Assembly (NCBI GenBank): GCA_002773615.1
Contig: PFAP01000011.1
Span: 8,307-72,306, forward strand
DNA from: Candidatus Falkowbacteria bacterium CG10_big_fil_rev_8_21_14_0_10_39_11
Lineage (GTDB): Bacteria; Patescibacteriota; Patescibacteriia; UBA11705
Length of the DNA stretch: 64,000 nt
Direction: 5' to 3'
Shown here: positions 1 through 64,000 of the stretch, piece after piece
Layout of the letters: every line of letters starts with the position of its first letter
How positions within the stretch are numbered: position 1 is the first letter of the stretch
Program-made: the position numbers and the translations under genes
The notes under the pieces: model-generated
Told to the model about the DNA's origin: nothing
The model's database searches: none
Seen by the model: only the letters and a program-made list of their open reading frames with translations

Positions 1-1036
1 TATAAGTATCCGGCCTGACCACAAATCCTTGAGCCACTCGATTAAACAAAGCATCCACAAATCTTTTAGAAACAAAAGAATTCAAAATTGTCGAGCCGAT
101 CGCCTCCGGAATTGATTCAATGGTAGCCAAAGCCTGCGCATGTTCTTCAGCTGGCGCTTTTAACGATTTATCAATATAACTTTTTGTCACAGTTTCAGCT
201 GTCCCTGGCGGGTTTTGGACTACCGTTCCTGTTGGGTTAGTCTTCGCCTTATAACTACCCTCACCTTCTTTTCGTTCATCTTCCAAAGCCTTTACTTGTT
301 CCTTCTGCTTTGTCTCAAGCAAATCATAAGTCCAAATATAAGTACCAATTTCACTTTGCTGTGGCTCAAACCCCTTAACCACCTGATCAATCGCCAAAAA
401 TGAAGCGACTTCCGGATTATCATAATATCGATCTTTCAAATCTTTAGTAAAACCTTCCCAATTATCTTTTACCTGACTCCAAGAACAACGCTGATTTTTG
501 GTTCTTCGGTCAAATGGATCCCTATTAGCCCCCTTCTCTACTGAGCGGATAATCCGAAGCTTCAGCTCGACATTTGGCTCACAAATATCGAAATATTCCG
601 CCCATGGTCCAGACAAACTAATATCAGCCAAAACATCCGTCAGAACAGCCTCTTCAACTTTATCCACGTATGATGTCCAAGTGTCCGCATACCAAATCGG
701 TTGCTGACCAAAACTCCCTGTTTCCAAATATTCAATTGACCGCCGAGACAAATCTTGGGTCAAACTGATTGATAAATTTTTGAGTGACAAAGCAGCACTT
801 TTGACCAATACTTTATAAATTCGCTCCTTAATTGTACCAGCCACTTTATCCGCCGTATGAGTAGCTGCACTTTTTGACTGACCAATCAACTCTATAACGT
901 CACTCTCTGGACTCTTTGTTATCACCGCTGCAGCCAGCACATGATTTGCAACAAAAAAACTGGCCATCAAAATCAGCAAAGCAACAAGCAACGATTTTTT
1001 TACACTGAATCTTTTTCTAGATTTCATGTGCTGCAT
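1..1036 (-). CDS. Hypothetical secreted protein, partial (3' end runs off the window start; start may be ATG at 1036 or 1027)
   Basis: Manual translation of the minus strand gives an open frame from ATG near 1036 down to position 1 (MQHMKSRKRFSVKKSLLVALLILMASFFVANHVLAAAVITKSPE...), with an N-terminal signal-peptide-like segment. Absent from the ORF track only because no stop lies inside the window. Confidence 0.4.
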   Translation of the reverse strand, partial: MQHMKSRKRFSVKKSLLVALLILMASFFVANHVLAAAVITKSPESDVIELIGQSKSAATHTADKVAGTIKERIYKVLVKSAALSLKNLSISLTQDLSRRSIEYLETGSFGQQPIWYADTWTSYVDKVEEAVLTDVLADISLSGPWAEYFDICEPNVELKLRIIRSVEKGANRDPFDRRTKNQRCSWSQVKDNWEGFTKDLKDRYYDNPEVASFLAIDQVVKGFEPQQSEIGTYIWTYDLLETKQKEQVKALEDERKEGEGSYKAKTNPTGTVVQNPPGTAETVTKSYIDKSLKAPAEEHAQALATIESIPEAIGSTILNSFVSKRFVDALFNRVAQGFVVRPDTY

Positions 1037-1066
1037 ATTTGTATATATATTTTATTTTCTTGATTA

Positions 1067-1894
1067 TTAAGAACCACTGGCTGCACTCCAAGCGTCCTGA
1101 AAAATTCCCCTTAATTCTTCATCACTCACAGCGCTGATTGTCTCTTCATCTACTCCACTGTCTCTCAAGACTTGTTTCAATTCTTCAATCGTATAGCTTT
1201 GGGGATCTGTTTTCTCTGGCGTAGTAGTAGTAGTAGTAGTAGTCGCAGCATTTTCTTGAGCTAATATCTCATTATAAATACTGATCAATTCACCATCCCC
1301 AACCACGGCCAATTCTTCATTTGTAAACAAGCCTGCACCGACTAACAAAACTCGAATTTCCGCCGCTGTCGGAGCCTCTTCACCGGTCACATCCTGAGGC
1401 TTCGGACTCAAATTTTCAGTAAAACTTGTTTTCGCACACTCTTTACCTTCAGGACAATTGGGGTCACTGCCCAACTCTACCTCAACCTGATCTGTTAGCC
1501 CATCACTATCACTATCAATCAAGTATGGACTGGTTTTCCATAAATTCAACTCATCATAATCGCTAAGACCATCCTCATCAGTATCTTTTTGTTTTTCTGC
1601 CGCAATCAAATCGGCCTCGGTTTTAAACATGTCTTCAGCGGTCACACCATCCTTTTGTTTCGTCAACTTATCGGCATTGGGTATTGGCACATCAAAAAAA
1701 GATTTCGCATTTACCCCCATCACCACCACAATCAAAACAAAAATCATCACCAACATTGAACCCAATATTATTTGTTTGTGATTTAAATCCTTGAAACTAT
1801 TTGGAGCTGAATTATTTCTTTTAAAATCAGAATAATTCTCTTGATTACCATCAAAAGAGGATCGGTCTTCTTCATGTAGACGATCTTGATTCAT
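1067..1894 (-). CDS. Membrane-anchored protein with thrombospondin-type-3-like Ca-binding repeats (DxDxDG) and a poly-Thr tract
   Basis: One TM helix (VMIFVLIVVVMGV); motifs DTDEDGLSDYDE and DSDSDGLTDQVE; T8 run encoded by an (AGT)n microsatellite. Confidence 0.55.
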   Translation of the reverse strand: MNQDRLHEEDRSSFDGNQENYSDFKRNNSAPNSFKDLNHKQIILGSMLVMIFVLIVVVMGVNAKSFFDVPIPNADKLTKQKDGVTAEDMFKTEADLIAAEKQKDTDEDGLSDYDELNLWKTSPYLIDSDSDGLTDQVEVELGSDPNCPEGKECAKTSFTENLSPKPQDVTGEEAPTAAEIRVLLVGAGLFTNEELAVVGDGELISIYNEILAQENAATTTTTTTTPEKTDPQSYTIEELKQVLRDSGVDEETISAVSDEELRGIFQDAWSAASGS

Positions 1895-2017
1895 TAACGT
1901 AAATTATTTCATTTCAATTATACCACAAACATACTCTTTAACGAAGATAATTATTCACATAATCTAAACAAAAAAGACCAGCTTCAAACTGTCCTTTTTT
2001 TTATATTTTGGATCCGC

Positions 2018-2836
2018 CTAAATTGGCAGTTTTTTGGTCAAATCAGCCCAGTTTTCCACAGATAATTCCTGCGCACGAACCGTTTCCTTCAAACCTAATT
2101 CTTGTAATTTTTGACCAATTTCATCACTGGAAATTCTCAATCCGGCTGACAAATTATTTTTGAGTTGTTTTCTTTTGGCGGAAAAACCAATTTTAGACAA
2201 CTGAAAAAACCGCTTTTGGTCGACCTCAAACCGTGGACCGGTCACCTCCAAATCCAAAACCGCGCTGTCAACTTTTGGTGCTGGAAAAAAACTCTTTGCC
2301 CCCACGATGGTCACAATCCTTGGTTTTGCAAACAATTGAACCGACAAAGCCAACAGACTCATCTTCCCTGGTTCAGCGACAACCCGTTCAGCCACTTCTT
2401 TTTGCACCAATAACACCATTTTGGTTGGACGCAGATCATGCTCCAAAAATTTTCGCAAAAAATGTGAGGTAATATTATATGGGATGTTAGCGACAATCTT
2501 ATATTTTTCACCTTCAAAATTGTCAACAATCTCTTCAATTGGCAATTTCAAAACATCGTTATTGATTATGGTCAAATTTTCCGCTCTTTTAAATTGCTTT
2601 TTGAGCACATAAATCAAAGATCGATCAAGCTCCACCGTCACCACTCGCTTTACTCGGGGCAAAAGCTCTTCGGTCAAGACTCCCAGTCCCGGCCCGATCT
2701 CCAACACATCATCCTGATCGGTCAATTCAGCCGCTTTGACAATCTGATGCAACGGTTCTGGATTAATCAAAAAATTCTGCCCTGCACTTCGTTTGGGTTT
2801 TACATTATATTTTTTAATCAACTCTCTCACATTCAT
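2018..2836 (-). CDS. rsmA: 16S rRNA (adenine1518/1519-N6)-dimethyltransferase RsmA/KsgA
   Basis: GQNFLINPEPLHQIV, SAM-binding VLEIGPGLGVLT, and overall KsgA architecture. Confidence 0.9.
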   Translation of the reverse strand: MNVRELIKKYNVKPKRSAGQNFLINPEPLHQIVKAAELTDQDDVLEIGPGLGVLTEELLPRVKRVVTVELDRSLIYVLKKQFKRAENLTIINNDVLKLPIEEIVDNFEGEKYKIVANIPYNITSHFLRKFLEHDLRPTKMVLLVQKEVAERVVAEPGKMSLLALSVQLFAKPRIVTIVGAKSFFPAPKVDSAVLDLEVTGPRFEVDQKRFFQLSKIGFSAKRKQLKNNLSAGLRISSDEIGQKLQELGLKETVRAQELSVENWADLTKKLPI

Positions 2837-2920
2837 AATATTTTAGATTCTGCATTTGTTGAATTCTGCGCCGAAGGACGCATCCATCCTCTGGCGGAGT
2901 AGTAATCGCTGATTTGTTAC

Positions 2921-4096
2921 TTAAATCAAATTAATCAACAATGATATTCCTGCCGCAAAAATAAAGCTCAAATTAATATCTTGTGTCACCACCAAAAGTC
3001 CCATCATCAAAACCACCATCAATACTCGACCAAAATTCAACGAAATCTCTCGCAGAACATTATACTCATCAACCATATTACCGCTATCAGCCGCTTTTTC
3101 ATATCGTAAAGCATCGTATGGCGTCCGCATCACAATCGCCGCAAAACTATGATAAGTGCTGGCTAAAAAAATATGAAAACCGGTCGCTACAAAAATCTTG
3201 ACCACCCAGCCGAGTGAATACAAAAAGGTACCGTACTTCATTACCTTTCTTTTGTCAAACTTATCGGTATAATCACCAACCACCAATTTGACCACAATAC
3301 TGCCCAAAATAATCACCGATGAAACAATACCCATCGCCGAATAACTTTCATTCATCACCAACCAGATAAATAGCGGCCACAAAACCATTCCAACAAACCC
3401 CTGAGCTCCATCAGCTGCGTATGAAATAAAATTTTTCCGATTTTTTTTGGCAAACGCCTTTTTATATGATTCAAAATAACCAAAAGTAAATTCTTCTTTC
3501 TTTTCCGGTAAAAATACAAGCGGCATAGCAGACACAAGACAAATAAAGCTAGCCGCAATAAACAACATACTAAAACTATAATTTTCCAGTACAAACCCAG
3601 AAATTAACGGCAAAAAAATCGCCACCAAAGAAGCAATGGCCGAAAAAAGCGAAATTTGTTTACCTCGAGTTTTTCGGTTGGTAAATTTAGCAAAATCTGT
3701 ATGAAACTGAATCCAATACAACATCCGACACATATTAATGGCCAAAATAGCAAAAACCAGAAACATACTATCTCCGGTTGAATCAAAAAAATTAAAAAAC
3801 CAATAATACATGGCCACAAAAACTACCGAAATGATCAATGATTTTTTGATCCCAAAGGCTGTCATCATCTTGGCTCCAATTGGTACCAACAAAAACCACA
3901 AACCATAACTGACCAAAAAATACAAAGCGACTAAAGTAAACGACTGCAATCTTTGATACAAAAACACTGGAATAAATAAGCCCAATAGCCCATTCGCAAT
4001 TTGTTGAATCAGTTGATTTGAATATAAGGCAGTCAACGGCCCTGACAATTTTACATTTTTAAAATCATGAATTATCTCCCACTTGTACTCATGCAT
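2921..4096 (-). CDS. Polytopic membrane transporter (MFS-like, ~12 TM)
   Basis: 391 aa, almost entirely hydrophobic helices with short basic loops; no soluble domain. Confidence 0.5.
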   Translation of the reverse strand: MHEYKWEIIHDFKNVKLSGPLTALYSNQLIQQIANGLLGLFIPVFLYQRLQSFTLVALYFLVSYGLWFLLVPIGAKMMTAFGIKKSLIISVVFVAMYYWFFNFFDSTGDSMFLVFAILAINMCRMLYWIQFHTDFAKFTNRKTRGKQISLFSAIASLVAIFLPLISGFVLENYSFSMLFIAASFICLVSAMPLVFLPEKKEEFTFGYFESYKKAFAKKNRKNFISYAADGAQGFVGMVLWPLFIWLVMNESYSAMGIVSSVIILGSIVVKLVVGDYTDKFDKRKVMKYGTFLYSLGWVVKIFVATGFHIFLASTYHSFAAIVMRTPYDALRYEKAADSGNMVDEYNVLREISLNFGRVLMVVLMMGLLVVTQDINLSFIFAAGISLLINLI

Positions 4097-4140
4097 AGTA
4101 ATTTTTATTTTTATTTTATTGTTTTATTACTGTCTTGTTT

Positions 4141-4380
4141 TCCACCATCCTGCTTTCATGTTTCACCTGTCGCCGTAGTTTTAACGTAGGCAGAATGTTC
4201 TCGTGCTTCCCTGTTTTAATTTTTGTCATGCTGAGCCTGCCTGCCGTTAGGCAGGGCTCTCAAAGCATAGTTGCCTAATAGACGGTTACCCTTCGAGTAC
4301 CCTGCCTACTCGCCTCGATTTGCCAATCGGGCGAAGCGGACCGGCAGGCAGGCTCGGGATAACAAGACTAATTGTTCTCA
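4141..4380. repeat. GC-rich intergenic element, copy A; 14-bp perfect inverted arms GAGCCTGCCTGCCG (4243-4256) / CGGCAGGCAGGCTC (4342-4355)
   Basis: Shares TTTTGTCATGCTGA, TTTTAACGTAGGC and the GCCTGCCTGCCGG core with the element at 58345-58500 and with palindromes at 53030-53050 and 54990-55010. Strong compositional contrast with the AT-rich flanks. Confidence 0.55.
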
Positions 4381-4437
4381 TCCTTTTTATTCTATTTCTC
4401 TCCGTCAAAACACGCCTCGGCGCGTTACTTCACTTAT

Positions 4438-5589
4438 TTAACTCCCCAATTTACCAATAATTTTTTCCGCCTGTTCTCCTTCCACCAACTCCGGCCGACA
4501 ATAATCTTGAATCTCAATCGGATAATATTCCACGTCCGTTACTCCTTCTTTATTCAAATGAAGCATCACCCCCAAGCCTTCTCGAGTGTCCTGGCTCCAC
4601 ATTTGATCAAAAACAAAGTTACCCAAACTATAATAAATATATCTATCTTTATAAATTTCCATTTTTTGCACCACGTGAGGATGATGCCCCAAAACCACAT
4701 CAGCGCCACTATCAATCGCCACGTGAGCAAATTCAGTTTGATGCACCGCTGGATCATTGACATACTCAACACCATCATGCATTGAAACAATAATCAAATC
4801 AACTTTTTCTTCATGTGCTGTATTTATATCAGCAATCAATTGCTCAGTATCCATAAGTGCCATTCCAGCTCTAGCAGTCGTCGCTTTATAACTTTCCGGG
4901 CCATAAGCATAGGACAAAAAAGCAATTTTTATTCCCTTGACTTCTTTTATCAATGGATTTACTATTTTATTCAAATTTTCCCCCACCCCAACATAATCAA
5001 GATTATTTTTTCCCAAGTATTCAAATGTTTTAACCAAACCTTCTGAGCCATAATTCATAATATGGTTGTTGGGTAAACTCAAGATATCAAACCCAGCCAA
5101 AGCCAAAGCTTCAGCTGAACGCGGATCCGCCCGAAAAGAAAAAGAACCATCATCAACCAGTGGACCTTCAATTATCGGACTTTCCAGATTGGCCATCGCA
5201 ATATCGGCCGACTGCACCAACTTCCGAGTCGGCTCAAGACAATACATAAAATCATTCTTGGCGAGCATCTTTCGCTCAACCGCTCGACTCATCATAATAT
5301 CGCCTACGGCGAACAAAGTAATTTCTTCTTTTTCTTTTTTTTGAAATAAAGCAATCTGTTCTTGCTGTATTTTTTTCCACTGATCAAAATCCAAATAAAC
5401 CAACTGCTCCGGCAAATAAACTTTTTCAAACACCAAATCATCCTCAGCCCAAAAAAACACCGCCGAAAATGCTCCGGCCGCAATAATGATCGCTAACACA
5501 ATAACTATAATTAAAGTTGTTGATTTCCGCATACTATTTTTTAGCCTCAGTGCGCAAATAAGCTTCAACAAAAGGCATAATTTCACCAT
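4438..5589 (-). CDS. CapA/PgsA-family protein (poly-gamma-glutamate capsule biosynthesis, metallophosphatase fold), N-terminal TM anchor
   Basis: LFAVGDIMMSR ... NLESPI ... LSLPNNHIMNYG ... GHHPHVVQ motifs typical of the PGA_cap family. The true start is probably the internal MRKSTT. Confidence 0.7.
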   Translation of the reverse strand: MVKLCLLLKLICALRLKNSMRKSTTLIIVIVLAIIIAAGAFSAVFFWAEDDLVFEKVYLPEQLVYLDFDQWKKIQQEQIALFQKKEKEEITLFAVGDIMMSRAVERKMLAKNDFMYCLEPTRKLVQSADIAMANLESPIIEGPLVDDGSFSFRADPRSAEALALAGFDILSLPNNHIMNYGSEGLVKTFEYLGKNNLDYVGVGENLNKIVNPLIKEVKGIKIAFLSYAYGPESYKATTARAGMALMDTEQLIADINTAHEEKVDLIIVSMHDGVEYVNDPAVHQTEFAHVAIDSGADVVLGHHPHVVQKMEIYKDRYIYYSLGNFVFDQMWSQDTREGLGVMLHLNKEGVTDVEYYPIEIQDYCRPELVEGEQAEKIIGKLGS

Positions 5590-6631
5590 CCAGCACTACG
5601 TCTACCTTGTCAGTTTCCTCTCCGGTCCGATGATCTTTGACCATCTTGTATGGATGCAAAACATAAGACCGCGCTTGATTACCCCAAGCCGCTTCAGTGT
5701 ATTCACCTCTCAATTTCTGTTTTTCTTCTTCCGCTTCCGCCTCATAATATTGCTGCAACTTGGACTGCAAATGACGGAAAGCTTTTTCTTTATTTTGAAT
5801 TTGTGATCTTTCATTTTGACAGGACACGACGATACCGGTCGGGATATGGGTTATTCTAACCGCCGAATCAGTTGTATTCACACTTTGACCACCATGACCG
5901 CCGGCTCTAAAAGTATCAATCCGAAGCTCATCAGGATTTATTTCCACCGTCACTTCATCATCAAGCCATGGCAAAACTTCCACCATCGCAAATGAGGTGT
6001 GCCGCATCTTTTCCGCATCAAACGGTGAAATCCGGACCAATCGATGCACACCAGACTCAGCTTTCAAATAACCATAAGCATATCGTCCTTCCACTTCAAA
6101 TTGTACGCTTTTGATACCCGCCTCTTGGCCAGAAGAGATATTGGTTATTTCCGTTTTCCACCCCTGTTTTTCGGCAAATCGTAAATACATCCGCAAAAGC
6201 ATCTCCACCCAATCTTGAGCATCAGTTCCACCGGTCCCGGCATAAAGAGAAACCAGCGCTGACTTTTTGTCATATTTACTCGCCAACAATAAACTCACTT
6301 CCATATGGGCAAATCTTTTTTCCACCTGAGCAATTTGCTTTTCAAAGTCTTCTCGCATATTCACTCCCTGATCTTCAATATCGAGCTTCAACATTTCCAT
6401 CAAATCTTCCAAATCTTGTTTAAACTTTTGCCACAAATCAATCTCATCTCTCAGACCACTGGCTTCCTCAGATATATGACGAGCTTTGTCTTGATTATTC
6501 CAAAATCCAGGTTTACTCATTTCTTGTTCCAAAGCCTCCATCCGCTCCTGTTTTTTCCCAATATCAACAATCCCCCACGCTCGCAGGAGTCTTTGCTGTA
6601 AATCTTCTAATTGTTGCTGCAAATCATTCAT
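5534..6631 (-). CDS. prfB: Peptide chain release factor 2 (no programmed frameshift; single continuous ORF)
   Basis: SPF tripeptide (ISPFDAEKMRHTSFA) and GGQ motif (RAGGHGGQSVNTTDSAVRITHIPTGIVV); 365 aa. Confidence 0.9.
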   Translation of the reverse strand: MNDLQQQLEDLQQRLLRAWGIVDIGKKQERMEALEQEMSKPGFWNNQDKARHISEEASGLRDEIDLWQKFKQDLEDLMEMLKLDIEDQGVNMREDFEKQIAQVEKRFAHMEVSLLLASKYDKKSALVSLYAGTGGTDAQDWVEMLLRMYLRFAEKQGWKTEITNISSGQEAGIKSVQFEVEGRYAYGYLKAESGVHRLVRISPFDAEKMRHTSFAMVEVLPWLDDEVTVEINPDELRIDTFRAGGHGGQSVNTTDSAVRITHIPTGIVVSCQNERSQIQNKEKAFRHLQSKLQQYYEAEAEEEKQKLRGEYTEAAWGNQARSYVLHPYKMVKDHRTGEETDKVDVVLDGEIMPFVEAYLRTEAKK

Positions 6632-6698
6632 AGCTTTAACTCGGAAAGTTTAGCACATCTCATAATTACTGCAAAATTTTTGTAGTTATGGTTAACCA

Positions 6699-6727
6699 TT
6701 GACAATTATATCACTATATGCTTAAAT
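6699..6727 (+). promoter_or_regulatory. Sigma70-like promoter (TTGACA-17-TTAAAT) ahead of the small membrane protein array
   Basis: AACCATTGACA ... TTAAAT motif; the AACCATTGACA block recurs at 7349-7359. Confidence 0.4.
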
Positions 6728-6762
6728 AGCCTATTGATCCTGCGCAAACAAGGAGAAACAAT

Positions 6763-7041
6763 ATGGACACAATTGCAGCTCTATTTTCTCTTGGCACTGT
6801 GGTTTTATTGATTATTTCTCTACAAGCTCGATACAAGAACAATGCAAAACTGATTATTCTCATCATCGCGACGGCAATTCTCTGTGCTGCGGCCAATCTA
6901 TTGGCTTTCATCTTTGTGATTAAAAATGAGAATACTTATTTTTTCAATTTTATTTGTGACTTATTTATTCTCGGTACACAAATTTTACGGTTATATCTAC
7001 TAAAGACCAATCCGCCAACAAGGAGCAACAATGTTCGTTAA
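6763..7041 (+). CDS. Small 3-TM membrane protein (array member 1)
   Basis: 92 aa, three hydrophobic helices, basic C-tail; SD AAGGAGAAAC precedes the ATG. Confidence 0.5.
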   Translation: MDTIAALFSLGTVVLLIISLQARYKNNAKLIILIIATAILCAAANLLAFIFVIKNENTYFFNFICDLFILGTQILRLYLLKTNPPTRSNNVR

Positions 7042-7312
7042 CACCATCACCATGATTATCGGCGTTATTATGACCAATCTAATCCTTATTGGCTTTGCTC
7101 CCAAACTGATACACAACTTCAAATACATTTTGACTATCTTCGCCTTTGCAACTCTATATTTCGTTGGATGTTTGTTGATTTATAAATTTGAACTAGCAGA
7201 AAATTTTGGGTTTACCTTAGGTATGAGCATATTTATTCTCTGCACCAACCTATTTCGACTAATCTTTACCTACCAGATCAGTAAAGAAACTACTGAACAA
7301 ACCACTAACTAA
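7031..7312 (+). CDS. Small 3-TM membrane protein (array member 2; start overlaps member 1 stop, ATGTTCGTTAA)
   Basis: 93 aa, three hydrophobic helices; SD AAGGAGCAAC. Confidence 0.5.
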   Translation: MFVNTITMIIGVIMTNLILIGFAPKLIHNFKYILTIFAFATLYFVGCLLIYKFELAENFGFTLGMSIFILCTNLFRLIFTYQISKETTEQTTN

Positions 7313-7313
7313 T

Positions 7314-7341
7314 CGAGTAAACACTCGATTTTTTTGTTTTT
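7314..7341 (+). terminator. Rho-independent terminator (CGAGTAAACACTCG + T-run)
   Basis: Perfect 5-bp stem followed by ATTTTTTTGTTTTT; near-identical copy at 8028-8051. Confidence 0.55.
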
Positions 7342-7353
7342 CAAACTAACCAT

Positions 7354-7381
7354 TGACAAAAAACCAGTCTTATGATATTAT
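7354..7381 (+). promoter_or_regulatory. Sigma70-like promoter (TTGACA-16-TATTAT)
   Basis: Sits directly after the terminator; same AACCATTGACA context as the 6699 promoter. Confidence 0.4.
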
Positions 7382-7415
7382 TTCAAGTTCCAAACAATCA
7401 ACAAAGGAGACAGCC

Positions 7416-7709
7416 ATGTTCATCCTGATGCTAATCATTGCGATCATGCTCAGTCTAATTTCATTCAGTGTTTATTTTTATTTTTCATTCAAGAAACCTA
7501 CTACCGCTCATCACAAGCACCTAACCGCTCTAATCGTTATCATTATTGTCAATATTCTGGCTTGGGGCTTGGCTCGAGGATATGCTTCATTTAGTCTACC
7601 CCCAGCATCTGCTAATACATTTGGCCATTTAGCCCTTCTCCTCATGTGTATGCTGACAGGAGCTGGACTTGGTTCTGTTTACATGAAGCGAAAGCTTAAC
7701 CCCAATTAA
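7416..7709 (+). CDS. Small 3-TM membrane protein (array member 3; start moved to the ATG with SD AAAGGAGACAGCC)
   Basis: MFILMLIIAIML...; 97 aa, three helices. The upstream in-frame extension in the ORF track lacks an RBS. Confidence 0.5.
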   Translation: MFILMLIIAIMLSLISFSVYFYFSFKKPTTAHHKHLTALIVIIIVNILAWGLARGYASFSLPPASANTFGHLALLLMCMLTGAGLGSVYMKRKLNPN

Positions 7710-7734
7710 TATCACCGCACTACAAAGAGAAATC

Positions 7735-8019
7735 ATGAACCTTGATACCTGGCTGGCATTCTGTACGATTTTCATGGGGATCTCCTACGTTATCATCCCA
7801 AATCTCTGTATTAGTTGGCTGAAAATGAAACCCTTGTATTATCAACCGATTCTTATCGCCGTCTATATCATTAACAGCACCATGAATTTTGTAAATTATG
7901 CGTTGCTCGATGATTGGACCTGGTTATTCTTTCCAATCATCTTCTTGCTACTGACAATCTTGTTCATGAATATTGATCGCTTCAAACGCTGGCAAAGACG
8001 TCGAGAATTGCGTCACTAA
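7735..8019 (+). CDS. Small 3-TM membrane protein (array member 4)
   Basis: 94 aa, three helices, very basic C-tail (RFKRWQRRRELRH). Confidence 0.5.
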   Translation: MNLDTWLAFCTIFMGISYVIIPNLCISWLKMKPLYYQPILIAVYIINSTMNFVNYALLDDWTWLFFPIIFLLLTILFMNIDRFKRWQRRRELRH

Positions 8020-8027
8020 TCATTCTA

Positions 8028-8051
8028 TTAAACCAATCGAGTAACACTCGG
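8028..8051 (+). terminator. Rho-independent terminator (CGAGTAACACTCG + T-run), paralogous to 7314-7341
   Basis: Same stem sequence with a 1-nt difference, followed by TTGACA-17-TAAAAT (8050-8078). Confidence 0.55.
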
Positions 8052-8116
8052 TTTTTTGTTTGACAAATTATAGCTTTCAGCTAAAATAAGAGCAGCACTT
8101 CACAGAAGGAGGCACC

Positions 8117-8365
8117 ATGGATCCAGGAATTGTCCTGATTGTAATTTTCCTTGCTACTTGCTGTTTTTTTCAACTTCCTAGTCAGCTCACCAATCACAAG
8201 TATATCAACCTGGGAATTTGCCTCAGCCTTCTGTCTGTTTCCGCTTATTGCCAATTCAGTTCTTCTGACAAAAACGCCCAAATCGCCGCTTTTATCATTC
8301 TTCTTCTCGGTGGATTCTTTGCCTTCAGAACTTATCGAACCTTTATGCCCCAAAAACAAATCTAA
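8117..8365 (+). CDS. Small 3-TM membrane protein (array member 5)
   Basis: 82 aa; SD GAAGGAGG; three helices. Confidence 0.5.
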   Translation: MDPGIVLIVIFLATCCFFQLPSQLTNHKYINLGICLSLLSVSAYCQFSSSDKNAQIAAFIILLLGGFFAFRTYRTFMPQKQI

Positions 8366-8442
8366 GCTGCCAACATGCAGTTTTTTTCTTTTACTAAACA
8401 AAAAAGCCAATCATAACAGATTGGTCATTTTATTATAAAAAA

Positions 8443-9150
8443 TTATTGTGGCCAATTGCGACCTGGATCAGCTTTGAATGACTGTCTGATTTGGGCAATC
8501 TCACTAAACCGATCATGCATTTCATCATTCACCGTATACTGTCCTTGTTCAAAAGTATAAACCCACCCCCAAATATCATTTCTAGCCACAAGCATAGATG
8601 GTGCTCTTTCCGGGTTCAATTCTACATATTTATTCCACTCTTCCAGACTCCAAACGGTCACCGCAAACAAATCGTCCTGAGCCGGAAAACCAAAATAAAA
8701 AGTCTTTATTGACACTGGTCCGCCATAATCATTACTCGATTCTCTAACTTCAAAATCAGCCCAACTTGCTGGGAAAGTCATCGCAAATTCATAATCTCGA
8801 TTGTAATATTGAACCGTTTGCTCGATAGGGCGTTCATTTTCATCTCCGGTACCCATCATTTCATCCATCATACTGTCAATTTCATCAACCTTCAAATCTG
8901 TAAGACTGCCATCTTCTTCTTGAATTCTATCAGTATTATTCTCTTGATATTCGTTAATTTTACTTTCCAAATTTTTGATCGTGATTTGCTGTTCAGTTAC
9001 GATCGGTTCAAAAATCACATAGGCCAAAAGCCAAACCAAAAGCCCAACAAAAACCGCCGTTACAAACACAGCAATCATCACAGTCTGAATCAATCGATGA
9101 TCTTTTTTTATCTCTTCTTTTTTCTCCGGTGATAATATTTGTTCATCCAT
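8443..9150 (-). CDS. Hypothetical membrane-anchored protein with an acidic extracytoplasmic domain
   Basis: N-terminal TM (VMIAVFVTAVFVGLLVWLLAYVIF) then a 180-aa soluble region; no recognisable motif. Confidence 0.4.
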   Translation of the reverse strand: MDEQILSPEKKEEIKKDHRLIQTVMIAVFVTAVFVGLLVWLLAYVIFEPIVTEQQITIKNLESKINEYQENNTDRIQEEDGSLTDLKVDEIDSMMDEMMGTGDENERPIEQTVQYYNRDYEFAMTFPASWADFEVRESSNDYGGPVSIKTFYFGFPAQDDLFAVTVWSLEEWNKYVELNPERAPSMLVARNDIWGWVYTFEQGQYTVNDEMHDRFSEIAQIRQSFKADPGRNWPQ

Positions 9151-9153
9151 AAA

Positions 9154-9450
9154 TTACTTTAATAAATTTTTCAATACATCAACATCAATATTTTGTACAT
9201 TCCCTGATTGCAGACTATCCACCTGATCAAAAACCCCAGAATAAGATTGAACCATCTCTTTGATTAATGGCGGAAGAAAAATAATCGCCAAAACAATCGG
9301 CAAAACAATCACTACCAACTTGAGAATATTCAAAATTCGAATCCACATTATGTACTTGCGAATTTTTTCCGTATTTTCATAAACCTTTTTAGTGTAATCC
9401 AAATTTCGCTGCAAAAGCATCTCCATTTTCTTGTAATCAAATCCCTCCAT
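9154..9450 (-). CDS. Hypothetical small membrane protein
   Basis: 98 aa with a central hydrophobic hairpin; its start abuts the stop of 8443..9150. Confidence 0.35.
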   Translation of the reverse strand: MEGFDYKKMEMLLQRNLDYTKKVYENTEKIRKYIMWIRILNILKLVVIVLPIVLAIIFLPPLIKEMVQSYSGVFDQVDSLQSGNVQNIDVDVLKNLLK

Positions 9451-9521
9451 ATAGGTATAAAATGCTAAATTATAAATCCTAAATTCTCCGTCTTAGGCGG
9501 ATGCGCCTTTGGCGCATAAAT

Positions 9522-9962
9522 TTAAAAAAAGTCATACAAAATACAGCTCGGTTCATAATACCCGCGAATGTTAAACTTCTCACGAACCCGAGTCATCAAA
9601 TCAGATCTAAAACTTCTGGCTTCAAAAATCATGTCACCACGATAATCATAAAATTGACGTGAAAACCAGTTTAATTTTGGCTTCTCCAAATCAACAACAA
9701 TCCATGAGCCCGAATCATTATTTAATCCCACAATTTTGTCAGCCTCCGTAAAACAACTGCATATCAAATCATTTGATGGTCTATTTGCGGCGGACAACAC
9801 TTGAGAATTTACGCAGTCAGTCAGTTCTTTCTTATAATCATTCAACTTCCAACCCAAATAAGCCGTAAAACAAAGTCTTGGAATAAAAACATATGAAACA
9901 AAAAGAATAACCAAAGCAACCAATATCCAAATAATAATTTTCCCGCCGTATAAATGTTTCAT
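9522..9962 (-). CDS. Hypothetical membrane-anchored protein (start at MKHLYGG)
   Basis: N-terminal TM then a soluble Cys-containing domain; no family recognised. Confidence 0.35.
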   Translation of the reverse strand: MKHLYGGKIIIWILVALVILFVSYVFIPRLCFTAYLGWKLNDYKKELTDCVNSQVLSAANRPSNDLICSCFTEADKIVGLNNDSGSWIVVDLEKPKLNWFSRQFYDYRGDMIFEARSFRSDLMTRVREKFNIRGYYEPSCILYDFF

Positions 9963-10007
9963 ATCCACCTCACAATTTATCGGTTCCTCTAAACTGAGAA
10001 CTCCAGA

Positions 10008-10703
10008 TTACCTCACCTTACACACTTTAAACCAATCTTTAATTTCATTTCTAATGGCCTCTAAATCTTTGAGTAAAAATTTATTTTCGGACACAAATTC
10101 CTGATTGACCAATTCCGGCTCTGACCGGAACCTTTGGATATAATAAGCATCAGCCCCCTTCACCTGTTTCGCCATTCTTATTATATCTTCCGCCGTATGC
10201 AATCCCGGCAATACTGTCGACCGAAATTCATGCGGCAAACCACTTTCTCTTATAATTTTAACACTTTGCTTGAGTTTATCCAAATCAACTTTCACTCCCA
10301 CCACCTGTTCATACTTGTTCCATGGCGCCTTAATATCCATTGCAATATAATCAATCAAATCTTTCTTCATTAACTTTTGAATAATATGAGGTCTGAGACC
10401 ATTGGTATCCAGTTTTATTTTGTAACCCAAATCTTTTATTGATTCGCACACCTCTACAATATCTTTTTGCAAAGTCGGCTCACCACCAGTAATACAAACT
10501 CCATCCAGCAATTTTTTTCTTGCTCGCAAAAAATCCAGCACATCCTTTTCCGTTTTCAAACCTTCGCCAAACTTCTCAGGCAAAACCAATGCCGGATTAT
10601 GACAAAAGTGACATCGAAAATTGCAGCCAACCGTAAAAATCGTGGCGGCTACCTGCCCCGGATAATCAAGCAATGTCATTTGTTGTAAACCACCTATTAA
10701 CAT
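10008..10703 (-). CDS. nrdG: Anaerobic ribonucleoside-triphosphate reductase activating protein (radical SAM)
   Basis: CNFRCHFCHNP (CxxxCxxC cluster motif) plus a glycine-rich SAM site GGEPTL; adjacent to nrdD. Confidence 0.85.
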   Translation of the reverse strand: MLIGGLQQMTLLDYPGQVAATIFTVGCNFRCHFCHNPALVLPEKFGEGLKTEKDVLDFLRARKKLLDGVCITGGEPTLQKDIVEVCESIKDLGYKIKLDTNGLRPHIIQKLMKKDLIDYIAMDIKAPWNKYEQVVGVKVDLDKLKQSVKIIRESGLPHEFRSTVLPGLHTAEDIIRMAKQVKGADAYYIQRFRSEPELVNQEFVSENKFLLKDLEAIRNEIKDWFKVCKVR

Positions 10704-10762
10704 AATGAGTAATTAGTAAAAAGTAATATGTAATAAGTAAAATGTAAAGAGTAATCAATAGT
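10704..10762. repeat. Tandem heptad repeat (NNNGTAA)x7-8 between the nrdD fragment and nrdG
   Basis: TAATGAGTAA TTAGTAA AAAGTAA TATGTAA TAAGTAA AATGTAA AGAGTAA, periodicity 7. Confidence 0.6.
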
Positions 10763-10983
10763 CAGGGAACAGTTGTGAGTTATCAGTTGTCAATAATGAG
10801 TATTTTGATTAAATTCGCACATTCGCAACAATCGCGAACCTCTATACCATTCACCTAATTTCCCGTTCTATTTTCCCGCTTCCAACCACTATCCACTATT
10901 CACATTTTCTCCAAATCCTCATTCAGATACAAAGCCCCCGACCAAAGCCGAGGGACAATATTTTGAAATAAAATTAACTACAA

Positions 10984-11169
10984 CTATTTTTCACAGCTAA
11001 CAGAAAGCATTTTATCAAACTCTTTTCGATCGCCAAATTCGGCCTTTTTACCTTTATTCCAACGATGAACTGGGCTCAAATATCCGACCACACGAGAATA
11101 CACCTCACACTTTTGTCTTTGTAGCTTTTCTGCTGGCATACTTTTTGTTTTTATTTTCTTGGTCGACAA
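10984..11169 (-). CDS. Separate small ORF encoding the NrdD glycyl-radical C-terminal domain (RVVGYL...NKGKKAEFGDR)
   Basis: CEVYSRVVGYLSPVHRWNKGKKAEFGDRKEF matches the class III RNR glycyl-radical signature. It lies 88 bp downstream of the nrdD stop, in a different frame. It has only a TTG or a weak-RBS ATG start. Confidence 0.55.
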   Translation of the reverse strand: MSTKKIKTKSMPAEKLQRQKCEVYSRVVGYLSPVHRWNKGKKAEFGDRKEFDKMLSVSCEK

Positions 11170-11257
11170 CTTTTTTTGTTATTGATCCAAGATCATGATT
11201 AAGCATTATTATTTTATAACTTTTTTAACAACTTTACCACCACAATATTTATCCACA

Positions 11258-13315
11258 TTACAGACTCCTTCTAAGCATTTCATCCGCATGCTCCACATAA
11301 CCCATTTCTTCATCACATTTGGGACAAAATTCGTGTTCACCAGACAAATATCCATGAACTGGACAAACACTAAAGGTTGGAGTGATTGTAAAATAAGGTA
11401 ATTTAAAATTTTCAGCAATTTTTTTGACTAAACTCTTGGTACTTTCCGCTGATGGCATATTTTCACCCAAAAAACCATGTAAAACCGTTCCACCGGTATA
11501 GCGAGTCTGCAAATCATCCTGCAATTTCAAAGCTTCAAAGATATCATCTGTATAGCCGACCGGCAATTGTGATGAATTTGTATAATATGGATCAGCTCCC
11601 TCTTCCTGCACCGCCTTTTCATTAGCTACAATAATATCAGGAAACTGTTTTTTGTCCAAACGAGCAAAACGATAAGCTGTACCTTCCGCTGGAGTCGCTT
11701 CCAAATTAAATAGCTGATTAGTCTCATTCTGGTAGTCCATGAGTCGCTCACGCATAAAATCAAGCGTCTGACGAGCGAATTTATGACCTTCAACCGTTGT
11801 AATATCTTGCCCCAACAGATTCAAGGCCGCTTCATTCATACCATTTAGTCCGATAGTATTAAAATGATTCTTCCAATATTCATCAAACCGCTCCTTGATT
11901 CCACTCAAATAATACATCGAGTATGGGTACAAACCATTATTGGTAAACTCTTCCAATACTTTTCGTTTGATATCCAAGCTTTGCTTGGCCAAATCCATCA
12001 ATTCACCAATTCTCTCAAAATATTCTTCCTTATCTTTGGCCACATAGGCAGCCCGAGGCAAGTTAATCGTTACCACTCCTATTGACCCAGTCAATGGATT
12101 GGCTCCAAACAACCCTCCGCCACGTTTTCTAAGCTCACGATTATCAAGCCGCAATCGACAACACATACTACGAGCATCATCAGGACTCATGTCACTATTA
12201 ATAAAATTAGAAAAATAAGGAATACCATACTTTGCGGTCATTTCCATTATCTTGTCAATAATAGCATTGTCCCAATCCCAATCAGCGGTCACATTATAGG
12301 TTGGAATTGGCCAACTAAGCACTCGACCACTCTTATCGCCCTCAATCATCACTTCAATAAAAGCCTGATTAAACATATCCATTTCCATTTGAAATTCACC
12401 ATATTTCTCTTTTTGTGGTTTTCCACCGATAATCACTGACTCCTCAGCCAAACTTTTAGGGACAAATAAGTCCAAAGTAACATTGGTAAAAGGTGTCTGA
12501 AAACCAACTCTGGTTGGCACATTGATATTGTACAAAAACATCTGGAGCTGCTGTCTTACTTGCTCGTAATCCAAGTTGTCATAACGAATAAACGGCGCGG
12601 CCAAAGTATCAAAACTGGAAACAGCCTGAGCGCCAGCAGCTTCGCCTTGTAAAGTATAGAAGAAATTGACCAACTGGCTGAGAGCTGTAGCAAAATGTTT
12701 TGGCGGTTTGCTCTGAACCTTTCCTCTCACCCCACCAAAACCACGCATAATTAAATCTTTAAAATCCCACCCACAACAATATGGCGCCAAAAGCTGTAAA
12801 TCATGAATGTGAAAATCACCATTCACATGAGCATCTTTGATATTTGGCGGATAAATCTTATTGAGCCAATAATGAGAGCTAATCGTAGAGGCGACATAAT
12901 TGTTCAATCCTTGCAGCGAATAATCCATATTGGAATTCTCTTTCACTCGCCAATCCTTGAGCTTCAAATAATCATCCATCAACTCATCAGAATTTATCAT
13001 GGCATCAAGATCTCTCATCTTAGCGTGTTGATCTCGATAAATAATATACGCCTTGGCCGCCTGAATATACTTGGCTTCAATCAATGTATTCTCGACCATA
13101 TCTTGAGCCTCTTCTACCGCTGGGATAGTTCGCTCATGAAATTTCTCATTCAATTTCTTGATTACCAAATCAGTCAATGATTCAGCCTCTTCATTTCCCC
13201 CTGATTTAGTTGCCTGCAATGCTTTAAAAATTGCCGTTTGAAGTTTCGCTTGGTCAAAATCAACAATGCGTCCATCACGCTTGCGAATTTGAATTATTTT
13301 GTTGCCTGCGTACAT
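11258..13315 (-). CDS. nrdD: Anaerobic ribonucleoside-triphosphate reductase catalytic body (ATP-cone + class III RNR barrel + C-terminal Zn site), lacking an in-frame glycyl-radical loop
   Basis: N-terminal ATP-cone (KIIQIRKRDGRIVDFDQAKLQTAI), long class III RNR core, C-terminal CPVHGYLSGEHEFCPKC. Confidence 0.85.
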   Translation of the reverse strand: MYAGNKIIQIRKRDGRIVDFDQAKLQTAIFKALQATKSGGNEEAESLTDLVIKKLNEKFHERTIPAVEEAQDMVENTLIEAKYIQAAKAYIIYRDQHAKMRDLDAMINSDELMDDYLKLKDWRVKENSNMDYSLQGLNNYVASTISSHYWLNKIYPPNIKDAHVNGDFHIHDLQLLAPYCCGWDFKDLIMRGFGGVRGKVQSKPPKHFATALSQLVNFFYTLQGEAAGAQAVSSFDTLAAPFIRYDNLDYEQVRQQLQMFLYNINVPTRVGFQTPFTNVTLDLFVPKSLAEESVIIGGKPQKEKYGEFQMEMDMFNQAFIEVMIEGDKSGRVLSWPIPTYNVTADWDWDNAIIDKIMEMTAKYGIPYFSNFINSDMSPDDARSMCCRLRLDNRELRKRGGGLFGANPLTGSIGVVTINLPRAAYVAKDKEEYFERIGELMDLAKQSLDIKRKVLEEFTNNGLYPYSMYYLSGIKERFDEYWKNHFNTIGLNGMNEAALNLLGQDITTVEGHKFARQTLDFMRERLMDYQNETNQLFNLEATPAEGTAYRFARLDKKQFPDIIVANEKAVQEEGADPYYTNSSQLPVGYTDDIFEALKLQDDLQTRYTGGTVLHGFLGENMPSAESTKSLVKKIAENFKLPYFTITPTFSVCPVHGYLSGEHEFCPKCDEEMGYVEHADEMLRRSL

Positions 13316-13389
13316 ACTCTAATTATATATATTTAATTATTATCATAAAAAACATTCGTAGTATTTGCCATCAATTCGTAAATTTGTTA

Positions 13390-13860
13390 TTACTTCTTCC
13401 TTATCAACTTCTTGACCTCTTCTTCAAACTCCTCAGCATCAGTGAATAACTTGTAAACGGAAGCAAAACGAATATAGGCCACTTTATCTACCTTTTTTAA
13501 ATTTTTCATCACAATCGCTCCAACATCTTCACTTGAAATTACCGATCCTTCTTTTTTATTTTTGATAAACACCTGAATATCCCGTTCAATATTATTCACC
13601 AACTTTTTGAACTTTTCAACATCAAACTCTCGCTTTTCCAACGCTCGTCTAAGGCCTTTTTCCATTTTTTCTCGCGAATAAGATTCTCGATTTCCATCAC
13701 GTTTCAAAACAGAAACATCAAGAAGCTCAACCTCTTCATAAGTTGAAAATCGAAAATTACACTTGCTGCACTCTCTTCGTCGACGAATAGCTAGGCCATC
13801 AGCCGCCACCCTTGAATCCAGCACTTTTGTGTCTTCATTGTAACAAACTGGGCATTTCAT
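13390..13860 (-). CDS. nrdR: Transcriptional repressor NrdR (Zn-ribbon + ATP-cone)
   Basis: MKCPVCYNEDTKVLDSRVAADGLAIRRRRECSKCNFRFSTYE is a near-textbook NrdR N-terminus. Confidence 0.9.
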   Translation of the reverse strand: MKCPVCYNEDTKVLDSRVAADGLAIRRRRECSKCNFRFSTYEEVELLDVSVLKRDGNRESYSREKMEKGLRRALEKREFDVEKFKKLVNNIERDIQVFIKNKKEGSVISSEDVGAIVMKNLKKVDKVAYIRFASVYKLFTDAEEFEEEVKKLIRKK

Positions 13861-13865
13861 AATTC

Positions 13866-13912
13866 TCCATATATGGTATTTATTAACTAAATTATACCAC
13901 TATATGTAGTAG
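13866..13912 (-). promoter_or_regulatory. Candidate NrdR-box pair upstream of nrdR (CCATATATGG and CCACTATATGTAGT)
   Basis: Two AT-centred imperfect palindromes ~29 bp apart, resembling the NrdR box consensus acaCwAtATaTwGtgt as I recall it. Confidence 0.3.
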
Positions 13913-14027
13913 CCGCCAAATATCCGGCCTTTACTCAAATTCTGGTAAAAAAACTAGTGTCGTTAAATTTAATACCGCAAAAAACTACACTTATCCACAA
14001 ACAAAAAAGAGGTTTGTTAACCTCTAA

Positions 14028-14903
14028 TCAACTCAACAATGTACGATTATTATTGCTGGTGTCATAAAACATCTCAATCTCGACTCTCTCAACCGATCTA
14101 AATTCATCAAAATACACCGAGTTCCCAGCCAACAAGCCTGTATCAACTCTATGAATTCTATATGCCCGACTAATCTGCCCAGGGAAAGCCCAAAATTCAT
14201 AAATCACGTCCTTACGCTCAATCACAAACCAAGTCTTGGTCACAGCATCATAACCACCGTCAAGCACTGCTTTCATCAGATCTGCCGACGGATTAATACA
14301 AATACTCGTGCCGACTTCTGGCATCATAAGCATTGGAAAATCACCGGTCGTATCACCACAAGCCCAAATCTTTGCCCTCGGCACATCAGGAAAACGTTCA
14401 AGCACACCGCGGATCACTTTTTGCTTACCTTCACGATCTAACAGTGTTCGCTCACCAGTAAAAACACCATCTTTTTTAAACATTTTAGTTCCATGAGCCT
14501 CATGCATTCCCCAAGCTCGGGCAAAAGCCTTGACCGCACTCTCAGGTGAGGCACTGATTCCACACACAAACCAACCATCATCAATTTTCTTTTGTATCAA
14601 AGCCCGAGAAAAACGATATAGATTGTTCTTTTCCCGGCTCAAAACTCGCTCGACCACAGCATCATACTCACTGACCGCTACTCCAGCCAAATTAGCCTCA
14701 AACAATCTGACTGCCTTCATCATATAATCATCAAAAGAACCCTCTCGTGCTTCCCAGCTTTCTTTGAAAGCATCAATCTCAGCCGCCACCTGCTCATTCA
14801 GCAAACCAACCCTGACCATCTCATGTACGATATCCAAAAAAATTGAATTACGCTTCACCGTTCCATCAAAATCAGTCAAAAGAACACCTTTGGGTTGCTT
14901 CAT
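14028..14903 (-). CDS. HAD-superfamily hydrolase (subfamily IB-like)
   Basis: LTDFDGT motif I near the N-terminus, GDTTGD motif IV; visibly higher GC than neighbours. Confidence 0.65.
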   Translation of the reverse strand: MKQPKGVLLTDFDGTVKRNSIFLDIVHEMVRVGLLNEQVAAEIDAFKESWEAREGSFDDYMMKAVRLFEANLAGVAVSEYDAVVERVLSREKNNLYRFSRALIQKKIDDGWFVCGISASPESAVKAFARAWGMHEAHGTKMFKKDGVFTGERTLLDREGKQKVIRGVLERFPDVPRAKIWACGDTTGDFPMLMMPEVGTSICINPSADLMKAVLDGGYDAVTKTWFVIERKDVIYEFWAFPGQISRAYRIHRVDTGLLAGNSVYFDEFRSVERVEIEMFYDTSNNNRTLLS

Positions 14904-15055
14904 CTTGCCTCCTCCTGTTTGAGTGCCGCGAATTAACGCGTCTTAGATTACTCAGCATCCACCAATTGTGAAATCATCGATAAGACAAATTCCGCCCTTT
15001 CCTGAATCATTCCTACAGGCACATCGATAATCCGATACCCCAAACTCTCATAGGC

Positions 15056-15502
15056 CTACCGCACCAAATCAGCATCGTGGCTAGCTTGACTGAAACTTTC
15101 CTGCCGGACTCCATCGTTGGTATAAATCTCCGGCCACGGGGGGCAGAAGAAAACCATATCAGCATATCGGAATTTTTCACAGGCATCGAGGCAAAATTCT
15201 GATGGTTTTAGACCGTCTTTCAAATAATATGCGATTTCATCCGGCAAGCCTCTATCAAAAATACAAACATGGCTATCAGATGCCGTGACAAAATCCGCCA
15301 CCCTCCGACGAACAATAATCATCTGAAATTGTTGACGATTTTTCCATGGAAGATTCGGGCTATCCTCCCGAATCATACTTTCAATAATTTCCCGCGTGCC
15401 CTCAGCTACAGTTAGAACCCCCAAACGCTTTAATTCTTCCACCAATGAGGTTTTGCCTGAACCGGAGCAGCCCGTAATCACGAACTTCTTGTTATGATTC
15501 AT
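15056..15502 (-). CDS. P-loop NTPase / small kinase-like protein (start at MNHNKK with GGAGG RBS)
   Basis: Walker A ITGCSGSGKTS; GC-elevated like the adjacent HAD gene. Confidence 0.55.
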   Translation of the reverse strand: MNHNKKFVITGCSGSGKTSLVEELKRLGVLTVAEGTREIIESMIREDSPNLPWKNRQQFQMIIVRRRVADFVTASDSHVCIFDRGLPDEIAYYLKDGLKPSEFCLDACEKFRYADMVFFCPPWPEIYTNDGVRQESFSQASHDADLVR

Positions 15503-15845
15503 CCGCTTCCTCCCGCTGGGTATTAGCAAAAATTATCATATTTTTATAAATATGTCAATCAAAAAAACCAGCGAATCACTCCGCTGATTTTTTATTTTTT
15601 GTAAAATACTTTCACTACGAACGACTTGTCAGTTTCCCGTTTATTTTGTAAAAATCACAAACACTATTTGCCTAGCTTTCGTAGTTACAGTTAACCTCTT
15701 TTGTAAAAGCCAATTCATCAAGCAGTATAACTTCCGCCGCGCCCCTGCCTACCGGACATTCGGCGAACTCAATCGAGCCACAGGCAAGTAATTTTCGTCG
15801 TATCAGTATATTCGTAATCTAGTATTCGTACATTTGTAACAATAA

Positions 15846-17084
15846 TTACATCATTTTTTTCCGAATAAACGCCGGGATATCCAATTCATCATCATTTGAT
15901 CCAGATTCGGACGTTTTTCTTGGCCCCTCAGATCGTACCTCTTCTTGTATTTGTTGTTGACCCTGTGATGCTTGAGTCGCATTACTCATAAAATTATTAA
16001 CCATCTGGGAAGCATTATCCGCCACCTTTACTTCTTCTTTTTTTTCTTCTTTTATTTCAGGAGAAGACGATTTAGCTTGAAAATAATTTATTGGTTCATT
16101 ACTAACTTTCAAGATGTTATCCTTGGCAACCTTTTCGTCAAAACCGGTTGCCACCACCGTAATTTTAATTTCATCTTGTAATTTATCATTATGAACCGCT
16201 CCAAAGATAATTTTGGCATCCGCATCAACTGAATCAGTAATAACTTTAGCCGCTTCACTCACTTCATACATAGTCAAACTTTCACCGCCAGCAATTGTGA
16301 ACAAAATTCCCTTTGCGCCTTCCACTGAAATTTCTAGCAACGGACTGGAGACAGCTCCTTTAGCCGCCTCGATTGCACGATTGTCCCCACTAGCAATTCC
16401 CATACCCATCAAAGCTGATCCGCTAGATTTCATAATTGCTTTTACATCAGCAAAGTCGACATTGATAAGACCGGGTAAGGTGATCAATTCTGAAATCCCT
16501 TGAACACCTTGTCTCAAAACTTCATCAACCACCTTAAACGCATCAATCAATGGTGTTTTTTTATCTATCAATTGCCAAATTCGATCATTTGGAATTGTAA
16601 TTAAAGTATCAACTTTTTGACTCAGATTTTCTAAACTTTCTTCAGCAATTCTTCGTCGTGGACCACCTTCAAAAGAAAAAGGCTTGGTCACAACCGCAAT
16701 GGTCAAAATCCCCATTTCTTTAGAGATTTCCGCCACCACTGGAGACGCACCAGAACCGGTACCACCACCTAATCCACATGTAATAAACAAAAGATCGGTC
16801 CCCTTTAACAGTTCTCTGATTTCATTTTGAGATTCTTCAGCTGATTTTCGACCCAAACCTGGATCCATACCAGCCCCCAAACCTCTAGTTGTCGTTCGTC
16901 CAATATGGACCTTATAATCTGCCGCACTATTTTGTAATGCTTGTAGATCAGTATTTACGGCCACAAACTCTACGCCTTTAACTCCGTTTTCAATCATTCG
17001 ATTAACTGCTGATCCGCCTCCGCCTCCAACACCGATCACCTTTATTTTCGCAAAGGTTTCAATTTCCGGTTTAATTTCTGGCAT
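15846..17084 (-). CDS. ftsZ: Cell division GTPase FtsZ
   Basis: Tubulin signature GGGTGSG, T7 loop, disordered Q/E-rich C-terminal tail ending DIPAFIRKK. Confidence 0.95.
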   Translation of the reverse strand: MPEIKPEIETFAKIKVIGVGGGGGSAVNRMIENGVKGVEFVAVNTDLQALQNSAADYKVHIGRTTTRGLGAGMDPGLGRKSAEESQNEIRELLKGTDLLFITCGLGGGTGSGASPVVAEISKEMGILTIAVVTKPFSFEGGPRRRIAEESLENLSQKVDTLITIPNDRIWQLIDKKTPLIDAFKVVDEVLRQGVQGISELITLPGLINVDFADVKAIMKSSGSALMGMGIASGDNRAIEAAKGAVSSPLLEISVEGAKGILFTIAGGESLTMYEVSEAAKVITDSVDADAKIIFGAVHNDKLQDEIKITVVATGFDEKVAKDNILKVSNEPINYFQAKSSSPEIKEEKKEEVKVADNASQMVNNFMSNATQASQGQQQIQEEVRSEGPRKTSESGSNDDELDIPAFIRKKMM

Positions 17085-17162
17085 ATTTCAATAAATCAAT
17101 AATTAAACCTCCTCGTTCACGCCACAATATATAAAACATGTATCTTATAAAACTAAAATAAT

Positions 17163-18440
17163 TTAAGACAACAACGATTTGAACCATTTTTTAGCTCCAG
17201 CTACCACATCTTTGGCCGATTGCAATTTACCGCCCAAATTAAACTTACTCTTTGATTTCTGATCCAACATCTGATACCCCCAAAGCACCAAGCCCAATGA
17301 ATTCACAAACACCACGTCATTGACCTTATCTATTGCCGTATTGAAATTTTGAACCACTCCGATAGCGACCGGCAACATGGTTTTTTTCTTGGCCAACTCC
17401 AATATTCCCTGCAGCTTAGCTCCACCACCGATCAACACAATACCAGCTGGCAACAAGCCGCTACGATTTATCTTTTGCAACTCATTATCAACTTTTTCAA
17501 AAATTTCTTCAACTCTGGCATTGATAATCTCAGTAATATATTGTTTTGAAAAAACTTGATCATCACCACCCAAATCACGTAAATTTATTTCTTCACTCTT
17601 ATCAATTGGCTCATAGGTAGCTCGCCCATATTCTAACTTTACTCGCTCAGAAACCTCAATCGATGTTTGCAAGCCAATCGCCAAATCAGCGGTAATATGA
17701 TCCGCTCCAATCGGTAAAACGGCTGTATGAATCACATCCCCCTCTTCAAACACCAACACGTTTGTCGTCGAAGCTCCAATATCCACCAACGCGACCCCCA
17801 ATTCCTTTTGTCTAACATTCAAAATAACTTCCGACGCGGCCAATGATGACAAAACAATATCATTAATATCCAATCCGGTTCGATAAACACACTTGGTCAA
17901 ATTTTTGATATGAGAGCTAAGACCTCTTACCACTTGTGTGGTAACTTCCAATCTCAAACCGGTCATCCCCACGGGATCTTTGACCCCACTTTGATTATCC
18001 ACAGTAAAAGATTTTGGGATCACATGCAACACATCATAATTGACCGGCGCTGCGACTGATCTAGCCGCATCAATTACTCGCTCAATATCTTCTTCTTGAA
18101 TCTCGCCACTGGTTCTTGGTATCGCAATTACTCCATTACTCTCTTGTGAATTGATATGTACCCCACCAATACTAATCCAAACATTTTCTATTGGTAAACC
18201 GATCATCCGCTCGGCCTTTTCAAGTGCAGTCGAAATACTGGAGACCGTATCTTCAATACTAACAACCGACCCCTTGCTCACACCTTGAGAAGGGACCTCT
18301 ACGACTCCGATAATATTCAATTGTTGATTTTCCTGATTTCTTGAAAATTGCCCTATCACTACTCTAATTTGTGATGATCCAATATCAAGACCCGCGATCA
18401 ATTCCTCTGGCATAGTTTTTGAAACTAGTTTCATATTCAA
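17163..18440 (-). CDS. ftsA: Cell division protein FtsA (actin-like ATPase)
   Basis: LIAGLDIGSSQIRVVIG phosphate-1 motif; ASF-fold length; immediately upstream of ftsZ. Confidence 0.9.
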   Translation of the reverse strand: MNMKLVSKTMPEELIAGLDIGSSQIRVVIGQFSRNQENQQLNIIGVVEVPSQGVSKGSVVSIEDTVSSISTALEKAERMIGLPIENVWISIGGVHINSQESNGVIAIPRTSGEIQEEDIERVIDAARSVAAPVNYDVLHVIPKSFTVDNQSGVKDPVGMTGLRLEVTTQVVRGLSSHIKNLTKCVYRTGLDINDIVLSSLAASEVILNVRQKELGVALVDIGASTTNVLVFEEGDVIHTAVLPIGADHITADLAIGLQTSIEVSERVKLEYGRATYEPIDKSEEINLRDLGGDDQVFSKQYITEIINARVEEIFEKVDNELQKINRSGLLPAGIVLIGGGAKLQGILELAKKKTMLPVAIGVVQNFNTAIDKVNDVVFVNSLGLVLWGYQMLDQKSKSKFNLGGKLQSAKDVVAGAKKWFKSLLS

Positions 18441-18516
18441 TTATATATAAGTTCAACACTTTTATAAACAACTTTGAACACATAATTAACTCACACTAAT
18501 TATATCTCAAAGTTTA

Positions 18517-18873
18517 TTAGAAAAATCTTGACCCGAAAATAAACAAACCAATTATTACTGCTGAAATTACAGTGATTAATACCACTGATGACATTATATT
18601 TTTAATATCATGAGCAAAGACATGAACCCGCGGTTGCAACATATCCACAAGACGTTCAAAAGCAGTGTTCAGCATTTCCAGCACCAGAACAAACAAGATA
18701 AGCAAAATGATTACCACCCACTCCCACGGTTTTAGCTGAAAATAAATCCCAAAAACCACAACAATTAGCGCGACGAGGAGCTGTAACCGAAAATTTTGTT
18801 CCGTTTTAAAAACAGTTTTAATTCCTTTCAAAGCAAACCTAAAACTCCGTTGTAATCGCTTCAACTTTACCAT
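18517..18873 (-). CDS. dgkA: Diacylglycerol/undecaprenol kinase (DgkA family)
   Basis: 118-aa three-helix membrane protein downstream of ybeY (a conserved ybeY-dgkA pairing); N-terminal amphipathic helix. Confidence 0.6.
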   Translation of the reverse strand: MVKLKRLQRSFRFALKGIKTVFKTEQNFRLQLLVALIVVVFGIYFQLKPWEWVVIILLILFVLVLEMLNTAFERLVDMLQPRVHVFAHDIKNIMSSVVLITVISAVIIGLFIFGSRFF

Positions 18874-18879
18874 ATATTA

Positions 18880-19305
18880 TTAATTAATTTGATCTAATAT
18901 TTTCTTTTCCAACGCTTCCATTTCTTCCGCCTCAGAATTTTTTATATGATCATATCCGAGCAAATGCAATAATCCGTGAATCACCAAAATTATCACCTCC
19001 TTTTGTTCGCCGATGTTCTTTTCCTTTGCCTGTCGTTTGGCTTGATTAACCGCAACAAAAATATCCCCCAAATATACAACCCGACCATCAACTTCACCGT
19101 CAACAAACGACAAAACATCAGTCACTTTATTTTTCTTTCGATACTTTTTATTTAGCTCCTGAATCATTTTATCACTGACAAATACTACCGAGGCTTCATT
19201 TCTATTTTTCAACTTTAACCTTTTATTTATTATATTTGCTGTTTTTTCAATCAACCGTCGAGGAACTATAAATCGAACTTTTTTTTCAATATTTACATTT
19301 ATCAT
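18880..19305 (-). CDS. ybeY: rRNA maturation endoribonuclease YbeY
   Basis: Zinc-binding HGLLHLLGYDH motif. Confidence 0.9.
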   Translation of the reverse strand: MINVNIEKKVRFIVPRRLIEKTANIINKRLKLKNRNEASVVFVSDKMIQELNKKYRKKNKVTDVLSFVDGEVDGRVVYLGDIFVAVNQAKRQAKEKNIGEQKEVIILVIHGLLHLLGYDHIKNSEAEEMEALEKKILDQIN

Positions 19306-19308
19306 AAA

Positions 19309-20247
19309 TTATTCCTGGCCAGTGAATACAAAGCTTTGCACCAAAAGCTCAAACAAATGCGGGTAGCTGGCTTTTTCTTTCAATCCGATATCATAATCAA
19401 TCACATAAATATATTCACCCCGAGCAAAATACACGGTAAATTCATCTGGACTTCGTACTCCTTTCATATTGTTGTGATTCTCAAATTCGACTATATTTGC
19501 CTCCGCTTCATCAATTTGAACACTATACCATTCAGCCAACGTCAATTGAGCAGTATTTTCTAATACCAAAACACTTACATTTTCATTCATGGGAGAAGAA
19601 AAGACAATTTCAGAATTTTTCGGATCCACGGATCGAGCAAACCACCCCTTTGGATAAAATAAATCATAATCAAAAGTTGGATTGACATAAGTCGAGACCA
19701 GCCCGGAAAACTCCAATCTCGCCGGATCACTACCGATTGGATTATACAAATTCTCCAATTCCACACCATCAAGATAACTATCTTGATCACTATCGGGTCT
19801 CTGATAATCAGTTTCTAATAAAAATTCTTCCGCATCCGTTAACCCATCATCATCCACATCAACATCAAACATTTCACTCAATTTTATTGGTTCAATTTTT
19901 GCCGGATCAAATTCCTGAGATGGCACGACGACCGGTTCAGGCTCTGGTTCAGGCTCAACCACAACCGGTTCCGGTTCCACTACTTTCACTATCACCTCTG
20001 GTTCAGGCGCTGGTTTAAAATAAGTCAAATATCCGATATACGACAACAAACTAACCGTTATAAATAAGGCAAAAATAACCACCATCGGCAAAGCTCGACT
20101 TTTTTTTCTTACTATTTTTGTTTTTGTTATTATCTTTTCTCGAACCACCTCTCGTGGTTGATCCGGTCGGACACCGTGATACTCTTCCGGCATAACAAAA
20201 ACCTTATCATAATCAGCCGTCACTTTGTTGTCTTTATCCTCTGCCAT
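19309..20247 (-). CDS. Membrane-anchored protein with (V/E/P) repeat linker and TSP3-like acidic Ca-binding motifs
   Basis: TM helix, VEPEPVVVEPEPEPEPVVVP, DVDVDDDGLTDAEE and DSDQDSYLDGVE. Confidence 0.5.
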   Translation of the reverse strand: MAEDKDNKVTADYDKVFVMPEEYHGVRPDQPREVVREKIITKTKIVRKKSRALPMVVIFALFITVSLLSYIGYLTYFKPAPEPEVIVKVVEPEPVVVEPEPEPEPVVVPSQEFDPAKIEPIKLSEMFDVDVDDDGLTDAEEFLLETDYQRPDSDQDSYLDGVELENLYNPIGSDPARLEFSGLVSTYVNPTFDYDLFYPKGWFARSVDPKNSEIVFSSPMNENVSVLVLENTAQLTLAEWYSVQIDEAEANIVEFENHNNMKGVRSPDEFTVYFARGEYIYVIDYDIGLKEKASYPHLFELLVQSFVFTGQE

Positions 20248-20306
20248 ATTGACTTAAAACTTATTTCTTTTACTTGGAACTATTGCAATCATCTACTTTA
20301 TTTCCC

Positions 20307-21002
20307 TTATAAATTCAATAACTTACCAGGGCCATTGGGATCATAACCATTTTTAACTTCATCACCATCGAGATATGTATCATTATCAGAATCACGATTC
20401 AATGGATCTGTATTATACACGCGCACCTCTTGAAAATCATCCAACCCATCTGAATCAGTGTCTGCTTTCAATGGATTTGTATTATACACAGCTTCTTCTC
20501 CATCCATCAAACCATCACCATCACTATCAATACTTTGATCTCCCAAAAGCTCTTGCGGATTCGATGAAGGTTCTGTAATGCTATTAGAGGGGTTTGATTC
20601 AATATCCTCTTTTTTTAGTAATCCATCCTCGGCACCCTCATTAGACAGCCCAAAGTTATCGATCACTTCCGTTGTATCACCAACAGAAGTATCAACTGAA
20701 TTAAAGCTATCACTATTATCCATAACCACTGGCCTCGCGTCTCGTCCAGTATACCAAAGTATTCCAAATACTACACCAACAATTACCACAATCGCCACCA
20801 CAAACAACAACACAATCTTGAGCACATTACCACCGCTTTTAACAGGCATCATAGCTGGCATAACCGCTGACTGCCCATCAGGCACCGGTTGTGGTTGTGG
20901 ACTTATCGGTTTTTCAGTTGCCATTGGCTTTTTTTGCTCTTCAGGCATTTGAGACTTCATTGATTTACTTTCTCCCTCTTGATATTTTGGATCATCAAAC
21001 AT
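20307..21002 (-). CDS. Membrane-anchored protein with four thrombospondin-type-3-like repeats
   Basis: DSDGDGLMDGEE, DTDSDGLDDFQE, DSDNDTYLDGDE; TM helix IVLLFVVAIVVIVGVVFGILWY. Confidence 0.55.
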   Translation of the reverse strand: MFDDPKYQEGESKSMKSQMPEEQKKPMATEKPISPQPQPVPDGQSAVMPAMMPVKSGGNVLKIVLLFVVAIVVIVGVVFGILWYTGRDARPVVMDNSDSFNSVDTSVGDTTEVIDNFGLSNEGAEDGLLKKEDIESNPSNSITEPSSNPQELLGDQSIDSDGDGLMDGEEAVYNTNPLKADTDSDGLDDFQEVRVYNTDPLNRDSDNDTYLDGDEVKNGYDPNGPGKLLNL

Positions 21003-21013
21003 AAGTTTATATA

Positions 21014-24000
21014 TTATTGAATTTCAAAATCCGTACTTGGTTTATTTCTAATTGAATAATAATTAAAGGTCTCAGCCTCTGTCCTATAAGAAATTCTAGA
21101 TCGCTTAAAGTCCCGGTTAAGATAATCATACAAATAACTATACAAATCAATCGGTGAAGATGTTGGAATCTGTATATCAACAATCAGACTATCAGAATTA
21201 TAACACGTATTTGGATCACTACCTCTAGCACAAACTGAACACAATTGATTGCCATTATCTTCAAAACATTGATGAGCTGGGATCAAACACTTCTTACCAT
21301 TATCTCCACAGGCCTCTCCGGTGAATGAGCTATTGGAACTTGGTTCATAACGAGCAATCTTATTGATCGGATCAACCGGTAATCTTGTCCCCAAATCATT
21401 GGCTAGGGTTGACTGCCAACTGGGCCAGGTAGAAGATGCAACATTCCGAATATACGAACCACTTTCAACGGTCGGTAAAGTCGTGTAACGATCATAGTAC
21501 GCCTGTAAAGATCTCTTTATATCCGTAATATCATTTATTCTCTGAATATCCCTTCTGATTGCAAATTGTACATCAGAATCTGTCACATTAATATTAAACA
21601 TCATCGAATCAATCATCTGAGCAAACATATCAATCGTACGACTATTGGCACCCAAATTATAGCCCAAAACAAAGATATAATTCCGCATCTCGCCACCAGT
21701 CAAATTACCAGCCGAGATATATACCGTATTTCCATCCTTAATCCCCTTATAACATACTTCTTGCCCAAATTTTGTATCAAGGCCACAATACACATTCAAA
21801 TCAGAACTGGATTGTCCAGCTTGAGGCACCTGATTTTTATACCATTCACGAACAGACAAATTATCAGGATTATCATAAATTCGCAGTGAAATCACATCAT
21901 CAACAAAGTCATTTGTATTCACCTCATTCACAATATCATCTGATCTGATCATCAAATATTGTTTTTGTAATGTGTCAACATCAGCTCCCAACTGTGACTC
22001 TACTACCCGAAGTAGTGGTAAATCATCCATTTTATTATTTACTTGTCCATTATCACGACAATATCGCAAATGAATATTTCGACCATCATTTCCATCATCC
22101 CACCCAATACTGGCACTATCCGCTGGCACTCTCCAGGGATTTTCACAAACATATGCACTGACTTGGCCTGATCCGACTAAAGTCGCTCCAATTTCACCAA
22201 AATAATCATCATCTATAATTGCTGCTTCAGCTGAAATTTCCGTATTTCCATTTTTATTATTAGCCATAGCCGCATCCCAAGAACCTGGAAGCTCTGTAAT
22301 ATCAACAATATCCCTATCTCCACTTTCCCAACTTGACCAATCCCAATCATACCGGCCAGCAAAAGGCTGAATTATTGTATTGCCCGACTTGGCCAGATGT
22401 GCAACTTCCCAAACCTCATCCCGCTCAGAAACTTGTTTCATCGCTGGAGAAATACCAACAGAATCAAAATGGCAATAATCTGATCCAACATTAAACCTGA
22501 AATTTTGATCTGGAATCAACAATTGACAATTATTTTCAATATTTTTAAGTCGGATCTCATAATGAGCAACCTTAAGAACGTCATTGGTTGTTATTTCAAT
22601 TTGACTAACATTTCTACCTCCCACATCCAGTACTCTTGATGTAATACTATAATTATCTGACTCTTCGAGACACCATTCAGCCGCCCGAGCGTCACGTCCG
22701 AATAATTTATTTAAATAATTCCAAATTTTCATCCCAACCTGAACTGGAGCACTACCACAACTATCAGCCTGATATCGCAATTCAATCAATTGATTCAAAT
22801 TTACTCCCGGTTCATGAAGCTGCTCCATCAATAAATCATACTGAACCACGATCACCGCATTCGGACATGTTTGAGATCCATCTTCACTGGTCATATCTAT
22901 CAAAGAAGGACTAATCAACTCTGCTCTTGCCGGATTGTTCGGATCACAAGATGGTGGTGGCGGTCCACCCAAACCAGAATAAACGTATGTAAGCAAACTA
23001 TCTTCAGACAAACTCTCTCCCACATCACCACTTTCTTCTAAATATGAAACCGTATTTTCCAACGTACCACGAATATTGACCGTTTGTCTGGTCGCACCAT
23101 CTGGCAAATAACCCAAAACCGTCACCAATGAATATGGTGCCCCATAAGACTCAAAACCGCCCCCAGACTGATCCAATTCACAAACCGGATCTTCGCCTGG
23201 CTCCACTTGTCCATTGGCACAAAAGGCAGCATTAGCCACGTTTGAGCCTCCATTCAAGCAACCATTGGTACACCAATCCGGAATTCTACAAACACAACTA
23301 TCCGTTCCGAATTCACAGACCTGTCCTTCATTATCAGTACAAACCGCTTCACACTCTTCAGTATAATTATTATAAGTTTCTAATTGTCCATTACCACAAC
23401 AATTTTCCTGATTATCTTCATTACAACCATCAAAATTTTTAAGTACACATTTATTTGAACAAAATTGGTCTTCATATGATTGGCAAACACAATTTTGATC
23501 TCCTGGCTGACAAGAGGCAAAAGAAATATTACCGTCAGAATTACGTTGCAAACTACCGTCCGCCGCTCGCACTGGAACTCGACAATTAACCGCCACCGGT
23601 TCACACTCTTCACCATTTTCGACCTGTCCATTACCACAAATCGATCCTATATATTCCGAACTTCCTTTATATAAACAATTATTATCTAGTCCGAACTGAC
23701 GATTTATTGCCGCTGAACCAAAATCATCATCTTCACCCAACTCCACTTTTCCATTACCACATTCAAAACCGGCTGAATTTGATCCTTCATTCAAACATTG
23801 TTTACTGCAACCATCTTGATTATTTCCATTACCATCATCACAATCTTCGCCCGGATCGACAATCTTATTACCACAACAAGCAATTTCATTGCCGGCAAAG
23901 CAAATCTCTGTCCCCGCTCTGAGACATTGATCAGTACACGCCGCGCCACCATCACACTCTTCACCAGATTCAACAACATTATTGCCACAAACGGCCTGAT

Positions 24001-27000
24001 AACGAACAGAACCTTCACTTAGACAATTAGACGTACAAGAAACGGCTCGCTGTGGAGAGTATAATGTCTTTAACATTGCAATCAATTTATTATCTCGCTC
24101 CGCCCTAGCGTCAACCCCGACAAAATTTTGCGAATTCACATCCGTATAATATTGTACTTCACCCGTTGTCTCTTCCCAATCCCAATCATACTGTCTGGCA
24201 CTGAGGCGTTGACCTCCAGAACTACAAAGATCCGGTTCAGAATACGGCACAGCACTATAAAGTATCTGCTCACCAGCTACCGTCGACAAATATTCTCCCG
24301 GACTAACCGTCACTCGATCAGGCCGACAAAAACCTCCATCTTCTCGAGTTTTGAAGACAAAACTAAACGAATCAAAGGTCGATGCGCTGTTAACATTTCG
24401 ATCAGTCAAAACACAACTTTGACAATTATCCGGGAAAGTACAGCTACAACCATCATCTCCATATTCACAACTCTGACGCTCTACCAAACTGCAAACATCT
24501 TTACAAACCAAATCCTTTTCGCTTGGACATTCAGCGCCTGTCGAAGCCAAAGGCACACAGGTACAAGCCGGAGCACTTTCCTTGCATTGAGTTTCTGTTC
24601 CAGCACAATAAGTCAATTTAATACACTCTCCTTTATCTGGATCCGCATCAAAACAGGTTACATCTGGAACAAATTGAAACTTACCAGATTCTCGACACGT
24701 ACAATCAGGTCCACTTTCTGTACAAGATTTTTGAGGGTCTTCTTCACAGGATCTTTGTGGTTGACAATCACAGCCAGCGTTATTATCTGTACAATATTCA
24801 GTAGTATTTTCTTGACAAACTTTTGGTTCAACACAAGTACAATCCAGAGAGTCAGCCGTACATTTTTGAGTTACATCTTCCAAGCAATATGAAGCACACT
24901 GCGGAGAATCACACTCTCTCGGTTCTCCACACTGACATGATGAAGACAATATATTTGGTTTATTTTTATTATCATTAAAATAATCATTACACACTTCGAG
25001 TGCAGAAACCCCTACACTACCAACGAAATCCACCTTCCCGGCTTTTGAACAACTTTCAACCTCACATTGCTCTTGCAATTGAGCCGACCCTAAATAAGTA
25101 TCCAAATTACCATCACCACAACAACCGGTAACGCCATCTTTACAAGCTGTAAAACCAACCAATCGACAATCATTGGAACAAAATTTGTTATTAGCCAGAG
25201 AACAGACACAATTATCCTCGCCTGAAATACATGTTTCGTTTGTTTTTTCATTCAAACATATCGCTTCGCATTGCTCTCCAGCATCAGATTCAATCACACC
25301 ATTACCACAAGTCCCAATTTGTGATCGAGTATTAAAATTCAAGCTGGTCAATTCTTTTGCACTGACATTTGTTACATCACCACGAATAACCAATCGATAA
25401 TATTTGGCCGGATCCAACACAGGATTAGGGTAAATACGCAATCGATTACAGACTTCACCATAATCAGCCACCATAGATACACCGGTTGTTGAGTCACAAT
25501 CGATTTCTCCGGGCTGGAAGTTTGCCAACTTATTTTCTTTCCCCGCAATCGACAAGCAATCACGACTTTCACACTCATACAAGCCAACAGATCCTGGATT
25601 ATTCTTCAAATAATCAGCGGGAATATAACTATTAAACATAGCCCCAAGCTCAGCGTTTACACAAGCGCCTTCACAATCCGGCCAATAATCAATTACTTTG
25701 GGGTCTGCCAATGAGATCGACAATCTAGCCTCATCCTGAAATGATTGAGCCCCAACCAAACCAGAAACTTGAATTTCTCCATCATCTCCCGGCGGTGTTT
25801 CAATCACCTCAGCATCTGGATTAACAACAAAATAGGCTGTATCTTTTCTAGATCCAGACACAAACAATCGATTGATTCTATCACCATATCGAGCCACCAG
25901 CCAATTCCAATTTTCATCAGAAACATCTATAATTCCACAATTATTCGCCTGACCGGAGACCATATATTTTTCTTGATCAACCACACTATTCAAGACACCT
26001 TCACTTGGATTCACCACCACAGAATCAATTGTACAGTCTGTGGCCGCTGTTTTAAAATTCCAAACATAATCATTTAATAATTCTTGAACATCATCGCCAG
26101 GGTCAGGCGCATTTCGGACACCAGCTTTCACAATCACCCGATACCAGGTATTCGGTACCAGATCATAATTAAGTAAATTGACTTGAGTCACTACATTATT
26201 ATCATAAGTTGAAGTTAAAACTTCATTCAATAAAATCCGACCGCTTGCATCACGTCCAGTAGCCACAAAATTATAATCTGTAGTCAAACAGTTACTACTA
26301 TCACAAAGCTGCAAATTACATTCACTTCCAGACTCACTACAACGTCTGATTTCCACTCGATCACCATCAATAAACGACTCTGAATCCATTTCCATATTAA
26401 AAGTAAAGCTGGCCAACCCGTTTGGACAAGCCGTCTGAGTATTGTTACGTGGAGATGGTGATTCATCAAAACCGCCAAGACTACATTCTCGATTAATCAC
26501 TTTAGGAATTTTAGGAATATTACCAGTACTAAAATACCAACCGTACTCACACGTAGTTGCTTGAGCTTCACACAGTTCAGCCGCGCTACAATAAGAATTT
26601 TGACAACAAACCTCACCCGAGCCACAACTATCAACCGTACATCGGCCGACATTAAATTGAACCGGATTACTATCGATACCACCTTGTTCAATCACCAACT
26701 CGCCACTTCTAGCATCCGGCGGAACAGATACCCCAGAAATTTGCGTACTGGTCCATTCAGCAGATTGTAAATTAAATCCCTCAACTATTGATGGCACACC
26801 AGGCGCAGCCGAAGCAAATTTGACCTTACCGGGTGTATTGCCAAATCCAACACCCTGAATAGTAATACTCGTCCCCGGAGGTCCATTGTCTGGAGTTATT
26901 GAACAAATACCAGGAGTCAATGCAAGATTATTATCAACTGAATAGGGTACCGAAACACTACCCTCGCTGTTTGCAATTTCTAAATCATAAGACCCTGTAA

Positions 27001-29080
27001 CCAAATCTGGAATGGTTACTTGAATACTGGTATTTGACCAATTATTAGCACAAGAAGTTAAAGCCGGAGTCCGAACGTTATCTCGAATAAATGTCACCGT
27101 ACCACTAGCACCAAAATTACTACCCTTAATCGTAATAATTTGTCCCTTAGGCGCAGTTTGCGGCAAAACTGACTGAATCACAATCGAACTATCACTTTCC
27201 CCGACCACAAAATTCACTGGATTGCTATAAAAATCATCCCGACCAACTTGAACGGTTTTGTTTCCTGACGATATAAACGGCACTTGAACTTCACGTATCA
27301 CATCATCTGACCATATTCCAGTCAGCAATGCATCACCATTAAAGTAAATACTACCATCTGCTCCAAAATGTCTTCCAGTCAAAAGAAGACGATCTCCGGG
27401 AGCTCCATTATTTTCTCGAGTTTCTTCATTCACCACCGAACACAAAGCGATTCTATTATTTCCACTTTCAGTAATCACCAAATCATTCTTCCAACCGGGT
27501 GCATTTGGATCAGCCGTATTGTGCCAATTACCTCTATTATTAAAAATTTGTATTGGACCAGTAGCAACATTTGGTACAGACACCACCACCTGTCGATCAC
27601 TCCAACTATCACGACCACAAACCGGAGCCGCTTCAACCCCATTGATTAAAACTTTTGCTTCTTGAGCAAAAACCCCAAAGTTTTTTCCATAAATAGTGAT
27701 AAAACCACTCGTCGGTGATTCAGCCGGCACTACATTGGTAATCAAAGGATATGGCCACAACGAACAGACAGACGAACACTGCTCAACTCCATCAACCGTT
27801 GAACAGTTACTCGGAGTACAAGTATAAGTACAATCATCCCCCGTACATTCAGAACAATTATCAACCTCACACTCAGGCAAAGAACAATCAAACTCACCAC
27901 CATCATTAAAACAACTATTGGAAGCCACCAAATATCGTCCAGCTGCGGTTGATTCATTATTACTAACATCACTCACCTTCACGGTTCCAGTGTGCCAACC
28001 CAAATCAAAACCGATAGTGGATGCATTCAAAACTGAACTATATGATAATGGATTTTCATCTTCAAAAACCACCTGCTGACACAAAACCCCTTGTCCGGTT
28101 TGAGCTGTCGGACAAAGTTGCAAGCTAGCCAAACCACTGGCGTCGGCCGCTGTTATCGGAAAATCCTCTTGGGCTCCAACTCGAACTTGCTGTGGGCTGG
28201 GAATAACCGATACTGTTGGCGCCAACAAATCACAACTATTTGTAGTCGTAAATTCTACTTGTCGACAATAACCCTGCAACCTATTTGGACATGCCACCAC
28301 ACTACCATTTTGATCTTGTAATTCTAATACTTTAATTCGATATGTTTTTTCTCCCTGAAAACAACTTGTCGCTTCACATCCAACTGGACATTCACCATTT
28401 GAAACAAAAGTCACCTTTCTATCACTTAAATCATAAGAACCCACCACCTCAACTTCTGACTCTACGTCACCGTCTTTTACAACCTCATACACTTTAATGT
28501 TATCTTTGGCATTTTGATATTCATTAGTCGGTAATGGCGTTCGACCATTCGGGAACGTAACCTGGACCACTGCATTAACCGGAGTATTAGCTCCACGAGG
28601 AGCAATACCAACGGAAAACCCTGTCACACCACCACCGCCACCGCCACCATCACCACCACCACCACCGCCACCCTCGGTGGTTGAAACCACTCCAGTCGCT
28701 TCACTAAGTCGATTAATTACATAACTGGTAATAGAAAATGCTGACATAATAATCACCATGCCAATAATACCATTGATAATCCATTTTTTAGCCTTCTCAA
28801 CTGACGTTTCAGCTCCACCACTAGTCATGTACAAAAATCCACCGTACAACACAATAGCCAAAGAAACCACTCCTAAAAATCCCAAAAATATTCTCAAAAT
28901 TCTACCGATAATTATTCTCGGATCCTCATTACCCAAAACGGTCGCCGACCCAACAGCCTCAAGCCCCACCCCAACATCATTTGACTGTTGAGCATGCAAT
29001 AATTCTGGAAGGACAAAAAGACCACCCATCACAATGAAGAGCACAATCAACACTCCAATTATTTTATTTTTATGTTTCAT
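21014..29080 (-). CDS. Giant (2688 aa) cell-surface protein: N-terminal T4SS-pilin-like (VirB2/TrbC-like) membrane domain, Gly-rich linker, IPT/TIG-like repeats, multiple Myxococcus-type Cys-rich repeats
   Basis: N-terminus LGNEDPRIIIGRILRIFLGFLGVVSLAIVLYGGFLYMTSGGAETSVEKAKKWIINGIIGMVIIMSAFSITSYVINRL; GGGGGGGDGGGGGGG linker. IPT/TIG-like strands (ITIKGSNFGASGTVTF, ITIQGVGFGNTPGKVKF). CGNGxxExGEECDxG repeats (CGNGVIESDAGEQCE, CGNGQVENGEECE, CGNKIVDPGEDCDDGNGNNQDGCSKQC). Confidence 0.7.
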   Translation of the reverse strand: MKHKNKIIGVLIVLFIVMGGLFVLPELLHAQQSNDVGVGLEAVGSATVLGNEDPRIIIGRILRIFLGFLGVVSLAIVLYGGFLYMTSGGAETSVEKAKKWIINGIIGMVIIMSAFSITSYVINRLSEATGVVSTTEGGGGGGGDGGGGGGGVTGFSVGIAPRGANTPVNAVVQVTFPNGRTPLPTNEYQNAKDNIKVYEVVKDGDVESEVEVVGSYDLSDRKVTFVSNGECPVGCEATSCFQGEKTYRIKVLELQDQNGSVVACPNRLQGYCRQVEFTTTNSCDLLAPTVSVIPSPQQVRVGAQEDFPITAADASGLASLQLCPTAQTGQGVLCQQVVFEDENPLSYSSVLNASTIGFDLGWHTGTVKVSDVSNNESTAAGRYLVASNSCFNDGGEFDCSLPECEVDNCSECTGDDCTYTCTPSNCSTVDGVEQCSSVCSLWPYPLITNVVPAESPTSGFITIYGKNFGVFAQEAKVLINGVEAAPVCGRDSWSDRQVVVSVPNVATGPIQIFNNRGNWHNTADPNAPGWKNDLVITESGNNRIALCSVVNEETRENNGAPGDRLLLTGRHFGADGSIYFNGDALLTGIWSDDVIREVQVPFISSGNKTVQVGRDDFYSNPVNFVVGESDSSIVIQSVLPQTAPKGQIITIKGSNFGASGTVTFIRDNVRTPALTSCANNWSNTSIQVTIPDLVTGSYDLEIANSEGSVSVPYSVDNNLALTPGICSITPDNGPPGTSITIQGVGFGNTPGKVKFASAAPGVPSIVEGFNLQSAEWTSTQISGVSVPPDARSGELVIEQGGIDSNPVQFNVGRCTVDSCGSGEVCCQNSYCSAAELCEAQATTCEYGWYFSTGNIPKIPKVINRECSLGGFDESPSPRNNTQTACPNGLASFTFNMEMDSESFIDGDRVEIRRCSESGSECNLQLCDSSNCLTTDYNFVATGRDASGRILLNEVLTSTYDNNVVTQVNLLNYDLVPNTWYRVIVKAGVRNAPDPGDDVQELLNDYVWNFKTAATDCTIDSVVVNPSEGVLNSVVDQEKYMVSGQANNCGIIDVSDENWNWLVARYGDRINRLFVSGSRKDTAYFVVNPDAEVIETPPGDDGEIQVSGLVGAQSFQDEARLSISLADPKVIDYWPDCEGACVNAELGAMFNSYIPADYLKNNPGSVGLYECESRDCLSIAGKENKLANFQPGEIDCDSTTGVSMVADYGEVCNRLRIYPNPVLDPAKYYRLVIRGDVTNVSAKELTSLNFNTRSQIGTCGNGVIESDAGEQCEAICLNEKTNETCISGEDNCVCSLANNKFCSNDCRLVGFTACKDGVTGCCGDGNLDTYLGSAQLQEQCEVESCSKAGKVDFVGSVGVSALEVCNDYFNDNKNKPNILSSSCQCGEPRECDSPQCASYCLEDVTQKCTADSLDCTCVEPKVCQENTTEYCTDNNAGCDCQPQRSCEEDPQKSCTESGPDCTCRESGKFQFVPDVTCFDADPDKGECIKLTYCAGTETQCKESAPACTCVPLASTGAECPSEKDLVCKDVCSLVERQSCEYGDDGCSCTFPDNCQSCVLTDRNVNSASTFDSFSFVFKTREDGGFCRPDRVTVSPGEYLSTVAGEQILYSAVPYSEPDLCSSGGQRLSARQYDWDWEETTGEVQYYTDVNSQNFVGVDARAERDNKLIAMLKTLYSPQRAVSCTSNCLSEGSVRYQAVCGNNVVESGEECDGGAACTDQCLRAGTEICFAGNEIACCGNKIVDPGEDCDDGNGNNQDGCSKQCLNEGSNSAGFECGNGKVELGEDDDFGSAAINRQFGLDNNCLYKGSSEYIGSICGNGQVENGEECEPVAVNCRVPVRAADGSLQRNSDGNISFASCQPGDQNCVCQSYEDQFCSNKCVLKNFDGCNEDNQENCCGNGQLETYNNYTEECEAVCTDNEGQVCEFGTDSCVCRIPDWCTNGCLNGGSNVANAAFCANGQVEPGEDPVCELDQSGGGFESYGAPYSLVTVLGYLPDGATRQTVNIRGTLENTVSYLEESGDVGESLSEDSLLTYVYSGLGGPPPPSCDPNNPARAELISPSLIDMTSEDGSQTCPNAVIVVQYDLLMEQLHEPGVNLNQLIELRYQADSCGSAPVQVGMKIWNYLNKLFGRDARAAEWCLEESDNYSITSRVLDVGGRNVSQIEITTNDVLKVAHYEIRLKNIENNCQLLIPDQNFRFNVGSDYCHFDSVGISPAMKQVSERDEVWEVAHLAKSGNTIIQPFAGRYDWDWSSWESGDRDIVDITELPGSWDAAMANNKNGNTEISAEAAIIDDDYFGEIGATLVGSGQVSAYVCENPWRVPADSASIGWDDGNDGRNIHLRYCRDNGQVNNKMDDLPLLRVVESQLGADVDTLQKQYLMIRSDDIVNEVNTNDFVDDVISLRIYDNPDNLSVREWYKNQVPQAGQSSSDLNVYCGLDTKFGQEVCYKGIKDGNTVYISAGNLTGGEMRNYIFVLGYNLGANSRTIDMFAQMIDSMMFNINVTDSDVQFAIRRDIQRINDITDIKRSLQAYYDRYTTLPTVESGSYIRNVASSTWPSWQSTLANDLGTRLPVDPINKIARYEPSSNSSFTGEACGDNGKKCLIPAHQCFEDNGNQLCSVCARGSDPNTCYNSDSLIVDIQIPTSSPIDLYSYLYDYLNRDFKRSRISYRTEAETFNYYSIRNKPSTDFEIQ

Positions 29081-29114
29081 TTTTATATTTTAACTCAACT
29101 CTTGAGACTATAAT

Positions 29115-31223
29115 CTAATAAGGACACATTGCTCCTGTTTGAACCTGCATACCACCAACTCCAGCATCATCTACCGTACCACAACAAGCTCGACCAGGCA
29201 CCAATGGATCACAAGCCGGTCCCTTACAAGGATTAAAGCAATTCCCCTGCATATCCTGGACTCCTGAAGTAATTTTAGGAAAGAAAAATGGCACATCAAG
29301 CGGATTTTTTGCCAACGAAAATGGTCCATGATTTATCATCACTTTTCTATCATTTGTCAAACAAAACTTCGAACCATCAGGTGATGTTCCTGGGTCACAA
29401 AACAAACTACCCGTGTACCAACCACTCCACATATCCGAGACTATTATCATATTAGAATTCGTTGTAGTTGCTGGATCTATCGCTTCACTATAAGTCGCCG
29501 ACACCACACTATCCGGCCTCACACCATCACTTTTATCAGCTGCATTCGCTGGTGTGACGGCTGTAATATTTGGCGGAATCAAATCCAATTGAGCTGAAGT
29601 CAAAAACGTCCAATCAAAACTATCGATTGCCTGAGTTTCTGTTTGCCCATTTCCGCGACCAATACGTCCGTTGGTATCCAAACCATTCAAAGCTGAATCC
29701 ACAATACCACCAACCGGGAATCGAACTGAAGTTGGACCAGCCGGTCCGTTTGGATTGGCCGCATCATAATTCACCAAGTTACTTTTTGGCACAGACCGCA
29801 CCAAGGTTTTTATCTTGCTATTCGCTGGCAAACAAGTAACAATATCACCACAAGAATTAAACAAATCAGCTCCGGTACCACAGTTACCATTGGCCTTGAA
29901 GATTAATGATCTATACTGGTTTATTCCAGCCACCACATCACCCATGATTACCGAGCCATCAGCATCATTAGTCACCAAGAACTCGGCATTACCATAATCA
30001 CCAGAATTAGTTGATATCATTTTCAAAAATATCGGTGGAATCACCGCCTCACTAAAATCAACTCGAATACGACTATTTCTCCAATGAGTTTCAGCATTAG
30101 CCGCCCCCACCTCGAATTCAACTGGTTGCCCACTCGAATCAAGCGTCACCGGATAAACACCAGTCACAAATGGCGGAGTAGTATCGATCACCGTATTTGT
30201 AGTAAAATACCAGGGATACTTCGGAGATTGTTGGCCGGTAAATACACCTGTATTTGTTTGATACTTTCTAATATTATTTGTTAACAATGAAAAATAAGTC
30301 ACATCTTCAGCAATTCCGCCCAAATGTTCTGTAGTACTATTCCCATATGGATTAACTACAATGGTTTTGAAATCAGGCGTGATATATACCTCTCCAGGAA
30401 CAAAATCAAACGGGGCAGCAGGCTCATCACCTCGCCATTCATTACAAACAGATTTATTACCCCTTTGAGCTGGATCATAACTCTGCGGAGTCACCACACC
30501 TTCAGGATAAATAGATTCACAAGCTTCATATATTTTGATCGATTCAGTATCCAAATCTCCAGTACATAAACAATCACTATCCGGTTTTACATCCGAACAA
30601 TCACCGCCAGCCGCATCTTGACAAATAAAGTTACCATTAGCCGCGATCACGCTTGACGGAACAATCGGTTCTTTAAAAGTCACCATAATCACAGTATTCC
30701 GTGGGACAGTCGAAGCAATGGCCGGATAATGGTCCTGAATTACTCGACCCAAAATACCAGAACTCAAACCTGGTGAAGTATATTCAGACTGAGAACCTCC
30801 ACCCGTTCCGCCACCAATAATAGCTTGTAATCGACTGATAATAAAACTGGTAATGGCAAAAGCTGACATCATAATCACCAAACCAATCGTAGCGTTGATA
30901 ATTGTTTTTTTTGCTTTAGTCGTCTTTGATTCATCACCACCGCTGGTCATGTACAAAAATCCAGCGTAAATCATTAGCGAGACAAAAATCGCACCAACAA
31001 ACCCAAAGAATATCCGGATTATTCTGGCAATAATAATTCTAGGGTCTTCATTTCCCAAGCCAGTAGCACCGCCGACAGCGTCAGTACCGTTAATTACTCC
31101 CGGAGCTTGCGCCGCAACCTGAAAAACACTCAGCAGCAAAATCGCAGTTAGTATAAAGGCAAAAAAAATCGATAAATAAGCTACTCGATTTGTTCGTTTT
31201 ATATATTTAAAATTCAAAAACAT
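29115..31223 (-). CDS. 702-aa surface protein with the same N-terminal T4SS-pilin-like domain followed by a Gly-rich linker and a large extracellular region
   Basis: LGNEDPRIIIARIIRIFFGFVGAIFVSLMIYAGFLYMTSGGDESKTTKAKKTIINATIGLVIMMSAFAITSFIISRL aligns motif-for-motif with the giant protein N-terminus. Confidence 0.65.
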   Translation of the reverse strand: MFLNFKYIKRTNRVAYLSIFFAFILTAILLLSVFQVAAQAPGVINGTDAVGGATGLGNEDPRIIIARIIRIFFGFVGAIFVSLMIYAGFLYMTSGGDESKTTKAKKTIINATIGLVIMMSAFAITSFIISRLQAIIGGGTGGGSQSEYTSPGLSSGILGRVIQDHYPAIASTVPRNTVIMVTFKEPIVPSSVIAANGNFICQDAAGGDCSDVKPDSDCLCTGDLDTESIKIYEACESIYPEGVVTPQSYDPAQRGNKSVCNEWRGDEPAAPFDFVPGEVYITPDFKTIVVNPYGNSTTEHLGGIAEDVTYFSLLTNNIRKYQTNTGVFTGQQSPKYPWYFTTNTVIDTTPPFVTGVYPVTLDSSGQPVEFEVGAANAETHWRNSRIRVDFSEAVIPPIFLKMISTNSGDYGNAEFLVTNDADGSVIMGDVVAGINQYRSLIFKANGNCGTGADLFNSCGDIVTCLPANSKIKTLVRSVPKSNLVNYDAANPNGPAGPTSVRFPVGGIVDSALNGLDTNGRIGRGNGQTETQAIDSFDWTFLTSAQLDLIPPNITAVTPANAADKSDGVRPDSVVSATYSEAIDPATTTNSNMIIVSDMWSGWYTGSLFCDPGTSPDGSKFCLTNDRKVMINHGPFSLAKNPLDVPFFFPKITSGVQDMQGNCFNPCKGPACDPLVPGRACCGTVDDAGVGGMQVQTGAMCPY

Positions 31224-31237
31224 AATTTTTTATTTTA

Positions 31238-31687
31238 CTAAATCAACTTTTTTACTGCCACCTGTATTACCTGACCATCAGCTTGACCACTCATTTCCTT
31301 CATTACTCGCCCCATCACTTGACCAAAATTCCCCTTCTCATCTTCAGCCAAAGAATCAACAATCTCCCGCACCTTTACCTCAACCTGTTCTACTGACAAC
31401 TGTGCTGGCACAAAATTTTCCAGCACTACATTTTCGTATTCATCAATTTCTCTTAAATCATCTCGACCAGCTTGGGTATAACTCTCGATGGCTTCACGTC
31501 GTTTTTTTATTTCAGATCTAATCACAGATACAATCTCTTGTTCATTCAAAGACTGGCCCAGATCAATTTCTTTGTTTTTCAAACTTGATCTCAACCCTCT
31601 CAACACATTCAATTTTGATTTATTTTTTTCTTTTAAAGCCTTTATAAAATCAGCTTCAATTCTTTCTTGAAGTTTCATATATTTCAA
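31238..31687 (-). CDS. GatB/YqeY-domain protein
   Basis: 149 aa; ADFIKALKEKNK ... VSVIRSEIKKRREAIE ... GNFGQVMGRVMKEMSGQADGQ is typical of the YqeY family. Confidence 0.75.
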   Translation of the reverse strand: MKYMKLQERIEADFIKALKEKNKSKLNVLRGLRSSLKNKEIDLGQSLNEQEIVSVIRSEIKKRREAIESYTQAGRDDLREIDEYENVVLENFVPAQLSVEQVEVKVREIVDSLAEDEKGNFGQVMGRVMKEMSGQADGQVIQVAVKKLI

Positions 31688-31806
31688 TTAAATTATAACA
31701 TTTTATTTCCTTACCAACAAATGTATTTGTTGATTATTTACACACAGACAAGGCTTTTTCCAGCACAACAAAAAAACCACCCCCAGTGAGGATGGTTTTC
31801 TTATTA

Positions 31807-32049
31807 TTATCGTCGATACTTTTTTCTTTCATCTTCTTTCAATCGGCCTGATTTTTTCAAATATTCCAATCTATCCTTGGTCTTCATTCCATACAATTTT
31901 GAAGCCTTGATCATATTTCGACTTCGATCTGATACATGAAATCGAATTTTTTTAAACTGTAATATTTTACCGCTCTGAATCAATCGTTTGTTAAAGCGTC
32001 GTACAAACGATTCAAAAGTTTCGCCTTTTTTACGTTTTGCTTCTACCAT
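31807..32049 (-). CDS. rpsU: 30S ribosomal protein S21
   Basis: ETFESFVRRFNKRLIQSGKILQFKKIRFHVSDRSRNMIKAS parallels the bS21 pattern ([32 protein letters not shown]). Confidence 0.75.
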   Translation of the reverse strand: MVEAKRKKGETFESFVRRFNKRLIQSGKILQFKKIRFHVSDRSRNMIKASKLYGMKTKDRLEYLKKSGRLKEDERKKYRR

Positions 32050-32082
32050 ATATTGGTTTCCACATCCTTTCTATATAATTTA

Positions 32083-33399
32083 TCATTTCTTATAAATAAT
32101 TTTTTTCACTTCACCAATTACTTTTTTGATATTAACCACTTCTTGAATGCCACTTTCAACATCTCGCATCAAGATAGTACCATCGATTGTTTCCTTTTGG
32201 CCCAATATCAAAATCACTTTTGCTCCCATCTTTGTTGCCGTATCAAGCTGACTCTTTAAACCATCTTTGGAAAAATTTGCCACCACCCGGAAATCTTCCT
32301 TTCGCAATTCTTCCACAAACTCCATGGCTCTTCGCTTTGCTTGCTCACTGAGTTGCGCCAGATACACGTGAGGACTTTTCATTCTAGGGATTTCGACCTT
32401 CTTACTCTTAATCTCAGAGATTACCTTTTCCACCAACAACGAGATTGTACAAGCGGGCATTTCCGGACCACCAAGCATCTCTGACAAATAATTGATTCTA
32501 CCACCGGTAGCCAAAAGGACATCATCACCATCCTCTGTTCGGTTATAAATAGAATAAATCGTTCCATTATAATATCCAAATTCATGAACCATTGAATTAT
32601 CCATTTCATACTCAACCTTAACTTCATCCATTGCTTCCAAAAATTTAAATAAATGACTATGCTCTGACTCAGACAAATAATCAACAATTTGCGGCGCATC
32701 CTCTATCTGCTTGGTACACTTCTGATTTGCACACGCCAAAAATTTAAACGGATCACGAGTTGCCTGTCCACGACATTCAGTACAAATCGCTGAACGCTTA
32801 CTTTTAATATATCCTGTTAAAGCTTTAGCATATTCTATTCTACCGGTCAAGCCCCCAAGGCTATTGACTCGAACATACGGATTAAGCCCCAAAGCTACAA
32901 ATGTTTGATAAAGCATCACCACCAATTCCACATCAGCGGCTGGAGACTCTACGCCATACACATGATAACCCATTTGATACATTTGTCGATGCTTGCTTTC
33001 ATAAAAATTACCCTGGGTTAATATAGAACCACCAAACCAAAGCTTTATTGGAATCGTATTATTATACAAACTATGACTAATAAAAGACCTAGTGACCGCT
33101 GGGATATAATCAGCTCGAAGCACCATTTTTTCATTTTTATCTGTAAATGAAATTAAGTCTTTTTTCACAAAATCACTATTTTTCCCGATAGTATGAGCAT
33201 ACAAGTCGTACTTTTCCATCAAGGGTGTATCGACCCATTGAAAATTAAAATCAATCGCGACACGAGTCAAACTATCAAGCAGTGTTCTCCAATATTTATT
33301 ATCAGATGGCAGAACATCCTTCATCCCCTTTATTAAAGGTGGAGTTTTTATCTTTTTTATTTGCTCTGTGGGTTCATCCACTTTTTTTCGTCTAGGCAT
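32083..33399 (-). CDS. hisS: Histidine--tRNA ligase (uses a TGA stop)
   Basis: IKGMKDVLP (HisRS GMxDxLP), RADYIPAVTRSF (motif 2), C-terminal anticodon-binding domain KVILILGQKETIDGTILMRDVESG. Confidence 0.85.
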   Translation of the reverse strand: MPRRKKVDEPTEQIKKIKTPPLIKGMKDVLPSDNKYWRTLLDSLTRVAIDFNFQWVDTPLMEKYDLYAHTIGKNSDFVKKDLISFTDKNEKMVLRADYIPAVTRSFISHSLYNNTIPIKLWFGGSILTQGNFYESKHRQMYQMGYHVYGVESPAADVELVVMLYQTFVALGLNPYVRVNSLGGLTGRIEYAKALTGYIKSKRSAICTECRGQATRDPFKFLACANQKCTKQIEDAPQIVDYLSESEHSHLFKFLEAMDEVKVEYEMDNSMVHEFGYYNGTIYSIYNRTEDGDDVLLATGGRINYLSEMLGGPEMPACTISLLVEKVISEIKSKKVEIPRMKSPHVYLAQLSEQAKRRAMEFVEELRKEDFRVVANFSKDGLKSQLDTATKMGAKVILILGQKETIDGTILMRDVESGIQEVVNIKKVIGEVKKIIYKK

Positions 33400-33421
33400 A
33401 ACCTTATTATTTTATCCAAAA

Positions 33422-34162
33422 TTAATTACCATTATTAAATTGCTCATAATCCACACCGTTAAAAATCTTAGCTCGATCAAGAGGCCAACCCCTCAACCAA
33501 ACCTTACCCACAATCAACCCGCGATTCACCGGACCAAAAATTCTCGAATCCAAACTATGTTCTCGATTGTCACCAAGTACATAATACTCCCCTTCCCCAA
33601 GCTCCCATCGTTTGTCACCTCTAGTTTTCACTCCATTATCAAGATAATCATATTCATCAAGCAAATATTTCCGATTGCCATCCTCAGCATAAATAAACAC
33701 AAATCCATCTTTCACCTCGACAGTTTCTCCTGGACGACCAATAATTCTTTTAATGAAAAATTGAGTGGGATCCTTTGGATATCTAAAAACAACAATATCA
33801 CCACGATCCGGAGCGGAAAGACGATAGGATATTTCATCAATAATCAAATATTCTTGGTCATAAAAACTGGGTTCCATTGAAGCACCTTGAACATAAAAAG
33901 GCTGAATCAAAAAGTAACGGACTGGAATTATGATAGCCAAAGCTACAGCTACAACCTTGACTAAATCCCAAAAAAAATACCAGACACGTTTTCCCATAGA
34001 AATGTTATCGTGTTGTTGACTAAAAGTGTATTTGTCGATATTTTTACTAAGCATTTCCTGAATTATACTATATAAAAAGTAAAAAATCAAGCCCCTAAGC
34101 ACTGCGATTATAACACAAAGATGATTGTCATGCAAACATCTGATATAACTTGCTAATATCAT
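33422..34162 (-). CDS. lepB: Signal peptidase I
   Basis: SPase I boxes: SMEPSF (Ser), RGDIVVF, KRIIGRPGETV (Lys), YYVLGDNREHSLDSRIFGPV. The true start is probably an internal Met just before the TM helix. Confidence 0.85.
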   Translation of the reverse strand: MILASYIRCLHDNHLCVIIAVLRGLIFYFLYSIIQEMLSKNIDKYTFSQQHDNISMGKRVWYFFWDLVKVVAVALAIIIPVRYFLIQPFYVQGASMEPSFYDQEYLIIDEISYRLSAPDRGDIVVFRYPKDPTQFFIKRIIGRPGETVEVKDGFVFIYAEDGNRKYLLDEYDYLDNGVKTRGDKRWELGEGEYYVLGDNREHSLDSRIFGPVNRGLIVGKVWLRGWPLDRAKIFNGVDYEQFNNGN

Positions 34163-34230
34163 TAATCCAGTCTATAATATCCTTAATGAAGCTGAGCCTG
34201 CAACTAACTTAGTTTTATTTTAGTTTTATT

Positions 34231-35694
34231 ATGTTCAAACCCAAGAAAAATCGCGAGAATAACAACATAAACCTGCTTAACTATTCAGACAATCAGAGCC
34301 CCAAAGGCCGACCTTTTTTCAAGGTTAGCAAGTTTATTGTATACATGTTCACTACCCTAATCATCATCTTCTTTATCTTTACCTACCAAATACTATTCAC
34401 CAACAGCAGTTTTATTAGCAATATCGGTGGTACTGGCGGTTTTTTCAAACAGCTAACCTCAATCGCTCACAGTTCAGATGACTTAAAAGGTCTTGAAGAC
34501 GATAGAATCAACATTTTACTTCTTGGCGTAGGTGGTGCTGGACATGACGGACCAAATCTAACCGATACTATCATGATTGCCAGCATCAAACCATCCACCA
34601 AAACCGTTGGTTTCATCTCTATACCACGAGATACTTTAGTTGACATTCCAGGTCAAGGCTTATGGAAAATAAACAATGCCAATCACTTTGGTGAAAAAGA
34701 AAAAACCGGTCATGGTCCGGAATTAACCAGTCAAGTGGTCTCCAATATTACCGGCATTCCCATTCATTATTACATCCGAGTTGACTTTTCCGGCTTTGAA
34801 CAAATTATCGACGACCTGGGTGGCGTAAAAGTTTATGTTGACCGTAACTTTGTTGACTATCAATATCCAACCGCAAACTACAAATATCAAGTGGTTTCTT
34901 TCGAACAGGGTTTTCAAACTATGGACGGTGACACCGCTCTCAAGTTTGCTAGATCTAGACATGGAAACAATGACGAGGGCTCTGACTTTGCTCGATCCAA
35001 GCGTCAGCAAAAAATTATTTCCGCCTCCAAGGAACGAGCCTTTTCATTCCGAACCCTTTTCAACCCCAGCAAACTCAATAAAATGTTAAAAACTTTAGAT
35101 GACCACATAGCTACCAACCTTTCAATTTCAGAAATTATCGAATTATATAAACTATCAAAAAACCTAGATACGGACAATCCAATAACCCTCACTCTTGATG
35201 ATGGACCCAATGGTTTTCTTTTCTCCTCCATGGTAAACAGCGCCTACGTGCTCCAACCTCGAGGTGGCAACTACAATGCCATAAGCTCTGCGGTCAAACA
35301 TATTTTTGACCAAACTACCGTAGAAGTGCCAAAAACTCAAAATGCCAGTATCGAAATCCGTAATGGTACCACCGTCAACGGCTTAGCTTTCAGCACTTCA
35401 CAGACACTAAAGGAGCAAGGTTATCAAATCATCAAAATCGGTAATGCCCCCAGTCAGACATATCCTCAAACATTGATTTACCAACTTCAAGCAAACGCCG
35501 ATACCGAAGCACTCAACAACCTAATAACTAATCTTGACGCTGACTTTATCGAAGAAATTCCTTCTTGGATTCGCGAAGACGCAGAATTAACCACTGATTA
35601 TTATATTATTTTGGGCGATGAAGATCATATTGACACATCACCACCGGAGACCGCCCCTAAACCACTAATCACCTCATCTACAGATGACGAATAA
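34231..35694 (+). CDS. LytR/CpsA/Psr (LCP) family cell-envelope phosphotransferase with LytR_C-like tail
   Basis: ILLLGVGGAGHDGPNLTDTIMIASIKP ... ISIPRDT ... FSGFEQIID ... ARSRH motifs of the LCP catalytic domain; N-terminal TM. Confidence 0.85.
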   Translation: MFKPKKNRENNNINLLNYSDNQSPKGRPFFKVSKFIVYMFTTLIIIFFIFTYQILFTNSSFISNIGGTGGFFKQLTSIAHSSDDLKGLEDDRINILLLGVGGAGHDGPNLTDTIMIASIKPSTKTVGFISIPRDTLVDIPGQGLWKINNANHFGEKEKTGHGPELTSQVVSNITGIPIHYYIRVDFSGFEQIIDDLGGVKVYVDRNFVDYQYPTANYKYQVVSFEQGFQTMDGDTALKFARSRHGNNDEGSDFARSKRQQKIISASKERAFSFRTLFNPSKLNKMLKTLDDHIATNLSISEIIELYKLSKNLDTDNPITLTLDDGPNGFLFSSMVNSAYVLQPRGGNYNAISSAVKHIFDQTTVEVPKTQNASIEIRNGTTVNGLAFSTSQTLKEQGYQIIKIGNAPSQTYPQTLIYQLQANADTEALNNLITNLDADFIEEIPSWIREDAELTTDYYIILGDEDHIDTSPPETAPKPLITSSTDDE

Positions 35695-35696
35695 AT

Positions 35697-37076
35697 ATGA
35701 CTAAACAAAACATGCCGACAGTATCTCTAATTGGCCGCACCAATGTTGGAAAATCAACCTTGTTCAATAAACTGACCGAAACCAATAACGCCATTGTCGC
35801 CAGAACAGCCGGCACCACTCGCGAAACCAACGAAGCACCATGCTACTGGCAGCGGCGTATGTTTTCATTAATTGATACTGCCGGACTGGATGTTTCAACT
35901 GATGAGCTCATTGATAAAAAATCGATCAAACAAGCAGAAAAAACCGCTAAGCTTGCCGACATCAACCTACTGATGGTTGATGCCAAATCCGGATTACTCC
36001 CCCAAGACAAAGCCTACGCTCTCATGTTAAAAAAATTAAAAAAACCAATCATCCTGGTAATCAATAAAGTCGACGGCCCAAAACAACTAAACATGGTAAG
36101 TGAATTTGAGAAATTGGGTCTCAAAGAAATCGAGTTAGTATCAGCCGTTTCCGGAGCTGGTACCGGCGACCTCTTGGACAATATCATTGATCAACTTGGG
36201 GACAAAGCTCCGGTAGCTGAATTATTCGAAGAAAATGAAGACTTTGTAAACATCGCCATTGTCGGCAAACCCAACGTAGGGAAATCTAGCTTAATCAACA
36301 AATTGGCCGACGAAGACATTGCCATTACCAGTCCAGTCGCCAATACCACTAGAGATACCAAGGATTTCACTATGGAGGTCACGCACAAAGATAAGCCACT
36401 AATTCTCAAGTTTATTGATACTGCCGGCCTTCGTCGCAAAGCCAAGATAAAAGATGAAATCAACACTCTCAGCAGCGAACGAAGTATGGCCGCCATCAAA
36501 AAAGCGGACATCGTACTCTTGATGCTTGACGCTGGTGAAGACATCACCGCTCAAGATAAAAATATCACCAAAGAAATTATCGAAAGTAGCAAAAGCGTAA
36601 TTTTCATCATCAACAAATGGGACCTAGTCAAAGACAAAGACATGAAAAGTGATCAATTATTCATCGACTATGTACACAAATCATTCCCATACCTAACTTG
36701 GGCTCCGATTGTTTTCCTTTCAGCTAAAACCGGCTTCAAACTGGATCGATTGGTCAAACTTATAATCGAACTTCACGACAAACAAAACATGAAAATCAGC
36801 AATGTCGAACTGGATAAATTTCTTTCTTACATTATCAAAAGACAATCACCACGAAAGAAAAAAGGCATCAAACCACCCTATTTTCATACCATCCGTCAGA
36901 TAAAAACCAATCCTCAAGTTTTTGAAATCAAAGCTGACCAACCAGAAAATATTCACTTTTCATACATTCGTTTTATCAAAAATAAACTACGAGAAAGATT
37001 TGATTTGGCCGGCGTTGGCTTGAAGGTATTCTCCAGCTTATACAAACCGGTAAAATCTCATCAAACAAAAAAATAA
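35697..37076 (+). CDS. der: Ribosome-biogenesis GTPase Der/EngA (tandem GTPase domains + KH-like C-terminus)
   Basis: GRTNVGKSTLFN and GKPNVGKSSLIN G1 motifs; DTAG x2; NKxD x2. Confidence 0.9.
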   Translation: MTKQNMPTVSLIGRTNVGKSTLFNKLTETNNAIVARTAGTTRETNEAPCYWQRRMFSLIDTAGLDVSTDELIDKKSIKQAEKTAKLADINLLMVDAKSGLLPQDKAYALMLKKLKKPIILVINKVDGPKQLNMVSEFEKLGLKEIELVSAVSGAGTGDLLDNIIDQLGDKAPVAELFEENEDFVNIAIVGKPNVGKSSLINKLADEDIAITSPVANTTRDTKDFTMEVTHKDKPLILKFIDTAGLRRKAKIKDEINTLSSERSMAAIKKADIVLLMLDAGEDITAQDKNITKEIIESSKSVIFIINKWDLVKDKDMKSDQLFIDYVHKSFPYLTWAPIVFLSAKTGFKLDRLVKLIIELHDKQNMKISNVELDKFLSYIIKRQSPRKKKGIKPPYFHTIRQIKTNPQVFEIKADQPENIHFSYIRFIKNKLRERFDLAGVGLKVFSSLYKPVKSHQTKK

Positions 37077-37156
37077 AAAAATCTAGCGTGTAACGATTAA
37101 AAATTCATGGTCAAACCGACAGCAAACTATACGCTATAAGCTAAACGCTAAACCCT

Positions 37157-37702
37157 ATGAAACTAATTATCGGCCTAGGTAATCCCGGTATAAAATATCA
37201 AAAAACGCGGCACAATATCGGTTTTCTCGCTCTCGATCATTTTTTTGATACTCACCGCTCAGACTATTCTCTCAGCCAATGGTCAACCAATAAAAAGTTC
37301 TCAGCCGAAATTTCTGAAGGTTTTATTCAACAAGAAAAAATAATTATCGCCAAACCAAACACTTTCATGAATGAATCTGGCAAAGCTGTGTCTGCCTTGA
37401 GTCATTATTACAAAGTCGCTCCTCTAAACATTATCATTATTCACGATGACATTGACATAATCTTTGGTCAGTACAAAATCCAAAAAGATGTTTCTAGTGC
37501 TGGGCACAATGGGATCAAATCAATCATTCAACATCTAAAAACCCAGCAATTTCACCGGATCAGAATTGGTGTCGGCAAATCAAACAAAAACAAACAAGGT
37601 GACACTGCCAAATTTGTTCTCAATCAATTTTCCTTATTTGAAAAACTAAAATTAAACAAATTCCTAGATCAAATTAACGAAGAACTCCTCAAACTACTTT
37701 AA
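37157..37702 (+). CDS. pth: Peptidyl-tRNA hydrolase
   Basis: MKLIIGLGNPGIKYQKTRHNIGF N-terminal signature; 181 aa. Confidence 0.9.
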   Translation: MKLIIGLGNPGIKYQKTRHNIGFLALDHFFDTHRSDYSLSQWSTNKKFSAEISEGFIQQEKIIIAKPNTFMNESGKAVSALSHYYKVAPLNIIIIHDDIDIIFGQYKIQKDVSSAGHNGIKSIIQHLKTQQFHRIRIGVGKSNKNKQGDTAKFVLNQFSLFEKLKLNKFLDQINEELLKLL

Positions 37703-37715
37703 TCAACACATACAA

Positions 37716-37745
37716 AAAAGAACCTCTATCGAGGTTCTTTTTTGT
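37716..37745 (+). terminator. Rho-independent terminator after pth (AAGAACCTC-TATC-GAGGTTCTT + T5)
   Basis: 9-bp perfect stem, tetraloop, then TTTTTTG. Confidence 0.65.
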
Positions 37746-37755
37746 AACAATCCTT

Positions 37756-37867
37756 ATTAATGCTCATCAGCGAAAATTATCTAAGACTAGCTCAGGTAAC
37801 TTAATTGAAGGGCAAGAAGCCAGCACAGGAGGGGGGCACTTGCTTCACCCCGCTGATAAGCATTAAT
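37756..37867. other. 112-bp element with 17-bp terminal inverted repeats (ATTAATGCTCATCAGCG / CGCTGATAAGCATTAAT) around a GC-rich structured core; candidate small RNA or MITE
   Basis: 16/17 complementary termini; internal GAAGGGCAAG...CTTGCTTC helix and a G6/C4 run. Sits between two convergent terminators and overlaps no ORF. Confidence 0.35.
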
Positions 37868-37958
37868 CAAGATTCTTTACATACATACCTTAACAAATTT
37901 TGTATTCATGTCAAGCCCACAAGAACACTTTTTTTGTTCAAAACAAATAAGAGGTCAT

Positions 37959-38270
37959 TTAACCTCTTATAAAAAACATCCACTCCGGATCCAAAAAGCC
38001 AACAAAGACCGAGCATCCAGATCGATTCACAATCCACGCTTCTTTATCCCGACCACGACCCTTCTTATAATATTCTCGCACTTCGCTTCTACCATCACCA
38101 ACAACCTGCACATCAATCCCACAACACCAAGACTCCATCGCGTCATGCTCTTCATCTGAAATTCGTTGCTCCAACCACTCTTTATGCTTTGGCAAAACAT
38201 CTATATCACAACACCGAATCCCTAGTACTCGAGCAATGCTCTGAGCCAACCCACGGTTTTTGGTTCCCAC
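37959..38270 (-). CDS. Hypothetical Cys-containing protein, cassette 2 (begins inside repeat copy 2)
   Basis: MGTKNRGLAQSIARVLGIRCCDIDVLPKHKEWL (repeat-encoded), then a unique tail ...SWCCGIDVQVVGDGRSEV...; followed by a terminator hairpin ATAAGAGGT-TAAATG-ACCTCTTAT. Confidence 0.4.
   Translation of the reverse strand: MGTKNRGLAQSIARVLGIRCCDIDVLPKHKEWLEQRISDEEHDAMESWCCGIDVQVVGDGRSEVREYYKKGRGRDKEAWIVNRSGCSVFVGFLDPEWMFFIRG
38171..38255. repeat. 85-bp direct repeat, copy 2 (84/85 identical to 38711-38795)
   Basis: CCAACCACTCTTTATGCTTTGGCAAAACATCTATATCACAACACCGAATCCCTAGTACTCGAGCAATGCT[C/A]TGAGCCAACCCACG. Confidence 0.85.
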
Positions 38271-38596
38271 ACTTTATCAGAACCAGGGTAATAAAACTTA
38301 CCAAAATAGTAAAGACTGCTATCATCTCTCTCATGCATATGAATCAGAACATAATCAACATCGGACTCATCATCACCACCATGAATCTTATCCATAATCA
38401 AATCATGAAGCTCATCATGCTCGACCTCATCAAATTCACGACCATTCACCTCTTTCAATGAACGACTGGGCTTGTAAAAAAAAGTATCTTCTTCATTCAA
38501 ACCCTGCCACCAACGAATCAAATCAACAATCGTTCCGTCAAAGTGCCAAATCCAACTCCGGTACCCATATTCTTCGTCCACCAGCACTGTAATCAT
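38222..38596 (-). CDS. Strongly acidic small protein (124 aa; start reassigned to the ATG with the AGGAGG SD)
   Basis: MITVLVDEEYGYRSWIWHFDGT...HDELHDLIMDKIHGGDDESDVDYVLIHMHERDDSS...; TAGGAGGTGTC precedes the ATG; the 3' end overlaps repeat copy 2 in another frame. Confidence 0.5.
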   Translation of the reverse strand: MITVLVDEEYGYRSWIWHFDGTIVDLIRWWQGLNEEDTFFYKPSRSLKEVNGREFDEVEHDELHDLIMDKIHGGDDESDVDYVLIHMHERDDSSLYYFGKFYYPGSDKVWEPKTVGWLRALLEY

Positions 38597-38627
38597 GACA
38601 CCTCCTAATTTTGTTCTTGTTGAAGAT

Positions 38628-38945
38628 TCAATCGGCATAAATCGTGACCCAAAACAGATCAAATTGATCAGTGGCTTCAAACTTTTGCTTCGCCACCAAG
38701 ATAGATTGTCCCAACCACTCTTTATGCTTTGGCAAAACATCTATATCACAACACCGAATCCCTAGTACTCGAGCAATGCTATGAGCCAACCCACGATCCT
38801 TCAAAGCCACACACAACTGCAAATTATCCAGATACTTTCGCACCTGATTAGCTTCAATTCGAGTAAAGGATAGATGCCCCTTCCACCTACACTTAGGCAT
38901 ACAACCAAAAAAGTCATCGGTTACCCAGATTGACGGCTTTAGCAT
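38628..38945 (-). CDS. Hypothetical Cys-containing protein, cassette 1 (N-terminal region + repeat-encoded segment + short tail)
   Basis: MLKPSIWVTDDFFGCMPKCRWKGHLSFTRIEANQVRKYLDNLQLCVALKD + RGLAHSIARVLGIRCCDIDVLPKHKEWL + GQSILVAKQKFEATDQFDLFWVTIYAD. Confidence 0.4.
   Translation of the reverse strand: MLKPSIWVTDDFFGCMPKCRWKGHLSFTRIEANQVRKYLDNLQLCVALKDRGLAHSIARVLGIRCCDIDVLPKHKEWLGQSILVAKQKFEATDQFDLFWVTIYAD
38711..38795. repeat. 85-bp direct repeat, copy 1
   Basis: See copy 2; 540 bp centre-to-centre spacing. Confidence 0.85.
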
Positions 38946-39138
38946 AATCCCCCCTTTGTTTATTCTACTGACTATTGTATCACAATCAACTTATAATGTC
39001 AACTCACAGTGACACACAAAACAATATTAACCTAAAATTAGATAATAATTACATTAAATTGTTGTCAAAAAATACACCAACAAACATCCCCAACCTATTC
39101 TGTGCTATAATATAATCGTCACAAATTAATGACTATTT

Positions 39139-39924
39139 ATGTATCAGCAACAACTAATCAACATCGGTCTTTTGCCAAAAGAAGCCAAAGTTTACGAAAC
39201 ACTACTAAACCTGGGGCCCAATTCTATTACTTCAATTTATCAAAAATCCAACCTTAAAAAAGGTGACACCTACAATGTCCTGCATGCTCTGAAAGAAAAA
39301 AAATTAATCACTGAAAAAATCGACCGGGGCAAAACTCTCTTTTTGGCTGAACCACCTCAAAAAATTGAATCTATTTTACGTAACAAACAAAAACAACTTG
39401 AAGCTGAAAAAGCTGAGCTTGAAAACCTCCTACCCGACCTCACTACCCTATTCCAAACCACCACCGACAAACCAATTATCCAAACTCAAGCCGGCATCGA
39501 AGGTATGGAAAACTTTTACGAAAAAATTCTTCACACCAAAAATGAAGTTCTAATCTTTGTCTCCAAGTATGACCGCGATGATCATGACATGGAAAAATTG
39601 ATTGACCGCTACACACTCAAACAATACCGCAAAGGCATCAAGCTTCGCGCCCTCAATCCGATTGATCCTCAATATTCAAAATCAAGCCATGAAGATTATT
39701 TAAAAGACCGCCATGACAAAAATATCACCGTACGTTTCATTTCCAAAAAATTCACTTTCCCTTCTCAAATAATTGTTTTCGACAACACCATCGGCATCAC
39801 CTCACTCAAAAACGACGTTATCACAACCGTCATCGACAATCCTGACATTGCTCACACATTCAAAACTTTATTCGAATACATGTGGCTCAAAGCCGGAGAA
39901 GATCATGACAAATTGATCAAATAA
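39139..39924 (+). CDS. TrmB-family transcriptional regulator (N-terminal wHTH + C-terminal effector domain)
   Basis: LPKEAKVYETLLNLGPNSITSIYQKSNLKKGDTYNVLHALKEKKLI matches the TrmB HTH pattern; followed by the CTCAGGG-TAT-CCCTGAG terminator (39934-39957). Confidence 0.7.
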   Translation: MYQQQLINIGLLPKEAKVYETLLNLGPNSITSIYQKSNLKKGDTYNVLHALKEKKLITEKIDRGKTLFLAEPPQKIESILRNKQKQLEAEKAELENLLPDLTTLFQTTTDKPIIQTQAGIEGMENFYEKILHTKNEVLIFVSKYDRDDHDMEKLIDRYTLKQYRKGIKLRALNPIDPQYSKSSHEDYLKDRHDKNITVRFISKKFTFPSQIIVFDNTIGITSLKNDVITTVIDNPDIAHTFKTLFEYMWLKAGEDHDKLIK

Positions 39925-40127
39925 TCTTCAACGCTCAGGGTATCCCTGAGTTTTTTGTTTCCACTTAAATTTCCCGGATTTCCTCATTTCAATTTTTCGC
40001 TCATTTATTGACTGCCATTAAAAACCATGGTAAGAATAACGATTGCCAACATATTAAGAGGAGGAATCGTGAAATTCAAACTTGGAACTCATCGAGTGGT
40101 CATTATCATTAAACCATACTAGCCCCA

Positions 40128-40442
40128 ATGATCTTCCCGATGGTCTTTGCCAACATCTATCGCTATATTGAACAAACAGGACAATTCACTCTTAGTGACA
40201 ACACAATTTGTCAAAAATTATGTGAATTAATTAAAAATGAATTAGATCCAGACGCTCTCGAAACATTCACCCACATGGCTGGCGGCGATTTATTGCCTCG
40301 CTTTAATACCAACAATATCGCGATAACCAATAAAACCGTTATCTTTGTTAATTATGGTTCTCCTGGATTTTCTACACTGCTTACAAAATATGGAGACCAA
40401 CTCCGCCGAGCCATTCTAGCTCAAATTTCAGATCAGTCATAG
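40128..40442 (+). CDS. Hypothetical protein (104 aa)
   Basis: No recognisable motif and no obvious SD. Preceded by a 17-codon GTG mini-ORF with a strong AGGAGGA SD in another frame. Confidence 0.35.
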   Translation: MIFPMVFANIYRYIEQTGQFTLSDNTICQKLCELIKNELDPDALETFTHMAGGDLLPRFNTNNIAITNKTVIFVNYGSPGFSTLLTKYGDQLRRAILAQISDQS

Positions 40443-40489
40443 CTGATCTTTTTTCTATAAAAAAAACCACAATTAACGTTCACATCCAA

Positions 40490-40517
40490 TTGACTTCCTC
40501 GTTATTTCCTCTACAAT
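40490..40517 (+). promoter_or_regulatory. Sigma70-like promoter for dprA (TTGACT-16-TACAAT) after the terminator at 40429-40456
   Basis: Clean -35/-10 hexamers 10 bp upstream of the dprA RBS region. Confidence 0.45.
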
Positions 40518-40526
40518 AGTAATAAT

Positions 40527-41630
40527 ATGAATAAAAATGAACTACAATATTGGGTAGCTTTGAGTCAAATAGATTTACTTGGAGCTTCAAAGATGAAAAA
40601 ACTCTACTCTTATTTTCCAGACTTCTCTACACTCTGGCATGATGCTACTTATTCAGACTTTATTGACGCTGGTTTGAATGATCGAACCGCTGAAATCATC
40701 CTCAATAAAAAACACCAAATTAACCCGGAAGAAGAATTAACAAAACTACAAACTGAAAATATTGGTGTGGTAACGATTCAAGACTCCGACTATCCGGACA
40801 TTCTTCGTGAAATTCACAATCCACCAGCCTTGCTTTATTACAAAGGCAACAAAACGTTATTTCAAACCGAATGTCTCGCAATTGTTGGGACCAGAAATAT
40901 GACCGCCTATGGCCAACAAATTGCTCACAATATATCTCAAGAACTCAGCGCCAATCAACTAACCACCGTCAGCGGATTGGCACTCGGCATCGATACCATT
41001 GTTCATCACTCGACGATCCAAGCCAACGGCTCAACGATTGCCGTCCTCGGATCCAGCTTGGACCAAAAAAACATTTACCCCTCATCCAATCGTTCACTAG
41101 CCAACAATATTATTGAAAAAAATGGTCTCATTATTTCCGAATTTCCTCTGGGCACCATACCCATGCGCCACCACTTTCCGATTCGCAATCGTGTTATCTC
41201 CGGTCTGTCTCGTGGTACCCTGGTAATCGAGGCTGGAGAATCGTCGGGAGCTTTGATCACAGCCAAATACGCCCTCGAACAAAATCGAGAAGTTTTTGCC
41301 ATCCCCGGCAATATCACCAGCCCGATGTCTATTGGGACCAACAACCTGATCAAACAAGGCGCGACCTCCGTCAATCAAGCTGAGGATATTTTAGAAATTT
41401 TAAATCTTCAATCAATTTCCAAAGCATCTGACAAAAATATTCCCGAAGGTGATAATGATCAAGAAAAATTAATTTTAGCTCATCTAAACTTTGAACCAAC
41501 TCATTTTAATGATTTACGCAAAAAAACAACCCTAAACCCATCACAGTTAAATGCCGCCTTGTCACTTATGGAACTAAACGGTAAAATTAAAAATATCGGG
41601 AACAACGAATATATTATCAATTATCAATAA
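40527..41630 (+). CDS. dprA: DNA processing protein DprA/Smf
   Basis: IVGTRNMTAYGQQIAH ... GLALGIDTIVH ... IAVLGSSLD ... VISGLSRGTLVIEAGESSGALITAKYALEQNREVFAIPG Rossmann-like DprA core; C-terminal wHTH. Confidence 0.9.
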   Translation: MNKNELQYWVALSQIDLLGASKMKKLYSYFPDFSTLWHDATYSDFIDAGLNDRTAEIILNKKHQINPEEELTKLQTENIGVVTIQDSDYPDILREIHNPPALLYYKGNKTLFQTECLAIVGTRNMTAYGQQIAHNISQELSANQLTTVSGLALGIDTIVHHSTIQANGSTIAVLGSSLDQKNIYPSSNRSLANNIIEKNGLIISEFPLGTIPMRHHFPIRNRVISGLSRGTLVIEAGESSGALITAKYALEQNREVFAIPGNITSPMSIGTNNLIKQGATSVNQAEDILEILNLQSISKASDKNIPEGDNDQEKLILAHLNFEPTHFNDLRKKTTLNPSQLNAALSLMELNGKIKNIGNNEYIINYQ

Positions 41631-41631
41631 T

Positions 41632-42915
41632 ATGGATCTAAAACTTTACCAAAAATATAAACTCGCCGAATCCTACCTAGAGTCTTTAAGTAATCTGACC
41701 CAAGAAAACTTTTTTACCGGCAATGCCGATCCGAATTTTTTTTTCAAACGAGCTAAATTTCTTTTAAAACTGGCTGGCAATCCTGATCAAGCTTACAAAA
41801 TCATCCACATTGCCGGTACCAGCGGCAAGGGCTCTACTGTCAACAATATCGCCAACGTTCTCCAAAATGCTGGTCACAAAATTGGAACGCACTACTCCCC
41901 CTTTGTTTCTGTTTCAACTGAAAAAATTCAAATCAATAAAAGATTTATTCCCATTACCGACTTTATTGCTTTAGTTGATGAGATGAAACCCATTATTAAT
42001 CAGTGTTATAACAAAATGGGCGTCCCCAGCTACTTTGAAGTTTGGATGATCATGGCTTTACTCTATTTCAAACAACAAAAAGTTGACTACGTGGTTCTCG
42101 AAACCGGCTGTGGTGGTCGCTTTGATGCTTCCAACGCCGTCAAGAAGACCCTATTCTCAATCATTACCAATATCGGCTTGGATCATACCTTTATTTTAGG
42201 TGATACAATTGAAAAAATCGCTTTTGAAAAAGCCGGCATCATTCGTCGTGGCGGAAAAGTCCTGACCACCGCCACCCAACCAAATGTGATCAAACTTTTT
42301 ACCAAAATTTGCAAAGAAAAAAACGCCAAACTTGAAATTGTCAGATCCGAGGACCCAAACAAAGCCCTAGCCTTTCGAGTTGGTGAATTATTAAAAATCG
42401 ATGACAACATTATTCAAAAATCACTAAATCAAAAGATTTCCATTCCGGCTCGCTTTGAAATCGTCAAACATAAACCCACCATCATTTTTGACGGCGCTCA
42501 CAATCCTGACAAAATAAAATATCTAACCTCAAACCTCAAATCATTTTTTTGTCATCCTGAGCCTGTCAAAAGGTCAACCAGACCCAAAGTTCATCTAATT
42601 TGCGCTCTCGGTGATAAAAAAAATCCCAAAGATGTCTTCAAATCACTAAAAACCTTGGCTGACAAAGTCTATATCACCAGATTCACCAACCCATTTCGTA
42701 AAAATTGTGATTTGAAACAACTAAAAGCAGCTTTCATCGGCAAACCAACGCAAACTTTTCTCGACCCCAACCAAGCTTTAGCAGCTGCAGTTAAATCAGC
42801 CAAACCTTCTGACATTATTTTGATCACCGGCTCATTTTTCCTATGCTCAGATCTCCGGAAACAATTTATTAGTGAAGAAAAACAATTGGAACAACGCACC
42901 AACTTCCCTAAATAA
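41632..42915 (+). CDS. folC: Folylpolyglutamate synthase/dihydrofolate synthase-like Mur-ligase family protein
   Basis: IIHIAGTSGKGST P-loop, GLDHTFILGDTIEKIAFEKAGI, FDGAHNPDKIKYL. Contains a short insertion (SFFCHPEPVKRSTRPK) whose DNA resembles the GC-rich repeat family. Confidence 0.7.
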   Translation: MDLKLYQKYKLAESYLESLSNLTQENFFTGNADPNFFFKRAKFLLKLAGNPDQAYKIIHIAGTSGKGSTVNNIANVLQNAGHKIGTHYSPFVSVSTEKIQINKRFIPITDFIALVDEMKPIINQCYNKMGVPSYFEVWMIMALLYFKQQKVDYVVLETGCGGRFDASNAVKKTLFSIITNIGLDHTFILGDTIEKIAFEKAGIIRRGGKVLTTATQPNVIKLFTKICKEKNAKLEIVRSEDPNKALAFRVGELLKIDDNIIQKSLNQKISIPARFEIVKHKPTIIFDGAHNPDKIKYLTSNLKSFFCHPEPVKRSTRPKVHLICALGDKKNPKDVFKSLKTLADKVYITRFTNPFRKNCDLKQLKAAFIGKPTQTFLDPNQALAAAVKSAKPSDIILITGSFFLCSDLRKQFISEEKQLEQRTNFPK

Positions 42916-42958
42916 TTATCAAAAAAAGAATAAACAAAAAAACACAGTCATTGCTGTG

Positions 42959-43333
42959 TTATTTAATTTCCGCTGCTCTACTTAGCCATTCCACACTCAA
43001 AGCTTCAATTTGCTTCTTGGCCTTGAGCCATTCATCAATCGGATACAGATAATTCAAAAGTTTCAAATCTTCATCCAAAGTCAAAACCAAATAAGTCTCT
43101 ACTCCGGATCCAATATTCCTAAATGTGACGACCACATCAAACTCTTCTGATTCGTGCACATTTACAACCAGCAATGGTGTCCAATCCTCAAACTGCAAAC
43201 CCGACCTCAGCATTTTCTGATCATTATCATCATCATAACAAACGATAAAAACTTTATTCATCCGGAATTCAAATTTTTCGTCCCTTTTACCAATCGGCTG
43301 CAAATCAGCCGCCGCATCAATTTTCCCTTGCAT
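42959..43333 (-). CDS. Hypothetical acidic protein (conservative start at MQGK; a 5' extension carries an in-frame TGA, see findings)
   Basis: ORF with no family assignment; 33 codons upstream in frame is an ATG with a GGAGGAG SD (43442-43444), followed by a TGA at codon 29. Confidence 0.4.
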   Translation of the reverse strand: MQGKIDAAADLQPIGKRDEKFEFRMNKVFIVCYDDDNDQKMLRSGLQFEDWTPLLVVNVHESEEFDVVVTFRNIGSGVETYLVLTLDEDLKLLNYLYPIDEWLKAKKQIEALSVEWLSRAAEIK

Positions 43334-43478
43334 TTCCTGTTCCAACTCAGCAAACGGTCAATAAATTCGTTCTTTATTCTGTTTCACCGTATTTTGATAA
43401 TGATCACATGCCACATCAAATTCATCGGGCTGACGATCTTTCATTTGACTCCTCCAGGGGTAGTTTTGTGATTATCAA

Positions 43479-43766
43479 TCAGAAAATGATAGTTCTCACT
43501 TTTTTGGTTCTTTTATTGATCATTACCACTTTATCACCCGGCAAAATGTCCAGTTCATTAACCACCGAATGAAAGATAGCAAAAGCAAAAATAAACGCTG
43601 TATTCCAGGGACGCCGCCAAAGCCAAGCCCAATAATCAATGGTCCGCCTGAGCCTATCGGGCACCAACACCTTGTCTGGAGTTTGGATCTTCTTTCCCGG
43701 TCGATAATTTTTCGGCAGTCTTTTCAGCCGCTCCACCAAAGACAAAACTCGATCATTGTCCGTCAT
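43479..43766 (-). CDS. Hypothetical small basic protein with one TM helix (start at MTDND with GGAGGA SD)
   Basis: MTDNDRVLSLVERLKRLPKNYRPGKK ... WNTAFIFAFAIFHSVV; TGA stop; 34 bp upstream of the next gene's RBS. Confidence 0.45.
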   Translation of the reverse strand: MTDNDRVLSLVERLKRLPKNYRPGKKIQTPDKVLVPDRLRRTIDYWAWLWRRPWNTAFIFAFAIFHSVVNELDILPGDKVVMINKRTKKVRTIIF

Positions 43767-43942
43767 TTGAATCCTCCATTTATTGCTCCTGTTTGCGTGA
43801 ATGTAACAAATTATCATATAATGACACTAATGTCAATTGTTCATAAGTTGACACATAATTTGGAATCTGTTAGTTTATAAACAATTGCGTTATCAAAACC
43901 GCTCAATTCAATTTAACTAATTTTACTTATTACAATTGTTAT

Positions 43943-46159
43943 ATGCATTTAGTCATCGTCGAGTCTCCAACCAAGGCCAAAACCATTTCCAAATTTCTAC
44001 CCAAAGATTACAAAGTGGAATCTTCTTATGGCCATGTGAGAGATCTACCGCCCAAAGAACTTGGTATTGATGTTGATAAAGATTTCAAACCCAAATATGC
44101 GGTAATTGAAAAAGCCAAAAAACAAGTAAAAAAACTAAAAGATTTATCTGAGAAAGCAGACAACGTTATTTTGGCAACTGATGAAGATCGCGAAGGAGAA
44201 GCGATCTCTTGGCACTTGAAATATTTACTCAAACCAAAGAAATATCAAAGAATCACTTTTCATGAAATCACCAAAAGCGCCATCGAACACGCCTTGGAAA
44301 ATCCGAGAGCTATTGATGAAAATTTAGTTGACGCCCAACAAGCCAGACGTGTCCTGGACCGTCTCGTTGGTTTCAAATTGTCTCCATTCCTTTGGAACAA
44401 AGTCGCAAGAGGATTGTCCGCCGGTCGTGTCCAATCAGTTACCGTCCGCTTGATCGTAGAAAAAGAACGCGAACGCGAAGCATTCAAACAAGACGAATAT
44501 TGGACTATCGAAGGAATTTTTGATAAAGAAAAACAAGAGTTCCCAGGCAAATTAAATGCTATTGGCGCTAAAACATTAAAAAAATTAGACATCAAAGACA
44601 AAGAATCTGCAGACAAAATATTGGAGGAATTAAAAGATAAATCATACAAAATCACAAAAGTAGAGAAAAAGGAAACCAAAAAAAATCCCCCCACCCCACT
44701 GACCACCTCAACCATGCAACAGGCAGCCAACAACAAACTACACATGTCAGCCAAACAAGCCATGATGGTCGCCCAACAACTCTATGAAGGTATAAAAATT
44801 GGATCAGAATCTATTGGTCTCATCACCTACATGAGAACTGACTCTCAAAATTTGTCAGAAATCTTTCTCCAATCTACTCACGATTATTTAAAAACCACTC
44901 TTGGCCCAGAATACATTCCGGCCAAACCGGTTCGTTACAAATCAAAATCAAAAGGAGCCCAAGAAGCTCACGAAGCTATTCGTCCCACTGATCCAGCTCA
45001 AACACCAGAATCAATCAGACAATATTTAGACGACAAACAGTTCAAACTTTACAACTTAATCTGGTCTCGAACTCTGGCGACTCAGATGACCGCCGCCAAA
45101 TTGGATGCAACCATCATTGATATCAACGACGAATCAGACAAATATACTTTCCGCGCCAATGGCCAAACCATTAAGTTTGATGGCTTTCTCAGAATTTACA
45201 AAGAAGTCACCAAAGAAGCTCTTTTGCCGGAATTAAATGAAGGTGATACTCTCGGCAGCAAAGAGATCAAAGGCGAACAACATTTCACTCAACCACCAGC
45301 CCGGTACACCGAAGCGACTTTAGTCAAAGCACTGGAAGAATATGGTATTGGCCGACCTTCAACCTACGCGCCAACAATTGCAACCGTTCAAGACCGTGGT
45401 TACGTTGAAAAAGAAGCCAAGGCTCTCAAACCGACTGAGATGGGTACTTTGGTAACCGATATTTTGGTTGAACACTTTGCCGATATTGTTGATTATGATT
45501 TTACCGCTGATATTGAAAAAAAATTCGACTTAATTGAAGAAGGCAAACAAGAATGGCAACCGATTATCAAAAATTTTTATGAACCATTTATTGATAATTT
45601 ACAGAAAAAAACCAAAGAGTTAACAAAAAAAGATTTAACCGAAGAAACCACTGATGAAAAATGCGAAAAATGCCAAGCTCCAATGGTGATCAAGACTGGA
45701 AGATTTGGGAAATTCATCGCTTGTTCAAATTACCCAGAATGTAAAAATACCAAAAATATTAATGCTGAAACCGGTGAAATTGAGGACAAGCCAGAACTAA
45801 AGACGTTAGATGAAAAATGCCCGGACTGTAAAGCCGCCTTAGTAGAAAAAGTTGGCCGATTTGGACCATTTATTGGTTGTTCAAATTATCCTGATTGCAA
45901 ATACATCAAAAAGCAAAAACAAGGCACTGGCGTAAATTGTCCCAAGTGTGAAACTGGAGAAATTGAAACCAAACGAACCCGAGCCGGAAAAATATTCTAT
46001 GGCTGCGACAAATATCCCAAATGCGACTTTGCCTTGTGGCAAAAACCAACTGGTGAAAAATGCCAAACTTGTGAAGCTCTAATCACTGAAACAATCAAAG
46101 GAGATAAAAAGTGTTCTAACAAAGATTGCCAAACAAACAGTAAAACAAAGAAAAAATAA
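43943..46159 (+). CDS. topA: DNA topoisomerase I with C-terminal Zn-ribbon repeats
   Basis: MHLVIVESPTKAKTISKFL Toprim start, catalytic-Tyr region, and repeated CxxC...CxxC ribbons (CEKCQAPMVIKTGRFGKFIACSNYPEC etc.). Confidence 0.95.
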   Translation: MHLVIVESPTKAKTISKFLPKDYKVESSYGHVRDLPPKELGIDVDKDFKPKYAVIEKAKKQVKKLKDLSEKADNVILATDEDREGEAISWHLKYLLKPKKYQRITFHEITKSAIEHALENPRAIDENLVDAQQARRVLDRLVGFKLSPFLWNKVARGLSAGRVQSVTVRLIVEKEREREAFKQDEYWTIEGIFDKEKQEFPGKLNAIGAKTLKKLDIKDKESADKILEELKDKSYKITKVEKKETKKNPPTPLTTSTMQQAANNKLHMSAKQAMMVAQQLYEGIKIGSESIGLITYMRTDSQNLSEIFLQSTHDYLKTTLGPEYIPAKPVRYKSKSKGAQEAHEAIRPTDPAQTPESIRQYLDDKQFKLYNLIWSRTLATQMTAAKLDATIIDINDESDKYTFRANGQTIKFDGFLRIYKEVTKEALLPELNEGDTLGSKEIKGEQHFTQPPARYTEATLVKALEEYGIGRPSTYAPTIATVQDRGYVEKEAKALKPTEMGTLVTDILVEHFADIVDYDFTADIEKKFDLIEEGKQEWQPIIKNFYEPFIDNLQKKTKELTKKDLTEETTDEKCEKCQAPMVIKTGRFGKFIACSNYPECKNTKNINAETGEIEDKPELKTLDEKCPDCKAALVEKVGRFGPFIGCSNYPDCKYIKKQKQGTGVNCPKCETGEIETKRTRAGKIFYGCDKYPKCDFALWQKPTGEKCQTCEALITETIKGDKKCSNKDCQTNSKTKKK

Positions 46160-46192
46160 ATTTCAGACTATACTTTTAATCGACATACAAAA

Positions 46193-46216
46193 AACAGCCT
46201 CAAAGGCTGCTTTTTG
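46193..46216 (+). terminator. Rho-independent terminator after topA (CAGCCT-CAAA-GGCTG + T5)
   Basis: Hairpin followed by CTTTTTG. Confidence 0.55.
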
Positions 46217-46521
46217 TTGACATTGAATTAGGGTTTACCTAACTCTGGCGTAGAAATCAAGGAAACAACTCCAATCACAAAACTGCAAGTTTCGTGTCTC
46301 CCAAATCCCACAAAAAAAACATAACACTTTTGATTCAAACAATCAAGGTCTATTCACCATAAAAACGATACATCAAAGTATCGCTTTCTGGGTGAGAATC
46401 AATCAACCATAATTTGTTTATCAAAATCTTTGACTTTACAAATCATTAAAAAACTGCTAAAATATAAGGCTATTGAAAATCCTCCCAGATATCCTATAAT
46501 AAGAGTATCAGCACTAATATT

Positions 46522-48153
46522 ATGGACCAGAAAATTCAAAAATTGATTGATAATCTCAACCGTGTTCACGGTCACGAAATTAATGAAAAAATCATTCAGA
46601 CCGTTTTTAATTTGACTAAAGATATTGATGATGAACTGACAAAAAATCAAGCCTTCAACAACGCCTACAACATCAGCCTCAAACACGTTCCAGCCGAAAT
46701 TGTAGCGCTTGAATATTTATACTGTTTCAAATCTCACATTCCAAACCTGGAGAATATTACTAAGAAACAAACATCTTCAAATTTTTACAAACTGTTCAAA
46801 GCTCACGATCTTGCTAATATTCATTTAGATGTCAAACTTCACAACCGAAGTCTTTTAGAACATACAAAAAACACCGTTCATCATTTAGCTGAGCTCAATC
46901 CAGACTTTCATTCCCTTTACGCCGCTTATCTCAAACATCTTCCGGAATACTCACCGATTAGCATAAAGGATCTTCAAAAAATATTCGGCACCGATGTCGT
47001 CAATATTATTCAAGCCACAAATCGTCTAAAAACAATTTGCCGTCCGTCTGACACCAATAACCATGAATCGCTCCAACAACTTATCCTGACCAGCTCAAAA
47101 GATACTCGAGTTATTATTTTAAAAATGTGTTCCCTCATTGACTTGCTCAAGAACATTGATCAAATAAAAGAAAAACACCGCATCAGAACCGCCACCGAAG
47201 CCATGCATATTTATGCTCCCATTGCAGACATTCTCGGTATCTGGCGTCTCAAATGGCAACTGGAAGATTATTCATTCCGGTTTCTTCAACCAGAAGAGTA
47301 CCAAAATATCGAAAGAAAATTTCATGTTGATGAAAAGAAAAACCGAGAAAAATATGTCGCTAAAACTATAAAAATATTGACCAATAAAGCCCAAAAGAAC
47401 AACCTTCACTGTGATGTGAGTGGTCGCTTCAAACATTTTTACAGCATTTATCAAAAAATGAATGAAAAACAAAAAAACTTCAACGAAATATATGATGTAT
47501 TTGCGCTTAGAATTATTGTGCCGACAATTGATGACTGCTACAAAGCATTAGAATTGATTCATTCCATCTGGCACCCGGTACCAAATAGAATCAAAGACTA
47601 TATCAACGCGCCCAAAAAAAACCAATACCGCAGTTTACATACCACCGTCTATGGCCTAAATAATCGTCCGACTGAATTTCAAATACGAACCGCTGACATG
47701 GACCATGAAGCTAGGTATGGTAAATCATCACATTGGTTTTACAAAAACAATCAAAAAAATATCCCTGACTGGGCGTTGAAAATCATCAACTTCAATCGCT
47801 CAACCAACCACAATCAAGACTGGATTCAGATTAACACTGAAGTTTTATTTGATAAAATTTTCACCTATACACCCAAAGGAGACGTTATTTCTCTCCCCAA
47901 AGGAGCCACTGTCATTGACTTTGCCTATCACATTCATTCACAAGTCGGCAACAGTTGTCATTCTGCCCGAGTCAATAGCCAAACAGTCCAATTGGATCAT
48001 GAGCTACAAAATGAAGACATCGTTGAGATCATCAGCAATCCAAAACAATTTCTACCTAAAGAAGAGTGGTTAAAAATAATAACCACACCAATCGCAGAAA
48101 AAAAGATCCTTCAAGCTCTCGAATCTGATCCTAGACATGAAATATATCACTAA
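46522..48153 (+). CDS. RelA/SpoT-homolog 1: degenerate HD region + (p)ppGpp synthetase domain + TGS domain; no ACT/RRM tail
   Basis: Synthetase core RFKHFYSIYQKM ... YDVFALRIIV ... YRSLHTTVYG; TGS FTYTPKGDVISLPKGATVIDFAYHIHSQVG. No canonical HDxxED hydrolase motif seen. Confidence 0.8.
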   Translation: MDQKIQKLIDNLNRVHGHEINEKIIQTVFNLTKDIDDELTKNQAFNNAYNISLKHVPAEIVALEYLYCFKSHIPNLENITKKQTSSNFYKLFKAHDLANIHLDVKLHNRSLLEHTKNTVHHLAELNPDFHSLYAAYLKHLPEYSPISIKDLQKIFGTDVVNIIQATNRLKTICRPSDTNNHESLQQLILTSSKDTRVIILKMCSLIDLLKNIDQIKEKHRIRTATEAMHIYAPIADILGIWRLKWQLEDYSFRFLQPEEYQNIERKFHVDEKKNREKYVAKTIKILTNKAQKNNLHCDVSGRFKHFYSIYQKMNEKQKNFNEIYDVFALRIIVPTIDDCYKALELIHSIWHPVPNRIKDYINAPKKNQYRSLHTTVYGLNNRPTEFQIRTADMDHEARYGKSSHWFYKNNQKNIPDWALKIINFNRSTNHNQDWIQINTEVLFDKIFTYTPKGDVISLPKGATVIDFAYHIHSQVGNSCHSARVNSQTVQLDHELQNEDIVEIISNPKQFLPKEEWLKIITTPIAEKKILQALESDPRHEIYH

Positions 48154-48171
48154 ATTTGGTATAATAAATCT

Positions 48172-49635
48172 ATGACTATTCGCAAACTCATCAGCACAAT
48201 CAAGGGCCAATATCCTCAATCTGACATTGAAAGAGTCGAGGCTGCTTTTGACTTTGCCAACAAGGCTCATGCCGGACAAAAACGAGCTACCGGAGCTAAT
48301 TACATTGAACATTCTTTGGCCACAGCTCAAACGCTCGCCGAATTAAAACTACCACCAAACATGATCATTGCTGGTCTATTGCATGATGTACCAGAAGATA
48401 CCGAACATACACTAGCAGAAATCAAAGAAAAATTTGGCACCGATGTTGCCGGTATTGTTGAAGGCATTACCAAATTGAGTAACATCAAATATCTCGGCAT
48501 GGATCGCTACGTTGAAAATTTACGAAAAATGTTTGTTGCGATGGCCGAAGATATTAGAGTCATCATTGTCAAATTTGCTGACCGTTTGCACAACTTAAGC
48601 ACTCTCTACGCTTTACCAGCCAATAAACAAAAAAGAATTGCCATGGAAACTCTGGAGATATACGCTCCCATTGCCAACCGTCTCGGTATTGGTGAACTTC
48701 AATCTCGTCTCGAAGACACCGCCTTCAAATATGCCTATCCCGAAGAATATATCTGGGTTGAACAACTGATCAAACAAAACGCCCCGATCAAACAAAAAAC
48801 CTTAAACCTAATGATCAAACAACTCACCGATGAGCTTGGAACCGAAAAAATCAACTATGTCGAAATTTACGGCCGATCAAAACACTATTACAGCCTCTAT
48901 CGCAAGCTACTACGCTTCAATCGAGATATCACAAAAATCTACGACATCGTAGCGATTCGAGTGATTCTAAAAAATATCGCTGATTGTTATGCCACTCTCG
49001 GAATCATTCACAGTATATGGAAGCCGGTCAAAGGTAGAATTAAAGACTATATTGCCCAACCAAAACCCAATGGTTACCAATCTCTCCATACCACCGTATT
49101 TGGCGCCAATCAAGAAATCGTCGAGCTCCAACTCAGAAGTCAAACCATGGATGAACAAGCCGAATTTGGTATTGCTTCTCATTGGAATTACAAAGAATCA
49201 CCTCAAAATAAACAAGAAAAAAGTAAAAAAGAGGTTGCTTGGGTTCAAGACTTGGCTCGCTGGCTCAAAGATGTCCGGGACAATGAAAACTTTCTTGAAG
49301 GGGCCAAGATTGACGTTTTCCAAAATCGAATTTTCGTATTTACCCCACAAGGTGACGTCATCGACCTCCCGGACGGAGCGACGCCAGTTGACTTTGCTTA
49401 TCATATTCACACCGATATTGGTGACAAAACTGAACGAGCCATAGTCAACAACACTCAGATTAGCCTAGATACAAAATTAAAAAATGGTGACGTGGTAGAA
49501 ATTGTCACCGACAAAAACCGCAAAGGTCCCAATCCTGAATGGCTAAAATTTGTCACCACCCGAACCGCCAGACAGCATATTGCTATTTTCAAAAATCAAA
49601 GCTGGAAAAATCTTATATCAAAATTTAAAAAATAA
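48172..49635 (+). CDS. RelA/SpoT-homolog 2: intact HD hydrolase + synthetase + TGS (bifunctional-type), truncated after TGS
   Basis: AGLLHDVPEDTEHT (HD motif), RSKHYYSLYRKL ... YDIVAIRVIL ... YQSLHTTVFG, TGS VFTPQGDVIDLPDGATPVDFAYHIHTDIG. Confidence 0.85.
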   Translation: MTIRKLISTIKGQYPQSDIERVEAAFDFANKAHAGQKRATGANYIEHSLATAQTLAELKLPPNMIIAGLLHDVPEDTEHTLAEIKEKFGTDVAGIVEGITKLSNIKYLGMDRYVENLRKMFVAMAEDIRVIIVKFADRLHNLSTLYALPANKQKRIAMETLEIYAPIANRLGIGELQSRLEDTAFKYAYPEEYIWVEQLIKQNAPIKQKTLNLMIKQLTDELGTEKINYVEIYGRSKHYYSLYRKLLRFNRDITKIYDIVAIRVILKNIADCYATLGIIHSIWKPVKGRIKDYIAQPKPNGYQSLHTTVFGANQEIVELQLRSQTMDEQAEFGIASHWNYKESPQNKQEKSKKEVAWVQDLARWLKDVRDNENFLEGAKIDVFQNRIFVFTPQGDVIDLPDGATPVDFAYHIHTDIGDKTERAIVNNTQISLDTKLKNGDVVEIVTDKNRKGPNPEWLKFVTTRTARQHIAIFKNQSWKNLISKFKK

Positions 49636-49637
49636 AT

Positions 49638-50231
49638 ATGAAAAAAATTTCCTTTATTACTTTAATGTTTTCATGCTTTTTTGTTTTCATGATTTTTACT
49701 CCCAACGCCCAAGCAATAATTGCGCCCACCGGCGCAGAGTGTACTGCCAACAATAAATGCGATACCTCTATTGACTTTTGTCCTACCACCACTCCTAGAG
49801 TCTGTACAACCAAAATAGCCACTGGCTCAACCAACTGTACAACCAATAACATGTGCCAATCAAACTATTGTAACACCACCAACTCTACCTGCGAGGTACA
49901 ACAACCGCCCATCCTCCCCCCTTCACAGCCATCAGGACTGACTCCAACCAATGCTAGTGGCACCACCACCTCTTTACCCAACCCACTTGGCACAACATCC
50001 ATCAACCTACTGCTTGGCCGTATCATCCGCTATGTTGTCGGTCTATCTGGTGCTCTAGCCCTAGTTATTTTTATTTATGGCGGCCTGATGTGGATTTTTT
50101 CTCAAGGCAAAGCCGACATGATTAACAAGGGGAAAAAAGCTATCTCCTATTCTGTTATCGGCCTGGTAATAATTTTCACCAGCTATATTATCATCCGATT
50201 CATCATCACCGCCCTGACAAAATTTACCTAA
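49638..50231 (+). CDS. Secreted Cys-rich protein with a C-terminal T4SS-pilin-like domain (third copy of the domain in this window)
   Basis: Signal peptide, 14-Cys N-domain, Pro/Thr linker, then LLGRIIRYVVGLSGALALVIFIYGGLMWIFSQGKADMINKGKKAISYSVIGLVIIFTSYIIIRFI, which aligns with the N-termini of the 2688-aa and 702-aa proteins. Confidence 0.65.
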   Translation: MKKISFITLMFSCFFVFMIFTPNAQAIIAPTGAECTANNKCDTSIDFCPTTTPRVCTTKIATGSTNCTTNNMCQSNYCNTTNSTCEVQQPPILPPSQPSGLTPTNASGTTTSLPNPLGTTSINLLLGRIIRYVVGLSGALALVIFIYGGLMWIFSQGKADMINKGKKAISYSVIGLVIIFTSYIIIRFIITALTKFT

Positions 50232-50357
50232 AATTAAGCATATCACTCTCAAGAAAAACACTTTACAGTTGACTTTTTTCAAAATATATGGTAAAGTGTT
50301 TTGTAATACCCGAGTTCGTTTAAAACCAATCAGAACCACTCTAAAAGGAGTCTAACC

Positions 50358-51452
50358 ATGGAATGGTACAATATCGCTGGTATTATCTGTCTAGTCCTTC
50401 TTGCTGCAGTACCTTTCATTACCATTATCAAACAGCCGACCATGATTTTTACTCTCCGGCTTGGCAAACTTGATCGAATTCTCCTTCCTGGACTCAACTG
50501 GCGAATCCCATTGATTGACGATCTTAATACTTTCCGTTTCTCAACCAAAATCTTCAAAAAAGACGGCGACGATAAAAAAATCACAGAAAGCATTATCACT
50601 TCCGATGGACGAATCGTTACTGTAGAAATCGGCCTGGTCACTCAAATTGGCCGAAGCAAAAACGTTTGCAGAAATGGGAATCCATTTAACCCGAACAGCG
50701 ATGATGCTGATTACGCCGAACGATTCATCAACAGTCAAGATGACTTAGATAAAATCGTTCGAGAAATCATTATTGACATTGTTCGCAGTGCTATCAATGG
50801 TTATGAATTCGATGACACCCAGACACACAAACAACTCGTTCTTCAATTCCTTAGATTCTATGTCAAAACCCTAGCCAATGAAGAAGTTGATAACTCTGAC
50901 CCTGCACATATCAACGAAATCAAAGCTTATGAGGACCAAAGACTACAACAAGCTCTTGATGGCCTTGATCCTGTGACTGACGAACGTAGAATCAAACTGA
51001 TTACTAGACTTTTCAATGTCACTCGGATTGACCACGCCAAACTGGTTGCCAATCACTCTATCCTTGAAACCACCGGTCTCCATATCGTCCGTGTCAATAT
51101 CGATGACATCTCTCCTCCAGATAAAATTGTTGACGCATATCAAGCCATCGAAACCGCCCATGCTCAGTCCCTAGCCGCCAAAGAAACGGCCAAAAGAGAT
51201 ATTACTATTGCCAAGGGTGAAGCCAAATCAATTGACATTAAAGCCACAGCCGAAGCCTCTAGACGCTTAAAGATGCTCGAAGCTGAAGCCGCAGGCCAAA
51301 ATAGTATTGAAGAAGTTCGAACCGCTCACCTTAGAGCTCGAACCAAAGATGGCATTGGTGACCTTGCCAACGCTGCCATTGAATTTGCTGGTGCCTTCGC
51401 TGACCGTGCTCGCAATGGTGGCGGTTCAAGTAATAAAAAAGACAAATCCTAA
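50358..51452 (+). CDS. SPFH/band-7 (stomatin/prohibitin/HflKC-like) membrane protein with coiled-coil C-terminus
   Basis: N-terminal TM, then LRLGKLDRILLPGLNWRIPLIDDL (SPFH start) and a long Ala/Glu/Lys-rich helical tail; SD AAAAGGAG; terminator 51461-51486. Confidence 0.7.
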   Translation: MEWYNIAGIICLVLLAAVPFITIIKQPTMIFTLRLGKLDRILLPGLNWRIPLIDDLNTFRFSTKIFKKDGDDKKITESIITSDGRIVTVEIGLVTQIGRSKNVCRNGNPFNPNSDDADYAERFINSQDDLDKIVREIIIDIVRSAINGYEFDDTQTHKQLVLQFLRFYVKTLANEEVDNSDPAHINEIKAYEDQRLQQALDGLDPVTDERRIKLITRLFNVTRIDHAKLVANHSILETTGLHIVRVNIDDISPPDKIVDAYQAIETAHAQSLAAKETAKRDITIAKGEAKSIDIKATAEASRRLKMLEAEAAGQNSIEEVRTAHLRARTKDGIGDLANAAIEFAGAFADRARNGGGSSNKKDKS

Positions 51453-51571
51453 ACTTACATACCTCAAAACTGAGGTATTTTTTTATTTCTTTATCATGTT
51501 ATAATTTCTTTGCTTTTATGTTTTAATGCTTTCTTGTTTTCATGTTCTTTTACCCTAAAACCACCCCAATA

Positions 51572-51601
51572 TTGACAACATATAAAAAAATATGATATAA
51601 T
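51572..51601 (+). promoter_or_regulatory. Sigma70-like promoter (TTGACA-18-TATAAT)
   Basis: Consensus hexamers 38 bp upstream of the next start codon. Confidence 0.45.
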
Positions 51602-51638
51602 GTTATGTAATCAAAATCCTGAATACAAGGAGAGAAAC

Positions 51639-52304
51639 ATGACATATCTGATTCTCGTTCTACTGTTTGCCGCTACCGCTCTTTTCATGCTTGGAATTCA
51701 CTGGGGTCTATCACTTGGAGTTGTCGTCATCGGCATCTTCGTAATCGGTTATCTAATCCGTCGAAAGAATGCAACTACCACCCCAGCCACCACAACGACC
51801 ACCACCCCAAAGAAAAAACCGGAATTCCACTGGAGTCTCTACATCTTCTCTCTGATCATCATCGGGTTGTTGGCTTGGGTCATCGTTGGTGGCGCCCCAT
51901 ACGCCGCCAGCTGTGCTAGTGGCTGTATTAGCGGCTGCAACAAAAGCTGGAAAGACTTCAACATCGCCAGCACCCAAGCTCGACCAGAAAATACCGTCAG
52001 CAAACCTGTCTGGTGGGCTGGACCGGTCAATCCCGGCATGATCGTGGAGATCGGCGAGATCACTTACAACAGCACACCACGAATGAACAACTGCATCGCA
52101 ATCTACATCAACTACTCGGCTGTTCAATGCCGTCTTCTCGATCCCACCACCGAAGGAACCTCAAAGTGGGAAGAAGTGAGCATGGACAACAATGGCCAAG
52201 AATTTTGCGCCAGTCCAGTCACATCTGGCATCCTACAGTTGACCGTCCCACCTGGAGGCGTTCAAGAATACGTCACCATACTTCACTACAAATCAAGACA
52301 ATAA
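51639..52304 (+). CDS. Membrane protein with poly-Thr linker and Cys-rich extracytoplasmic domain; GC-elevated gene
   Basis: Start at MTYLILVL (SD AAGGAGAG); two TM helices flank TTPATTTTTTPKKKP, then a Cys-rich domain (CASGCISGCNKSW). Codon usage is visibly more GC-rich than neighbours. Confidence 0.45.
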   Translation: MTYLILVLLFAATALFMLGIHWGLSLGVVVIGIFVIGYLIRRKNATTTPATTTTTTPKKKPEFHWSLYIFSLIIIGLLAWVIVGGAPYAASCASGCISGCNKSWKDFNIASTQARPENTVSKPVWWAGPVNPGMIVEIGEITYNSTPRMNNCIAIYINYSAVQCRLLDPTTEGTSKWEEVSMDNNGQEFCASPVTSGILQLTVPPGGVQEYVTILHYKSRQ

Positions 52305-52396
52305 AGATCAAAAGACCGCTCGGTATCACCCGAACGGCTTTTTTTATATTTGATATTCAATAATTCGTACCTTTGTATTATTCGTGATTAGAACCA

Positions 52397-52987
52397 CTAC
52401 TCTGCTGCTGGATCTATTACTTTATCACCATAAAAATTCAAACTATTGAGCAATAACTTTGCATCTTCACTATTATCCATCAAACGAATCTCAACAATTC
52501 GATCAGCCAGCTCAAATCCAATCACATCCATCTTCTCCGACTCCGGCAATCCGGTTACTTCACGCAATAATGTTCCTTCTCGATCATCAACGCGAATCGT
52601 TTCTTTTTCAATCTCCGAATCCCACAAATCGCGTTCTACTTCCTTACGAAAATAATCACCGATGGAATATCCAACATTCCAATTAACAAATCCTTTGACA
52701 ATCACCGCGCCTTTATATTCATCAGTCAATTTTTTATTTTCTGGATAAAAAACTACTTTACGACCACCTTCGAGATCAGTGGCATCATCCTGATAAGTCC
52801 ATCCTTTTGGTACTCGAAGCTCATATCTAAATAACGGATTGGTATATGTACCAAACCCCCGGACTCCCTCTGAGACGGTCTCTGGGTTAACATTCCAACT
52901 AACTCGTTCATATTTTGGCGCCTTTTCACAACCAGCCAAAGTAAAAGCCATCACCATGATCAACCCTCCAAGTAAAATCTTTTTCAT
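52397..52987 (-). CDS. Lipoprotein (lipobox LAGC), hypothetical
   Basis: MKKILLGGLIMVMAFTLAGCEK signal peptide with lipobox; soluble domain of unknown function. Confidence 0.55.
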   Translation of the reverse strand: MKKILLGGLIMVMAFTLAGCEKAPKYERVSWNVNPETVSEGVRGFGTYTNPLFRYELRVPKGWTYQDDATDLEGGRKVVFYPENKKLTDEYKGAVIVKGFVNWNVGYSIGDYFRKEVERDLWDSEIEKETIRVDDREGTLLREVTGLPESEKMDVIGFELADRIVEIRLMDNSEDAKLLLNSLNFYGDKVIDPAAE

Positions 52988-53029
52988 AAAATATTTGTAT
53001 CTTAATTCTCTTTCCTTATTTATTCTCAA

Positions 53030-53050
53030 TCCTTGCCTGCCGGCAGGCAG
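53030..53050. repeat. GC-rich perfect palindrome CCTTGCCTGCCGGCAGGCAGG (repeat family copy C), between parB stop and the lipoprotein start
   Basis: 14-bp perfect palindrome GCCTGCCGGCAGGC with no loop. Confidence 0.6.
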
Positions 53051-53067
53051 GTCTTAATTATCTTACT

Positions 53068-53949
53068 TTAATTCGTTATTTTAAACACTATATCATTAAA
53101 CTCTTCTTCTGAATAAAAGTCAATCACGATCTGTCCCCTGCCACCTTTTTTGGTCACCGATACTTTGGTTGACAAAGCATCCCGAATTTCTTCTTTAGCC
53201 GCCTCGGTAGTCGGATCAAGCTGTTCTCTAGACTTTGACTTACCTCTTTTGGTCAATTTGCGGCTTTCTTGCTCAGCATCTCTTACGGTAAAATTATAAT
53301 TCAATATTTGTTCCAAAAAATTCAATTGTTTTTCATCAGTCTCAAATCCCGCAATCACTCTGGCATGACCTTCGGTAATTTTACCATCCACCAAAGCCTT
53401 TTGTACCTCTTCTGGCAAATTTATAACTCGCAGCCTATTGGCAATCGAAGACCGGGATTTTCCCACACGTTCAGCCACCTCTTCTTGAGTCAAATTAAAC
53501 TCGTCCATCAATTTTTGATACGCCAAAGCTTCTTCAATCGGATTAAGCTGTTGCCGTTGTACATTTTCAATCAATGCTAACTCCAATTTTTCCTGTTCAT
53601 CAGCCTCTCTCACTATACACGGGACCGTACTCAATCCGGCAATCTTTGATGACCGCATTCGCCGCTCACCGGCAATCAGTTCATATCGATCACCTTGCTT
53701 AGTGACAATCAATGGCTGAATCACCCCATACTCTTTGATTGAATTAATCAGTTCTTCCAATTCACTATGATCAAAAACTCGTCGGGGTTGCATTGGGTTA
53801 ACATCAATTTTATCGAGTGGCACCTGCAAAATCTTGTCACTTTCATCAATCAAAAGATCTCTGTGTTGCTGCGACACCACCTCTTCTGTGATTTTTTTAT
53901 TTGGGATAAGAGATCCCAATCCTCGTCCCAAACCACCGACTTTTGTCAT
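53068..53949 (-). CDS. parB: Chromosome partitioning protein ParB/Spo0J
   Basis: ParB box II LIAGERRMRSSKIAGLSTVPCIV, HTH, N-terminal GLGRGLGSL. Confidence 0.9.
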   Translation of the reverse strand: MTKVGGLGRGLGSLIPNKKITEEVVSQQHRDLLIDESDKILQVPLDKIDVNPMQPRRVFDHSELEELINSIKEYGVIQPLIVTKQGDRYELIAGERRMRSSKIAGLSTVPCIVREADEQEKLELALIENVQRQQLNPIEEALAYQKLMDEFNLTQEEVAERVGKSRSSIANRLRVINLPEEVQKALVDGKITEGHARVIAGFETDEKQLNFLEQILNYNFTVRDAEQESRKLTKRGKSKSREQLDPTTEAAKEEIRDALSTKVSVTKKGGRGQIVIDFYSEEEFNDIVFKITN

Positions 53950-53967
53950 AATATTTTTATTTTTTAT

Positions 53968-54735
53968 TTATTCGTCTAAAATATCCAAAACCTCACGAGC
54001 CAACTTACTATATGCTTTTGCGCCTTTAGACAATGGATCATATTGAGAAATTGCCAATCCATGACTGGGTGATTCTGATAACCTGACATTTCGAGGAATA
54101 GTTGAACGAAAAATTTTATTTGGGAAATGTTGATATAATTCTTGCATCACTTGACCGGACAATCTGGTCCTCTTGTCATACATCGTCAAAACCGCCCCCA
54201 ATATATTTAATTCTTCTTTTATATTTTCCCTAACCAAAGAAACCGTATTCAACAGTTGCCCCAAACCTTCCAATGCATAATATTCAGCCTGGACCGGAAT
54301 CAGTAAGTGATCAGACGCCACCAATCCATTGATGGTCAAAATCCCCAATGATGGTGGACAGTCAATCAAAATCACATCATAATCACCTTTTACTTCATGT
54401 AATGCATCTGACAATCGAAATTCTCTTCTATCCACATCAACCAACTCAACATTAGCTCCAGCTAAAGCCTGAGTTGATGGCGCAATTCTATAGCCATGAA
54501 TCCCTGTCGGCATAACAATCTCTCGCACCAAATGGCGACCTATAAGTGCTTCATAAATTCCTTTGTCTAAATCTTGATAACTCACACCCAATCCCGATGA
54601 TGCATTCGCCTGTGGATCAAGATCAACCAAAAGAACATACTTGCCATGTTCTGCCAAATAAGCTCCCAAATTGATCGCAGTGGTTGTTTTACCTACACCA
54701 CCTTTTTGATTAACCACGCCGATTATATGCGCCAT
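53968..54735 (-). CDS. parA: Chromosome partitioning ATPase ParA/Soj
   Basis: Deviant Walker A NQKGGVGKTTTAINLGA; 255 aa; directly upstream of parB. Confidence 0.9.
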   Translation of the reverse strand: MAHIIGVVNQKGGVGKTTTAINLGAYLAEHGKYVLLVDLDPQANASSGLGVSYQDLDKGIYEALIGRHLVREIVMPTGIHGYRIAPSTQALAGANVELVDVDRREFRLSDALHEVKGDYDVILIDCPPSLGILTINGLVASDHLLIPVQAEYYALEGLGQLLNTVSLVRENIKEELNILGAVLTMYDKRTRLSGQVMQELYQHFPNKIFRSTIPRNVRLSESPSHGLAISQYDPLSKGAKAYSKLAREVLDILDE

Positions 54736-54827
54736 ATCATTAAAGAAAAACTATAGGAGATTCTACCCCTATGATTTCCCTATTAAAATGTTATATTCTA
54801 TTACAATTATAACTAACAATTTGACTT

Positions 54828-54856
54828 TTGACAATATATGAAATGTGTAGTATAAT
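54828..54856 (+). promoter_or_regulatory. Sigma70-like promoter (TTGACA-17-TATAAT) directing a ~160-nt GC-rich structured leader, the GIY-YIG gene and possibly the tRNA cluster
   Basis: Consensus hexamers with correct spacing. Confidence 0.45.
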
Positions 54857-54940
54857 GACCCTGCTTTCCACTGAAATTTCTACCCTCCAAATTAGCCATT
54901 TTGATGATTCCAGAACAAGCTAATTCACACCTCAAACATC

Positions 54941-55011
54941 TTGCCGCGGTGGCGGACTTGCCTCCCGTATGGGAGGACTGGTAGACCTGTCTACCGGCAG
55001 GCAGGCGCGCT
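54941..55011 (+). repeat. GC-rich element copy D (hairpins CCTCCC-GTAT-GGGAGG and GGTAGAC-CTG-TCTACC, then CCGGCAGGCAGGCGCGC)
   Basis: Contains the family core CCGGCAGGCAGG; lies in the 5' leader of the GIY-YIG ORF. Confidence 0.5.
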
Positions 55012-55023
55012 AAGACACACTAT

Positions 55024-55248
55024 ATGATGTATTATGTATATGCATTAAGCAGTAAAATTAAACTGTATATCTATGTTGGTCTAACCAGTAACTTATTAAG
55101 AAGAATTAACCAATATAATTCAGGAAAAGAAAAAAACACTAGACCATTCAAACCATTTGTATTAATATACCAAAAAGAATTCGACACTAGACCAGATGCT
55201 CGCAAAATGAAAAATATCTTAAGGGAGGATCGGGGAAAGAATTTCTAA
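55024..55248 (+). CDS. Stand-alone GIY-YIG nuclease domain protein (YhbQ/UPF0213-like)
   Basis: YVYALSSKIKLYIYVGLTSNLLRRINQYNSG matches the GIY-(10)-YIG ... R ... N pattern. Confidence 0.75.
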   Translation: MMYYVYALSSKIKLYIYVGLTSNLLRRINQYNSGKEKNTRPFKPFVLIYQKEFDTRPDARKMKNILREDRGKNF

Positions 55249-55264
55249 AAAAATTATTATAATA

Positions 55265-55351
55265 AGCCGAAGTGGCGGAACTGGTAGACGCGCTGGACTC
55301 AAAATCCAGTGATGGCGACATCGTGAGAGTTCGAGTCTCTCCTTCGGCACC
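55265..55351 (+). tRNA. tRNA-Leu (anticodon CAA), long variable arm, encoded CCA
   Basis: GCCGAAG acceptor, anticodon loop CTCAAAA, 87 nt, TPsiC loop GTTCGAGTC, 3' CTTCGGCACCA. Confidence 0.85.
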
Positions 55352-55447
55352 AAATTTCAATACAAAGATACAAATGCATCACTTTTAATTTAATCCTTGC
55401 CAAATTATTAATTATCATGTATGATATTAGCGATGTCAAAAATTAAC

Positions 55448-55521
55448 GCGGAGTAGAGCAGTGGCAGCTCGCCAGGCCCATAACCTGGAGGTCGGAGGTT
55501 CGAATCCTCCCTCCGCAACCA
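55448..55521 (+). tRNA. tRNA with CAT anticodon (Met; initiator vs elongator vs Ile-lysidine not resolved), encoded CCA
   Basis: Anticodon stem CCAGG/CCTGG with loop CCCATAA; GTTCGAATC T-loop. If the gene begins 1 nt upstream, a C1-A72 mismatch (initiator-like) results. Confidence 0.8.
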
Positions 55522-55641
55522 AATCATAAAATTCTAAATTCTAAGCTCTAAACTCTAAAAATATCTCCCAGTTTTAGTCTTTAGAATTTCGAGTTTAGTC
55601 TTTTTTTGATGATTAATAGTTCAATAGTGATTCAATTTTAT

Positions 55642-55718
55642 GGCAGGGTAGCTCAGTTGGTCAGAGCGAGGGAATCATAACCCCTAGGTCGGCGGTTCAA
55701 CCCCGCCCCCTGTCACCA
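55642..55718 (+). tRNA. Second tRNA with CAT anticodon (GGG/CCC-rich anticodon stem), encoded CCA
   Basis: GGCAGGG acceptor, D-arm GCTCAGTTGGTCAGAGC, loop ATCATAA, T-loop GGTTCAACC, 3' CTGTCACCA. Confidence 0.8.
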
Positions 55719-55730
55719 TATATCAAATAC

Positions 55731-56714
55731 ATGCAATATATTATATTTTGGGATTACAAAATTCTTTCAATCCTAGCTCTCAGTCTATTAACAATATACA
55801 CTTTTGCCGGCAGCCTCAAACGTCACTGGGACTATGATTCAAAAAACCAAAAAATCCTCAAATTTTCCATTGAGGCTTTTTTTGTATTACTTTTTCTGAC
55901 CGTTTTTTATGGCAGTTTTATCGAACCACAATGGATTCAAACCAAACAGATTGACATAAATCTAAACAACACCAACCGAACAGAAAGCATCAAAATCGTC
56001 CAACTAACAGACACTCATGCCGGACCATATAAAGGACCGGGATATTTCAAACGAGTAGCAAAAAAAATAGCCGTTATTAATCCAGACATCATTTTGATGA
56101 CCGGCGACTATGTTCTCGGTGCGGCCAAAAACATCGAATATTTGACTCCCCTGAAAGAAATTACCACCGCTTACCCGACCTATGCCATTTCTGGTAATCA
56201 TGAATATAATCTCGGCTTTGAACAAGATTTTTATGATGGAAAAACTATCGACAAAACTGCAACTATCAAAGAATTTTTTCAATCAATTAACGTCAATTTC
56301 ATTGACAATCAAACAAAACTAATCAATACCAAACAAGGTCCATTATACGTTTCAGGCATTAGAGAAATTTGGTATGAACCCAACTCTGTTGACAATGAAT
56401 TAAACCGCATGGGGGGATCAATCAGTACTTCTCAGCCCCATATTTTATTGGCCCACAACCCAGAAGTTATTCTCAAACCAGCTTCTGAAAAATTTGACCT
56501 CGTCCTGTCCGGTCATACCCACGGCGGCCAAATACGCCTACCCTTTATCGGATCACTCAGCTCCTTGCCGACAAAATTGGGTCGGAAATTTGATATGGGA
56601 TTATTTCAATTAGATAAAAATCAACTATACATTTCCAAAGGTCTCGGAGAATCTGGACCACGAGCTCGCCTCTTTTGTCGCCCAGAGCTAACTGTTTTAA
56701 ACATCAACTTATAA
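55731..56714 (+). CDS. Membrane-anchored calcineurin-like metallophosphoesterase (YkuE-like)
   Basis: QLTDTH, GDYV, GNHE, LAHNPE, GHTHGGQ metallophosphoesterase motif set; two N-terminal TM helices. Confidence 0.85.
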   Translation: MQYIIFWDYKILSILALSLLTIYTFAGSLKRHWDYDSKNQKILKFSIEAFFVLLFLTVFYGSFIEPQWIQTKQIDINLNNTNRTESIKIVQLTDTHAGPYKGPGYFKRVAKKIAVINPDIILMTGDYVLGAAKNIEYLTPLKEITTAYPTYAISGNHEYNLGFEQDFYDGKTIDKTATIKEFFQSINVNFIDNQTKLINTKQGPLYVSGIREIWYEPNSVDNELNRMGGSISTSQPHILLAHNPEVILKPASEKFDLVLSGHTHGGQIRLPFIGSLSSLPTKLGRKFDMGLFQLDKNQLYISKGLGESGPRARLFCRPELTVLNINL

Positions 56715-56766
56715 CAATCTTAATCTCTTTCCATTAATAATCTTAATTTTCTCAATCTTTTTCTAT

Positions 56767-57231
56767 ATGCTAATGACCGTTCACGGAGCTGCAGGAGCCT
56801 TTATCGGAGAAAGAATCAACAGTATTCCCCTGACTTTTATCATCAGCTTCATAACACATTTCTTGTTCGACATTATTCCTCATGGAGATCATGACAATGT
56901 TATTGCTTTTAAAACCGAAAAAAAAATCAAACAGGTTGTGGGCCTGATTGCAGTCGATGCAGTTTTGGGCTTAATGTTTTTATCGCTATATTTCAGTCAA
57001 GTAAAAAATACCGGAGCCAACATTTATCCAATAATTGCCGGTATTTTTGGCGGTGTTTTACCTGATTTATTGGTTGGCTTATATCAAATGAACAAAAAAT
57101 ATTTTTTCCGGTTCAACTTCATTCACATGCGAATTCATGAATTGATAAAATTTCGGATCCCATTAAAAGTTGCCTTTGTACTTCAGATTTTATTCATCAT
57201 TATTATCTGGCAATTCTATAAATTTCAATAG
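56767..57231 (+). CDS. Membrane-bound metal-dependent hydrolase-like protein (DUF457/YdjM-like)
   Basis: Polytopic 154-aa protein with an HFLFDIIPHGDHD metal-site-like motif. Confidence 0.4.
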   Translation: MLMTVHGAAGAFIGERINSIPLTFIISFITHFLFDIIPHGDHDNVIAFKTEKKIKQVVGLIAVDAVLGLMFLSLYFSQVKNTGANIYPIIAGIFGGVLPDLLVGLYQMNKKYFFRFNFIHMRIHELIKFRIPLKVAFVLQILFIIIIWQFYKFQ

Positions 57232-58341
57232 TGCCTTTGCTGTAACTGACCATTTAAAATTTTTCACTCTTTCTTTCCCTTTTTCAATCATTTCATTTCT
57301 AAGTGCTTCGTTATCAAGCACTTTTTTTATTGCCGTAAACAAATCAATTTGATCGTCTGGCGGTACGAGCAATGCTTCACCACCAACGACAAGCTCCTGT
57401 GTTACCGGAATCTTAGAAGCAATCACTGGCACACCCTGTTGCATGGCTTCGAGTATTGGCAAACCAAAACCTTCATTATGTGATGGAAAGACAAAGCACT
57501 TAGCCTGCTGCATTAAAACATTCCTTTCATTATCAGATACTTTACCAACATATCGAATGACTTGTTTGCCAACTTTATTATTAATTTTAATCATTGTCTT
57601 AAAAATCTTTCTATATTTCCAGCCTTTAATTCCAGCCACAATCAATTCCATATCACCAGGATATTCTTGAATATACTTGCCAAAAACCTGAAATAAATGC
57701 CGTAAATTTTTTCTCGGCTCGATTGTCCCCACAAAAAACAAAAACTCCTTTTTTATCTTAAATTTTTCCTCGACTTCCTTTACCTCTCTCTCATTATAAT
57801 TAACCCGATCCTCCACCCCCGAATGAACCGCAATTACATCCTTGGCTTTTTTAAACTTAAATAAAAACAACAAATCTGATTTTGTCGCCTCAGATATGGT
57901 CATAATATTGGTCGCTTTGGCAATACTGGACGGCACGACCAACAACTTAGAAAACCATTGTTTATTTGGAAACCATTGAGGATAATTGTAAATTAAAAGA
58001 TCATGAATAATCAGGGTACTTTTACCTACATAAAAAAATGGCATAATATTGGCTGGGAAAATGCACCAATCAAGCCACTCGGCCCACAACTTGAATGTAA
58101 AACCAACATGGGCAGAAAAAAATGGTACTTTATTTTTTACCTTAACCACCTTGAATCCCCGATGAGTTCGAAGTGCATTCAAAGTTTCATCATTTATATT
58201 ATCATCAAAAAACAATACATATTCATTCTGACTATCAGCTTCCATAATAGCTTTGACCAAATTAAAAACATAACGCGGAATTCCAGCTCCGCGGTTATTT
58301 TTTACATCATAAATTTGTCGACAATCAATACCTATTTTCAT
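57190..58341 (-). CDS. Glycosyltransferase family 4 (GT-B fold)
   Basis: C-terminal domain motif FVFPSHNEGFGLPILEAMQQGVPVIAS (EX7E). Confidence 0.85.
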   Translation of the reverse strand: MKIGIDCRQIYDVKNNRGAGIPRYVFNLVKAIMEADSQNEYVLFFDDNINDETLNALRTHRGFKVVKVKNKVPFFSAHVGFTFKLWAEWLDWCIFPANIMPFFYVGKSTLIIHDLLIYNYPQWFPNKQWFSKLLVVPSSIAKATNIMTISEATKSDLLFLFKFKKAKDVIAVHSGVEDRVNYNEREVKEVEEKFKIKKEFLFFVGTIEPRKNLRHLFQVFGKYIQEYPGDMELIVAGIKGWKYRKIFKTMIKINNKVGKQVIRYVGKVSDNERNVLMQQAKCFVFPSHNEGFGLPILEAMQQGVPVIASKIPVTQELVVGGEALLVPPDDQIDLFTAIKKVLDNEALRNEMIEKGKERVKNFKWSVTAKALLKFIELPDNNDE

Positions 58342-58344
58342 ATT

Positions 58345-58500
58345 TTTTCGTCATACTGAATTTACGTGTCCACCGCAATTTTAACGTAGGCGGGTTTCAG
58401 CATCTCCGTTCAGTTACCAAAGTCACTACCGGTCATGAGACTCTGAAACAATACTGAATCAAGCCTGCCTGCCGGCAGGTTCAACACAAGGTTCAGATTG
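58345..58500. repeat. GC-rich element copy B (TTTTCGTCATACTGA ... TTTTAACGTAGGC ... AGCCTGCCTGCCGGCAGG)
   Basis: Shares three sequence blocks with copy A (4141-4380); palindrome CCTGCCGGCAGG at 58466-58477. Confidence 0.55.
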
Positions 58501-58548
58501 ACAAAATAGTTTTTATTACCTCTAACACTTCTATCACTTTTAATCCTT

Positions 58549-59037
58549 TTACGCAAACAAAGCCACACCACCTGCACTGATAATGGTCACAATAAATCCG
58601 GCAATCATAGCGCCGATCGAAATGAGCAACACAGATTTCTTTCGTTCAATCCCAAACAAATACGCAGCTAATGACCCGGTCCAAACACCCGTCACCGGCA
58701 ATGGAATAGCCACAAAAATAATCAACGCAATCTCTCCATAAGTCAAATATTTGCCTTCAAATCTCTTTCTGGTCCGTTCAAACAACCAATCAAAAAACTT
58801 ATCAGCCCATTTGAATCTGGGTCTGAGAAACTTGGTCACAAAATCAAGCATATAAACCAAAATAATGGTTATAAAAATACTACCCAACACTGACCAGAAA
58901 AAAGCGGATAAAGCTGACATTTTAAATAAACCAATCGCCACCGGGATTGAAGCCCGAAGCTCTGTAATCGGAATCAAAGCCAACAAAAAAGTGGCTAATT
59001 CATGAGGTAAATTTTTCACTAAATCTACTACAAACAT
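58549..59037 (-). CDS. Small polytopic membrane protein (putative small multidrug-export-family-like, PxxELRxxIP motif)
   Basis: LIPITELRASIPVAIG near the N-terminus, four TM helices, 162 aa. Confidence 0.45.
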   Translation of the reverse strand: MFVVDLVKNLPHELATFLLALIPITELRASIPVAIGLFKMSALSAFFWSVLGSIFITIILVYMLDFVTKFLRPRFKWADKFFDWLFERTRKRFEGKYLTYGEIALIIFVAIPLPVTGVWTGSLAAYLFGIERKKSVLLISIGAMIAGFIVTIISAGGVALFA

Positions 59038-59043
59038 AAATGA

Positions 59044-59370
59044 TTATTTATTATATCTATTTTCAATTTCTTGAATTTTCTTTTTAACTATCGTTTGAAC
59101 ATCAACATCCAAAGATTGGGCCAATAGTAAAGTTACCATAAAAACATCAGCCACCTCTTTTGCCAAAGTCTCATGAGAATGTCCATCCATTTTCTCTTTT
59201 CTCTGAACATTTAAAGACCTCAAAATTTCATCTGACAATTCACCAACCTCTTCTGACAGTTTGACCGCTCTGGCCAAAATCACTTTTTCCTGATCAAAGT
59301 GAGGATAAAAATGCTCTCGCATTCGCACATCTTCCTCCTTGATAAACTTCAAGATTTCCTGAAATTCCAT
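59044..59370 (-). CDS. MazG-like nucleotide pyrophosphohydrolase (single-domain)
   Basis: EEVGELSDEI and EVADVFMVTLLLA helices of the all-alpha NTP-PPase fold. Confidence 0.7.
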   Translation of the reverse strand: MEFQEILKFIKEEDVRMREHFYPHFDQEKVILARAVKLSEEVGELSDEILRSLNVQRKEKMDGHSHETLAKEVADVFMVTLLLAQSLDVDVQTIVKKKIQEIENRYNK

Positions 59371-59373
59371 ATA

Positions 59374-60282
59374 TTACCACTCATAATTATTAAACACCCA
59401 ATCGGCCAAGACTTTGGTATCTTGGAATCTATCGCTAATGGTATCACTATTTAAAACCGCAATCATCACCGGTTTATTTTCATGTTCAATTTCAACCGCT
59501 AAACAATACCCAGCCTCTGGCAAAAAGCCTGTCTTACCACCGACCAATTCGTAGCCATATTCTTCACTATTAAGAAAACTATCCAGCAAGATATCTGTAT
59601 TAACAATTGTTCGTTTCTTTTTATTATTCAAAATATCAAATTTATACGATTCCTGAAGAACAGACTCTCGTATTTCATTATGTTTCATCGCTTCATACAC
59701 CAATCTAGCCACATCTGAAGCCGTCGACATATTACCAGCATTCAAACCGGTAGGATCAGCAAACTTAGTATTATACAATTTCAATTCTTTGGCTTTTTCG
59801 TTCATCATCTGCACAAAGTCAATTCTCGAGACACCCAAACTGCGAACCATAGCCATAATAGCATTGTTGTCCGAACTGATCAGGCCCGCTTTCCACATAT
59901 CATAAAAAAGTACCTCCTCACCACGATAAATATGAGGATAAGCTCCACTGGTCTCATCTACCAGGCTCATCATCACTGATTGCTGCCAATTGGGTTCAAA
60001 ATCCAAAATTACCATAGCCGTCATCAATTTGGTAATACTGGCAATCGGCTGCTTGACCTGCGAATGACTCTCGAGCAATACCAATCCGGATTCAATATCA
60101 ATCACCACAAACTTTTCAGCGGTAATCTCTACACCAATATTTTCTTCATTAATTCGCACCGGAACTTCTTCTTGATAGACTTTTTCTTGATCCAGAAAAA
60201 TCCGTTGTTCATTTTCAACCGCAAACACTCCGGCCTGAGAACTAATTAGTAACAAACTTAAAATAACTTTCAATAATGACAT
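59374..60282 (-). CDS. dacA: D-alanyl-D-alanine carboxypeptidase (peptidase S11, PBP5-like)
   Basis: SxxK (ASITKLMTAMV), SxN (SSDNNA), KTG (GGKTGF) motifs; signal peptide. Confidence 0.85.
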   Translation of the reverse strand: MSLLKVILSLLLISSQAGVFAVENEQRIFLDQEKVYQEEVPVRINEENIGVEITAEKFVVIDIESGLVLLESHSQVKQPIASITKLMTAMVILDFEPNWQQSVMMSLVDETSGAYPHIYRGEEVLFYDMWKAGLISSDNNAIMAMVRSLGVSRIDFVQMMNEKAKELKLYNTKFADPTGLNAGNMSTASDVARLVYEAMKHNEIRESVLQESYKFDILNNKKKRTIVNTDILLDSFLNSEEYGYELVGGKTGFLPEAGYCLAVEIEHENKPVMIAVLNSDTISDRFQDTKVLADWVFNNYEW

Positions 60283-60288
60283 GTTTTC

Positions 60289-60870
60289 TTAATTACTTTT
60301 ATCTTCCCCCTCCACGGCCTGTTCCTTTTTCTGTTTATCCAAAAATTCCTCCAAATTTTCTACTTGATGCAGTTTCTCATAATTGGGCAAATCATTTACT
60401 GAGACCAAACCCAAATATTTCAATAATTCCGGCGTGACAAAATATACAATTCCATTACCTTGTTTTTCCTCTTGAATCAAACCTCGAATAAGCAAATTTC
60501 GCAAGATCAAACTACAATTCACTCCTCGAATCTGTTCCAAAATAGGTTTGGTAATCGGTCCACGATAAGCGATGATCGTCAATGTCTCTAACGATGGCTG
60601 AGATAGCTCACCGGTTTTCTCGTCTTTAACTAGTGCTTTTATCAATTCAGAATTCTGAACTCCGGTAACCAATTGATACTGACCATTACTTTCAATCAGA
60701 TTAATACCACTTTCATTTTGATTATATTTCGCCTGCAATTCAATCAAAATATCATCAATTTGCTCCTTTTTCACTTTCACCCCCTGCTTGACCAAAAATT
60801 TTACCAACCATTCACTGGTAATCGGTTTAGTTGAAGCAAACAAAAGGCTTTCAATCTGTGATTTTAGCAT
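60289..60870 (-). CDS. scpB: Segregation and condensation protein B
   Basis: IESLLFAS ... ETLTIIAYRGPITKPILEQIRGVNCSLILRNLLIRGLI tandem wHTH. Confidence 0.9.
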   Translation of the reverse strand: MLKSQIESLLFASTKPITSEWLVKFLVKQGVKVKKEQIDDILIELQAKYNQNESGINLIESNGQYQLVTGVQNSELIKALVKDEKTGELSQPSLETLTIIAYRGPITKPILEQIRGVNCSLILRNLLIRGLIQEEKQGNGIVYFVTPELLKYLGLVSVNDLPNYEKLHQVENLEEFLDKQKKEQAVEGEDKSN

Positions 60871-61019
60871 AAAAAAAAATTATTTCTGTATTTAGATTAT
60901 ACTACAAACAAAGAGCAAATTCAAGCAATATAAAATCACAAAATTGGCCTTGATCAGCCAACTTTTACACCATTAAAAAATCCTATACCCCTCAACCATT
61001 TACCATTTGCTTTTTGTAT

Positions 61020-61733
61020 TTATATTTTTTCAATATGTATATCCTCAAACAAATTACCTTGCTTTACTGTCAAATGTTTTTGTTTCACCAATTCTAACAT
61101 CGCTAAAAAACTCATAATCACCTCTGTTCTTGACTCAGCCTGATCAAACAATTCTTTGAAACTCATTTTTTTTCTAGTACTTAATAGCTCTTTCAAGTGA
61201 AGAATCTTTTGTCTTAAACTGACTGATCTTTCAATCATTTTTCTGGGCATTTTTACCAACGGATCCAAACGTTTCAATACCGACAAAAATATCTCTTTCA
61301 AATTATCTTTTTTAATATTTTCTGCCGGTGAAAATTCCACCACTAAATCAATCTTTTGTCGCTCACGCGAATAAGTGAAATTTTGCAATTTTAACATTTC
61401 CTCAACTTTTTTTGTCGCATCTAAAAATTCTTTATAGATTTTCAACTGTTTTTCCAAATCATCAAAATCTTCTTCCTCACTAATGATCGGTAATATGGCT
61501 TTGGATTTCAAATACAAAAGTCTAGCCGCAATCACCAAAAAATCAGACAATTCTTCTGGATCTCGGTTCTCCAATTTTTCGATATACTCAATATATTGAT
61601 CGGTCACCTGACTAAGAGCTATCTCCGTTACCTCCAATTTTTCTTGCTCAATTAGCTGCAAAAGTAAATCAAGTGGCCCAGCAAATTTTTCTATTTTTAT
61701 TTTATACATACTGTGAACAAACTTTTTATTCAA
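61020..61733 (-). CDS. scpA: Segregation and condensation protein A
   Basis: KIEKFAGPLDLLLQLIEQEKLEVTEIALSQVTDQY N-terminal kleisin signature. Confidence 0.9.
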   Translation of the reverse strand: MNKKFVHSMYKIKIEKFAGPLDLLLQLIEQEKLEVTEIALSQVTDQYIEYIEKLENRDPEELSDFLVIAARLLYLKSKAILPIISEEEDFDDLEKQLKIYKEFLDATKKVEEMLKLQNFTYSRERQKIDLVVEFSPAENIKKDNLKEIFLSVLKRLDPLVKMPRKMIERSVSLRQKILHLKELLSTRKKMSFKELFDQAESRTEVIMSFLAMLELVKQKHLTVKQGNLFEDIHIEKI

Positions 61734-61815
61734 CTAAACTTTCCCTGAACAACTTTTGTACTCACTTCATCCCATCCCATCCCTATTGACTAATTACTAT
61801 TCGCTAATTACTAAC

Positions 61816-63246
61816 TTACTCATTCAACTTAAATCCTCGACTCTTGCTTTCCTCCCAACCGGCTGATGTCATTTTGATAAATTCAGCATTGATCTGCATT
61901 TCTTTGATATTATGAGCACCGCAATAACTAATGCCACTGCGTAACCCCTTGATCATCGAAGTAATAATTTCAGCTATTGAACCTTTATATTCTACCAAAT
62001 TTGTTACCCCTTCAACAAATACATCCAATTTCTTTTTATGTTTCTTGCCTTCCAGGTGCTCTTTACGTTCATGACTGTTATCATAACTGGCACTACCCAT
62101 ATATCTCTTATATCTACGCCCTTCACGATAAACAATAATACCTGGAGTTTCATCAGTACCGGCAAAAATTGACCCACAGTATCCCGTACTGGCTCCGGCC
62201 GCTACCGCCTTGGATAAATCCCCCGGAAACTTTATACCACCATCAGCGCTAACCGGAATATTATATTGACTAGCAATCTTGCATACATCCATAATCGCTG
62301 TCAGCTGGGGCACGCCTGCACCAGACACAATCCGAGTGGTACAAACCGGAGACGGACCAATCCCAACTTTAAGTCCATCAGCCCCAGCCAAAATCAAATC
62401 TCTTGCCGCATCCGCCGTAGCAATATTCCCCACCATTATATCAATATTATTAAATTGTGTCTTCAATTCTCTAAGTTTTCTTATAACCAAATCCGAATGA
62501 GCGTGAGCAATATCCAAAACCAACACATCCACTCCGACATGGATCAAAGCTTTGGCTCTTTCCGCACAATCCTTCACCCCCAATGCCCAAGCCACCATCA
62601 ATCGCCCCTTTGTATCTCGACTGGAAAGAGGCCAAGACTCGAGTTTAGTGATATCTTTTGATGTAATCAATCCCCGGAGGTCACCTTCGACTATCAAGGG
62701 TAATTTCTCTATTCGATTTTTTTTCAAAATTTTCTTTGCTTCCTCCAGTTTTATTCCCGGTTTAGCTGAAATCAGCTGCTCTTTTTTGGTCATCAAATCT
62801 TCAACTTTTCGATTTGTATCTTCCTCAAAAATATAATCACGTGAAGTCAAAATACCCTCCACTTTATTATCTTTCACCACAATCAAACTGGTCACACCTT
62901 CACGACCCATATAATCAAAAGCCTCATTCATCAACATTTCAGGAGCACATGTCACCGGATTTTCAATCACATAACTGGTACTTTTTTTTACTTTTCGCAC
63001 CTCCTCAACCTGCTCCTCTATCGTTCCAAACTGATGAATAACCCCCAACCCACCTTCACGAGCCATCGCAATAGCCATTTCATGCTCTGTAACCGTCGCC
63101 ATATTTGAACTTACCATTGGAATATTTAAAGCAATATTTCGAGTAAATCTTGTCTTTACATCCGCCTCCCCCCGAGATGACAATGGTGTCTTTTTTGGCA
63201 CCAATAAAACATCAGCATAGGTATATCCTGTACGAAATTTTTCCAT
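61816..63246 (-). CDS. guaB: Inosine-5'-monophosphate dehydrogenase with CBS pair
   Basis: [11 protein letters not shown] start, CBS domains, catalytic loop [37 protein letters not shown]. Confidence 0.9.
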
Positions 63247-63253
63247 ATTTATA

Positions 63254-64000
63254 TTATATTATTTTTTCAACGAATTTTTGTTTCACTTCCTCCAAAACTC
63301 TTTTTGCTTCATCATAATTGGTCAAACCGGGAATTGCCGCTACCGCTTTATGACCGCCACCGCCATATTTTTTTGCAATTACCCCAACATCAATATTGGA
63401 TTCTGCGTCCCTCGTTTTTGACCAAGGATTAACACCCATTTTAATCGCAAAATTTCCGTCACGTTCAACCAGCCCCAACCAATACTTACTTTTAAGATAA
63501 ACTACTCCTGGCATATAGCGAAAAAACTCCTTGCCATAAAAATCATAGACAACCGTATCCCCTACTATTTTACTTGATGATTTAAAATCCGTAAAACTTT
63601 TCTTGACCCGTCCTCGCAAATTGATCATAATTTTTCGCACATATTTCTTTTGGGCCAAAGATTCCAATCGAAAATCAAACCAATCAGCAATACGCATTTC
63701 ATCCAAATCATGTAATATTCTTGGAATAATTGTATTATCATCTTCAATCGCTCTAGCCACCTTCAAAAATCCTCTTTTAGGCAAAATATAATCAATCGGT
63801 TTCAAACCAAATTTTGGATAATCAGCAGCATCAACAATCTCACTTTGAGTAATCAATCTCTTTACTCTTCCCAATTTTACCCCTTTTGATTCTGCCAGTT
63901 TTTCTAACAAACCGGTACACGCTTTTGCCTTTGGTTCAAAGATACAATACTGCAAACCCGATAAATCACAATCCATTTTATGAGTTTCATGATGATCAAC
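63254..64000 (-). CDS. DHH/DHHA1-family phosphoesterase (NrnA-like), partial: N-terminus lies beyond the window end
   Basis: VDHHETH (DHH motif) at the very edge (63982-64000) and GGGH (DHHA1) near the C-terminus. Confidence 0.7.
   Translation of the reverse strand, partial: VDHHETHKMDCDLSGLQYCIFEPKAKACTGLLEKLAESKGVKLGRVKRLITQSEIVDAADYPKFGLKPIDYILPKRGFLKVARAIEDDNTIIPRILHDLDEMRIADWFDFRLESLAQKKYVRKIMINLRGRVKKSFTDFKSSSKIVGDTVVYDFYGKEFFRYMPGVVYLKSKYWLGLVERDGNFAIKMGVNPWSKTRDAESNIDVGVIAKKYGGGGHKAVAAIPGLTNYDEAKRVLEEVKQKFVEKII

What the first reader, a model, noticed from the sequence alone, without database searches (positions are those of the whole stretch)
21014..31223. Two tandem giant surface proteins (2688 aa and 702 aa) share an N-terminal T4SS-pilin-like (VirB2/TrbC-like) membrane domain
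Seen in the sequence: the first ~130 residues of the two proteins align motif-for-motif (LGNEDPRIII-RI-RIF-GF-G ... Y-GFLYMTSGG-E ... KAKK-IIN ... IG-VI-MSAF-ITS-I-RL). Each consists of a signal/TM segment plus a two-helix hydrophobic hairpin, followed by a Gly-rich linker (GGGGGGGDGGGGGGG in the giant one). The giant protein then carries IPT/TIG-like beta repeats and at least seven CGNGxxExGEECDDGN-type Cys-rich repeats. I recognise these as the Myxococcus Cys-rich repeat (DUF4215/TIGR02232-like). To my recollection the shared N-domain matches the small 'T4SS pilin' family described mostly from CPR and Gram-positive conjugative systems. Here it is used as a membrane/pilus anchor for enormous adhesin-like ectodomains. 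That would fit a host-attachment apparatus of an episymbiotic CPR cell rather than a conjugation pilus. The two genes sit head-to-tail, followed by two TSP3-repeat proteins. They share a minus-strand block with ybeY-dgkA-ftsA-ftsZ, suggesting constitutive expression.
Basis: partly seen in the sequence, partly recalled or inferred. Interest (0 to 1): 0.8.

Follow-up and report, generated by a model that had tools for sequence, protein, structure and literature searches.

The report
Pilin-anchored giant surface protein pair
Two neighbouring genes of an ultra-small groundwater bacterium each start with a complete conjugation-type (VirB2-like) pilin module and continue into a long adhesin-like outer part, and the same pair sits in the same housekeeping operon across a whole bacterial class, so it is probably a core cell-surface contact device that the papers I could search do not describe.

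Summary
ORFs 29115..31223(-) (702 aa) and 21014..29080(-) (2688 aa) share only their first ~130 residues (50% identity, E 2e-28). That segment scores above Pfam's cutoff for PF18895 T4SS_pilin, and 123-143 bits against an HMM built from free CPR pilins. It consists of a signal peptide plus a confidently modelled two-helix hairpin.

The source is a Candidatus Falkowbacteria genome (GTDB class ABY1). The pair is not a one-off:
- 58 of 78 species-representative loci carry lepB-hisS-rpsU-yqeY-[~700 aa fusion]-[2000-4600 aa fusion]-TSP3 genes-ybeY-dgkA-ftsA-ftsZ.
- The giant's conserved C-proximal module defines about 1400 clusters at 50% identity. Every apparently full-length member examined has the N-terminal pilin.
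- The fused hairpins keep the conservation pattern of free pilins.
- The two hairpins of one genome co-vary (58.6% against 48.0% identity, p<=1e-4).

No T4SS gene lies in the window, but Table S1 of PMC12102498 records VirB4 in four genomes that carry the pair.

Best reading: the pilin hairpin anchors adhesin-type ectodomains in the membrane, with the C-terminus facing out. Incorporation into a pilus is possible but unshown. I rate it a new variant of a known kind.

The parts
29115..31223 (-). 'Mid' pilin fusion, 702 aa (NCBI PIR94260.1, locus tag COT97_02090): N-terminal prepilin module, short Gly/Ser linker and an Ig-like (Big_5 / SbsA-like) ectodomain
   Evidence: ORF and translation. PF18895 34.9 bits and Big_5 38.2 bits. 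AF2 pLDDT 86.9. Foldseek hits to Ig-like domains of L,D-transpeptidases and of the S-layer proteins SbsC and Sap. 96 homologues, mostly 540-1080 aa, nearly all with PF18895 and/or Big_5.
30816..31223 (-). Prepilin module of the 702-aa protein (residues 1-136): signal peptide (helix 13-31), helix 61-92, short loop, helix 98-136
   Evidence: The free-pilin HMM matches ORF residues 18-136 at 123.5 bits.
21014..29080 (-). Giant pilin fusion, 2688 aa (COT97_02085)
   Evidence: 72 homologues of 1539-4649 aa, all with one N-terminal pilin domain by the custom HMM.
28691..29080 (-). Prepilin module of the giant (residues 1-130): signal peptide 3-31 and hydrophobic helices 54-87 and 99-123, joined by the basic loop ..SGGAETSVEKAKK..
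   Evidence: PF18895 28.2 bits. Free-pilin HMM 142.8 bits. Hydropathy.
28628..28675 (-). Gly-rich linker (residues ~136-151, GGGGGGGDGGGGGGG)
   Evidence: Read directly from the translation.
26651..27748 (-). IPT/TIG repeat region (approximately residues 445-810)
   Evidence: PF01833 E 2.1e-26, 4 stretches, best stretch 445-517. The outer limit of the region is approximate.
23336..25309 (-). Cys-rich region with seven CGNG/CGDG-type acidic repeats (residues 1258-1915). Its first part, ~1250-1550, is the least conserved stretch of the protein.
   Evidence: Regex and Cys density. TIGR02232 26.2 bits at 1736-1766. Coverage by homologues drops to 5-8 of 71 over residues 1251-1550.
21281..22780 (-). 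Conserved, unnamed module of the giant family (residues ~2101-2600): Ig-like domain, an alpha/beta domain resembling the PsbP/Mog1 fold, a long helix and the motif S-x-W-P-S-W ... L-P-x-D-P-x-N
20307..21002 (-). Single-pass membrane protein with TSP3 (calcium-binding type) repeats; travels with the pair
   Evidence: PF18884 47.3 bits. Sequence. Found downstream of the giant wherever the flank is visible.
19309..20247 (-). Second single-pass membrane protein, with TSP3-like Asp motifs and a weak PsbP-like C-terminal part
   Evidence: Sequence. PsbP 20.6 bits, below the cutoff of 23.5. Relatives found downstream in 5 loci.
31238..34162 (-). Conserved upstream housekeeping genes on the same strand: signal peptidase I (33422..34162), hisS (32083..33399), an 80-aa basic protein I read as ribosomal protein S21 (31807..32049; assigned from its sequence, no profile run), and yqeY (31238..31687)
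   Evidence: Pfam. Sequence. The same order in 49-52 of 58 pair loci.
15846..19305 (-). Conserved downstream housekeeping genes: ybeY, dgkA, ftsA, ftsZ
   Evidence: Pfam. The same order in L005, L006 and JGI 3300072015.
49638..50231 (+). Third pilin gene of the window: 197 aa, ends right after the hairpin, with a ~70-aa Cys-rich insert between signal peptide and hairpin
   Evidence: PF18895 38.4 bits and TrbC 23.8 bits. Alignment. HMM. Its neighbours are RelA/SpoT and SPFH genes, not T4SS genes.

Best explanation
The two genes encode a matched pair of cell-surface proteins.

Build. Each is a complete VirB2/TrbC-type prepilin of the patescibacterial PF18895 family, made of a signal peptide and a two-helix hydrophobic hairpin. 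The C-terminus is extended by a flexible Gly-rich linker and a disulfide-rich ectodomain of adhesin type. In the 702-aa protein that ectodomain is a string of Ig-like (Big_5) domains. In the giant it comprises TIG repeats, Cys-rich acidic repeats and a conserved Ig + PsbP-like module.

Mechanism, shown in part and inferred in part. The signal peptide is removed after the conserved ..A|Q site. Helix 1 spans the membrane from outside to inside, the basic loop (KAKK) stays in the cytoplasm, and helix 2 returns to the outside. Everything after helix 2 is therefore exported by Sec and displayed on the cell surface, tethered by the hairpin.

The hairpin is more than a passive anchor. It keeps the constraint pattern of free pilins. 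The two hairpins of one genome co-vary. I therefore infer that they associate with each other in the membrane, and possibly with the genome's free pilins or its T4SS.

The variable, adhesin-like outer parts would mediate contact with a partner cell or a surface. Placement inside the rpsU-yqeY ... ybeY-dgkA-ftsA-ftsZ block suggests constitutive expression as a core trait of class ABY1.
For: Shown:
- Domain identity: PF18895 above the gathering score; 123-143 bits against a free-pilin HMM.
- Helical hairpin modelled with high confidence, and three hydrophobic segments.
- All 168 homologues carry exactly one pilin domain, always at the extreme N-terminus.
- The consensus of free, mid and giant hairpins is nearly identical. 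Per-column conservation correlates at r 0.83-0.87.
- Same-genome mid/giant hairpin identity is 58.6%, against a permutation null of 48.0 +/- 0.6 (p<=1e-4). The own paralogue beats the orthologue in 80% of genome pairs.
- The ectodomains are Ig-like, cadherin-like or S-layer-like by fold. The giant has 139 Cys. Relatives carry VWA, Laminin_G_3, fn3, DUF4215 and Big domains.
- Synteny in 58 of 78 species-representative loci and three further contigs.
- No minus-strand terminator-like site in the intergenic gaps between yqeY and dgkA. The six gaps are 14, 34, 11, 59, 3 and 6 nt.

From the literature:
[quoted passage not shown] A C-terminal extension is therefore topologically outward both in the membrane and in a pilus.
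- VirB4 is recorded in four genomes that carry the pair (Table S1 of PMC12102498).
Against: - No experiment exists on any member of this family.
- No T4SS gene lies in the 64-kb window.
- The PF18895 scores are only 2-8 bits above the cutoff. TrbC/VirB2 itself is below its cutoff. A profile of the domain finds no solved T4SS pilin.
- The hairpin fold alone could not be compared with VirB2 structures, because the fold searches on the whole model were dominated by the Ig-like domains.
- Co-variation of the two hairpins could result from gene conversion between adjacent genes, or from lineage-specific composition, rather than from physical contact.
- Co-variation with free pilins of the same genome is weak and rests on five genomes.
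- 'Adhesin' is inferred from domain types only. No ligand-binding site was identified.
Confidence: 0.5

Rival explanations
1. True modular minor pilins. The hairpins are extracted from the membrane by the genome's T4SS and co-polymerised with free PF18895 pilins. The ectodomains then decorate the shaft or tip of a T4SS-type pilus, the counterpart of modular type IV pilins.
For: - The fused hairpin keeps the full conservation pattern of free pilins. It is 42-65% identical to them.
- The same genomes hold arrays of 5-9 free pilins, and four of them are recorded with VirB4.
- Decorated pilins form a graded series. There are N-terminal inserts such as the 197-aa protein, and C-terminal extensions of 65-290, 470-890 and 1750->3300 aa.
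- Pilin termini face outward in F pili (PMC5018250).
- There is a precedent for modular pilins in type IV pili (PMC8179133).
Against: - No pilus has been demonstrated for any patescibacterial T4SS. Reviews call it a possibility (PMC12857230).
- The pair is never next to T4SS genes in the loci examined. Instead it sits in a housekeeping operon.
- My own steric inference: a 2500-aa ectodomain on every subunit would not fit a filament, so at most sparse incorporation is plausible.
- Co-variation is strong between the two fusions but weak with free pilins.
Confidence: 0.25
2. A structural envelope component rather than an adhesin. The pair forms a membrane-anchored surface coat, S-layer-like or wall-spanning scaffold that every cell needs, which would explain its place beside the cell-division genes. 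The pilin hairpin is an ancient exapted anchor.
For: - Class-wide vertical inheritance inside a housekeeping and division gene block.
- Fold hits to the S-layer proteins SbsC, SbsB, Sap and EA1.
- UniProt names the 702-aa protein 'SbsA Ig-like domain-containing protein'.
- The accompanying TSP3 membrane proteins may bind calcium, as many S-layers do. This last point is from general knowledge.
Against: - The S-layer hits are generic Ig-like matches with low TM-scores (0.08-0.16).
- The giant varies from ~1540 to >4600 aa with shuffled adhesin-type modules (VWA, LamG, fn3, TIG) and a poorly conserved Cys-rich middle. That is untypical of lattice-forming proteins.
- No SLH or other wall-binding domain was found.
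Confidence: 0.2
3. The shared N-terminus is only a generic signal peptide plus hydrophobic or low-complexity sequence, or the long ORFs are assembly or gene-calling artefacts.
For: PF18895 scores are close to the cutoff, and hydrophobic helices can give spurious profile hits.
Against: - 123-143 bits against a free-pilin HMM.
- Invariant polar and Gly positions are shared with free pilins.
- Identical proteins were recovered from four independent assemblies.
- The same architecture occurs in 58 species-representative genomes and in 112 of 136 further cluster representatives. The other 24 look N-terminally truncated.
Confidence: 0.01

Closest known systems
VirB2-like (PF18895/PF04956) pilins and pilin arrays of patescibacterial T4SS (Southlakia epibionticum ML1, Nanosynbacter lyticus TM7x; PMC10633639, PMC12102498)
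   Same: The N-terminal 130 residues belong to the same family: signal peptide, two-helix hairpin and basic loop. The lineage is also Patescibacteria. Free arrays of 5-9 such pilins exist in the same genomes.
   Different: The described pilins are small (about 100-160 aa), lie in arrays and are often near virB4. Here the pilin module is the N-terminal ~5-20% of a 700-aa or 2000-4600-aa protein, and the genes sit in a housekeeping operon. That study reports that no adhesins such as PrgB were detected in its CPR dataset, and I found no mention of fused forms in the passages I read.
Modular type IV pilins, e.g. Streptococcus sanguinis PilB (vWA module) and PilC (PMC8179133, PMC9934059)
   Same: The same design logic: a pilin module with an adhesive module grafted onto the end that is exposed on the filament, in a monoderm bacterium.
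   Different: A different, unrelated pilin class. Type IV pilins have a class III signal peptide, prepilin peptidase processing and a single N-terminal helix. The grafted modules there are a few hundred residues, not thousands. Incorporation into filaments is shown there and not here.
Bartonella Trw T4SS with amplified variant TrwL (VirB2) and TrwJ (VirB5) genes used for host-cell adhesion (cited in PMC12102498)
   Same: A T4SS pilin system diverted from conjugation to adhesion, with multiple pilin paralogues.
   Different: Variation there comes from small paralogous pilins, not from fusion to large ectodomains. It is a diderm system encoded within the T4SS locus.
Surface adhesins of Gram-positive conjugation systems (PrgB type, LPXTG-anchored)
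   Same: A large surface adhesin that, in a monoderm, takes the contact role played by pili in diderms.
   Different: PrgB is sortase-anchored to the wall through a C-terminal LPXTG. Here the anchor is an N-terminal pilin hairpin, and the giant's C-terminus (..STDFEIQ) has no LPXTG or hydrophobic tail.
Giant putative adhesins noted in Patescibacterium danicum, class ABY1 (PMC11809585)
   Same: The same bacterial class, very long surface proteins, and a proposed role in adhesion or host interaction.
   Different: Those 4939-6025 aa proteins were described through FhaB, fn3 and DUF2341 domains and reported to have no full-length homologues. No pilin module, conserved partner gene or synteny was reported. 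Whether they belong to this family was not tested.

Membership tests
Pfam PF18895 T4SS_pilin | Profile score at or above the gathering score (26.6 bits) | tested here: met
   Giant 28.2 bits, 702-aa protein 34.9 bits, 197-aa protein 38.4 bits. An HMM of 120 PF18895-annotated free pilins gives 142.8, 123.5 and 93.1 bits.
Pfam PF18895 T4SS_pilin | Signal peptide followed by two hydrophobic helices joined by a short polar or basic loop | tested here: met
   Hydropathy segments. AF2 helices 13-31, 61-92 and 98-136 with high pLDDT. Loop ..SGG-x6-KAKK...
VirB2/TrbC pilins (Pfam PF04956) of type IV secretion systems | Profile score at or above the gathering score (27.9 bits) | tested here: not met
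   No TrbC hit at E<=1 for either fusion. The 197-aa pilin scores 23.8 bits. Some homologues carry precomputed PF04956 hits. The NCBIfam Mbov_0395 pilin-like family scores 20.4 and 32.4 bits, below its cutoff of 40.
VirB2/TrbC pilins of type IV secretion systems | Encoded with, or in a genome that has, the T4SS machinery (VirB4 and others) | tested here: inconclusive
   None in the 64-kb window, and none among ten of the larger ORFs flanking four free-pilin arrays. Table S1 of PMC12102498 lists VirB4 as present in four pair-bearing genomes. It also lists it in Falkowbacteria CG10_big_fil_rev_8_21_14_0_10_39_11, which I take to be the source genome from the 39% GC in its name; this is not proven.
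VirB2/TrbC pilins of type IV secretion systems | Polymerises with phospholipid into an extracellular filament | not testable with these tools
   Needs microscopy or biochemistry. No multimer modelling was available.
VirB2/TrbC pilins of type IV secretion systems | Detectable similarity to a solved T4SS pilin | tested here: not met
   A profile of 32 N-domains and free pilins against all PDB sequences gave best E 0.62, to unrelated proteins. A fold comparison of the hairpin alone could not be run.
IPT/TIG domain (PF01833) | Profile score above the cutoff | tested here: met
   92.2 bits against a cutoff of 20.9, in 4 stretches.
Myxococcal cysteine-rich acidic repeat (TIGR02232; related Pfam DUF4215) | Profile score above the cutoff; repeated CGNG..E.GE.CD units | tested here: met
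   26.2 bits against a cutoff of 20.8, with one stretch at 1736-1766. Seven motif starts by regex. PF13948 is precomputed in several homologues.
Type IV (class III signal peptide) pilins / T2SS pseudopilins | N-terminal prepilin peptidase site and a hydrophobic alpha1-N helix; GspG-like head domain | tested here: not met
   [not shown]
S-layer proteins of monoderm bacteria | Wall-anchoring domain (SLH, CWB2) and a lattice-forming domain | tested here: not met
   No SLH or CWB2 hit. Only generic Ig-like fold matches to SbsC, Sap and EA1, with TM 0.08-0.16.
Sortase-anchored (LPXTG) adhesins | C-terminal LPXTG, hydrophobic stretch and basic tail | tested here: not met
   The C-termini ..KPSTDFEIQ and ..TGAMCPY have no such signal.

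The most novel reading that the evidence does not exclude
ABY1 Patescibacteria would possess a class-wide surface organelle. In it, VirB2-type T4SS pilin modules, acting as a membrane platform or as an actual filament assembled by the resident T4SS, directly carry giant modular adhesins by gene fusion. These would be the first 'modular VirB2 pilins'. The two co-evolving hairpins would form its heteromeric base. The organelle would be the main means by which these uncultured ultra-small cells attach to their partners, and it is encoded next to the division genes because every daughter cell must be equipped with it.
Probability: 0.25. Interest if true: 0.85.

Novelty: new variant of a known kind. 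Interest (0 to 1): 0.68.

Why it matters
Patescibacteria make up a large share of bacterial diversity, and class ABY1 has no cultured member. How these cells attach to partners is unknown.

The one genetic study in the phylum found the T4SS and its pilin array to be essential for epibiotic growth, without knowing what the pilins do (PMC10633639). The phylum-wide T4SS survey reported finding no adhesins such as PrgB (PMC12102498).

A pilin module physically joined to adhesin-type ectodomains, conserved in one operon across the class, gives a concrete candidate for the missing contact apparatus. It also links the enigmatic pilins to cell-surface display.

It offers defined targets for cryo-ET, surface proteomics and antibody labelling in enrichments: two proteins, a conserved unnamed module, and the partner TSP3 proteins.

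For T4SS biology it would extend the 'modular pilin' principle from type IV pili to the unrelated VirB2 class.

Tried and rejected
1. Looked for T4SS or type IV pilus machinery in the window by Pfam scans of 43 ORFs. None was found; everything is housekeeping.

2. Looked for VirB4 next to free-pilin arrays of relatives. Ten of the larger flanking ORFs gave none; an SBP_bac_1 gene lies upstream in three loci.

3. Sequence link to solved T4SS pilins: none.

4. Fold search of the whole 702-aa model was dominated by Ig-like domains, so it says nothing about the hairpin.

6. Strain variation in the giant: the four recovered copies that overlap are identical, so there is no information.

7. Promoter and terminator consensus scans were uninformative, apart from the absence of terminator-like sites in the intergenic gaps.

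8. The search for related loci with the full-length alignments A3 and A4 failed for lack of a conserved stretch. A hairpin alignment worked. Its search pattern may bias the sample toward ABY1, so absence from other classes is not shown.

9. Co-variation between the fusions and the free pilins of the same genome was too weak, with too few genomes (n=5), to use.

10. Artefact or generic signal-peptide explanations were rejected.

Full report
**Observation**

The window holds two head-to-tail ORFs on the minus strand: 29115..31223 (702 aa) and 21014..29080 (2688 aa), separated by 34 nt. BLASTP between them gives a single significant segment, residues 1-125 of the giant against 8-132 of the shorter protein. 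It has 50% identity, no gaps and E 2e-28. All other segments have E>1. So the two proteins share only an N-terminal module.

Hydropathy finds three hydrophobic segments in each protein: 3-31, 54-87 and 99-123 in the giant, and 11-44, 61-94 and 106-133 in the 702-aa protein. AlphaFold2 of the 702-aa protein with a 71-sequence alignment (mean pLDDT 86.9, pTM 0.77) gives a signal-peptide helix 13-31. It also gives a hairpin of helices 61-92 and 98-136, with pLDDT mostly 74-93. A beta-rich ectodomain follows.

The Gly run, the TIG repeats (E 2e-26, 4 stretches), the myxococcal Cys-rich repeat (TIGR02232, 26.2 bits against 20.8) and seven CGNG/CGDG-type repeat starts are all present. The giant contains 139 cysteines, all outside the N-module.

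**What the shared module is**

All three pilin-like ORFs of the window exceed the PF18895 (T4SS_pilin) gathering score of 26.6 bits. The scores are 28.2 (giant), 34.9 (702 aa) and 38.4 (197-aa ORF 49638..50231). The 197-aa ORF also scores 23.8 bits on TrbC/VirB2, below that family's cutoff of 27.9.

A profile of the three hairpins retrieved 2411 proteins. The best 120 are all free pilins of 101-160 aa, 42-65% identical to the giant's hairpin. Nearly all are annotated PF18895, and some also PF04956. An HMM built from those 120 scores the window's two fusions at 142.8 and 123.5 bits. It finds no further pilin gene in the window beyond the 197-aa ORF.

Two limits apply. No solved T4SS pilin is detectable by sequence profile. 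The hairpin fold alone could not be compared with VirB2 structures.

**Source and surroundings**

Both proteins are identical to COT97_02090 and COT97_02085 of a Candidatus Falkowbacteria MAG from the CG10_big_fil_rev series. The same locus was recovered in four other assemblies. Falkowbacteria correspond to GTDB class ABY1 (PMC11809585; Table S1 of PMC12102498).

On the minus strand the gene order is:
- signal peptidase I, hisS, an 80-aa basic protein that I read as ribosomal protein S21 from its sequence (no profile run), and yqeY;
- the 702-aa fusion and the giant fusion;
- a TSP3-repeat membrane protein and a second membrane protein with TSP3-like motifs;
- ybeY, dgkA, ftsA and ftsZ.

The six gaps from yqeY to dgkA are 14, 34, 11, 59, 3 and 6 nt. 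No minus-strand terminator-like site lies in them. The rest of the 64 kb is housekeeping, with no VirB4, VirB6, VirD4 or type IV pilus ATPase.

**It is a family, not a curiosity**

Whole-protein searches found 96 relatives of the 702-aa protein. Most are 540-1080 aa, and nearly all carry PF18895 and/or Big_5. They also found 72 relatives of the giant, of 1539-4649 aa. Most of these combine PF18895 with mixtures of Big_5, TIG, Laminin_G_3, VWA, DUF4215, Big_7 and fn3. In all 168, the free-pilin HMM finds exactly one domain, always at the extreme N-terminus.

Three distant giants have the same neighbourhood as the window. They are a 1.34-Mb genome, a JGI contig and a Magasanikbacteria contig.

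A scan of one genome per GTDB species, using the hairpin pattern [LI]Y[GA]G[FY]LYM[TI], returned 78 loci:
- 58 contain the tandem pair. The mid protein has a C-terminal extension of about 470-890 aa, and the giant an extension of 1231 to more than 3330 aa (many run off the locus).
- In those 58, lepB, hisS, rpsU and yqeY lie upstream in 49-52 loci. TSP3, ybeY, dgkA and ftsA lie downstream wherever the flank reaches.
- 14 loci are arrays of 5-9 free pilins.
- Five genomes have both a pair and an array.

All named lineages (Falkow-, Magasanik-, Uhr-, Buchanan- and Kuenenbacteria, and GW2011_GWA2_40_23) are class ABY1 in Table S1 of PMC12102498. That table records VirB4 in four pair-bearing genomes. 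It also records VirB4 in the CG10 assembly whose name carries 39% GC. I take this to be the source genome, but that is not proven.

**The giant's conserved module**

Mapping the 71 relatives onto the giant shows four well-conserved regions: the pilin module, residues ~450-1200, ~1550-2000 and ~2200-2550. A poorly conserved Cys-rich stretch lies at ~1250-1550.

A profile of residues 2101-2688, searched against 1.84 billion representative proteins, found 1915 hits. Of these, 1405 have E<=1e-30, and nearly all are 1500-5400 aa. Among 136 new representatives, 112 have the N-terminal pilin domain. The remaining 24 look N-terminally truncated.

**Is the hairpin a passive anchor?**

Two results argue that it is not.

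First, the consensus sequences of free, mid and giant hairpins are almost the same (..GLG..D.R..IARIIR..LGFLG....V..LYGGFL[WY]MT[AS]GG.EEK...AKK....(A/G).IGL.IILSA[FY]AI.SF[VI]I..L..AT). Per-column conservation correlates at r 0.83-0.87 between the classes. One caveat: the free pilins compared are those most similar to the fusions.

Second, the two hairpins of one genome are more alike than expected. Their mean identity is 58.6%. Mid against giant from different genomes gives 47.9%, giant orthologues 51.4% and mid orthologues 47.8%. A permutation null is 48.0 +/- 0.6 (p<=1e-4). The own paralogue beats the orthologue in 80% of genome pairs.

Because the pair is syntenic across the class, this pattern means concerted evolution or co-evolution. 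It is compatible with physical association of the two hairpins. It is equally compatible with gene conversion between neighbours. Co-variation with the free pilins of the same genome is weak and rests on five genomes.

**Mechanism**

Shown: the module has a Sec-type signal peptide ending in a conserved A-Q, two membrane-length helices and a short loop followed by KAKK.

Inferred from the positive-inside rule and from what is known of VirB2/TraA: after signal-peptide removal the N-terminus is outside, the loop is cytoplasmic and the end of helix 2 is outside. The linker and ectodomain are therefore exported and tethered. [quoted passage not shown] A C-terminal extension therefore points outward whether the module stays in the membrane or enters a filament.

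The ectodomains are strings of Ig-like domains with adhesin-type modules, and they are rich in disulfides.

I therefore favour a pilin-anchored pair of surface fibrils used for contact with a partner cell or a surface. The pair is expressed with housekeeping genes, and the hairpins associate with each other (confidence about 0.5).

Rival readings:
- True incorporation into a T4SS pilus as sparse modular pilins, about 0.25. It is favoured by the preserved pilin constraints, the graded series of decorated pilins and the presence of VirB4. It is disfavoured by the lack of any demonstrated pilus, the lack of T4SS linkage and steric considerations.
- A structural coat or S-layer-like role, about 0.2. 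It is favoured by class-wide inheritance beside the ftsAZ genes. It is disfavoured by the size and module variability of the giant and by the absence of a wall-binding domain.
- Artefact or a generic signal peptide. This is excluded.

**Comparison with what is known**

Patescibacterial VirB2-like pilins and their arrays are described, and are essential in Southlakia epibionticum (PMC10633639, PMC12102498, PMC12857230). Those papers treat small pilins, and the survey states that no adhesins such as PrgB were detected.

Giant putative adhesins in ABY1 have been noted without any pilin link (PMC11809585).

Modular pilins carrying adhesive modules are established for type IV pili of Streptococcus sanguinis (PMC8179133), but that is an unrelated pilin class.

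Full-text searches combining VirB2, Patescibacteria and fusion, adhesin or Ig-like terms found no description of this architecture. The domain combination is visible in database annotations, and NCBI already names some of these long proteins 'pilin'. I therefore rate it a new variant of a known kind, with the caveat that the literature library is incomplete.

Noticed in passing
window 49638..50231 (+): A third PF18895 pilin (197 aa). It carries its extra domain, a ~70-aa Cys-rich insert, between the signal peptide and the hairpin, and it ends right after the hairpin. It sits between two RelA/SpoT genes and an SPFH gene, not near any T4SS gene. Similar N-terminally extended pilins occur in the arrays of relatives, and between rpsU and yqeY in three loci, two of them titled Uhrbacteria (L059, L069, L072).
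   Followed up: partly
L029 6859..8319, L082 5352..6830, L083 4994..7708: In three independent ABY1 genomes the free-pilin array has an extracellular solute-binding protein gene (SBP_bac_1) upstream on the same strand. No VirB4 was seen among the larger flanking ORFs that I scanned. This hints that the arrays have a conserved partner other than the T4SS locus.
   Followed up: partly
[not shown]
   Followed up: partly
[not shown]
   Followed up: partly
window 1..64000: GC skew is strongly and uniformly negative: -0.08 to -0.38 in every 2-kb bin, and mostly about -0.2 to -0.35. This holds on both sides of the change in gene orientation near 34 kb. It therefore looks replication-related rather than transcription-related, and it is unusually large. 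parA and parB lie at 53-55 kb, but no skew switch occurs in the window.
   Followed up: no
window 46522..48153 (+) and 48172..49635 (+): Two tandem RelA/SpoT-family genes (HD + RelA_SpoT + TGS) lie directly upstream of the 197-aa pilin. The first has a ~100-aa N-terminal extension.
   Followed up: no
window 1067..1894 (-): A further TSP3_bac-repeat protein (275 aa), far from the cassette. TSP3 membrane proteins seem to be a small paralogous family in this genome.
   Followed up: no
L010, L011, L013, L015 and about 30 further loci: Many contigs with the patescibacterial pair and its synteny carry the record title 'uncultured Gammaproteobacteria bacterium' (binchicken/SRP co-assembly MAGs). The titles look like placeholder or wrong taxonomy.
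   Followed up: no
L021 8804..9895, L041 11932..13095, L080 3838..6363: Variants of the cassette. Two genomes have a third, small pilin fusion (C-terminal extension 232-255 aa) between the mid and giant genes. One has two mid-type genes. The cassette therefore grows by local duplication of the pilin module.
   Followed up: no

Follow-up and report, generated by a model that had tools for sequence, protein, structure and literature searches.

The 197-aa protein described here, from the ultra-small groundwater bacterium Candidatus Falkowbacteria, belongs to a known family of secretion-system pilins and is probably a surface adhesion subunit, with an additional disulfide-rich knob at the end predicted to face outward. 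It is encoded by an open reading frame at 49638..50231 on the plus strand (stop codon included) of the window, the 64-kb stretch of DNA analyzed in this study, and we annotate it as a modular VirB2-like (PF18895) pilin precursor. It represents an unusual variant of a known protein and not a new kind of system; the PF18895 family is already curated, and VirB2-like pilins have been published for Patescibacteria.

Domain organization of the 197-aa protein

The ATG at position 49638 is the earliest start codon downstream of an in-frame stop. A previous interpretation of this locus, made from the DNA alone (the sequence-only reading), had placed a 197-aa ORF here with a signal peptide, a Cys-rich module and a Pro/Thr linker, all of which we recovered from the ORF list and from hydropathy and composition analysis. 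Hydropathy and the PF18895 match likewise agree with its order of segments, in which the protein begins with a signal peptide and ends in a pilin domain (Table 1). Its count of 14 cysteines in the N-terminal domain was too high: a composition script returned eight, at residues 35, 41, 48, 56, 67, 73, 78 and 85, and nine in the entire protein, one of them within the signal peptide.

The signal peptide is helical over residues 4–20 in the AF2 model, and cleavage between AQA and II is predicted from the AXA rule. The linker contains 8 Pro and 11 Thr/Ser/Asn among its 30 residues; in a set of 127 family members, three positions at its end (N115, P116 and L117) show conservation of at least 90%. 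The helical hairpin that follows is composed of a first helix (residues 122–153), a Lys-rich turn (K158, K164, K166, K167) and a second helix (residues 159–196), modeled by AF2 with a pLDDT of about 87–92. A protein identical to the 197-aa product (P0001) is present on six metagenome contigs.

Table 1. Features of the 197-aa gene and related or neighboring genes in the window.
Feature	Coordinates	Strand	Details
Signal peptide	49638..49715	+	Residues 1–26; KK n-region, hydrophobic core, predicted AQA/II cut (hydropathy and sequence inspection)
8-Cys Dickkopf-like module (passenger or 'head')	49716..49901	+	Residues 27–88; 62 aa
Pro/Thr/Ser-rich linker	49902..49991	+	Residues 89–118; ends in the family-conserved (L)PNPLG motif
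T4SS_pilin (VirB2/TrbC-like) helical hairpin	49992..50228	+	Residues 119–197; Pfam PF18895, AF2
PF18895 domain of the 702-aa pilin + Ig-like (Big_5) protein	30813..31073	-	Residues 51–137; gene 29115..31223
PF18895 domain of the 2688-aa pilin + TIG/Cys-repeat protein	28691..28951	-	Residues 44–130; gene 21014..29080
Two tandem RelA/SpoT genes, directly upstream of the pilin gene	46522..49635	+	Pfam HD_4/RelA_SpoT/TGS
Signal peptidase I (LepB, Peptidase_S26)	33422..34162	-	Pfam PF10502, E 5e-44

Assignment to the T4SS pilin family

The 197-aa protein matched PF18895 (T4SS_pilin) with 38.4 bits (E 1.3e-9; gathering score 26.6 bits), residues 119–189 covering profile positions 2–71 of 71. The match to PF04956 (TrbC/VirB2; 23.8 bits, E 5.3e-5) lies under the gathering score of 27.9 and indicates a resemblance at the superfamily level only; many stand-alone relatives of the protein have both Pfam matches. 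Among the 127 PF18895 members, 20 positions show conservation of 90% or more; the 197-aa protein keeps 19 of them, the sole change being W171 to Y, and the family-specific residues retained include the NPLG motif, Y-G-G, W, the K-G of the loop, G175 and F/Y in helix 2. A profile search with the pilin domain retrieved 2759 proteins at E ≤ 1e-3, and the best 120 of these were all PF18895 pilins of 109–154 aa, several of them named 'pilin' by NCBI.

In 121 stand-alone members, the domain starts at a median residue of 44 and runs to the C-terminus; the usual spacing between signal peptide and domain in PF18895 pilins is about 15 residues, within a total of about 110–150 aa. The domain of the 197-aa protein also ends with a C-terminal tail of 0 residues, as in those 121 members, and starts at residue 112–119, with ~90 extra residues, the 62-aa module and the 30-aa linker, lying between the signal peptide and the NPLG motif. 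The protein is therefore a variant, and the canonical stand-alone pilin layout that had been ascribed to it does not apply, given the inserted segments and the 109–154 aa of typical members.

Structural searches were less discriminating. When the full-length AF2 model was compared with PDB structures by Foldseek, no hit reached E < 1, and the best pilin among the hits was the Aeropyrum pernix conjugation pilus (8dfu; rank 2, E 3.3); a helical hairpin is too simple and generic a fold to be told apart by this method. The pilin-domain profile had 0 hits among PDB sequences, and an NCBIfam scan of the protein assigned no family. We also considered 'pilin-like' in the sense of a type IV pilin with a class III signal peptide and rejected it: the protein has no such Pfam hit, and its domain is of the VirB2/TrbC type. 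In the literature that we found, no pilus of a PF18895 protein has been visualized, and 'pilin' is accordingly used here as a homology-based name.

A Dickkopf-like module of variable copy number

The closest point of comparison for the module is the ortholog P0002 (264 aa), which is 59% identical to the 197-aa protein and contains two copies. All eight cysteines are invariant across the three modules (one in the 197-aa protein, two in P0002), and the difference between the two proteins amounts to one exact in-frame module. At the sequence level, the module in the window appears to combine the first part of module 1 with the last part of module 2, a pattern that recombination between repeats would produce. 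Among orthologs and relatives, the number of copies is 1, 2 or about 4.

When searched against 1.84 billion (1.84e9) representative proteins, the module profile retrieved ten proteins only. The pilin fusions among them are P0001, P0002, P0126 (two modules) and P0131 (about four); the architecture that joins a Dickkopf-like module to a pilin is rare, with four clusters among the 1.84 billion representatives. Most of the other hits are non-pilin proteins with repeats that pass the Pfam Dickkopf_N cut-off. Five hits, P0127, P0128, P0131, P0132 and P0133, were found with E-values of 7e-6 to 6e-4, and each passes the gathering score of PF04706. Alignment of the Falkowbacteria modules with the Dickkopf_N-passing repeats using hhalign gave a probability of 97.3%, a value obtained with a comparison set picked by the query's own profile and, like all Dickkopf-like matches here, subject to the inflation of profile scores by Cys-rich repeats. 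The only PDB sequence hits of the module profile were Dickkopf 1/2/4 (best E 0.0036). The module was modeled with a pLDDT of 92.2 (AF2 with the module alignment); Foldseek found nothing significant for this model (E ≥ 0.33), the top entries being Dkk4-N, DKK1, colipase, MIT1 and knottins. Searched directly against PF04706 (Dickkopf_N), the 197-aa protein gave no hit at E ≤ 1, and P0002 scored 10.8 bits (E 0.66). Without a direct hit, we call the module Dickkopf-like and do not class it as a PF04706 member.

Comparison of the two orthologs also shows where the protein is most constrained. The pilin domain is its most conserved part (75% amino-acid identity, dN/dS about 0.15), and the Cys module is 59% identical with a dN/dS of about 0.29, both ratios being rough since synonymous sites are saturated (dS > 1). 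That purifying selection appears strongest on the hairpin argues for a function beyond that of a generic anchor.

Homology of the three pilin domains in the window

Two further genes in the window encode PF18895 domains, followed according to Pfam by Big_5 in the 702-aa protein and by TIG in the 2688-aa protein. The 197-aa, 702-aa and 2688-aa proteins all score above the family threshold (38.4, 34.9 and 28.2 bits, respectively). The 702-aa protein is identical to PIR94260.1 of Candidatus Falkowbacteria bacterium CG10_big_fil_rev_8_21_14..., which places the window in a genome bin of the Patescibacteria/CPR.

The sequence-only reading had regarded the C-terminal segment of the 197-aa protein as homologous to the N-termini of these two proteins, a view that would fail if the similarity were limited to generic transmembrane composition. 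The pilin domain is indeed about 60% hydrophobic, the one property that favors a compositional origin of the resemblance. Local alignment of the 197-aa domain with the other two nevertheless scored 16.6 and 19.9 SD over 2000 composition-preserving shuffles, whereas an unrelated TM-rich segment of the window, used as a control, gave z = -0.3. In the three-way alignment, 22 columns are invariant, and Gly, Lys, Arg, Tyr and Ser account for many of these, so that Gly and charged positions are shared by all three domains. Together with the Pfam thresholds, the shuffles and these invariant polar and Gly positions leave practically no chance that composition accounts for the similarity, and the proposed homology stands. 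An HMM of the three domains, run against the six-frame translation of the window, detected no fourth copy.

Genomic neighborhood

The second rel gene ends with a TAA at 49635, leaving a 2-nt spacer before the ATG of the pilin gene, in agreement with the earlier placement of this ATG right behind the rel stop; the same order and spacing occur in the genome of the ortholog. Co-transcription of rel, rel and pilin is probable from this arrangement. A scan for consensus matches only gave promoter-like sites at 46435–46500 and nothing resembling a terminator between rel2 and the pilin gene, and the number of sites was not above shuffled expectation; the main support for the operon structure is therefore the conserved 2-nt gap. 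The absence of a Shine-Dalgarno sequence was considered as an argument against high expression and discarded, as the 702-aa and 2688-aa genes also lack an obvious one.

The rest of the window is housekeeping in character, with rsmA, prfA, nrdDGR, ftsAZ, hisS, lepB, der, pth, dprA and topA, along with the two rel genes, a Band_7 protein, parAB, scpAB and IMPDH. At the right end of the window, a search for adjoining sequence gave no record for the 240-aa ORF and, for IMPDH, only a 10-kb contig that reaches about 2.5 kb beyond. LepB is presumed to be the enzyme that processes the AQA/II site of the 197-aa protein.

No gene of the T4SS machinery (virB4, virB6, virD4, prgI/virB3, trsD and others) was found among the ORFs of at least 150 aa in the 64-kb window, in the ~10 kb past its left end or at the ortholog loci. 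The sole gene product in the ~10 kb past the left end is a 3201-aa protein with a signal peptide and no pilin domain. According to the literature on the patescibacterial T4SS, only 1135 of 1948 assemblies have a pilin close to virB4.

A second Falkowbacteria genome, GCA_003518055.1, contains both gene arrangements: topA, rel, rel, pilin (2-nt gap) and Band_7 through to parB and parA, and, in the other, lepB, hisS and YqeY with a 705-aa pilin-Big_5 protein, a 2675-aa pilin-TIG protein and a TSP3 protein. All three pilin-domain genes are therefore stable chromosomal residents.

Age and relationships of the copies

We compared the pilin domains by pairwise identity, and the evolutionary reading that follows is based on this identity matrix and not on a phylogeny. 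The 197-aa domain is on average 48% identical to stand-alone pilins (maximum 57%) and 35% identical to the C-extended, or fusion, class (maximum 44%). It shares 32–35% identity with the 702-aa and 2688-aa domains. The identity between those two is 62%, and they fall together with 58 pilin + Big_5 proteins that come from at least five CPR lineages. The pilin + Ig-like fusion family is an old one, conserved across several CPR lineages, and occurs in Falkow-, Buchanan-, Komeili-, Magasanik- and Uhrbacteria. Judged by the identity values, the three copies in the window are ancient paralogs and not the product of a recent intragenomic shuffle.

Other PF18895 pilins have also gained N-terminal segments. 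P0003, P0005 and P0007 have Cys-rich inserts with Cys patterns different from that of the 197-aa module, and the nearest relatives of their pilin domains are plain pilins; the domain of P0003 is 89% identical to that of the stand-alone P0011. Judged from these sequences, the gain of passengers by PF18895 pilins is modular and recurrent, and 'domain shuffling' is therefore an apt term in a broad sense. The proposal that pilins were shuffled and fused to adhesin modules thus holds for recurrent passenger gain, as seen in P0003 and in the occurrence of the Dickkopf-like module elsewhere; it does not hold for a recent event within this genome, against which the identities of 48, 35 and 62% speak.

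Proposed mechanism and alternative explanations

We propose that the 197-aa protein is a T4SS-type pilin with an N-terminal module exposed on the outside of a filament or of the cell, in a role of adhesion or recognition, and we assign this explanation as a whole a probability of about 50%. The precursor would be exported by Sec, cut by signal peptidase I after AQA and held in the membrane as a hairpin with both termini outside (N-out/C-out) and the Lys-rich turn in the cytoplasm. A T4SS encoded elsewhere in the genome would then extract the pilin and polymerize it into a pilus, as for other VirB2-type pilins. This would place the N-terminal module on the exterior of the filament, or on that of the cell for as long as the pilin remains membrane-bound; the same reasoning would put the Ig/TIG arrays at the C-termini of the 702-aa and 2688-aa paralogs on the outside. 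The bacterium is an episymbiont, and the protein would most likely help it to recognize or adhere to its host cell.

In the T-pilus (bioRxiv 10.1101/2022.09.25.509369) and in the F-pilus (PMC6635492), both pilin termini are outside, and the inter-helix loop faces the lumen and binds phospholipid. A passenger attached to either terminus of a VirB2-type pilin would therefore be exposed. In a rough calculation of volumes based on T-pilus helical parameters, the 62-aa module fits a ~20 Å shell when present on every subunit. The same calculation for passengers of 565 and 2558 aa yields brush shells of ~100 and 250 Å, which makes it more plausible that the 702-aa and 2688-aa proteins sit sparsely on a filament, at its tip or on the cell.

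That last result would also suit an explanation in which the PF18895 hairpin never polymerizes and acts as a membrane anchor, with the Cys module raised on a Pro/Thr stalk and the 702-aa and 2688-aa proteins as cell-bound adhesins. The shell sizes fit a cell-bound or sparse role for these two, the T4SS genes are absent from the 64-kb window, and the closest stand-alone relatives are likewise located away from T4SS genes. In addition, one report (PMC13463995) describes VirB2 pilins as forming a membrane pool before assembly. Against an anchor of this kind stand the 19 of 20 near-invariant family residues kept, the NPLG motif and Gly, Tyr, Trp and Lys positions among them, and a hairpin that is the most constrained part of the protein, neither of which a generic anchor needs; a single TM helix or a lipobox would suffice. 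We consider the anchor possible but on the unlikely side.

The sequence-only reading had suggested a different division of labor, with the 197-aa protein as the possible major shaft pilin and the 702-aa and 2688-aa fusions as minor subunits on its filament. In favor of this, neither of the other two PF18895 proteins in the window is as small, and the 62-aa module is sterically compatible with a homopolymer. The 197-aa protein is not, however, a plain pilin: it bears a bulky passenger of its own, and the typical 109–154-aa members may lie elsewhere in the genome. Its domain also belongs to a different sub-clade from those of the fusion proteins, and the identities of 32–35% to them, compared with 62% between them, do not suggest co-assembly. 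Finally, a promoter-less third gene located 2 nt behind a regulatory-enzyme gene would be unusual for a very highly expressed structural gene. On these grounds, the major-pilin proposal is unsupported and appears improbable. We give still less credence to a pro-protein, from which the module and linker would be removed at or near NPLG, freeing a secreted disulfide-rich factor and leaving an ordinary mature pilin. The NPLG motif lies exactly at the boundary of passenger and pilin and is at least 90% conserved, and classical VirB2/TrbC pilins undergo extra processing. Yet the motif is equally conserved in plain pilins, which have nothing to remove, and is more simply explained as a helix N-cap or packing motif; nor is a dedicated protease gene adjacent.

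Significance

A large part of bacterial diversity belongs to the Patescibacteria/CPR, whose members live attached to host cells. VirB2-like pilins are widespread among them, and Southlakia epibionticum cannot do without its own (Wang et al, 2023, PMC10633639; Quinonero-Coronel et al, 2025, PMC12102498); in the literature, the T4SS with its VirB2-like pilins is essential in the one species tested, no adhesin is described for that system, and PrgB-type adhesins have not been detected in Patescibacteria. Natural VirB2-type pilins with folded passengers would, if our explanation is correct, be a simple answer to the missing adhesin and, to our knowledge, the first natural passenger-bearing pilins of the conjugative type. 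In the literature searched, we found no description of PF18895 pilins with a folded passenger at either terminus, which does not disprove their existence elsewhere. Read from its sequence, and in a window without T4SS genes, the passenger-bearing 197-aa pilin offers a good and testable clue to the way in which adhesins might be borne by CPR pili, and a genetic system now exists in Saccharibacteria with which the adhesin question can be tested. In a wider and more speculative form, which we hold to be rather doubtful, patescibacterial T4SS pili would be modular display scaffolds with passengers fused to either outward-facing end: small Dickkopf-like knobs in 1 to about 4 copies at the N-terminus, and Ig/TIG arrays of 0.5–2.5 thousand residues at the C-terminus. 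The essential T4SS of Patescibacteria would then have its 'missing' adhesins in these pilin-adhesin chimeras, which would set the host-cell specificity of the episymbiont, in this case perhaps under co-regulation with (p)ppGpp metabolism by way of the rel-rel-pilin operon.

The analysis also provides a function-level annotation, that of a modular T4SS-type pilin with a Dickkopf-like head, for a protein that is nameless in the public collections searched, and it documents variation in module copy number between orthologs.

Comparison with known systems

The nearest known counterparts are the patescibacterial VirB2-like pilins, including the arrays of Southlakia epibionticum and Nanosynbacter lyticus (PMC10633639, PMC12102498), which have the same PF18895 domain and come from the same phylum. 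The order of elements is the same (signal peptide, NPLG, helix 1, basic turn, helix 2, without a C-terminal tail). The 197-aa protein differs in having the 62-aa Dickkopf-like module and the 30-aa linker after the signal peptide. Those pilins are often encoded in arrays near virB4, whereas the 197-aa gene stands alone downstream of two rel genes, and the 64-kb window holds no T4SS genes.

The classical TrbC/VirB2/TraA pilins (PF04956) resemble the 197-aa protein in their Sec signal peptide, two-helix hairpin and basic luminal/cytoplasmic loop; the profile match is weak (E 5.3e-5) and stays under the gathering score. These classical conjugative pilins come from diderm hosts, and some of them are cyclized or acetylated; we know of no natural passenger domain in any of them. 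A small VirB2-like hairpin protein is also part of a monoderm T4SS, namely the Mbov_0395 family of Mycoplasma ICEs (NF045849). The N-terminus of the 702-aa protein matches this family weakly (E 5.6e-8, 32.4 bits), as does that of the 2688-aa protein (E 2.9e-4, 20.4 bits), both under the curated cut-off of 40 bits; the 197-aa protein has no hit to it at E ≤ 0.01.

For the module, Dickkopf_N (PF04706) and the bacterial repeats share the spacing C-x5-C-x6-C-x7-C-x2-K-x3-G-x3-C-x5-C-x-S-x2-C-x6-C. Animal DKK domains contain 10 Cys, compared with 8 in the 197-aa module, and no link to Wnt is implied. The succession of a receptor-binding module, a linker and a pilin domain that inserts into the filament is found in FimH of type 1 pili and in Streptococcus sanguinis PilB. 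FimH is assembled by chaperone-usher donor-strand exchange and PilB by the type IV pilus machinery; the likeness to the 197-aa protein is one of analogy only, between unrelated folds and assembly machines.

The pilin + Ig-like fusion family (PF18895 + PF13205 Big_5, 540–1168 aa), to which the 702-aa PIR94260.1 belongs, follows the same principle of a hairpin joined to an extracellular passenger. Its passenger is C-terminal and large, whereas that of the 197-aa protein is N-terminal and small.

Conserved gene order around the pilin gene

The pilin gene of the window lies directly downstream of two RelA/SpoT-family genes (see table), the first of which (543 aa) gives a weaker, partial HD-domain match. 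The second Falkowbacteria genome keeps the tandem RelA/SpoT pair together with the pilin gene, here 2 nt downstream, and this conserved order hints that a surface protein gene may be co-transcribed with genes of (p)ppGpp metabolism.

Further downstream, the ortholog locus also keeps a 234-aa ORF adjoining the Band_7 gene. A perfect sigma-70-like promoter sequence match (12/12) at 51572–51601 overlaps the first ATG of this ORF, so that translation more probably begins at the ATG in position 51639. Its product, which matches no family, includes two TM helices and a stretch of poly-Thr, and its C-terminal domain contains Cys.

We found the exact 197-aa pilin only in JGI, Logan and ENA, without name or accession, while its 702-aa neighbour is NCBI PIR94260.1, suggesting that the pilin gene may be uncalled, or differently called, in the GenBank record.

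Coordinates of the pilin gene and other features in the window
Feature	Position	Strand	Remark
3201-aa gene, window part	2–1036	-	begins near 1036, extends beyond left window end
TSP3-repeat protein, 275 aa	1067–1894	-	before 3201-aa gene
TSP3-repeat protein, 231 aa	20307–21002	-	after 2688-aa gene
2688-aa protein	21014–29080	-	
RelA/SpoT-family gene pair, tandem, 543 and 487 aa	46522–49635	+	
Pilin gene, 197 aa	49638–50231	+	
234-aa ORF	51572–52304	+	region including promoter-like site
Three-tRNA cluster, Leu(caa) and two Met(cat)	55266–55718	+	

Giant surface proteins and stand-alone relatives of the pilin domain

Twice in the window, giant surface proteins are adjoined by a small protein with bacterial TSP3 repeats. 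The 2688-aa protein combines PF18895 with four TIG domains and a long stretch of acidic Cys-rich repeats (TIGR02232 myxo_disulf_rpt, 'CGNG..E.GEECD'), and weakly matches the choice-of-anchor Z repeat. The 3201-aa protein carries a signal peptide and is without a pilin domain, with no Pfam match on record.

Among the closest stand-alone relatives of the window pilin domain, P0042 belongs to a tandem PF18895 gene pair set amid housekeeping genes (positions 9619–10345 of its locus, L009). No T4SS genes were found within 10 kb of this pair, and an integrase-like (rve) gene lies downstream of it.

Cys module copy number in the pilin gene and its ortholog

Comparison of the window pilin gene (Cys module at 49716–49901) with its ortholog in the second Falkowbacteria genome (L001, 10001–10795) revealed a single difference in module number, exactly one Cys module of 67 aa, in frame. 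In the alignment, the window module matches ortholog module 1 at its head and ortholog module 2 at its tail ('TNSTCE'), a head-and-tail pattern suggesting that recombination between modules altered the repeat number between the two genes.
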